A DNA stretch of 64,000 bases from Octopus sinensis. Its lineage: Eukaryota. The position numbers were made by a program, and so were the translations under genes. Below the pieces are notes generated by a model. That model worked only from the letters and a program-made list of their open reading frames with translations. It searched no databases and was not told the DNA's origin. Shown here one piece after another: positions 1 through 64,000 of this stretch (position 1 is the first letter of the stretch; each line of letters starts with the position of its first letter). Location of the stretch: contig NC_043007.1 of NCBI RefSeq assembly GCF_006345805.1, positions 21,886,001 through 21,950,000 of the forward strand, written 5' to 3'.

Positions 1-254
1 TGAAAACACAAAGAGAAAACACAACAACGCGAGGACGTGGAACAAATATAGTATTATTGGATGCTCAGGAAGGAAGGGAAGAAGAAGGGTTTAACGTTTC
101 GAGTAGAGCTCTTTGTCAGAAACATAGCAAAAGGAAAGATCCAGAGAAGGGAAGACGGAGGAAAAAAAATCACCAACGGTACACAAACGGTCATACATAT
201 ATATGTACATGTGTATATGTATATATATGTGTACGTATATGTATATATATGTAT

Positions 255-288
<34 letters not shown>

Positions 289-678
289 ACATATATATAC
301 ATATATATACATATTATACATATATATACATATATATATATATAAAATATTATTAGAGACAAAACCACTATTTTGCAAAACAAACAAGGAAAGACTTAAT
401 CAATACATAAAATTTTAATAAATAGTCAAAAAAACCGCCACTACAATCGTTTCTTGTCTTGATCGACAATCTTCAGGTGGACTTCCAATAATTCAGTGTC
501 AAATTATGATTTTTTTTCCTCCGTCTTCCCTTCTCTGGATCTTTCCTTTTGCTATGTTTCTGACAAAGAGCTCTACTCGAAACGTTAAACCCTCCTTCTT
601 CCCTTCCTTCCTGAGCGTCCAATAATACTATATATGTTCCACGTCCTCGCGTTGTTGTGTTTTCTCTTTGTGTTTTCA
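1..678. repeat. Inverted repeat, arms 1-172 and 507-678, each carrying a degenerate hammerhead-like motif
   Basis: Arms are reverse complements with about 3 mismatches; motif GTTT-CTGACAA-A-GAG ctcta CTC-GAAACGTT-AAAC at 556-590 (+) and 89-123 (-). Confidence 0.85.
438..480 (-). ncRNA. Minimal type I hammerhead ribozyme motif (Penelope-like element type)
   Basis: Minus strand CCAC-CUGAAGA-UUGUC gaucaa GACAA-GAAAC gauu GUA-GUGG: complete core, 4-bp stem I, 5-bp stem II, self-complementary stem/loop III, GUA triplet. Confidence 0.8.
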
Positions 679-687
679 TGTTTGGAT

Positions 688-723
<36 letters not shown>

Positions 724-1265
724 GGAGTAAACACATAAATGTGAAACAAGGTGGAAAAAAGAGTACTCAAATACCAGTGGTAGTGTAATATGCTTTATTT
801 AAAGCAGCAGAAAATTCAACAAAATCTGTTACTCTGAGTGTCCTGTTGCCGTTCATCGGACAGTTTTGGCTAGAATGGAACTGATATGTCAATTCTATCC
901 AGACTATTACAAACGCTACACCTTTAAAAAATGGACTTGTTTGATTGGCCCTTTAGAAATAACGGTCAATTTTCGAGCGATAAACAAAGATGAGCTCAAA
1001 AATATATATATATATATATATATTTATAAAAATTATAAAATTCGAGGAAAAACCTTACATTGAATAAAATACATATTGACCTTAATGAAGGAAATATAAT
1101 TAATACATGGAAATTGAAATGCATTAAAAATATAACACAGCAATACATATTCATATTAAAGTATACATATATATCAACATACACAGAATAGATGCGTGCG
1201 AACCCCATACATATACAGATGTATAAATATAAAGCTAAAATATACACACAAATGCATGTATACAT

Positions 1266-1610
1266 GGTGACGGTGGTGACCCCCTTCGGTCAGACACTGA
1301 CCATGGGTTTGCACCTAGAGTGTTACCCTCTGAGGTACAAGTCTGGGCAAGGTTGTTTTATGGAAGACCAGCAGTCGCCCATGCATACCGGCCTCCCCTC
1401 TCCACGTCACCAATGTTGTCCAAGGGAAAGGCAGCAGCTGATACAGCTTGGCACCTGTGACATCACAACTCATTTCTACAGCTGGGTTAACTGGAGCAAA
1501 GTGAAATAAAGTGTCTTGCTCAAGAACACAACACGCAGCCCGGTCCGGGATTCGAGCTCACAACCTCACAATTGTAAGCTGGATGCTCTAACCACTGAGC
1601 CACGCGCCTT
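1266..1610 (-). mobile_element. tRNA-headed SINE, family D
   Basis: A-box TGGCTCAGTGG, B-box-like CTCGAATCCC, cttgagcaagacacttt core; homologous copy at 63156-63510 (+). Confidence 0.7.
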
Positions 1611-1919
1611 CATGTATGTATGCATATGTATACATATATGTATACATATGTATACATATGTATATAAATATGTATACATATGTATACGCAATCTAGTTCG
1701 CACACAAGCTAAAATCATCGATGGTTAAGTATTGTTCTTATTTACGAAGCAAAGCTTAAGACATGAGTAAGTGAGGGGGGCGTAAAGTTGCATGACTCTA
1801 TACATGTATCGTATAGTTAGAGAAAAAAACGAAAGAAAGGAAGAGAGAGTAAAAAAGGGGAAGGAAAAAAAGAAAAAAGGAGGGGTGGGGAAAAAACGAA
1901 ATAAGAAAAATTATGTATA

Positions 1920-3187
1920 CAACTGGGAGGGCGCCTTGCGCATCGAGATCTTCTCAGGCTAAGCACCTCGTTCTCCTCCTCTCCACAATCGTCATCCGAT
2001 GAAGCGACAATCCTGCAAAGATCCAAGACATGTCACGGCATTCTATCAATGGAGACGTTGTTTCTGGAATTGACTACCGTCACCATTCCTCTACTCCATT
2101 GAGACGTACAGCACACCTTCGGTGGCTTAAGTCAGACTTCCTCCCCTATTTTCATGCAAGCGGGTCCCTTCTCTTCCTCGTAGCCCTCCAGCGCTTTACT
2201 AAGATGCCTCCATTCATATTTAAATACTGCTCTGTGTGGCACAGATTCTTCAGCTTGTCCAGATCGGGGAGACATGTTGTACCAGAAAACTGCTTCCAAT
2301 GGTGAAATGTGCCCTCTTTCCGCTATGGACTTGACTGTCCAATGGTGCCTCTCTACGATCCCGTTACCACTCGGCCTATACGCTGCTCTGAACAAGCAAC
2401 GCACATTCCACCAGTTGAGCATATCCCTCAATGCTTCTGAATGAAACACCGCCCCGTTGTCCATTAGCAGTTCTTCCACAGGACCCCTCTCTAAAAATAT
2501 CCCGTTCAAAATCTGCGCAATCTTGTCAGCAATGCCCGTTCTCAACTCCCTCCAAATGGCCAGCCGGCCCGGCCCACAGTTGACCATGGAGAGATACATT
2601 CTCTGATGGTAGTGCATCACATCCACAACTAGACATTTCCAGTTGCGCTCCACCAAAAGATTTCCTTGCTCATGCCCACACGGAGTAGGGTCAATGGACT
2701 GACACCTGTCGCAGCTCCTGACCACTTTTTTCGAGAGATATAGGGTCCTGTCCACACCCAAGTGATGCATAGAATGTAGTCTCTTCAGTTCGGAGTCATC
2801 CAACCGACATGCCGCAGCGATCCCTTTCCGGGCCTCCTCCGGTTCCTCCAACCACACCCTTTTCACCCTGGTCAGTGCGTCTGCCCTGTTTCTCTCCAAA
2901 GGCGCGGAAACCACGTTCAACTTCAGTCCGAACTCGGCAATCAATTCTCCTAGAACTCCTAGACAGCGCTTCACCAATATCTCCATGGCACCTTTCATCC
3001 GAACTCTCCTCTCACCGGTAATCCCCGGTCCTACCCAGCCAAGCACCGGGGCCGAATCTGTCCGGATTTCAATTGAGCGCAGCCCCCATTTCAGGGCCAA
3101 GTTCACCCCTTTCAGCACCGCGTCTAATTCGGTAACATTGATGTGGTTAAAGTCATCTGCTTTCCAAAGCCAGGCCGCGTCCTCCAC
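1920..3187 (-). mobile_element. Defective Ty3/Gypsy pol fragment (RNase H and integrase)
   Basis: RNase H motifs (INVTELDAV, RTDS, NRADAL), shortened HHCC, DDE integrase (VVDVMH, LMDNG, GIVERHH), AVFWYN; continues past 2132 with stop codons. Confidence 0.88.
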
Positions 3188-3189
3188 CT

Positions 3190-3355
3190 CAGCACTCTCT
3201 GAGTGGTTGGTGTTATGAAGGGCATCCAGCTGTAGAAACTCTGCCAGATCAGATTGGAGCCTGGTGCAGCCATCTGGTTCACCAGTCCTCAGTCAAAATC
3301 GTCCAACCCATGCTAGCATGGAAAGCGGACATTAAATGATGATGATGATGATGAT
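3190..3355 (+). mobile_element. RTE LINE 3'-UTR tail ending in (GAT)n
   Basis: gagtggttgg...gaagggcatccagctgtagaaac...ttaaatgatgatg; same tail as the RTE fragment at 33030-34190. Confidence 0.75.
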
Positions 3356-3529
3356 GTCGACTGCGACAATGACAATGGCGGTAGTGACGACAATGATGAT
3401 GACGATGATGATGGTGATGATGGTTTCTGAAACAAGAATTTTTCTTGAAATAATCAGCTACCTGAAAGCAGGAAGTGTTCATTATGTTAATAATATTTTG
3501 CAGTTTTAGTTAACTGTGTTTTGAGGGGT

Positions 3530-4080
3530 TTAATCCCGAGTCATAGTTGCAAGGATCATATTTGTAAGGGATCATATTAAGGTAAGAGGCATTGCAACTT
3601 TTAATTTACTATTTTACAAAAAATATTGTGAACCCTGGACTTTTTGATATTAATAACTCTTAATAAGTGAGTAGGTAGTTTCTGTTATCTAGGTGACATA
3701 AACAGCGCTGGGGGGTGGTGTGTGTGTGGTTATAGTGAAAGCATGTAGTAGCTGGAGTAAGAATGCGGTAGAAAGCATTCAAGGACGTGTCAACAGAAAT
3801 AGCAACAGCTATTGTGTTGTTTAAGAGATACTGAATGCCGAAGAGCTGAAGAGGCTGGCTAGAGTTAAGTGTGCCACATTGAGAAGATGTTTAGGAGCTG
3901 TTGCTTCTGTTGGAAACAAAGAAGCAGTCTGCATAAAAAGTGTAAACAAGAAGCAGGATGCTGTTTAATAGTGAGATGTGAATATTGAATATGGAGGTAT
4001 AGAGTTTGAGATGGAATGTGTCAAGTGTGGGCTGCAGAATGTCTGATGTTAACTTATCTTAAAGACAAGAGGTTACTTAC
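3530..4080 (-). mobile_element. Highly decayed LINE RT C-terminal remnant (CR1/Jockey-like)
   Basis: Broken frames faintly resembling LINE tail motifs (..FYR.., YDL....IN); weak. Confidence 0.3.
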
Positions 4081-4347
4081 TCTGAAAACAATTTAACAAT
4101 TCTGCCAACTTAACGATCAACTGCATTATTCGCAGGAGAAAGCATACATTTTATTCTGAAATATTCTTTGTATTTTTAAACTCATCTCACTTTCTCTCTC
4201 TCCTCACCCGTCTCATATTATGATGGTGAATTGTCATCAGTGTCAGATAGAAAGTCTCATAGCATTTATTCCAAAATTCTGTGCCCTGAGTTCAAATCCT
4301 GCAAAGGTTGATTTTGCCTTTCATCCTTTCAGGGTCAATAAAATATA

Positions 4348-5130
4348 TATTTCTTTATTACCCACAAGGGGCTAAACACAGAGAGGACAAACAAGGACAG
4401 ACAAATGGATTAAGTCGATTATATCGACCCCAGTGCATAACTGGTACTTATTTAATTGACCCTGAAAGGATGAAAGGCAAAGTCGACCTTGACGGAATTT
4501 GAATTCAGGACATAGCGGCAGACGAAATACCTATTTCTTTACTACCCACAAGGGGCTAAACACAGAGAGGACAAACAAGGACAGACAAAGGGATTAAGTT
4601 GATTACATCAACCCCAGTGCGTAACAGGTACTTATTTAATCGACCCCGAAAGGATGAAAGACAAAGTTGACCTCGGCGGAATTTGAATTCAGGACATAGC
4701 GGCAGACGAAATACCTATTTCTTTACTACCCACAAGGGGCTAAACACAGAGAGGACAAACAAGGACAGACAAACGGATTAAGTCGATTATATCAACTTCA
4801 GTGCATAACTGGTACTTATTTAATCGAGCCCGAAAGGATGAAAGGCAAAGTCGACCTCATCAGAATTTGAACTCAGAATGTAGCGGCAGACAAAATATCT
4901 ATTTCTTTACTACCCACAAGAGGTTAAACACAGAGGGGACAAATAAGGACACACAAATGGATTAAGTCGATTATATCGACCTCCAGTGCATAACTGGTAC
5001 TTATTTAATCGACCCCGAAAGGATGAAAGGCAAAGTCGACCTCGGCGGAATTTGAACTCAGAACGTAACGGCAGACGAAATACTGCTAAGCATTTGCCTG
5101 GCGTGCTAACGATTCTGCCAGCTCGCCGCC
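4348..5130 (-). mobile_element. tRNA-headed SINE family B, head plus four tandem 184-bp bodies
   Basis: Bodies start at 4348, 4532, 4716, 4900; head at about 5083-5132; 21-bp TSD tttcagggtcaataaaatata at 4327-4347 and 5131-5151. Confidence 0.85.
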
Positions 5131-5535
5131 TTTCAGGGTCAATAAAATATAGTTAGTTAATTAATTTGTTAGCTAATTATTTTTCTCCATGCTGTGAGGC
5201 ACATAATGCTGCAACATGATCTCCAGCCAGCTCTGTTTTCTGATACTGTTCTAGTCCAGCCACATAACCAGCCGATTGCAACTGGAGGTGCTATCTTGAT
5301 AGCTGGGAGTGCTGAACAGGGGTACGAACAAAAGCCCCAACTTACAGCATGAAAGTGGACAAAAGCCCCATGCTAATATTTTTCAGTTGTTTTTTTCGTT
5401 TAATGACTTCAGATATTCCTTATGAGAAAAAAGAAGGCGGCGACAATGTATAATTTCAAAAGTGGATAAAACAAATTCTCATGCTGAGATTCTAACTGGG
5501 GGGTGCTGAGCACCCCATAGCCCCACCCCCACCCC

Positions 5536-5845
5536 ATGGTTACATGCTTGTTCTGGTCTCATTTCAGCTTCTCCACCATTCTCATCTCATTTTCTTGTCA
5601 ATGGCCCTTCGCCATATGGCACCACCCTGCTGCTCTTTTCCCCTCAGGCTGCCTCTTTAGTGCCACCATACAACCGCATTCTCGATCTTATCTGAGGACA
5701 TGTCCGATCCAGTTCCAGAGTCTGTGTCTTATTTTGTCCCCGATCCTTTCGATGCCCACTGTTGTCTCAACTGTGTCATTTTGGGCTCTTTTTAGCCACT
5801 TGATGTCCAGTATTCTCCTTAAGCATGTGAATTTGAAGCTGTGCT
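5536..5845 (-). mobile_element. Decayed RTE-clade LINE RT C-terminus
   Basis: Minus frame LRRILDIKWL...IRHRLWNWIGHVLR*...QPEGKR. Confidence 0.65.
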
Positions 5846-6140
5846 AATCCAAATCCTAATCCATAGCAGTGGATTGACAAAACTGTAAAAATGGATCAGA
5901 TGTCTGGTGGTATTTATTCTTGCTCTTTGTGTTTTGAGTTCAAATCCTGCCATGATCTACTGATATGATAAACTTAATACATCACTGGGTCTAACACCAC
6001 CACCTGCCATTTGGGGTAACTTTAGTGGAATCCACTCCCCATGAAGCATTTAAAGTCCGCTTTCCATGCTGGCATGGGTGGGACAGTTTGACAAGAGCTG
6101 GCCAGGCAGATGCCTGCACCAGACTTCTGTAACTGTTTTA

Positions 6141-6880
6141 GCAGGAGTTTTACAGCTGGATGCCCCTCCTAACACCAACCACCCAGCTGAGTGGACTTAG
6201 TACTTTTGATGTGGCACAAGCACAGGTGAGGTTAGTTTTGGCAAGGTGTTTACAGCTGGATGCCCTTCCAGACACCAACCACCCAGCTGAGTGGACTTAG
6301 TGCTTTTGACGTGGCACAAGCACAGGTGAGGTTAGTTTTGGCAAGGTGTTTACAGCTGGATGCCCTTCCAGACACCAACCACCCAGCTGAGTGGACTTAG
6401 TGCTTTTGATGTGGCACAAGCACAGGTGAGGTTAGTTTTGGCAAGGTGTTTACAGCTGGATGCCCTTCCAGACACCAACCACCCAGCTGAGTGAACTTAG
6501 TGCTTTTGACGTGGCACAAGCACAGGTGAGGTTAGTTTTGGCAAGGTGTTTACAGCTGGATGCCCTTCCAGACACCAACCACCCAGCTGAGTGGACTTAG
6601 TGCTTTTGATGTGGCACAAGCACAGGTGAGGTTAGTTTTGGCAAGGTGTTTACAGCTGGATGCCCTTCCAGACACCAACCACCCAGCTGAGTGGACTTAG
6701 TGCTTTTGACGTGGCACAAGCACAGGTGAGGTTAGTTTTGGCAAGGTGTTTACAGCTGGATGCCCTTCCAGACACCAACCACCCAGCTGAGTGGACTTAG
6801 TGCTTTTGATGTGGCACAAGCACAGGTGAGGTTAGTTTTGGCAAGGTTTTTACAGCTGGATGCCCTTCCAAACACCAACC
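6141..6880. repeat. 100-bp tandem repeat, about 7 copies, derived from RTE 3' UTR
   Basis: gcaagg(tg)tt recurs at 6241, 6341 ... 6841. Confidence 0.92.
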
Positions 6881-7452
6881 ACTTTACAGTGTAGACTGGG
6901 TGCTTTTAAGTGGCACCTGCACTGACAGGGTCACCAAGTAACTTGCAAGGCAAAAAAAGTTTCTTTTAAGAGGGGAACGGGCATTAGTGGAGGGGATCTT
7001 GTGTCAGATGATGAAAGGTTATAGTGAGACAGAGAGACAGCAACAAGTGTCTTGCTGTACCAACGATCATGCTCGAATGGTGTTTTTAATTTGCCATCGG
7101 CACGGAGGCCAGCTTGTTGCTCTGGCAACGATCTCACTTGTATGGTACTCTTAGTGCTCCACTAGCACTGAGGTCAGTCATCAGATATCATTCAGCTAGT
7201 GTTAGGAACATAAATTGTGACTAAGGTTTGGTGGAAGATTTTAGTTCAGAACTTATGAAAACAAGACATTTGTACTACAGAGCCAGTGATGGTTTCAGCC
7301 AGGTTCGTAATGAAAGGGTTAAACGCACCTCTACATTTGGGCAGATGCACATTAGAAGCAATTGGAAGGGTGTGGATTGAAGGAAATTTAGGCTATTATT
7401 TCTAGCATATAGAGTTACCACATTGAGGTCTCCTCATGTCTTCTGCTGATTC

Positions 7453-7662
7453 TTAACCCTTTTGTTACCATATTTCTATTGAGATTAATTTTAAATATTA
7501 CAAAGAATTTAGTAAAATAACTTAGTTATCATTAAGCTGGTATTAGGAACATAAATTGTGACTAAGGTTTGGTGGAAGATTTTAATTCAAAACTTATGAA
7601 AACAAGACATTTGCACTCAGAGCCAGAGCCGGTTTCAGCCGGGTTGGTAACAAAATGGTTAA
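7453..7662. mobile_element. piggyBac-type MITE, family 2
   Basis: ttaaCCCTTT...AAATGGttaa termini; relatives at about 7150-7322, 46891-47302, 61899-62116. Confidence 0.65.
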
Positions 7663-8254
7663 TATATACAGTGCACAGAATGCACTACTATCTTATGTGT
7701 ACCAAAAACTCACAAAGGGAAAAATCATATTATGAACCAGAAACAAGCACGTTCTTTCCAAAGGTTTTTGCCCCCTTAAAAAACTTCACAATAAAATATA
7801 TGGAATCACTTATATAGAATCGGTCGGTTTGTGTTGATTCAAAAGTAACATAATTACTTAATCCATTAGTATTCCAAAACTGATGGATGAAATTACCGAG
7901 GCAGGAAATTCTTCTTTGGTTTATCTTCAAGTTTCACATCTTGCATTTCCATCTACATAATCATTTCGCTCTTATCTCATTCTACATGTTGCAAAATTAT
8001 ATTTTGCTGCTTCTGTTGATATTTGAACCATAATAACTCTTGGCTTCTGGTTTCTTTCTCCATCATATGCTATTAAGAGTGGATTAAGTCAAATATAATC
8101 TCTTGTGCCGTAAATTAAAATTTTTTTAAAAAGCAAAAATTCATTTAGTTCTGTAACTGAAATGGTAAATAAAATTTTATTTTAAGCAGGTTATCCTTCA
8201 AAATATTGCATCATCATGTTTTGGTTTTTGCACTGGTCTCTCTCTCTCTCTTTA

Positions 8255-8625
8255 CTCTTTTACTTGTTTCAGTCATTTGACTGTGGCCATGCTGGAGCAC
8301 CGCCTTTAGTCAAGCAAATCGACCCCGGGACTTATTCTTTGTAAGCCCATTACTTATTCTATCGGTCTCTTTTGACGAACCGCTAAGTGACGGGGACGTA
8401 AACACACCAGCATCGGTTGTCAAGCAATGCTAGAGGGACATACACAGACACACACATACATATATATGACAGGCTTCTTTCAGTTTCCGCCTACCAAATC
8501 CACTCACAAGGCTTTGGTCGGTCCAAGGCTATAGCAGAAGACACACGCCCAAGGTGTCACGCAGTGGGACTGAACCCGGAACCATGTGGTTGGTTAGCAA
8601 GCTACTTACCACACAGCCACTCCTG
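8255..8625 (-). mobile_element. tRNA-headed SINE family A with internal (TA/TG)n
   Basis: Head gcaggagtggctgtgtggtaag...ggttcagtccc, ccttgggcaagtg core, tail tgactgaaacaagtaaaagag. Confidence 0.8.
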
Positions 8626-9744
8626 CATATATATATATATATATGAATGTATATATAAGTGGGTGCTGAAAAGTTCCTGGCGTGCTAACGATTCTGCCAG
8701 CTCGTCACCTTAATGGTAATTGCGTCTATAGAGGAGGTGTCCGAGATCTCTATCCACACGATCTTCCCAGGATCAATGGGTGGAGAAAATGGATGGAATT
8801 TTACAATTACATCATACTACTGCAACGAAAGTGTCACACCATAATTCTTACAGTGGTATCATATCTTACCACAGCTGCTGGGCTTAATAAAAATATATCA
8901 TTTCTTTTTATTTAATATTTGTTAATAGTAGCTACATCCACTTATCTATTCTAGAAAATGTTGGAGAGTTTGGCAAAAACAAATATTCACATTAATCACT
9001 GAATGTCATTCTTGATGTTAATAGTTTCATAAGAGCAAGAGAACTTCATTTTCCAGTTGTTAAGTTGATTAATGCAAATAATACAGTAACGAACCGAGAG
9101 GCAAAACAAAAGAATTTGAGGATAATCACTGTATCAGTTAACAACATGTAGCAGGAATATTGGCAGAGTCCCAAACACAGATTCATTGCCAAGAAATCAA
9201 ACTAAAATGACTGTGTTTAGATGTAAAATAACTAAGTACCACAAACAGGATTCTGTCAAAGATTGATGACGTCAGCAAAGAACTATCCATTTCAGATCTC
9301 TGGTAGATACATCAAGAATGTTTTTTATTATCAGTAGATAGCTAATCAGTAAAAACAACAGAATCAGTAGATGCTTAACACATTATATCCCAGTTGTGAT
9401 AGAAAACATGTGGTATTGTCATTAACGATTTTGTCTTTGGCGTGTTTTCTTTGACAGACCTTGGCTGCAGTTGTTTGAAGGACGAAGTGGGACAAAGTGC
9501 GAATCCAGATAGAATTCAAGGGAGGTAGGAGGGAAACATGAAGGGGTCATTGAACATGGACAGTGAATGGGATATCAACTTAGAGAGCGCAATCCCGCTA
9601 TATATCAAGTAGAGGAGGTAACTGAAATTGAGGGAGGTCTGTAGATTGGTGGTGAAAAAGGATTATGTTCTGGTGGATTGGGGGTTTGAATATTCTCATT
9701 TCTCTGCACAAAGCCAATCCTATGGACTGAGCATCATATAGAGT

Positions 9745-9936
9745 AGTTAGGTTGTTGAAAATAATAATGTTAGTGAAGAAGGTAAGGAAGAAAGTGAAGA
9801 TGAATGAAATGCAGTTTGGATTTATTCTAGGAAAAGAAGCGGTTAATTCAATCTTAATTATAAGGCAGTTTACAGGTGAAGTACAGGAACATGAGGAAGA
9901 AGTTGTTTCTTGGGTCTGTGGACCTGGAGAAAGCCT
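9745..9936 (+). mobile_element. RTE-clade RT fragment (frameshifted)
   Basis: NEMQFGF...ILIIRQ / KKLFLGSVDLEKAFN; cut by a TTAA MITE. Confidence 0.7.
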
Positions 9937-10154
9937 TTAACCCTTTAGCAATTAAACTGGCCCAAAATTCTACCTGTTCTATGTTCAAACTGGCCGGATC
10001 TGGCTTTTCACACTTATCGTACAATGTCATTCTAAGAATAAGCTATCACATCCTCAAAATTTTAATACTACGATGTTTTTGCATGATTAATTCAAAACAA
10101 TTTGATTACATAAGCATTACATTTGACAGAATAATCTGAATACTAAAGGGTTAA
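9937..10154. mobile_element. piggyBac-type MITE, family 1
   Basis: ttaaCCCTTTAGCA...TAAAGGGttaa; copies at about 10189-10325, 15072-15290, 22481-22912. Confidence 0.7.
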
Positions 10155-10599
10155 TGGGATTTCCCATTAAGAGATGACATGGGGACTGACCCTTTAGCAT
10201 TTTAACCAGTCATATATGGCTCAAATATTCTAGTTGTTTTATGCAAAAACTGGCCAGATTTGGCCTCTTACACCTAGATAGACAAGCATTACATTTGATA
10301 GAGTAATTTGAATGCTAAAGGGTTAAAAATGTGTAATATTAACGAATGTGGAAGCTACATTTATGTGTAGGTTCTGTATGGTGAGAGTTGCAAGTGGAGG
10401 GATATTGGAAATGGTATAAAGAGGGAAAATATGAAGGTACTTTGTTCTCTAAGAAACAATGAATGGGGATGGTGGATCATAATTGTTGACAGTAGCTGCA
10501 GTGAGATCATTGAAGGGAAGCTTAGAGAACTGATACACACATGAGAAGGGGAATATTACTAAAATAAAGATGTATAGCATGAAAATTTTATTATATTGT

Positions 10600-10893
10600 T
10601 CATTCTCAAGCCACGCCTGGCTCATAAGGGCCGGTTTACCGGTTTCCTTGGCGTATAGGTTCCCTACCTGGACGGGACGCCGGTCCGTCGCAGGTGAGCT
10701 GCAAGATGCAGGAGGAAAGAGTGAGAGAAAGTTGTGGCGAAAGAGTCAGCAGAAGTTTGCCATTACCTTCCGTCGGAGCCACGTGGAGCTTAGGTTTTTC
10801 ACTAATAAACACACAAATCGCCCGGTCTGAGATTCAAACTCGCGATCCCTCGACCGCGAGTCCGCTGCTCTAACCACTAGGCCATGTGCCTCC
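10600..10893 (-). mobile_element. tRNA-headed SINE family C
   Basis: Head ggaggcacatggcctagtggttagagcagcggactcgcgg...; copies at about 15760-16053 (-), 44169-44480 (+), 52717-53020 (+), 53845-54036 (-). Confidence 0.75.
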
Positions 10894-11824
10894 GTGATAG
10901 CATTTATATGAGGAGTGTTATGATTTATGAAAAGAAAGCAGAGCAGTAGAGAAGGCTGGAATGAATGAGAAAATAAGAATGGTTCAGCTCACCCTGTAAA
11001 AGCAACCAGTACACTCTGTAAAGTGGTTGGCATTAGGAAAGGCATCCAGCTTTAGAAACCATGCCAAATCAGACTGGAGTCTGATTTGGTACAGCTACCC
11101 AGCTTTGGTTAAACCGTCCTACCCATGCCAGCTTGGACAACAGATGTTAAACAATGATGATGATGATGACGAAGTGAGGTTGTTGTTATTCTTACTCCTT
11201 TACTTGTTTCAGTCATTTGACTGTGGCCATGCTGGAGCACCACCTTTAGTCGAGCAAACTGACCCCAGGACTTATTCTTTGTAAGCCTAGTACTTATTCT
11301 ATCAGTCTCTTTTGCTGAACCGCTAAGTTACGGGAACGTAAACACACCACCATCGGTTGTCGAGCAATGTTGGGGGGACAAACCCAGACACACAAACATA
11401 TACACACACACATACATATATATATATGTATAAATACACATATATACAATGGGCTTCTTTCAGTTTCTGTCTACCAAATCCACTCACATGTGCCACATGA
11501 AAAGCACTGTCCACTCTGCTGAGTGGTTGGTGTCAGGAAGGGCATCAAGCTGTAAAAATCCTGCCAAAACAGTCACAGAAGTCTAGTGCAGGCTTCGGCC
11601 TGGCCGGCTCTTGTGGTACCATCCCACCCATACTAGCAGGGAAGACGGACATTAAACGATGATGATGATGAAACAATTTTCTATTATGAAACTGTTGTTA
11701 ACTGGAACAAATTTTTGGTGTAACGACACAGAACTGAATACAAGGGTGAAAATATCTATGCCTGTGTTTAAAAGTATTGAGCCCTAAGCTTGCTGGCACT
11801 GAATTTTGGATTTTCCTTGAATTA

Positions 11825-12348
11825 CTTCCAGCATCATCATCATCATCATCTTCGTTTAGCATCCGCTTTCCATGCTAGCATGGGTTGGACGGTTCAACTG
11901 GGGTCTGGGAAGCCAGAAGGCTTCATCAGGCCCAGTCTGATCTGGCAGAGTTTCTACAGCTGGATGCCCTTCCTAACGCCAACCACTCCGAGAGTGTAGT
12001 GGGTGCTTTTTACGTGCCACCAGCACAGGTGCCAGGCGAGGCTGGCAATGGCCACGATCGGATTCGTGCTTTTTACGTGCCACCGGCATGGAAGCCAGTC
12101 AAGGCGGCGCTGGCATCGGCCACGTTCGGATGGTGCTTTTTACGTGCCACCGGCACAGAAGCCAGTCTAGGCAGCGCTGGCATCGGTCACGTTCGGATGG
12201 TGCTTTTTACGTGCCACCGGCACAGAAGCCAGTCTAGGCAGCGCTGGCATCGGCCACGTTCGGATGGTGCTTTTTACGTGCCACCGGCACAGAAGCCAGT
12301 CTAGGCAGCGCTGGCATCGGTCACGTTCGGATGGTGCATTTTACGTGC
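11825..12348 (-). mobile_element. RTE 3'-UTR tail with 67-bp internal tandem units
   Basis: (CAT)n start; cacgttcgga at 12121, 12188, 12255, 12322. Confidence 0.8.
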
Positions 12349-12904
12349 CAAAAAAAAAATAAGCAGAAAAAATATGGGCGACACATTCAATTCCCAATAT
12401 TATCACCCTCTTAAAAGAACAACAACAATAAAAAAGATGGAAAGACAGAGACTCCAGAGTAAAAAAAAAAGGAAGGGTCTTTATCCGTATTTTCGATAAA
12501 TTCTTGAAGTACAATATACATATATGAGACGTTTTGGCACCACCTGCTTGGCATTGTTGATTCCACACAATTCAACACATTTCTCATTCTTTCCTCCTCT
12601 CTCGCTCTTTCGGTTCCTCCATGTGGTTATGAGTGAGCATCTTTCAATTTCTCTCTTGGTGTTGGAGAAGAGAGGAGAAAGTGCTCATGGCATTATGTTC
12701 AATTAATAAAATCGAATGTCTCTCTCACTCTTTATGTTTGTATGTGGACATTTCTGCACATGCATGCATGCATGTGGGCCTCCGGCACCAAAAAGTGCCG
12801 TTGCCAAGACACACCGAATGTCCAGTCATCTGCGTGAAATTGTCAGTGTCCAAACAACCACACCCAATCATCTCTTTCTGCAATATACACACTGATCAAA
12901 GTAC

Positions 12905-13119
12905 TGTTATACATTTGTAGTAGTAGCAGCAGCAGTAGTAGTAGTAGTAGTTGTCGTTGTTGCTGCTGTTGTTTCTCGTTGTTGTTGCTGTTATTATTGT
13001 TATTGTTGTTGTTGCTGTTATTGTTATTATTATTATTATTACTGTTGTTAGAATTTGTTTTCTGATATGGAATATGAATTTAGAATTCATTTCATTGTAT
13101 GTGAACCCATATACATACT

Positions 13120-13156
<37 letters not shown>

Positions 13157-13360
13157 AATATATAAATATATATATATACTGTAAATATATTCATAATTAT
13201 AGTATATATATTTATATTTGTATGTATGTATATGTAAGTATATAAATATATATATATATATATACTCATAGTAAACACATCATTTATAGTAAGTTTATGT
13301 ATATACATATATATATATAGATATATATATATATATATATCCATACATATATATACTATA
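12905..13360. repeat. Compound microsatellites (GTA/GTT/TTA)n and (TA)n
   Basis: Read directly; lies in or near the putative SIRT3 3' UTR. Confidence 0.85.
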
Positions 13361-13510
13361 AAAATAGGTAGAATTCAAAAAATAATTTATTTGTTAAATA
13401 AAAGATACTAAATATTGAAAACTATGGATTTTCTCAAAAATTATTTACAATTTTCTTTGTCTGTGCTTTTTATCTTTTCATGGTTGTCTTTAGAACAAGC
13501 TCGGATTGTT

Positions 13511-32451
<18,941 letters not shown>

Positions 32452-33029
32452 AATATAAAATTTAAACGTACAAAACTTGTGTATAACAACAGAGAGTTTC
32501 GTACAATAAGATCTCTACCGTATAAGTAATTGTCATGGCATCCGAGGTGAAAGTTGACACTTGTTCAGAGCGGAACCGTATTTCACTGTGAACAACAATG
32601 GGAGATAACTGGTATCAAATTACACGGCTGTCGACAGCAGTGAATATTTGTAATTGCAGCATACAAAAGTATATTCTCAATAAGGTATATATCTATATAT
32701 GTATATTTATATTGACTATATAATTCCTGAGAAATGTGTATAGTGAAGTAAAGAGTGAAATCGACAGAATTCTGTTTTAGCCATTCATCATGCTTAATAC
32801 TTCCGGTTATTGTCACACATGGTTAACTCCCTTCCTTAGCAACAGTTCCTTAGCAATAATTCAGGGGTTCTTTCTTTACCAGTAGTTCTACGGATAGTTT
32901 TAATTTTTTTTTTAATCATTCCAGGAAAAGCTTTGACTGTCAGTCTTCTCTGTCATTTGGTAGACCTAAAAATATTATTTCTTATTAAGGATAGCGTCAA
33001 TTGAGTTTATTATACAAATAGTTTGTTCT

Positions 33030-34190
33030 CATCATCATCATCATAGTTTAACGTCTGCTTTCCATGTTAGCATGGGTTGGACGATTTTGACTGAGGGCTG
33101 CACCAGGCTCCAATCTTGATCTGGCAGAGTTTCTACAGCTGGATGCCCTTCCTAACGCCAACCACTCCAAGAGTGTAGTGGGTGCTTTTATGTGCCACTG
33201 GCCACGCTCAAATGGTGTTTTTACGTGTCACCTGCACAGGTGCCAGTCCAGCGGCACTGGCAACGACCTCGCTTGAATGTTGTTTATCATGTACCACCAG
33301 CACAAGTGCCAGTAAGGCAACACAGGTAACGATCATGGTCGAATGGTGCTTTTTATGTGCCACCGGCATGGGAGTCAGTCAGCAGCCCTGACAACGATCG
33401 CGCTTGGATGGTGCTCTTAGTGCTCCACTAGCACGGATGCCAGTCATGCGGTGCTGTCATCGAATTTAATTTCGATTTCACTTGCCTCAACACGTCTTCG
33501 CAAGCAGAGTTTAGTGTCTAAAGAAGGAAAAGGTATGCCTAAGTGGGCTGGTTACACCACTGACATAGGCCACAGGTTATGGTCTCACTTGGCTTGCCAG
33601 GTCTTCTCAAGCACAGCATATTTCCAAAGGTCTTGGTCAGTAGTCATTGCCTCAGTGAGGCCAAACTTTTGAAGGTCGTGCTTCACCACCTCATCCCAGG
33701 TCTACCTCTTCCAGTTTCCCTCCACTGTTAGGGTGTGACAGTTTTTCACACAGCTATCCTCATCCATTCGCACCACATAACCATACCAGCACAGTCGTCT
33801 CTCTTGCACACCACATCTAATGCTTCTTAGGTCCAACTTTTCTCTCAAGGCACTTACACTCTGTTGAGTATGCACACTGACATTACACATCCAGCAGAGC
33901 TTAAGCATGTCCTCGGCAGTCACGGTCCATGTTTCACTGCCATGTAGCATGGCTGTTCATACACATGCATCATACAGTCTACCTTTTACTCTGAGCAAGA
34001 GGACCTTTGTCACCAGCAGAGGTAGGAGCTCTCTAAACTTTGCCCAGGCTATTCTTATTCTAGCAGCTACACTTTCAGAGTACCCACCCCCACTACTGAC
34101 TTGGTCACCTAGGTAACGGAAGCTATTAACAACTTCTAGTTTTTCTCCTTGGAATTGCGGAAGTTGTTCTCTGCACATTTTCACCTATAC
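33030..34190 (-). mobile_element. 5'-truncated RTE-clade LINE (RT C-terminus, 3' UTR, (GAT)n tail)
   Basis: LEVVNSFRYLG...RIRIAWAKFREL...KGRLYDACV / MLHGSETW...QERRLCWYGYVVRM; contiguous with the abundant tail family. Confidence 0.9.
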
Positions 34191-37100
34191 CTGCATAAAA
34201 GTGACAGGAAACATTTTCTGCAATACACAAACATACTTATTTCTTTACTACCCACAAGGGGCTAAACACAGAGGGGACAAACAAGGACAGACAAACAGAT
34301 TAAGTCGATTACATCGACCCCAGTGCATAACTGGTACTTAATTTATCGAACCTGAAAGGATGAAAGGCAAAGTCAACCTCGGCGGAATTTGAACTCAGAA
34401 CGTAACGGCAGATGAAATACTCATTTCTTTATTACCCACAAGGGGCTAAACATAGAAGAGACAAACAAGGACAGACAAGGGGATTAAGTCGATTATATCG
34501 ACCCAAGTGCGAAACTGGTACTTAATTTATCGACTCCGAAAGGATGAAAGGCAAAGTCAACCTCGGCGGAATTTGAACTCAGAACGTAGTGGCAGACAAA
34601 ATACTGCTAAGCATTTCGCCTGGCGTGCTAACGTTTCTGCCAGCTCACCACCTTGACATATAAAAGTAATGTTTTTCAAATGTGGTGGGAGGGTATGCTC
34701 TGGTGGCTAGTTATTGTAAGGGAGATAATCATATCTCAATCTAGGTTGATGGGAGAAATTGAATTTTAAATCAAAGAGCAAAGAAAAAAATGCATAGAAT
34801 TCTATTATTCTTTTACTCGTTTCAGTCATTTTGACTGCGGCCATGCTGGAGCACCACATTTAGTCAAACGAATCGACTCCAGGAGTTATTCTTTGTAAGC
34901 CTAATAGTTATTCTATCAGTCTCTTTTGCTGAACCACTAAGTTACAGGGACGTAAACACACCAGCATCGGTTGTTAAGTGATGGTGGGGGAACAAACACA
35001 GACACACACATGATAGACTTCTTTCAGTTTCTGTCTACCAAATCCACTCACAAGGCTTTGGTCGGCTCAAGACAATAATAGAAGACACCTGCCCAAGGTG
35101 CCACCCAGTGAGACTGATCCCAGAACCATGTGGTTGGTAAGCAAGCTTTCTACCACACAGCCAATCCTGTACCTATGTATTGTTTTAATTTTTTCCTCCA
35201 CTCATTACAAAGATCTTAAAATTTCTTTAAGTCATTGGTAATATTTCCTTCCAAGTAAAAGTCTGTTGTCTGTTCAGTTTATCACCATACAGAGTCCACA
35301 ATGTTGGTATTAAGAAAGGCACCAAGCTGTAAAAACCATGGCACAGCAGACACTGGAGCTCAATGCAGTCCTCAACCAATTTCACATGTTAACTATGGCA
35401 CTCATCATCATCATCATCGTTTAACGTCCGCTTTCCATGCTAGCATGGGTCGGACGGTTCGACCAGGGTCTGGGAAGCCAGGAAGCTGCGCCAGGCTCCA
35501 GTCTTATCTGGCAGTGTTTCTACAGCTGGATGCCCTTCCAAACGCCAACCACTCCGTGAGTGAAGTGGATGCTTTTTACGTGCCAGGCGAGGCTGGCAAT
35601 GGCCAAGATTGGTTCGTGCTTTTTATGTGCCACCAACAAAGAAGCCAGTCAAGGCAGCGCTGGCATCGGCCACGTTTGGATGGTGCTTTTTATGTGCCAC
35701 CGGCACAGGGATCACAACTACAGTTTCCATTGATTCTTGAAGTTGGTGTACTTGACTCAATAGGTCTCCTCAAGCACAGGGTCGAAACGGTGTTTCTTCA
35801 CTTGCCACCTGCACTGGCAACGGTCAGGTGCCGGTCATAGGGTTTGGTTCAGTTTCGATTTCACTTTCCCCAACAGGTCTTCGCAAACAGAGTTTAGAGT
35901 CCAATGAAGGGAGGTTGGCATGGGTGCCAGTCGTCGGATGTGGCTCGATTTTGAATTCAATTTCGATTTCACTTGCCTCAACAGGTCTTCGCAAATAACT
36001 TCCGGAGGAGCTACCTCAGTGCTGTATGATCTTAACAAAAAAACCCCCAAAATGAAGTAGACTGACATGTAAATTTTGAACCTGTGGAAGGCACACTTGA
36101 CGCCGAAATATCATTCAACCAATTTCGCATGTTAACTATGGCCCTCTTCTATTTACTTCTCGATAACTTCTGGAGGAGTTACCTCAGTCCTATATAATCT
36201 TAACAAACCATTAACCTGTCAAACCACCCAACACATGCCAGCATGGAGCATAGACGTTAAGTAAATGCTGGTGTGTTTACGTCCCTGTAACTTAGTGGTT
36301 CAGCAAAAGAGACTGACAGGCGCAGGAGTGGCTGTGTGGTAAGTAAATTGCTAACCAACCACATGGTTCCGGGTTCAGTCCCACTGCGTGGCATCTTGGG
36401 CAAGTGTCTTCTGCTATAGCCCCGGGCTGACCAATGCCTTGTGAGTGGATTTGGTAGACGGAAACTGAAAGAAGCCTGTCGTATATATGTATATATATAA
36501 GTGTGTGTGTATATGCTTGTGTGTCTGTGTTTGTCCCCCTAGCATTGCTTGACAACCGATGCTGGTGTGTTTACGTCCCCGTCACTTAGTGGTTCGGCAA
36601 AAGAGACCGATAGAATAAGCACTGGGCTTACAAAGAATAAGTCCCGGGGTCGATTTGCTCGACTAAAGGCGGTGCTCCAGCATGGCTGCAGTCAAATGAC
36701 TGAAACAAGTAAAAGAGTAAAAGAGTAAAGAGAGAGAGAATAAGTATTAGGCTTACAAAGAATAACTCCTGGGGTCGGTTTGTTTGACTAATAGATGATA
36801 ATGATTGAAGAGAAACATGTTCCAAATCTAAAAAATAGATTTATTTTTAAAAAACTCAACAAGTTGTTTTATTAAGAAACGGGTGACATTTTATGAAAAA
36901 TATTTTTTAAAAATGATATTTAATTATAACAAGATTATATAAAAAAATATATTAAAAAAATGCATGGGTGCATATTATTTATATTATGTAAGCTAATTAG
37001 GAAAATAAAGTGATATAAATATGGTTCTTAAAATATATATAAATAGATGAAATGAGAGTATCAGCCAAGTGAATAAAAAATTAAATTATAGTTTCAAATC

Positions 37101-37377
37101 CTGATTTTGGTCTGCATATCATCTTACTATAAAGCTTCATTGTCCATCTTACCTCAGTTGACCCAGAAGAAATCACGTAAACAAGAACTACGGTCACTTC
37201 TCGGCCCAGGGCTCATTAATGTTAACAATGGTGTCATGATCAAATTATTCCGGATGTCTGACTTCAAGAGAAAAAATTTAAAAAATCACTTGTCGTCAGA
37301 TTCGGTCCACTTAAGAAGTGTTAAAATTAAATATTAAAATTTGTCTTTATGATTTTATGTTGATCATTTTCTGCTGG

Positions 37378-37506
37378 TTACATCTTGATATGTCTTCGAC
37401 AAATGCTGTTGTGAGCTGGAATTGAAACAAGCCCTGCAATGGCTATGCCCATTGAATCAGCAACACAGGTCACTCCAATACTGAACTCTAAGTATTCGGC
37501 ACTAAT
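37378..37506 (-). CDS. CLN3: CLN3 last exon ([21 protein letters not shown]...[11 protein letters not shown] stop)
   Basis: EF....C..D..GI and H...C motifs; ends TAA. Confidence 0.92.
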   Translation of the reverse strand: MSAEYLEFSIGVTCVADSMGIAIAGLVSIPAHNSICRRHIKM

Positions 37507-39673
37507 CTACAATAGAATAAAGAGAAATTGGTTGGTCATCATTACATAATTTTGCAAAAGAAGTTGAAGACATATATATTCTTCAATAAAAAAACATATA
37601 ATATATAGAAAAGAGCAAGATTTATTAAAATCATTTTTAAACATTTTCAACATTTCAACGTGCTAGCAGGGTGCAAAGAGCACCATCCGAGCGAGATCGT
37701 TGCCAGAGCGGCTAACCAGCTTGCATGCCAGTGGCACATAAAAGGCACCATTTGAGCGTGATCGTTACCAGCATCGCCTTACTGCCCAAGGTGCCATGCA
37801 GTGGGACTGAACCCAGAACCATGTGGTTCGCAAGCAAGCTACTTACCACACAGCCACTCCTACGCCTATATAATTATAAAAAATAATAATAATGAAATTA
37901 ATTGTATACAGTGCTCAGGTGCACCACAACTTGTCAGAAAGTGCGTATAAAGTACATGCAGTAATGTAGAAATGTCTGGAAAGCGAACAATGTATGAGTC
38001 AGATACATGCCTGTGTGTATGGAGGGGAGAAAATCAGGTGTAGTGTTGGCGAATCTCAGAAAGCATGGAAGTTTTGAAGGATGCAGTGCTCCGACAACTA
38101 ACAACTGATGCCGGCAGTTTGTTCCATGCTTCAGCAACTCTCAGCGTGAAAAAATGTTTCCTGAAGTCATGGGAGCTGTGCTGTTTTCTTACTTTGTAAA
38201 TATTATGTAGCCTTTGATTTAAAGGAGGTAAAAAGTTTTAGTATTGTTGTTGTCGTTTAACTCCCAAGCCAGCCGTGGCCACCCACACTTCTTTTCTGAA
38301 GATATAGTATGGCAAGGAATTCTATGCAGTTCCTTTTTCAAAGATGGTCTCCCATCTCCTTTGTTGATTTGCTCATGTCGTTATAGCTGCTAATAGCAGG
38401 GAACATGTTAGGAATTAGAGATAAAAAACACTGGCCATCTTTCGGTATGAGAACCATAACTGTCACATGTTTTTGTTTACATTTGAAGAAGAAGATCGTT
38501 ACTCTCCGTAAAGTTGTTTTTTTTATATATGGGAGGTTAGGGTTAGGATTAGGGTTAGTGTTAGGGTTAGGGATGGGAGAAAAGGGTTTCTTTTTTCTTC
38601 AGATAGTGTTAGGGTTAGGGGTGGGGGAAAAGGGTTTCTTTTTTCTTCAGATAGTGTTAGGGTTAGGGTTTGTGTTGGGGTTAGTGTTAGGGTTAGGGGT
38701 GGGAGAAAAGGGTTTCTTTTTTCTTCAGATAGTGTTAGGGTTTGTGTTAAGGTTAGGGTTAGGAGAAAAGGGTTTCTTTTTTCTTCAGATAGTGTTAGGG
38801 TTAGGGTTTGTGTTAAGGTTAGTGTTAGGGTTAGGGGTGGGGGAAAAGGGTTTCTTTTTTTTTTCAGGTAGTGTTAGGGTTAGTGTTAGGGTTAGGGGTG
38901 GGAGAAAAGGGTTTCTTTTTTCTTCAGATAGTGTTAGGGTTTGTGTTAAGGTTAGGGTTAGGAGAAAAGGGTTTCTTTTTTCTTCAGATAGTGTTAGGGT
39001 TAGGGTTTGTGTTAAGGTTAGTGTTAGGGTTAGGGGTGGGGGAAAAGGGTTTCTTTTTTTTTTCAGGTAGTGTTAGGGTTAGTGTTAGGGTTAGGGGTGG
39101 GAGAAAAGGGTTTCTTTTTTCTTCAGAAATGTAAACAAACCCACGTGGGTTTATAATTGGCAATTATGGTACTTGTACCGTAAGGTGGCCAAAATACTTT
39201 TAAATTACTTACCTCCTGTGACATTCGGTAATATGTATTAACATAAGCTAAACCACCTTGTATTCCTTCAATAAATATTACTGCAATGATGATCCAAAAG
39301 TTCTTTATGTAATGAAAGAGAACTTGTGTCTGAAGAATGGCCACAATGCCCATCTGGAAAGGAAAAAATTTTTTTTAAATAAATAAAAGCAAATCAAGGA
39401 AGAACATATTTTACCGTTATGGTCTACTACTGTAATACAATCCAAGGGGGTGAGGAAAAGTTCCTGGCTTTGGGTAAAAGAAAATACAGGAAAATCAGTT
39501 ACAGGCACTGGAGTGGCTGTGTGGTAAGTAGCTTGCTAACCAACCACATGGTTCCGGGTTCAGTCCCACTGCGTGGAATCTTGGGCAAGTGTCTTCTGCT
39601 ATAGCCCCGGGCCGACCAATGCCTTGTGAGTGGATTTGGTAGACGGAAACTGAAAGAAGCCTGTCGTATATAC

Positions 39674-39740
<67 letters not shown>

Positions 39741-42700
39741 TTGTGTGTCTGTCCCCCTCGCATTGCTTGACAACCGATGCTGGTGTGTTTACGTCCCCGT
39801 CACCTAGCGATTCAGCAAAAGAGACCGATAGAATAAGTCCTGGGCTTACAAAGAATAAGTCCCGGGGTCGATTTGCTCGACTAAAGGCGGTGCTCCAGCA
39901 TGGCCGCAGTCAAATGACTGAAACAAGTAAAAGAGTACTTATAATTTTATTCAACATAGTCCTCCCTCTTAGATTCACACACTTATTGTTGAGGTCTCTC
40001 AGTTTTTCTAAGCCCTGTCAAAGAACTCAGAAGTTTTGGGCCCCTGACCAAGCCTTTTGTGATACCCTTAAAACCAGGAACTTTTCAGCAACCCCTCATA
40101 TTTATATATTTTCTTTTTATAGGCCGTTCTATATATTTTGTGTTTTTATGTGCATTTATATTTTTCACCTTCTGTGCTTTTTTATTTGTATTCCTTTCAT
40201 ATGTCGAAGGGCATGGTAATGTTTATATCTGATAAAATGTATGGAAGCATGGTGTATGACTAGAATTAGATGTTTGTTCTCTAATCAATGATCTTTTTTT
40301 TGTCTCTATCTCAATTTCATTTCAGCACTTTTTTTTTGCAGTCCTATAAACCCCTATAAAAAGAGGCAAAAAATTATTTCTTGCTATACACACATAAACA
40401 TATACATATATATATATATACATATATACATATGCTGTAGAAACTCTGCCAGATCAGACTGGAGCCTGGTGCAGCCCCTGGCTTCCCAGACCCCAGTCGA
40501 ACCGTCCAACCCGTGCTAGCACAGAAAACGGATGTTAAACGATGATGATGATGATGATATACATATATATATATACACACATATACATATATATATATAC
40601 ACATATACATATATATATATACACACATATACATATATATATACACATATACATATATATATACACGCATATACATATATACACATATAATATACATATA
40701 CACATATACATATACACATACATATATATATACACACATGCACAGATATACAAGGGGATGCTGAAAAGTTCCTGGCTTTGAGTAAAAGAAAATACAGGAG
40801 GATCAGTTAATTATGATTTTATTCAGCATATTCCTCTCTCTGGTTCACACACTTATTGCATTGGTCTTTCAGTTTTTCTTATTTCTTGATTTACCACAAG
40901 GGGCTAAACATAGAGGGGAGAAACAAGGACAGACAGACAAACATCGATTAATGATGATATACACCGCCGATAGTTGTTGTTGACAAACAACGGCAGTAAT
41001 TTTATTCAGCTGAATACACATCATTGATTGGTTGAAATTACCGAAATAGGACAAATTTAACAAAAAATAACTTTGTAAATATAAAGTTTTCTCAGAAACG
41101 CTAAGAGTAAAAGATGTTTTATATGACACATTCTACCAGTATACGAAGTTTGAAAGTGTTTTGTTACAAAAAATTATTTTCTAAATCTGTCGGTCAAAAG
41201 GTAAAGATCCAGGAAGAGGGAATAGGAGGAAGGAGAAGACAGAAGAGGAATGACACATTAAAAGCAAAAAGAATCAGACAAAAGTCATACAACTCTTTAC
41301 TTTCTCTCTTACTTGTTTCAGTCATTTGACTGCGGCCATGCTGGAGCACCGCCTTTAGTCGAGCAAATCGACCCCGGGACTTATTCTTTGGGAGCCCAGT
41401 ACTTATTCTATTGGTCTCTTTTGTCGAACCGCTAAGTGACGGGGACATAAACACACCAGCATCGGTTGTCAAGCAATGCTAGGGGGACAAACACAGACAC
41501 ACAAACACATATATATACATATATACGACGGCTTCTTTCAGTTTCCGTCTACCAAATCCACTCACAAGGCTTTGGTCGGCCCGGGGCTATAGCAGAAGAC
41601 ACTTGCCCAAGATGCCACGCAGTGGGACTGAACCCGGAACCATGTGGTTGGTTAGCAAGCTACTTACCACACAGCCACTCCTGCGACAACTGTAGAGAAT
41701 ATCATTGTCTTGAGCATTTAATTTTTTTGTTCTCGATGTGAAAGGAAAGCAGGATCTTTTCGGTTTGAACGGCAGTTTTTTAAAATAATTTCCACGTAAC
41801 TAAACACTCTTAAACTTCGTATACTGGTAGAATGTGTTTATAAAATATCTTTTTCTCTTGGCTTTATTGAGAAAATTCTATAGTTCGGAAGATATTTGTT
41901 GTTGCTTTTTTCTGCTTCAATTTCTGCAATTTCAACCAATCAATGACGTCTATTGAGGTAAAAAACATTCTGTGCCGTATGAATATGTCCCTCATTTAAG
42001 AAACAGATTGGGTTTATTTACATTTGTGAAGAAAAAAAGATACCCTTCCCCCCCACCCCTAACCCTAAAACAGATTGAAATGCAATAGATCGATACTAGG
42101 GGTCATAATTATGGGTGACAATTTCATATGATACCACTAGAAAAAACTGCCGTTCAAACCGAAAAGATCCGGAAAGCATTACCTGAAAGGAATTACTTGA
42201 AGACGATAAATGCTGGACAGAGAAAAGTATAAAAAGGAGAATGAAATTTGTACCTGTAATATAACAGGCACCCAGAGGAATTTCAAATGGAAAAGGTTTA
42301 CAGATGAGCGGGCAATAAAAACACCAATTTGGTAATCAACTTGATACCTACAAGATCAATAAAATAGATCAATAAGTCAATACAGAATAAAATTGGGAAC
42401 AAAATAAGCATTACATTTGACAAAGTAATCTGAATGATTAAGATTGGATTGAATCGTTGTTATGAATTAATTATCACCTGTTTCTCTCTCTCTGTCTCAC
42501 TATAACCTTTCATCAGCTGACACAAGATCACCTCCTCCAATGCCCCCTCTCCACTCAAAAGATTTTTCTGTCTTGCAAAGTATTTGGTGACCCTGTCAAT
42601 GCAGGTGCCACTTAAAAAGCATCCAGTGTACACTGTAAAGTGGTTGGCATTTGGAAGGGCATCCAGCTGTAAAAACCTTGCCAAAACTGACCTCGCCCTG

Positions 42701-45700
42701 TCTTTGGTGACCCTGTCAGAGTAGGTACCACTTAAAAAGCATCCAGTGCACACTGTAAAGTGGTTGGCATTTGGAAGGGGATCCAGCTGTAAAAACCTTG
42801 CCAAAACTGACCTCGCCTGGTCCTTGGTGACCCTGCAAGTGCAGGTGCCACTTAAAAAGCACCCAGTGCACACTGTAAAGTGGTTGGCGTTTGGAAGGGC
42901 ATCCAGCTGTAAAAATCCTGTCAAAACAGTCACATCTGGTGCAGGCTTCCACCTGGCTGGCTCCTATCAAATCTTCCCACCCATGCTAGCATGGAAAGCG
43001 GATGCTGAATGATGATGATGATGATGCATTATCTTGTAGCTTTGAAATTTAAATGATGTGGTCGTTTATTTTTTGATGTGATTTGTTTGTTTATTATGAT
43101 GGTGGAGGACAAACAGAAGCACACACACACACACTATTGATTTCGAGCAAGCTCTGTCTAGAAGAGTGCTTTTCAAACTTTTTGCTGGAGTGGAACCCTA
43201 AGGAAACATTCCACTGGCTCGAGGAACCCCTGTGCAATAATTTAATAGTCTTATGCACACATATCTGCACAGGAAAATTAAAAATTACTGCCGATTTTAG
43301 CAGTTTTGTAACTTCTTGCGGAACCCCTGGACTGTACTGGCGGAACCCTGGTTGAAAACCACTAGTCTAAAAACACACAGGATTTTGAAAGGGTATTTGA
43401 AGAGACAAAAGATCAGTAAAAATTGCTCACCAACGATATTGTTCAGCAGATTTTAACCATATATTGTTGAAATAAAGAAGTTCAAACTGTAAAGACAAAG
43501 GGAAAAAAAATCGTTAAAGCAAATAATTAACTTCCATAATTACTCAGTACATATTATCACCATCAATACTACATGTCAGAAGTCTTCCCAATAAGGGCTG
43601 ACCTGGAGCTATACAACAACACAAGCAGTGGCCACACAACCAATGAGAAATAGCAGCTAAATCTCCCTCAAATTACATGTCTTTAAAAAAATAAAAGGAT
43701 ATATTCGATAATACAGTTCTACGTACCCCTAAATAGATAGGGTGGTCACACCTCTTTTACTCTTTTATTTGTTTCAGTCATTTGACTGCAGTCATGCTGG
43801 AGCACCGCCTTTAGTCGAGCAAATCGACCCCAGGACTTATTCTTTTGTAAGCCTAGTACTTATTCTATCAGTCTTTTTTTTGCCGAATTGCTAAGTTACG
43901 GGGACGTAAACACACCAGCATCAGTTGTCAAACAATGTTGGTGGGGACAAACACACACATATGAAAATATTTTGGCAAATTAAATTTAAATGTTGAAGTG
44001 AATCCAACGGATTTTGTGTGTTTTTAAATAGCTTATAAACACCTTCCATGCTGCAACTGTTATATATATATGTGTGTGTATACATATATATATACACACA
44101 CACACACACACTGTAAATAATGACTTTTTAGTTTACTTTGTTATTTATAAAATGTACAGTCATATACTGTGGAGGTGCAATGGCCCAGTGGTTAGGGCAG
44201 CGGACTCGCGGTTGGAGGATCACGGTTTCGATTCTCAGACCGGGCGTTGTGTGTGTTTATTGAGCGATAACACCTAAAAGCTCCACGAGGCTCTGGCAGG
44301 GTGGGGTGGCGACCCTTGTTGTACACTTTCGCCCCAACTTTCTCTCACTCTCTCTTCCTGTTTCTTGAGTAACGCTGCAATGGACTGGCATCCCGTCCAG
44401 CTGGGGGGGGAACACATATGCCACAGAAACCGGGAAACCGGACCCATGAGCCTGGCTAGGCTTGAAAAGGGTGACGTTTATCGTATGTATACACAATAAA
44501 CTAAAAGCGTGCTTGATACAAACATTGGAGTTTCATGTAATTTTTTTGAAGACTAGCAAGAAGATAGATTTTAATTCCTTTAACTTGATGATTCTGGCCC
44601 ATCTCATCAAACTGGTACCTTAAAAAAATTGTAGGTAACGCTGTGATGGACTGGTGTCCTGTCCAGCTGGGGGGAACACATATGCCACAGAAACTGGGAA
44701 ACTGGACCCATGAGCCTGGCTAGGCTTGAAAAGGGCGAAAGACAGTCATATACTAGCAGATGGGAGAGAAAAGGAAACCACATATTCAAACAGTTACACT
44801 ACAGATACAATAAAATAAAGAAAGCTGAGACAGAGTAAGTGAGAATGTAATAGAGGGAAAAATAAATTGTTTTGTCTTACCAATGTTTGATTAATATAAT
44901 ACTCAGCAATATAGACCAAACACAATGGTAACATATACTTCACAACTGCCTAAAAAATAGAAAAACGAAAAATATTTAAACCTGAAGAAGCCAGATCAAT
45001 ATTTAACATAGAAATAGTAGCAAAAATTTCAATATAATTAAGTAATAGGTATAGGCACGGCTGTATGCTTTTTGTGTTTAGCTTTGCAGCCATGTGGTTT
45101 AGGGTTCTGTTCCAATGTGTGACACCTTAACCCTGGCACGTAAAGAGCACCATCCGATCGTGGCCGTTTGCCAGCCTCGCCTGGCCCCCGTGCCGGTGGC
45201 ACGTAAAAAGCACTATCCGATTGTGGCTGTTGCCAGCCTCGCCTGGCTCCTGCACCGGTGGCACATAATAAGCACCCACTACACTCGCATTAGGAAGGGC
45301 ATCCAGCTGTAGAAACACTGCCAGATCAGACTGGGCCTGGTGCAGCCTCCTGGCTTCCCAGACCACAGTCGAACCATCCAACCCATGCTAGCACGGAAAG
45401 CGGACATTAAACGATTACGTTTTATCAAGTGTAATGCTTATCGATTTGAATTAATCATACATTATTTTGTAGTTTTGAGATTTCGTTGACATGAGTGTTT
45501 ATTTTCAAGAACAATATTGTAGGGTAAGTGTGAGAGGCAGGATAGGCCCAATTTAAATGCTAGAGTGTTAAGCAAATGACTTCTGCCATAGCCGCAAGCT
45601 GACCAATGTCTTGTGAGTGGACTTGTTACATGGGAACTGTATAGAAACCGGATCTTTACCTTTTGACCGACAGATTTAAAAGACAATTTTTTGTAACTAA

Positions 45701-47417
45701 ACACTTTCAAACACGTTCAACATCTCTTTATCCATGTTAACATGGGGTGGATGAGTCCAGAACAGGAACTAACAAGCCACAGGATACACTGAGCCCCAAC
45801 GTCTACCTTGGTGTGGTTTCTACAACTGGATGCCTTTCCTAATGTCAACCACTTTACAGAGGGTACTGGGTAATTTTTCTTTTTACAAAGCATTAACACT
45901 GGTGAGGCCAACAAGTACTTGAAAGATATAAATCTTTAAATTTACGGAGATGTACTTGCATAGCAAGTGACCTGATCTGAGATCGTGTGCTGGAACGAAA
46001 ACAATTGCGGCATGAAAGATGTTTCTAAGTCATTTCAAAACACACAAAAACCGTTAGATTCACTTCAAAATTTAAGTTTAATTTGTCAAAATATTTTCAT
46101 TACTTTGAAACCACGACCTGTTCACTGACAAAACTTTGTGCTGCATCGAAAATATTTTGACAAATTAAATTTAAATGTTGAAGTGAATCTAACGGTTTTT
46201 GTGTGTTTCTTAAATGGCTTATAAACACCTTCCACGCTGCAATTGTTAATCTTTAAATTGTTTCAGCTGTGGTCATGCTGGGGCACTTAAAAAAAAAAAA
46301 AAAACTCAACAACACCAGAGTATAGTGTTGTGATTAGTGATACATTCAAGAGGACAACAACCAGACCAGAACCCATAGTGGATTGGTCATTGCCAGGGTT
46401 AACATCAAAGAGTGGACAGGCATCATCATCATCATCGTTTAATGTCCGCTTTCCATGCTAGCATGGGTTGGACGATTTGACTGAGGGCTGGCGAACCAGA
46501 TGGCTGTACCAGGCTCCAATCTTGATCTGGCAGAGCTTCTACAGCTGGATGCCCTTCCTAACGCCAACCACTCTGAGAGCATCAATTTTGCTAACTCACA
46601 GAGGGAAGAAGAAAGGAGGTGGTGGTGAAATCTGATTGTGGCATCATCAACAAATGCCCAAATGATCACATGGTCAAGGGATAGTAGGAGTAAGAGGAGG
46701 ATGATATGGAAATGGAGAGGTTAAAACTCACAATTTGAATGCACTTAATCTGATATTTTAGTGCCTTGAACATCTATTCACATTTCTTCAATGTTGGAAT
46801 ATTAAAAACATAAAGACAGTGAAATTTTATACATACACACACACAGATTCATCCATAGACAGAGTGGACATTCAGGTTTTAAACTGCACTTTAGCCCTTT
46901 CATTACCAACCCGGCTGAAACCGGCTTGGCTCTGGGTACAAATGTCTTGTTTTCATAAGTTCTGAATTAAAATCTTCCACCAAACCTTAGTCACAATTTA
47001 TGTTCCTAACACTAGCTGAATGATAACTAAGTTATTTTACTAAATTCTTTGTTATATTTAAAATTGATTGAAAGAAACACAGAGCATCTCAAACGGCTGA
47101 AACCGATTCTGGCTTTGTAATACAAATGTCTTGTTTTCATAAGTTTTGAATAAAAATCTTCTACCAAACCTTAGTCACAATTTATGTTTCTAACACTAGC
47201 TAAATGATAACCAAGTTATTTTACTAAATTCTTTGTTATATTTAAAATTAATTGAAAGAAACACAAAGCATCTCAAAATAAATACAGTAATGAAAGGGTT
47301 AAAATATCATATATAAACCAGTGAAAAATTTTACCCCAATTCTGATGAGTTTTTCTCTTGTATTAAGCATCAATCTCGGAGGTGTTGCTGGAAACAGAAA
47401 GAATATTGGTGTTACCA

Positions 47418-47451
<34 letters not shown>

Positions 47452-48184
47452 AAATTATAATTAGGGTTCAGCTAACTGCTTCACCACATACCGAAATTAG
47501 AAAAGGGAGTTAAAAATTCCCTTTCTACTAGTATAAGAATCTTATAGTAGTAGAAAGGGAATTTTTAACTCCCTTTTCCAATTTCGGTATGTGGTGAAGC
47601 AGTTAGCTGAACCCTAATTATAATTATGTGATAATTTTACCTATAAAGGTTATTTTACCAATCTACTTGGTAAAATTGTTAATTAATTGATTAATTAATT
47701 AATTAATTTGATTAATAAATTTTACCCTTCTATCATATATATATACATATACGATCATGATGCTGACACCCTAACCATTAAGCTACGCGTCTCCACCTAT
47801 GTCATTGCGGTAAAACCAAATGAAAAAATGATAATGATGCTACCTTTGATTATCTTTTATTATAAAATAATTCTAATAGGATTGTCCGATTTGTATTTAC
47901 TAACCAAGGCCATTTGTGTCTTATTTCTAGTCAACTATTTAACTGTCTTTTATTCAATTTAAACCAATCAACATCACATTGTGTACCAAGTTCATCATTC
48001 TCATTTTATTTTTTTGTGAACAGGTGCAGGAGTGGCTGTGTGGTAAGTAGCTTGCTAACCAACCACATGGTTCCGGGTTCAGTCCCACTGCGTGGCATCT
48101 TAGGCAAGTGTCTTCTGCTATAGCCTCGGGCCGACCAATGCCTTGTGAGTGGATTTGGTAGACGGAAACTGAAAGAAGCCTGTC

Positions 48185-48230
<46 letters not shown>

Positions 48231-51200
48231 ATCTGTGGTTGTCCCCCTAGCATTGCTTGACAACCGATGCTGGTGTGTTTACGTCCCGTCACTTAGCGGT
48301 TCGGCAAAAGAGACTGATAGAATAAGTACTGGGCTTACAAAGAATAAGTCCCGGGGTCGATTTGCTCGACTAAAGGCGGTGCTCCAGCATGGCCGCAGTC
48401 AAATGACTGAAACAAGTAAAAGAGTAAAGAATAAACAAACAATACCATTATATTGTAGGAGCACTCCGTCGGTTACGACGACGAGGGTCCCAGCTGACAC
48501 AATCAACAGAACAGCCTGCTCATGAAATTAACGTGCAAGTGGCTGAGTATTCCACAGACGTGCATACCCCTAACGTAGTTCACAGGGAGATTCAGCATGA
48601 CACAGAGTGTGACAAGGCTGGCCCCTTCAAATACAGGTACAACTCATTTTTGCCAGCTGAGTGGACTGGAGCAACGTGAAATAAAGTGTCTTGCTCAAGG
48701 ACACAGTGCGTCGCTGGGAATTGAACTCACGACCTTACAATCGTGAGCCGAATGCCCCTAACCACTAAGTCATGCACCTTCACCATTATATTGTAGTAAG
48801 TTGTTATAAACAGTTTTTTTAACAAATAATGGATGAAATTAGGTTATGGAAAGCTCAACTGTGCATTTAGGACCACGGTGTGAGTTTTTGAGATATTTTA
48901 TTTTGGTGGTGGGGGGTGTGTCTTATATGCCATCATATACAGTATTTAATTAATCATTAATAATTACTTACAGTTTAGTAGCATACCGTGGGGAATATCA
49001 GTACCAATTGTTTGTAAAACTGGAGGCTTTTGCAACAGGACAAAGTAACTGGAAAGAATTACAGTGAAAAATAGGATAAAGTAACTGGAAAGAATTACAG
49101 TAAAAATAGGACAAAGTAACTGGAAACAATTGCAGTAAAAACAGGACAAAGTAACTGGAAACAATTACAGTAAAAATAGGACAAAGTAACTGGAAACAAT
49201 TACAGTAAAAATAGGACAAAGTAACTGGAAACAATTACAGTAAAAATAGGACAAAGTAACTGGAATCAATTACAGTAAAAATAGGACAAAGTAACTGGAA
49301 TCAATTACAGTAAAAATAGGACAAAGTAACTGGAAACAATTGCAGTAAAAACAGGACAAAGTAACTGGAAACAATTGCAGTAAAAACAGGACAAAGTAAC
49401 TGGAAACAATTACAGTAAAAATAGGACAAAGTAACTGGAAACAATTACAGTAAAAATAGGACAAAGTAACTGGAAACAATTACAGTAAAAATAGGACAAA
49501 GTAACTGGAAACAATTACAGTAAAAATAGGACAAAGTAACTGGAAACAATTACAGTAAAAATAGGACAAAGTAACTGGAATCAATTACAGTAAAAATAGG
49601 ACAAAGTAACTGGAAACAATTACAGTAAAAATACAGATTTAGTTTACCATATTTAGATTAACAATTAATATTACAATATTTGAGGGCAGTGAATCAACCA
49701 AAAACCAATCGAGCGCCAGACTAAATGCTCTTCAGTATTTAGTTGAGTCCTTCTATATTTTAAATTTAATGTGTTTGGCACCAACTCACCTGAAAATGCC
49801 TCTGGTTTCATGATAGAAAACCTTTTTTTTTAAATTTTTTTTTTACTTGTTTCAGTCATTTGACTGCGGCCATGCTGGAGCACCACCTTTAGTCGAGCAA
49901 ATCGACCCAAGGACTTATTCTTTGTAAGCCTAGTACTTATTCTATCGCTCTTTTGCCGAACCGCTACATTTCATGGATTTAAACACACCAGCATCGGTTG
50001 TCAAGCCGATGTTGGGGGGACAAACAGACACAAACACACACACACATGTATATATATCCATATATATGACAGGCTTCTTTTCAGTTTCCGTCTACCAAAT
50101 CCACTCACAAGGCTTTGGTTGGCCTGAGGCTATAGTAGAAGTCACTTGCCCAAGGTGCCACACAGTGGGACTGAACCTGGAACGATGTGGTTGGTAAGCA
50201 AGCTACTTACCACACAGCCACTCCTGCGCCTACTTATTTTAAAGTGTTTGTATTTAAATGACAACTATCCATTGTAAGAATCTTTAGTTAATTGTGTTCC
50301 AAACATCAGCTAAATAATAAATAAGTCAGTTATTTTACTAAATCATTTCTCATTTATGCTCCCAACCACATGGTTCTGGGTTCAGTCCCATTGCATGGAA
50401 CCTTGGGCAAGTGTCCTCTGATATAGCCTTGGGCTGACCAAAGCCTTGTGATTGAGTAGAAGTTCTCATTGTGTGTGTACATGTATAAGAAAGTGCTTGT
50501 GCCCTCCTAACAGAGAGGAGGGGAATGAATTTCTTTAGAAACATGGTTACAGAAGGGTTAAACCCAGTCAGAATTTACTTTGCCTTTAATCCTCCTGTGG
50601 TCATCATCATCATCATTTAACGTCCGTTTTCCATGCTAGCATGGGTTGGCCGGTTCGACTGGGGTCTGGGAAGCCATGGAGGCTGCGCCAGGCTCCAGTT
50701 TGATCTGGAAATGTTTCTACGGCTGGATGCCCTTCCTAACGCCAACAACTCTGTGAGTGTAGTGGGTGCTTTTTACGTGCCAGGGGAGGCTGGCAGCGGC
50801 CACAATCGATTGGTGCTTTTTATGTGCCACCAGCACAGAAGCCAGTCAAGGTGGCACTTAAAAATCAATAGTATAGTCCTCAGCTATTACTAAATGTGAA
50901 TAAATAGTGTAGTTGCAATTATTAATAATTCAACTTATCCTTGCTCATCACTCACCCACACAGCCACACGCAATTATGGGATGACAATGATTATGACTAG
51001 ACATGCATTTGCTTCTTATTTCTTTACTACCCACAAGGGGCTAAACACAGAGGGGACAAACAAGGACAGACAAACGGATTAAGTCGATTATATCGACCCC
51101 AGTGCGTAACTGGTACTTATTTAATTGACCCTGAAAGGATGAAAGGCAAAGTCGACCTTGGCAGAATTTGAACTCAGAATGTAATGGCAGACGAAATAAA

Positions 51201-54200
51201 AAAGCATTTCGCATGGCATACTAACATTTCTTATTTCTTTATTGCCCACAGGGGGCTAAACATAGAGGGGACAAACAAGGACAGACAAACGGATTAAGTG
51301 GATTACATCAACCCCAGTGCGTAACTGGTACTTAATTTATCAACCCTGAAAGGCATAGTTGACCTTGGCAGAATTTGAACTCAGAGCATAACAACAGACG
51401 AAATACCTATTTCTTTACTACCCACAAGGGGCTACACATAGAGGGGACAAACAATGACAGACAAACGGATTAAGTCAATTATATTGACCCCAGTGCGTAA
51501 CTAGTACTTAATTTATCAACCCTGAAATGATGAAAGGCAAAGTTGACCTCGGCGGAATTTGAACTCAGAACATAAAGACAGACAAAATACCGCTAAGCAT
51601 TTCGCCCAGCATGCAAACGTTTCTGCCAGCTCGCTGCCTTATGCTTTTGCTTTTTGACTTCATAGGTTTTTTTACTATCAGTAATAAAGGATTATTTTTA
51701 ATGTTAACCGGGATTAAAATGTGATCCCTAGACAGGGGTCTAGAGAAAAGAGAGACTTACCTGAATGCAAAAATGACAGGAATGACAAGCATTACCAGAA
51801 TCGTGTGACGAGGGGAGAGATTAAGCATGGTGAGTCCTGCATAAGAGAGAGCACCAAAAAGTCCAGCCCCTCCAGTTCCAGAGGACCATGTTGAGACAAC
51901 ATTTCTGGAAAGCATAAACGAAATATGAAAAAATATTAGTGCATTAAATACAAAATCCATGACAATTAAAATTTGAACGGAAAAAAAAGAAGAAATTTAA
52001 ATGCAACAGGACAAAGTAACTGGAAACAATTACAGTAAAAATAGGACAAAGTAACTGGAAAAAATTACAGTAAAAATAGGACAAAGTAACTGGAAAAAAT
52101 TACAGTAAAAATAGGACAGAGTAACTGGAAAAAATTACAGTAAAAATAGGACAAAGTAACTGGAATGTGATTTTTCTTAAAGATAGATGTTTAATTAAGA
52201 TTAAGCTATAACCAATATCATTATCATCATCTGAACGTTCAACTTTTCCATGCTTGGATGGGTTGGACAGAGTTTATTGAAACACATTTTCTACAGCTGG
52301 GTGCCCTTCCTGTTGCCAACCTTCACCTGCTTCAAGCAAGGTAATATTTCCCCATGGTTAGACATGTTTTCACAGAATATTGGAAATAAACGACATTCAT
52401 TTACAATGATCATGTGATGTCAAAACAAGGAGACACACACACACATGCACACAAAATGGGCTTTTTTTTCAGTTTCTGTTTACCAAATCCATTCACAAAG
52501 CTTTGGTTGGCTCTGAGCTATAATAGAAGACAGTTGCCCAATATGCCATGCAGTGGGACTGAACCCTAAACTATTGTATTTGGGAAGCAAACTTAAATAC
52601 ACAGCCACATCTGCACCAGGTAAATATTGAAATCTGATACATTGAGACAGGTGGAATGGTTGGTGTTAGGAAGGGCATCAAGCTGTAGAAACCATGCCAG
52701 TTCAGATTGGATCCTGGTGCAATGGCCCAGTGGTTAAGGCAGCGGACTCGCGGTCGGAGGATCGCAGTTTCGATTCCCAGACTGGGCGTTGTGTGTTTAT
52801 TGAGCGAAAACACCTAAAAGCAACACGAGGCTCCGGTGGGGGGTGGCGGCGATCCCTGTTGTACTCTTTCACCCCAACTTTCTCTCACTCTTTCTTCCTG
52901 TTTCTTGAGTAACTCTGCGATGGACTGGTGTCCCATCCAGCTGGGGGGAACACATATGCCACAGAAACCAGGAAACCAGGCCCATGAGCCTGGCTAGGAT
53001 TGAAATGGGCGACGTTTATCGTTTTATATGCTGAAGAACCTCTCCTAATGACAATTCCATACCTCTTTCTCTTTTCTCTCATTCTCCAGTGAGCACAGAA
53101 TCAGATTTCATGAATACTTACTTGTGAAAAAATGAAGTTAAACTCAGGAATGTAACTTCTCCTAATCCAGAGCTGAAGCTGGCAAAACAAACACCTGTCC
53201 AAAAACAAAATATATAATTATATAGTAGCCAGCAATAATAAATCTCTGAACGAGATGTAAACAGTAACTGCACGACAATGTCAGGTATACTAGCCATCTC
53301 AATATGGCTAACCACTAAGGGTGGGTGTTACTGTAGCTTTTAGCCCCAGGAGATCATCGTCTCCAGCTGGCTTTAGGCACACTTTCTTTGCTCTTATGAT
53401 ATTTGCAAAGGGAGGTCATCCCTCTCTCGTAAACCTAAGAGATACACACGGACTAGAAACAGCAGTCCGTGAGTATCACTTAGGTTTATGAGAGAGGGAT
53501 GACCTCCCTTTGCAAATATCATAAGAGCACAGAAAGTGTGCCTAAAGCCAGCTGGAGACGATGATCTCCTGGGGCTAAAAGCTACAGTAACACCCACCCT
53601 TAGTGGTTAGCCATATTGAGATGGCTAGTATACCTTACATATATAGTAGCCACTGTCCTATTATTATATAAAGATTGTTTTTGAGTTTCATACTTTTGTA
53701 TTGTACACACAAATTTGAAACAACTCTGAAGAATTCTTTCAAGTTTCTAAAGCACATTCAATAGTGAAGCCTGACAGTACAATCTCTAAAGGAAAGACCA
53801 TGGACATCTTCCATCAGTGCAGTTAAGAACCTAGCTCCCTTTTCAAGCCTAACCAAGCTCATGGGTCCGGTTTCCCGGTTTCTGTGGCGCATGTGTTCCC
53901 CCCAGCTGGACGGGACGCCAGTCCATCGCAGCGTTACTCAAGAAACAGGAAGAGAGAGTGAGAGAAAGTTGGGGCGAAAGAGTACAAGAGGGGTCGCCAC
54001 CACCCCCTGCCGGAGCCTAGTTGAGCTTTTAGGTGTTTTTGGAAAAAAGAATGTTCATGCAAATAGAAGCACTGTTTCATAGGGTTCACAATGGCTTCTG
54101 TGTAAAACTTATTAGGAGTCTTCAATATGTATTTATACACACAGTTCATCACTAGCATCATTCAAAGTCTCTTTTCTATGCTGGCATGGGTTGGATGGTT

Positions 54201-57200
54201 TGACAGGAGCTGGTCAACCGGAGAGCTACCCAGGCTACAATTGTCTCTCTTGATATGGTTTCTATGGTTGGATGCCCTTCCTAATGCCAACCACTTTGCA
54301 GTGTGTACTGGGTGCTCTTTAGATGACACTGACACAAGTGCTTTATATGTGCACCGGCACATGATACAAGGAACAGGCATGGGTGCCTTACATGTGGCAC
54401 TCGCATGGGTGCTTTACATGTGGCACTCGCATGGGTGCTTTATATGTGGAATTGGCATGAGTGCCTTACATGTGGGACTGGCATGGGTGCCTTACATGTG
54501 GGACTGGCATGGGTGCCTTACATGTGGCACTGGCATGAGTGCTTTACACGTGGCACTGGCATGAGTGCTTTACATGTGGCACCGTCATGGGTGCTTTACA
54601 TGTGGCACCGGCATGGGTGCTTTACATGTGCCACTGGTATGGGTGCTTCACATGTGCCACTGGCATGGATGCTTTACATGTGGCACTGGCATGGGTGCTT
54701 TACATGTGGCACTGGCATGGATGCTTTACATGTGGAACTGGCATGGGTGCTTTACACGTGGCACTGGCACGGGTGTTTTACATGTGGCATTAGCATGAGT
54801 GCTTTACATGTGGCACTAGCATGGGTGCTTTACAAGTGACACTGGCAAGGGTGCCTTGCATGTGTCACTGGCATGGGTGCTTTACATGTGGCATTGGCAT
54901 GAGTGCTTTACACGGCACTTGCATGAGTGCTTTACACGTGGCACTGGCATGGGTGCTTTACATGTGGCACTGGCATGGGTGCTTTACATGTGGCACTGGC
55001 ATGGGTGCTTTACATGTGGTACTGGCATGGGTGCTTTACACGTGCCACTGGCATGGGTGCTTTTTTCATGAAACCTGCAAAGGCGCTTCACACTGTTGGT
55101 TTAAAAAAAAGTATCTAGCCAATAAACAGGGGATTTTTAGGGGGTTGTACCTCTGAGAAACCTAAACCTTGTGTAGAATACACACCCCTTCTCTAACTTG
55201 AGTCATGCATAATTAAGCCAGCAGCACCTAGTCGAACAAACACTTCCGCGCATGCGTAATACAATAACGGTGATGTTCTTAACTGTTATATGGGAATGTA
55301 AATATGTTTGCAAATTGTTTTTGTTACATGTTATTCTGTGTTCTGAAAACTTTTATTTTAATAAATGTTGCTTACTGCAAGTTATGGATGATTCTTTTAT
55401 GACTTCATTGCTTTCAGGCTTAGCTTAAGGTATTTTTGCGCCTGGCATCACAAAATGCGTTTGAATAAAAACATTGCTGGACAGCAAATAGAGACTCGGA
55501 CATTGTTAGAAAATATTTTTCATTTTTAACCTCGTATATAGTACACACTAGGGATTTTGACCTTTAAAATTTGGGGATAATGCGGGTTAAACTCGAGGAT
55601 TTACGGTAATGGTAGTTAGTTTCAGAAAGTAGAAATTTGAGGAAAGCAGTAAAGAAGTTATTTGAATAATATGACTGAATATACAAGCAAATATGGTATT
55701 GAGAAGAATTTTTTTAAAAAATCAATAATTACCAATAATACTGAAGACAACATTTGAAGCTACTGAAACTAGTATGAAACTGAGTGTAGTTGTAGCGATG
55801 ATTACTGTCACCTTTAAGCTGAAATAGTAAGAAAAAAAAATAACGTTAAATGTAGCTGTTAATTAATATGTTAATGAGGTGGCAAGCTGGCAGAAACGTT
55901 AGCACGCTGGACGAAATGCTTAGCGGTATTTCGTCTGTCGTTACATTCTGAGTTCAAATTACGCCGAGGTATGGCACCTTAGGCAATTGTCTTCTACTAT
56001 AACCCCACACAGCCAACAAAGCCTTTTGAATGGATTTGGTTGGCAGAAACTGAAAGAAGCCTGTTGTGTGCATGTGTGTGTTGTATGTGAGTGTGTATAT
56101 ATATATACAAGGCGCAGGAGTGGTCGTGAGGTAAAGAACCTTGCTTCCCAACTATATAGTACCAGGTTCAGTCCTACTGCATGGCACCTTGAGTAAGTGT
56201 CTTCTACTATAACTTTGGGCTGATCACTTGAACTTACCTTTGTTATTACTATATATATATATATATATATATAGCTAAAACTTGAAAATCGCCATTACCA
56301 TTACGATTCTGCAATTTAAACTCCCAATTCAACTTACTTTCTTCTTCAATTTCAACTCCCGGTCGATGCCCGCAGCAAGTTCTTAAAAATTTATCTTACT
56401 ATTTTTATTCGTTGTTAGTACGTTTATTCATACATTGATAACTTGATTCGTCTTACCCATCTCATTCGCTACGAAAATTTAACCTTTTAGGCTACTTTCA
56501 AGCCTTCGCCATAACTTGATTTATCTTTCCTATCTCTCTCTCTACAAAATTTAACCTTAGGCTACCTCAAGCCGTAATCCCATCTCTTCCCATCTTTCCG
56601 CCATTGGCGGTGCGCCCGCCCCCCACCCCCACCACCAATACCGGTGAACTCTGTTCTCACCAACACCACCACCACCAATACGGTGAACACTGTTCTCACC
56701 CCCCACCACCAATACCAGTATACCCTGATCTCACCATCTACACCGGATACGCCTTACTCATCTACACCGGGTACGCCCTACTCCCTCCCCCTCCCCCCAC
56801 TACCCCTTCTCCTCATATGCTTTCACTGTGAAAAGAGAGCTGCTAGCGCCATAGCTCATCAACTGCCCACCGATCTTACGCTTCCTCCTGACACTGCCTC
56901 ATTCCGACCATCCCCTTTAGTACCCTCCCGCCTCGTAATATCCTACGTTTTTATTTCTTAGGAACCTTCACCAACCCCTTCCTGCCATCGTTCCTCCATA
57001 CCCCAACCTTCCCACTGGTTGCTCCCCTATATTACCCGCCTCAACTGGACCCCCCCTCCCCAACTCAACTCTAGAATATCTGTATTTCTTTCCTCTACCT
57101 AATTACGTTACTCAGTGACGATAAATGCTGTGACTACAAAGACCCGGGCTGCTTTCTGCAGCAATTCCACATACCCCCTACCCATTCTAAGTACCCCGGA

Positions 57201-57662
57201 TCCCCAAAGTACCCCGGACCTCGTTGCCCCCGTGCCGCTGACACGTTAAAATGCTCGAACCGATCGTGACGATGCCGGACCCTCCGGCCCCTGTGCAGGT
57301 GGCACGTAAAAAGCACCCAATCCACTCACGGAGTGGTTGGCGTTAGGAAGGGCATCCAGCCGTAGAAACTCTGCCAGATTCAGACTGGAGCCTGGTGCGG
57401 CCCCTGGCTTCCCAGACCCGGTCAAACCGTCCAACCCGTGCTAGCGCGGAAAGCGGACGTTAAACGATGATGATGATGATATATATATATATATATATAC
57501 ACGTATATATGTTGGTGCATTTATGTCCCTGTAACTTAGCAGTTCAGCAAAAGAAATTGATAGAATAAGTACCAGGCTTAAAATATAAATACTAGGGTAA
57601 ATTCATTCGACTAAAACTTCAAGCCAGTGCCCCAGCATGGTCGCAGTCTAATGACTGAAACA

Positions 57663-57727
<65 letters not shown>

Positions 57728-60700
57728 TGTGACTACTAGTGTTGGTTTGTTTACATCTATGTAATTTAACAGTTTGGCAACATTGATCAACATAAGTACT
57801 GTGGTTGATTTGTTTGATTAAAACTCGTCAAAGCAGTGCCCCAGCATGACCACTGTCCAATGACTGAAACAAGAAATAAATAAATTTTCCTTCACATTTT
57901 GCTTCTAAGTTTTGCTCTTTTATCAGGTTTGTAATGAACTCTACAAAAGCACACATCATCATCATCATTTAACGTCCGCTTTCCATGCTAGCATGGGTTG
58001 GACGATTTTGACTGAGGGCTGGTGAACCAGATGGCTGCACCAGGCTCCAATCTGATCTGGCAAGGTTTCTACAGCTGGATGCCCTTCCTAACGCCAACCA
58101 CTCCGAGAGTGTAGTCGGTGCTTTTTACGTGCCACTGGCATGATGGCCAGTCAGGTGGTACTGGCAATTACCTCGCTTGAATCTTTTTACACACGCCTCT
58201 GGCACAGGTGCCAGTAAGGCGACGTTGGTAACGTTTACGCTTGAATGGTGCCCTTTTACGTGCCACTGGCATGGAGCCAGTTGAAAACTAAACTGAATTG
58301 TGACTGATTTACTGAACGGAGCAGCAAATAGTGACATGTCGTCTCGACTAACTGTGAGACAAAAATACATCGATATTTGATACTGAAGAAAATGGTAAAA
58401 GAATAACTTACTTGTAAGACAGTTTCTGGATGTAGAGTGGTGAGGATAATTTTATCAACAGTGCCGGAAGAATATCAGCAAGCAGGATAGCCTACATAAA
58501 TAAAGGAAATATAGATGTCACTATGAATTTCCTGTCCCTTACAAATCTGTGATTGTCAGATTCTTCAGATGGGTTTGTACATTCTTTTCATTTCTACTCT
58601 AGGCACAAGGCCTGAAATTGGGAAGGGGGGTAGTCGATTAAATCAACCTCAGTATGCAACTGGTACTTAATTTATTGATCCCGAAAGGATGAAAGGCAAA
58701 GTTGACCTCGGCAGAATTAGAACTCAGAATGTAAAGACAGTTGAAATACCTATTTCTTTACTACCCACAAGGAGCTAAACATAGAGGGGACAAACAAGGA
58801 CAGACAAATGGATTAAGTTGATTATATCGACCCCAGTGTGTAACTGGTACTTATTTAATCAGCCCGAAAGGATGAAAGGCAAAGTCGACCTTGGCGGAAT
58901 TTGAACTCAGAACGTAGCGGCAGATGAAATACCGCTCGGCATTTCGCCTGGTGTGCTAATGATTCTGCCATCAAGCCATCTTGCTTTTTACATTCTATTA
59001 TTTATCAAATAGTAAAGAGAAACATAGTTTATTCAGTGGCTGGAAATAATTTCATGGAAGGCTGCAGATGGAAAAAAAACAAAAAAAATAAATAGGTGCA
59101 ATGTAGCTTGCCTCCCAGCCACATGGTTCCGGGTTCAGTCCCACTGCGTGGCACATTGGGCAGGTGTCTTCTACTATAGCCTCGGGCCGACCAAAGCCTT
59201 GTGAGTGGATTTGGTAGACAGAAACTGAAAGAAGCCTGTCGCGAGCGCACACATGCATTCCTGTCTTGGCATTGCATTCTAATTGTAAACAAATGTCACC
59301 ATCATACAAGGTGTGTTGTTCATTTGCAATTTGCCATGAAAACATGTCCGGCCTTCTGTTTCTTGTGTTCAAAGGACAAGCACGAATATTAACTTAGCTT
59401 GCAAAATAGTGAGAGTTGGGGACAGTAAGGGCATCCAACCACAGAAAAATCTACCTCTATGAAATCTGTCTGACCCATGCAAACATGAAAAAAACGATAA
59501 TGATGATGATGATGTGTTGGTAACAAAAATTTGAAAAAAATAAAGTGACTTACACCAGTTCCAATTTCATTACAAGTCAGATATTTGGTATCGGAATCCG
59601 TGGTGGCGTTGCCAAATGCACCAGACTTGAAATACAGAAAGAACAGAAATCAAAGAATAAGATAATTGTTTATTCTATTAGCTGAAATTGTAATTAAAGA
59701 CACATGATTTATATATATATATATATATATATATATGTAGGTCCCGGGTTGAGTCGGGGTTAACCACGGTAAATAAGGTACTCAATACATAGCAGAGTAA
59801 ATTAATTTATTTTATAGAAGGAGCTTCTACAGGACTAGAACTGTTTCATTCAAAAGAAATCATCAGGAAGCTTCCTGATGATTTCTTTTGAATGAAACAG
59901 TTCTAGTCCTGTAGAAGCTCCTTCTATAAAATAAATTATATATATATATATATATATATTCGTTTTGCAAGATTCCTGATGTGAAATCATGTGTTGAAAC
60001 ATATATTGTTGTATTAGGGGAAGGTCATGTTGCCAGTTTAGCCAAAAAAACACACGGACTATATATTTGGTGTTAATTTGCTTCAGCATCACATTACATT
60101 ACATTACTTTATTTTATTTTATTTAATTATTTTATTATATTCGTTCGCCAGCCTCATCTGGCACCTGTGTCGGTGGCACATAAAAAACACCATCCGAGCG
60201 TGGCCGTCTGCCAGCCTCGTCTGGCACCTGTGTCGGTGGCACATAAAAAACACCATCCGAGCGTGACCGTCTGCCAGCCTCGTCTGGCACCTGTGTCGGT
60301 GGCACATAAAATCACCCACTACACTCTCGGAGTGGTTGGCGTTAGGAAGGGCATCCAGCTGTAGAAACACTGCCAGATCTGACTGGCCTGGTGCAGCCTT
60401 CGGGCTTGCCAGACCCCAGTTGAACCATCCAACCCATGCTAGCATGGAAAGCGGACGTTAAACGATGATGATGATATATATATATTCGTTTTGCAAGATT
60501 CCTGATGTGAAATCGTGTGTTGAAACATATATTGTTGTATTTGGGGATGGTCATGTTGCCAGTTTAGCCAAAAAAACACACAGACTATATATTTGGTGTT
60601 AATTTGCTTCAGCATCACATTACATTACATTACATTACTTTATTTTATTTTATTTAATTATTTTATTATATTATTTCGTTTCATTTTATTTTTTTTATAA

Positions 60701-63666
60701 TTAATTTTATTTTATTGTATTTTATTTTATTTTATTATTTCATTTTATTTTATTATAATTTATTCTATTATATTTTTTCTTTTCTTTCATTATATTATTT
60801 CATTTTATTTTATTTTTTATTATAATTTATTTTATTTTATTTTTTATTATAATTTATTTTATTTTTTCTTTTCTTTTATTAGTTCTTTTATTTTAGTTTT
60901 TCTTTTATTTTATTTTTTCTTTTCTTTTCTTAGTTCTTTTATTTTATTTTTTATTTTATTTTATTTTTTCTTTTCTTTTATTATATCATATAAACAAGTA
61001 AACAAGTAAAAGAGTAAAGAGTAGGTTTTAGACAATGTAGAGCAACAAGTCATGCACACGCACACACACACACCACACAGAGGCAGAAAAATGTGCTATA
61101 CTAACATCATATGTAACAGACTGGTTTTTATTTTCCTTTTCTTTCAGAATATCATGAGCAGCACTCAGCATTATCACATAGGCAAAGTTATTGCACAACC
61201 CAAATATCCTGGAAAAGAATAAAATATGAAATTACATTATATATAGACACAGGAGTGGCTGTCTGGTAAGTAGCTTGCTTACCAACCACATGGTTCTGGG
61301 TTCAGTCCCACTGTGTGGCTCCTTGGGGATAGTGTCCTCTACTATAGCCTCGGGCCGACCAAAGCCTTGTGAGTGGATTTGGTAGACGGAAACTGAAAGA
61401 AGCCCGTCGTATATATGTATATATATGTATGTGTATGTGTGTTTGTGTGTCTGTGTTTGTCCCCCTAGCATTGCTTGACAACCGATGCTGGTGTGTTTAT
61501 GTCCTCGTCACTTAGCGGTTCAGCAAAAGAGACCGATAGAATAAGTACTGGGCTTACAAAGAATAAGTCCCGGGGTCGAGTTGCTCGATTAAAAGGCGGT
61601 GCTCCAGCATGGCCGCAGTCAAATGACTGAAACAAGTAAAAGAGTAATACAAATAACTGGCACCAAAAAACGGTAAAGTTTAGATTAAATGAATGGGAGG
61701 GCATCTTAAATTATCTCATATTTTTATTAAGGCTGCAACCTGGCAGGATTCTTAGAGCACAGCAGACAAAAATGCTTCATGGCATTTCTTCCAATTCTTT
61801 ACATTTCGAGAAATTACATTACACAGACAACTGGCACTAAAAAATGGTCGAGTTTAGATTAAATGAATGTGAGAGCAGTAGCAAAAATGAAATCATCTTT
61901 AACTCTTTCGTTACCAACCCGGCTGAAACCGGCTCTGGCACTGAGAACAAATGTCTTGTTTTGAATTAAAATCTTCCACCAAACCTTAGCCACAATTTAT
62001 GTTCCTAACACTAGCTGAATGATAACTAAGTTATTTTACTAAATTCTTTGTTATATTTAAAGTAATTGAAAGAACCACACAGCATCTCAAAATAAATACA
62101 ATAACGAAAGGGTTAAATATCTCAACATCATTCTTCTTATTATTATTATTAAGGTGGCTAGCTGGCAGAATCGTTAGCAGTATTTCACCTATCGCTACAT
62201 TGTGAGTTCAAATTCTGCCAAGGTCAACTTTGCCTTTCACCATCTTTGGGTTAATATACTAAGTACCAGTTGCGTACTGCGGTCAATGTAATCAACTCCT
62301 CCTCCTCCCTCAAAATTGCAGCCCTTGTGGCAAAATTTGAAACTACTATTATTATTATTAGGGTGGCGACCTCGGCGTAATTTGAACTCAGAACGTAACG
62401 GCAGACGAAATACCGCTAAGCATTTTGCCCGGCGTGCTAACGTTTCTGCCAGCTTGCCACCTCATTGGTTTTATGTCTTGTCCAAAATACTTTTAACATT
62501 TTTTTTCTATATTCACATTTCAAAAGCTTCTGCTTTGTCAGTTTTCATCAATGTCCATGTTTCTATACCATATAAAAATTTTGTTTTTCCTGCCTTTAAC
62601 CCGCCTTAACGCGGAGTATAGGCCACTTATAGCTGAATTCCACAAGGCGGCGAGCTGGCAGAAACGTTAGCACGCTGGGCGAAATGCGTAGCCGTATTTC
62701 GTCTGCCGTTACGTTCTGGGTTCAAATTCCGCCGAGGTCGACTTTGCCTTTCATCCTTTCGGAGTCGATAAATTAAGTACCTATTTCTTTACTACACAGA
62801 AGAGACAAACAAGGACAAACAGAGGGATTAAGTCGATTACATCGGCCCCAGTGCGTAACTGGTACTTATTTAATCGACCCCAAAAGGATGAAAAGCAAAG
62901 TTGACCTCGGCGGAATTTGAACTCAGAACGTAATGGCAGACGAAATACCGCTAAGCATTTCGCCCGGCGTGCTTACTGTCTCTGCCAGCTCGCCGCCTTA
63001 AGTACCATTAAGTAAATTAAGTACCATTTACGCACTGGGGTTGATGTAATCGACTTAATCCATTTGTCTGTCCTTATTTGTACCCTCTGTGTTTAGCCCC
63101 TTGTGGGTAGTAAAGAAATATAGTTGAATTCCACACACAAATATATTTTGACAGTGAAGGTGCATGGCTCACTGGTTCGAGTGTTGGGCTCACAATCATG
63201 AGGTAGTGAGTTCAATTACCATGCCGGACTGTGTGTTGTGTTCTTGAGTAAGACACTTTATTTCACATTGCTCCAGTTCACTCAGCTGTAGAAAAGAGTT
63301 ATGATGTCACAGGTGCCAAGCTGTGTTGGCCCCTTTACCTTTCCCTTGGATAACACCAACCAGTGGTATTGGTGAGAGGAGGCTGGTATGCATGGGTGAC
63401 TGGTCTTTCATAAAACAAACTTGCCCAGACTTGTGCCTCAGAGGGTAACTTTCTAGGTGGAATCCCATGGTCAGTCATTCATGACCGAAGGGGGTTTTTA
63501 CTTTACACTTTGATAGATTCAAGTAATTGGCGTGAAGTAGATTAAATACTTTAATGATAAAGACGAGAGGTTGGTGATATTGATGATAGGAAGAATTTGG
63601 CAGTTGCTTACCAAAAAGCTAAGAGATTTCTTTTATTTTCCTTCTCTTCATGCTTCATAGAATCCA
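37378..63666 (-). CDS. CLN3: Battenin (CLN3/Btn1 family lysosomal membrane protein), 14 exons in window, probably 5'-partial
   Basis: In-frame exon chain with motifs [80 protein letters not shown]. Exon sizes 72/80/86/73/144/69/56/94/141 match the human CLN3 structure as I recall it. Confidence 0.94.
38531..39140. repeat. TTAGGG-rich minisatellite in the last CLN3 intron
   Basis: About ten variable 40-75 bp units of ttaggg/gtgttaggg plus aaaagggtttctttttt-cttcag; about 200-bp higher-order duplication. Confidence 0.9.
39213..39353 (-). CDS. CLN3: CLN3 exon (MGIVAILQ...[19 protein letters not shown])
   Basis: 141 nt; EG..GG.AYVNT signature. Confidence 0.94.
41752..42170. mobile_element. Merlin-like MITE, second copy in opposite orientation
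   Basis: Same TIR; 8-bp TSD ggaaagca on both sides; internal cccctaacccta. Confidence 0.82.
42254..42347 (-). CDS. CLN3: CLN3 exon ([15 protein letters not shown]...VILQ)
   Basis: 94 nt; YQ.GVF..RSS signature. Confidence 0.94.
42560..42910. repeat. 120-bp tandem repeat, about 3 copies, from RTE 3' UTR
   Basis: cttaaaaagc...cactgtaaagtggttgg recurs at 42611, 42731, 42851. Confidence 0.85.
43164..43364. mobile_element. hAT (Charlie-like) MITE
   Basis: gagtgcttttcaaac / ggttgaaaaccacta termini; near-identical 8-bp flanks gtctagaa / gtctaaaa. Confidence 0.65.
43431..43486 (-). CDS. CLN3: CLN3 exon ([18 protein letters not shown])
   Basis: 56 nt; FELL and QYRW motifs. Confidence 0.93.
44881..44949 (-). 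CDS. CLN3: CLN3 exon ([23 protein letters not shown])
   Basis: 69 nt; AEY.INQ signature. Confidence 0.93.
47335..47387 (-). CDS. CLN3: CLN3 exon ([17 protein letters not shown])
   Basis: ctgtttccag acceptor, gtaaaa donor; phase 1 to 0; L..REK motif. Confidence 0.85.
47453..47625. repeat. Near-perfect palindrome, 86-bp arms
   Basis: Centre 47539; two mismatches. Confidence 0.92.
48972..49048 (-). CDS. CLN3: CLN3 exon ([25 protein letters not shown])
   Basis: Continues S|YF.LL as in the family; gtaagt donor; its acceptor lies in the first unit of a minisatellite. Confidence 0.85.
49038..49633. repeat. 35-bp minisatellite, 17 units, spanning a CLN3 intron/exon boundary
   Basis: Unit ggacaaagtaactggaaacaattacagtaaaaata; starts at 49038, 49074, 49109, then every 35 bp to 49599. 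Confidence 0.95.
51761..51904 (-). CDS. CLN3: CLN3 exon ([21 protein letters not shown]...IPVIFAF)
   Basis: 144 nt; WSSGTGGAG signature. Confidence 0.95.
52002..52165. repeat. Second array of the same 35-bp unit, about 4.5 copies
   Basis: Starts at 52009, 52044, 52079, 52114, 52149. Confidence 0.92.
53122..53194 (-). CDS. CLN3: CLN3 exon ([23 protein letters not shown])
   Basis: 73 nt; SSGLGE signature. Confidence 0.94.
53283..53635. repeat. Hairpin/foldback element, 172-bp arms, 9-nt loop
   Basis: 53283-53454 vs 53464-53635 reverse complements with about 4 mismatches. Confidence 0.92.
54376..55065. repeat. 26-bp minisatellite, about 26 units, from RTE 3' UTR
   Basis: Unit ggcactggcatgggtgctttacatgt, attached to an RTE-tail-like segment at about 54150-54350. 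Confidence 0.9.
55160..55608. mobile_element. Tc1/mariner (Tigger/pogo-like) MITE remnant
   Basis: Right end ctcgaggatttacgg-ta; degenerate left end cctaaaccttgtgtagaatac. Confidence 0.4.
55733..55818 (-). CDS. CLN3: CLN3 exon ([28 protein letters not shown])
   Basis: 86 nt; phase 2 to 1 bridges both neighbours; hydrophobic TM segment. Confidence 0.88.
56274..57480 (+). mobile_element. Unclassified 1.2-kb element: G-poor non-coding body plus CpG-intact RTE tail
   Basis: Bounded by (TA)n on both sides; last ~230 bp match the RTE tail. Confidence 0.5.
58412..58491 (-). CDS. CLN3: CLN3 exon ([26 protein letters not shown])
   Basis: 80 nt; LLADILP signature. Confidence 0.93.
59554..59625 (-). 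CDS. CLN3: CLN3 exon ([24 protein letters not shown])
   Basis: 72 nt; conserved CN..T motif; gtaagt donor. Confidence 0.9.
59803..59938. repeat. Perfect 136-bp palindrome with no spacer
   Basis: Centre ggaag|cttcc at 59870/59871; 68-bp arms match exactly. Confidence 0.95.
60142..60473 (+). mobile_element. RTE 3'-UTR insertion flanked by ~190-bp direct repeats
   Basis: About 59955-60141 is repeated at about 60476-60672; internal 50-bp tandem units. Confidence 0.85.
60600..60985. repeat. (TTTTA)n-like low-complexity tract
   Basis: Read directly. Confidence 0.85.
61106..61208 (-). CDS. CLN3: CLN3 exon ([21 protein letters not shown]...)
   Basis: Family signature; cttttccag acceptor, gttagt donor (donor position less certain). 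Confidence 0.9.
62645..63120. mobile_element. SINE family B (+) interrupted by an antisense copy of itself (62782-63000)
   Basis: Host breaks after aattaagtacc and resumes after the insert; aagtacc is duplicated. Confidence 0.82.
63612..63666 (-). CDS. CLN3: CLN3 exon ([17 protein letters not shown])
   Basis: ttacttcag acceptor, gtaagc donor; RNLLAFW motif completed by the next exon. Confidence 0.85.
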
Positions 63667-63741
63667 CTGAAGTAAAAGAAAATATGTCATCAGAAAAATA
63701 AGGATATTAACACAACCTCATACGCATGCACAGAAATATAC

Positions 63742-64000
63742 ACATCATCATCATCGTTTAGCATCCGCTTTCCATGCTAGCATGGGTTGGACGGTTCAAC
63801 TGGGGTCTGGGAAGCCAGAAGGCTGCACCAGGCCCAGTCTGATCTGGCAATGTTTCTACGGCTGGATGCCCTTCCTAACGCCAACCACTCCGTGAGTGTA
63901 GCTGGTGCTTTTTACGTGCCGCCAGCACAGGTGCCAGACGAGGCTAGCAAACGGCCACGATTGGATGGTGCATTTTACATGCCACTGGCACGGGGGCCAG
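63742..64000 (-). mobile_element. RTE 3'-UTR tail running off the window
   Basis: (CAT)n then cgtttagcatccgctttccatgctagc... Confidence 0.8.

Follow-up and report, generated by a model that had tools for sequence, protein, structure and literature searches.

A CLN3 splice acceptor repeated 17 times as a minisatellite in an octopus genome

Natural arrays of identical splice sites have been described on the donor side of human introns. In intron 7 of human F7, a 37-bp VNTR repeats an identical donor five to nine times within the intron, and its terminal unit spans the boundary (Borensztajn et al., 2006, PMC1557585). The F7 pseudo-sites were functional when tested and most of them would yield aberrant products, while the exon-proximal site alone is used (PMC1557585). 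As summarized in the same source, intron 2 of IFI6 (6-16) contains 25 repeated sites and intron 13 of CBS 15-20, with the authentic site and the next one or two proximal pseudo-sites being used; for F7, IFI6/6-16, CBS, LMNB2 and PDGF together, this summary limits use to the exon-proximal site or its nearest one or two neighbours (PMC1557585). Such arrays (F7, IFI6, CBS) have served to dissect 5' splice-site choice. How one 3' splice site is selected when competent neighbours are present continues to be debated, with branch-point scanning, exon definition and first-come-first-served as candidates. The model of scanning from the branch point to the first AG is credited to Smith et al. (1989, 1993; as cited in PMC1636351), and globin minigenes with duplicated 3' splice sites (references 40-42 in PMC1557585) belong to the classical experiments with duplicated acceptors, whose outcomes are summarized there as conflicting. 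In the full-text literature searched, donor-side cases only were found and no acceptor-side equivalent of the donor minisatellites.

The repeat described here lies in a window of 64,000 nucleotides from Octopus sinensis. A gene model obtained by tblastn with CLN3 proteins and orthologue-guided splice modelling places part of CLN3 (battenin), the Batten-disease gene, on the minus strand of this window (37378..63658). The visible part comprises 14 coding exons separated by 13 GT-AG introns, and the 5' exons fall outside it, past the window end. The gene name proposed in the initial annotation was confirmed, as the protein matched Pfam PF02487 in a profile search (421 bits against a cut-off of 31, E 5.7e-126) and the best protein-search hits were battenins. 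Octopus bimaculoides battenin is 91.5% identical to the window protein, and all 14 exons align in order with those of the O. bimaculoides gene, with nucleotide identities of 87-100%. With dN/dS of 0.19 and dS of 0.17 between the two species, the gene is, as judged from its coding sequence, intact and constrained. Three of its exons, all on the minus strand, are relevant here (a slash marks the splice boundary): a 73-nt exon (53122..53194) with the donor CAA/GTAAGT and last nucleotide 53122, which would feed the decoys of a second array; a 144-nt exon (51761..51904) with the donor TTCAG/GTAAGT in phase 2 and last nucleotide 51761, the 5' splice site that faces 17 acceptors; and the authentic 77-nt exon (48972..49048) with the acceptor AATTCTTTCCAG/TTACTTTGTCCTGTTGCA and the donor ACT/GTAAGT. 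The 73-nt and 144-nt exons total 217 nt, presumably the same length as exons 7 and 8 of human CLN3 together.

Array A occupies 49037..49633 on the minus strand and consists of 17 tandem head-to-tail units of 35 nt, the last one having 36 nt. TRF reported 49037-49633 with a period of 35, 17.0 copies, 97% matches and a score of 1101, and a pattern search allowing up to three mismatches found 16 copies in the array against 0 expected from 100 shuffles, the 17th being the 36-nt unit. At 35 bp and 17.0 copies, the array falls among the head-to-tail repeats of roughly 10-100 bp that are classed as minisatellites. On the minus strand the unit reads TATTTTTACTGTAATTGTTTCCAG/TTACTTTGTCC: a putative branch point (TTTAC, with the A at -17) and a pyrimidine tract lead up to the CAG, which is followed by the first 11 nt of the 77-nt exon; neighbouring units meet in the array-specific junction GTCC/TATTTTTACTG. 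The 17 CCAG/TTAC sites are spaced 35 nt apart except for the final interval of 36 nt, and the authentic CAG, together with the first 11 exon nucleotides, is part of unit 17, so that the terminal unit spans the exon/intron boundary. The unit table and the TRF result thus reproduced both the 17-unit minisatellite and the unit composition (tract, CAG and 11 nt of the exon at 48972-49048) given by the initial annotation. Its wording of 17 near-identical 3' splice sites ahead of the exon stands with regard to number and near-identity, but the series really comprises 16 decoys and the authentic site. The units carry zero to two substitutions each, and CCAG/TTAC is kept in 16 of 16 decoys. Outside arrays A and B, the pattern search found no copies of the unit in the window, for which TRF gave 37 rows and which is dense in other, unrelated minisatellites. 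SINE-like repeats are also plentiful. An Rfam scan of the window gave no family match, and a metagenome scan with the array-specific junction 32-mer gave 0 matches.

O. bimaculoides has exactly one unit at the orthologous site, its native acceptor, which is 100% identical to the array consensus over 39 nt, and a 35-bp array was absent throughout the CLN3 loci of both O. bimaculoides and Argonauta hians. The copy number thus differs between the species by 17 versus 1, the former taken from one assembly of the window's species. The flanks of array A and the whole intron, as far as the AG of unit 1, align collinearly with O. bimaculoides. In the ancestral state, retained in O. bimaculoides, the single copy TATTTTTACTGTAATTGTTTCCAG/TTACTTTGTCC runs into TATTGCAA, so that a 4-nt direct repeat, TATT, flanks the 35-nt segment on either side. 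Array A is best explained as a recent, lineage-specific minisatellite that arose from the CLN3 acceptor and not as a conserved regulatory device: a single unit in O. bimaculoides and no array in Argonauta argue for a lineage-specific origin, and only about six independent changes in 595 nt (~1%), compared to the dS of 0.17 between the two octopuses, argue for a recent one. The TATT repeats may have given rise to the first duplication, through slippage or unequal exchange between them, and the array would then have grown further by unequal exchange, as the variant units (2, 8-9, 10-11, 15, 16 and 17), which are distributed block-wise and without periodicity, sit in adjacent pairs.

Tandem arrays are error-prone in assemblies, and the array or its copy number might be unreal. 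However, assembly artefacts usually collapse repeats instead of creating them, the variant units are non-periodic and block-wise, a second array with private variants lies 2.9 kb away, and the flanks of both arrays align cleanly to the orthologue, which makes an artefact highly improbable. A mobile element, of which a 35-bp unit landed twice in CLN3 with a coincidental likeness to the exon, could be suspected from the presence of two arrays within one gene and from the richness of the window in SINE-like and minisatellite repeats. This origin is hardly credible and was rejected, since O. bimaculoides carries a single unit that serves as its native acceptor at the orthologous position; in addition, the exon part of the unit encodes SYFV, which is common to Argonauta, a decapodiform and human, the second array carries 5-7 further exon nucleotides beyond the unit, and no other copies occur in the 64-kb window.

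This second array, array B, is made of the unit of array A and had not been noted in the initial annotation. It is a 160-nt insert in the upstream intron (52004..52163, minus strand), composed of a partial unit (CCAGTTACTTTGTCC), four full 35-nt units and TGTTG, and was reported by TRF at 52008-52165 with 4.5 copies of 35 bp (97%). Its five CAG/TTAC sites (first nucleotides 52159, 52124, 52089, 52054 and 52019) lie 115-255 nt upstream of the true acceptor at 51904. In comparison with O. bimaculoides, array B is a clean insertion with 6 nt replaced, ~2.9 kb upstream of array A. It ends with 16-18 nt of the start of the 77-nt exon, that is, 5-7 nt past the unit, carries the window-specific exon base (CCTGTTG versus CCTATTG) and has private variants of its own. 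By this composition, array B is a copy of the exon-proximal end of array A. The 160-nt piece may have been transferred by templated break repair with 2-nt microhomologies, and copying of the unit to a second intronic site looks like repeat dynamics and not design. Also considered was a poison exon that would pair an acceptor of array B with a downstream donor; it was rejected, as inspection of the stretch from array B to the exon revealed no GTRAGT-like donor.

The consequences of site choice were derived by simulating splicing in silico from donor 51761 to each site of array A. Site 49048 yielded the normal product, with the same 13-aa junction stretch as in O. bimaculoides, Argonauta and a decapodiform transcript. 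Site 49084 added 36 nt (49049..49084, minus strand) and thereby 12 aa in frame; a single extra C in the last unit (TTTTTCACTG) restores the frame of this product and abolishes the CTG-TAA stop. The remaining 15 decoy acceptors (49119..49609, minus strand; first nucleotides 49609, 49574 and so on to 49119 at 35-nt spacing) all led to a premature stop, which followed directly upon SYFVLFLL for 12 sites and came later for the three sites reading on into a 'GCAA' variant unit. The initial annotation had, by hand translation, predicted normal battenin from 49048, an in-frame +12-aa product from 49084 through the 36-nt unit, an immediate stop after YFVLFLL for typical units and a frameshift to a stop for the CAA variant, and the simulation returned each of these. 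From donor 53122, five of five array B sites gave a premature stop. In silico, the stops of the 15 array A and five array B sites lie >50 nt upstream of the last exon junction, with six exons downstream.

With 15 of 17 sites in array A and all five in array B leading to premature stops, the raw material is present for an evolved, copy-number-tunable unproductive-splicing (AS-NMD) switch that would set CLN3 dosage, as the initial annotation had envisaged. Known regulated poison exons are typically deeply conserved. Conservation across relatives was not observed for array A, which is absent in O. bimaculoides and Argonauta hians and very young; the region is dense in unrelated minisatellites, the unit has been copied into a second intron, and the Rfam scan and folding against shuffles revealed no regulator-binding motif or structure. 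A built-in switch of this kind therefore found no support and is very doubtful.

Each unit further contains a donor-like ACT/GTAATT (ACT/GCAATT in three variant units; 49063..49624, minus strand) located 21 nt past each CAG. A decoy CAG together with this site would delimit a potential 21-nt in-frame micro-exon, and one or more such cassettes could each add seven amino acids (YFVLFLL) to the protein. The frame is open and without a stop, GTAATT is also the intronic hexamer of an authentic CLN3 donor (55733, the exon-5 donor), and introns of 50-540 nt would be left to reach 49048. The donor-like site matches the consensus at six of nine positions, but lacks both -1G and +5G, and donors of this type are rarely functional given the required U1 pairing. 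Exons of 21 nt normally require dedicated enhancers, the additional hydrophobic heptads would fall at the end of a transmembrane segment, and the isoform did not occur in any retrieved protein. Such cassettes are thus highly unlikely to be used. Protein searches with the C-terminal half, the N-terminal half and a junction-centred 114-mer returned no same-species protein, an absence that is weak evidence, as the O. bimaculoides and Argonauta proteins retrieved with the C-terminal half did not come up with the other two queries, and the O. bimaculoides isoforms X1-X3 differ at the N-terminus only and are uninformative for the array A junction. A role of both arrays, upstream of two consecutive exons, as a proliferating functional module, either an NMD-linked copy-number rheostat or a generator of 21-nt micro-exons via GTAATT, appears improbable.

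A further question is how the sites of array A would be used. From -24 to +11, the decoys do not differ in sequence from the annotated acceptor of O. bimaculoides (RefSeq model) and should therefore be intrinsically competent. They do not appear to be masked by RNA structure, as the MFE was no better than that of shuffles (z -0.14). Nevertheless, the notion of one site being picked among many equals holds for the near-identical sequence but not for the sites as a whole: the pyrimidine run measures 8 nt at 49048 and 49084 versus 5 or 4 in the other units of array A, the real exon and its downstream donor lie behind site 49048 only, and the most distal decoy (decoy 1, 49609) is the sole decoy that keeps the whole ancestral upstream intron. 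In array B, three decoys have a pyrimidine run of 8 compared to 6 at the true acceptor they precede (51904). Position -8 is changed from G to C in units 16 and 17 and, independently, to T in array B. A compensatory strengthening of the true acceptor by the -8 change was considered and downgraded, as the T at -8 in array B boosts a harmful decoy; mutation bias explains the -8 changes in both arrays.

By its sequence context and by analogy, the exon-proximal site 49048 would be the main acceptor, because it alone is backed by a real exon and downstream donor (exon definition), because its tract is better than in 14 of 16 decoys, and because in the donor-side precedents it is the exon-proximal sites that prevail. 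Site 49084, with an equally good tract, is the likeliest minor site and would give a harmless +12-aa product, whereas the other 15 sites of array A and the five of array B are expected to be mostly silent decoys. Any leak would produce premature-stop transcripts, which NMD would clear. The net effect would be neutral to slightly deleterious, and the amount of productive CLN3 mRNA might depend on copy number as a side effect. This reading, of a young minisatellite with mostly silent decoys, is reasonably probable.

Several observations speak against silent decoys and for a passive splicing-QTL or hypomorph, in which the 16 and 5 competent BP-PPT-AG decoys are used appreciably and a sizeable part of CLN3 pre-mRNA is lost to NMD, with the array length setting the loss as a side effect and not as an evolved switch. 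The decoys correspond to a working orthologous acceptor from -24 to +11 and are not hidden by structure, decoy 1 retains the full ancestral upstream intron including any ancestral branch point, and three array B decoys surpass the true acceptor in tract length. Also the extra C, to which the 49084 product owes its frame and the lack of a stop, would fit real use of this site. Further points count against silent decoys only: under a model of scanning from the branch point to the first AG, an upstream site would be preferred, the duplicated-acceptor experiments conflict, and every precedent is donor-side, none acceptor-side. On the other hand, CLN3 is intact with a dN/dS of 0.19, so that selection would be expected to act against an allele with strong leakage, the authentic tract beats most decoys, and the donor-side precedents use exon-proximal sites near-exclusively, even among identical copies (PMC1557585). 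Appreciable decoy use is thus a less likely outcome, yet one to be taken seriously.

The locus records a stepwise amplification of a splice signal, followed by seeding into a neighbouring intron. The view of array A as a natural test of splice-site choice, also taken from the initial annotation, is reasonable in the light of the donor-side precedents (PMC1557585): it provides 17 complete branch-point/tract/AG modules, of which the distal copy has all of the ancestral intron context, the proximal copy all of the exon context and the middle copies neither, which amounts to a built-in contrast, and the single-copy sister species represents a control. If the decoys are silent, the array is no more than an appealing curiosity of a repeat-rich genome. 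Should the rheostat or micro-exon reading be true, the F7/IFI6 donor minisatellites would have their first natural counterpart on the acceptor side that measurably affects expression.

Among the known systems, poison exons and AS-NMD resemble array A in that alternative sites bring in premature stops far upstream of the last junction, but regulated poison exons are conserved and have known regulators, whereas array A is lineage-specific. In NAGNAG tandem acceptors (PMC2699507), several AGs likewise compete at the exon start and some products are in frame; these AGs are 3 nt apart and share one branch point and tract, while those of array A are 35-36 nt apart with a tract and putative branch point each, which places the array outside the NAGNAG definition. 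The duplicated acceptors of the globin minigenes share with array A that complete 3' modules compete in cis for one donor, but those constructs were artificial, two-copy and assayed in mammalian cells with conflicting outcomes, whereas array A is a natural, 17-copy arrangement in a cephalopod. With IFI6 and CBS, the set of used sites parallels the predicted use of 49048 and 49084; both are donor-side and human and are not known to have an ectopic daughter array, in contrast to the acceptor-side array A with its array B. F7 and array A are alike in that a boundary-spanning minisatellite repeats an authentic splice site. In F7, it is a donor downstream of the exon, present in 5-9 copies and with measured usage; here, it is not a donor that is reiterated but an acceptor with branch point, tract and AG, located upstream of the exon in 17 copies and with predicted usage.

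A CLN3-query tblastn search returned an ordered series of minus-strand exons running from ~63.7 kb down to 37.4 kb, with Octopus bimaculoides battenin and then Argonauta hians as the top database matches. The orthologue-guided model comprised 14 coding exons and 13 GT-AG introns in the window, the 5' exons lying past the window end. The assembled product of 407 aa scored 421 bits on Pfam CLN3 (cut-off 31) and was 91.5% identical to O. bimaculoides battenin; the pairwise dN/dS of 0.19 at a dS of 0.17 indicated an intact gene under constraint. The intron of interest is located between a 144-nt exon (51904-51761, minus strand; donor CAG/GTAAGT, phase 2) and a 77-nt exon (49048-48972, minus strand; donor ACT/GTAAGT). 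The 144-nt exon and a 73-nt exon add up to 217 nt, which equals the combined length of human CLN3 exons 7 and 8, jointly affected by the common c.461-280_677+382del deletion; the 77-nt exon would then presumably be the exon 9 orthologue.

The acceptor of this 77-nt exon was found to be reiterated. Tandem Repeats Finder (TRF) identified a single array, termed array A, at 49037-49633 (period 35, 17.0 copies, 97% matches, score 1101), the minus-strand unit of which reads TATTTTTACTGTAATTGTTTCCAG/TTACTTTGTCC. Searching with the 35-mer at up to three mismatches recovered 16 copies within the array and none in dinucleotide shuffles. The 17 CCAG/TTAC sites are spaced by exactly 35 nt, apart from a final interval of 36 nt, because the last, exon-proximal unit 17 has one extra C (TTTTTCACTG) and is thus 36 nt long. 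The 17-fold repetition of the acceptor proposed in the initial annotation was therefore confirmed. Units 8, 9 and 15 (49319-49388 and 49109-49143) are variants that begin with TG...GCAA instead of TA...GTAA; both changes agree with the window's exon sequence (CCTGTTGCAA) and could be due to patchy conversion of the array units and the exon or to two transitions that coincide by chance.

The coding outcome of each acceptor was determined by in silico splicing of donor 51761 to each CAG of array A. Joining to 49048 produced the normal sequence common to O. bimaculoides, Argonauta and a decapodiform transcript, while the nearest decoy, 49084, added 36 nt encoding 12 in-frame aa without a stop. 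Twelve sites gave SYFVLFLL followed by a stop, and three (49399, 49364 and 49154) entered a 'GCAA' variant unit, leading to a frameshift and a later stop. Earlier hand translation had predicted the same outcomes.

The sites had been described as many equals, and near-identical they are; however, equality did not hold with respect to their pyrimidine runs and flanking context. Counted back from -3, the uninterrupted pyrimidine run measures 8 nt at 49048 and 49084 (TTCTTTCC); in typical units it is limited to 5 nt by a G at -8, and the three 'GA' units have 4 nt. All units contain a yUnAy match with A at -17, TTTAC in general and TTCAC in unit 17, and a second branch-point candidate, the exon-derived GTTAC of the preceding unit, occurs ~33 nt 5' of each AG. 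With regard to context, the most distal decoy (49609) keeps the whole ancestral intron upstream and 49048 keeps the whole ancestral exon and donor downstream, whereas decoys 2-16 have neither. The predicted RNA fold of the array region was no better than that of shuffled sequence (z -0.14). The extra C in the last unit places the 49084 product in frame and removes the CTG-TAA stop. Together with the G to C change at -8 it could represent compensation, which is only suggestive, since -8 also changed independently to T in a second array (array B), strengthening a harmful decoy there.

No 35-bp array was detected in the CLN3 loci of O. bimaculoides or Argonauta hians. The orthologous O. bimaculoides acceptor contains exactly one unit, which agrees with the array consensus at 39 of 39 nt, in the context ...TTTG TATTTTTACTGTAATTGTTTCCAG/TTACTTTGTCC TATTGCAAAAG. 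This single unit and its flanks indicate that the ancestral 35-nt segment was bracketed by the 4-nt direct repeat TATT, and such a segment would be a classic substrate for slippage duplication. The sequence directly 5' of array A aligns with that directly 5' of the single unit, and collinearity between the entire 919-nt O. bimaculoides intron and its 2712-nt counterpart in the window extends to the AG of unit 1. A mobile-element origin of the unit thus appears highly improbable. The 595 nt of array A show only some six independent changes, compared to a dS of 0.17 to O. bimaculoides; judged by sequence divergence, the array would postdate the species split by a wide margin, barring homogenisation. 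That the array is an assembly artefact is considered very unlikely. As the array is absent from both related loci, its reading as a built-in switch was not upheld, and we regard an evolved switch as improbable.

Array B, overlooked in the initial annotation, carries the 35-nt unit 4.5 times at 52004-52163 (minus strand; TRF, 52008-52165) within the preceding CLN3 intron. It provides five further CAG/TTAC sites, 115-255 nt 5' of the true acceptor of the 144-nt exon, and in silico splicing of donor 53122 to them resulted in a premature stop in all five cases. Three sites possess an 8-nt pyrimidine run due to the G to T change at -8; that of the true acceptor behind them is 6 nt. The array ends in ...CCAG/TTACTTTGTCCTGTTG(CA), corresponding to 16-18 nt of the 77-nt exon start, compared to only 11 in the unit. 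The insert further contains a window-specific synonymous exon G (CCTGTTG, CCTATTG in O. bimaculoides), and therefore the exon-proximal end of array A served as the source of array B. As the last unit of array B retains the ancestral TTGTTTCCAG, copying took place before array A gained TTCTTTCCAG in its units 16 and 17. Array B forms a clean 160-nt insertion replacing 6 nt (O. bimaculoides, ...CTCATT/TTATAA/CATTTAAAT; window, ...CACATT/insert/CATTTAAAT). Templated break repair is suggested by the exchange of 6 nt for sequence from a nearby template, with 2-nt microhomologies at the junctions. The native CLN3 acceptor was amplified in a lineage-specific manner and gave rise to a daughter array in the adjacent intron.

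Each unit also contains ACT/GTAATT 21 nt past the CAG (49063-49624 and 52034-52139, minus strand), with GC in place of GT in the three 'GCAA' variants. CAG/TTACTTTGTCCTATTTTTACT/GTAATT thereby constitutes a candidate 21-nt in-frame micro-exon whose inclusion would insert YFVLFLL and avoid the stop, and the CLN3 exon 5 donor has the same intronic hexamer, GTAATT. However, neither -1G nor +5G is present at the unit's site, and inclusion of such micro-exons is accordingly rated very doubtful.

Minisatellite birth is common in the window, in which TRF returned 37 rows at a score of at least 100, including several SINE-like tandem blocks. Given that arrays and splice sites are both abundant in the octopus genome, it is no great surprise by itself that one array overlaps an acceptor, and the CLN3 acceptor array most probably arose as a side effect of the repeat-prone nature of the genome. 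A 26-bp x 26.5 minisatellite (GGCATGGGTGCTTTACATGTGGCACT; 54376-55063) is contained in the CLN3 intron that separates exons 55733 and 53194 and touches no splice site. At 38556-39127 (plus strand), a complex minisatellite composed in part of telomere-type, TTAGGG-like motifs (GTGTTAGGGTTAGGG...GGGTTTCTTTTTTCTTCAG) begins 86 nt downstream of the 141-nt CLN3 exon's donor. A dispersed ~176-184-bp element (…TTTCTTTACTACCCACAAGGGGCTAAACACAGAG…), probably a SINE-like repeat, occurs in short tandem blocks at 4341-5083, 18363-18727, 34227-34605 and 51232-51591, the last inside a ~620-nt stretch of array A's intron without counterpart in the O. bimaculoides intron. A 100-120-bp tandem family (…ACAGCTGGATGCCCTTCC…) is present in both orientations at 6149-6882 and 42583-42927 and also in the orthologous O. 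bimaculoides CLN3 intron (L001, 16609-16930); in contrast to the acceptor array, it is therefore older and shared.

Donor-side examples of minisatellites in which the first unit straddles an exon/intron boundary have been described (PMC1557585). In F7 intron 7 (37 bp x 5-9), the exon-proximal donor alone is used in vivo although the pseudo-sites are functional, and the same source lists authentic-only use for LMNB2 and PDGF (100-bp and 81-bp units). Use extends to the next two of 25 pseudo-donors in IFI6/6-16 and to two pseudo-sites in CBS intron 13 (15-20 repeats), and early duplicated-site experiments gave conflicting results (PMC1557585). Scanning from the branch point to the first AG is summarised in PMC1636351. 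Based on exon definition, the better tract and the donor-side precedents, the exon-proximal 49048 would dominate; 49084 would be the likeliest minor site, with a tolerable +12-aa product, and the other decoys would be largely silent, any leak being removed by NMD, so that the overall effect would be neutral or slightly deleterious. We favour this joint reading with moderate confidence. The main alternative, in which decoys are used appreciably and CLN3 mRNA is passively lost to an extent set by repeat length, is considered rather unlikely. In light of the donor-side precedents in PMC1557585, the proposal of a natural experiment stands: the array is structurally striking and open to a direct test of splice-site choice. 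A full-text literature search found no natural acceptor-side array, an absence that is no proof. While the F7, IFI6 and CBS minisatellites reiterate the donor, the CLN3 array reiterates the acceptor and is a new, acceptor-side variant of boundary-spanning minisatellites.
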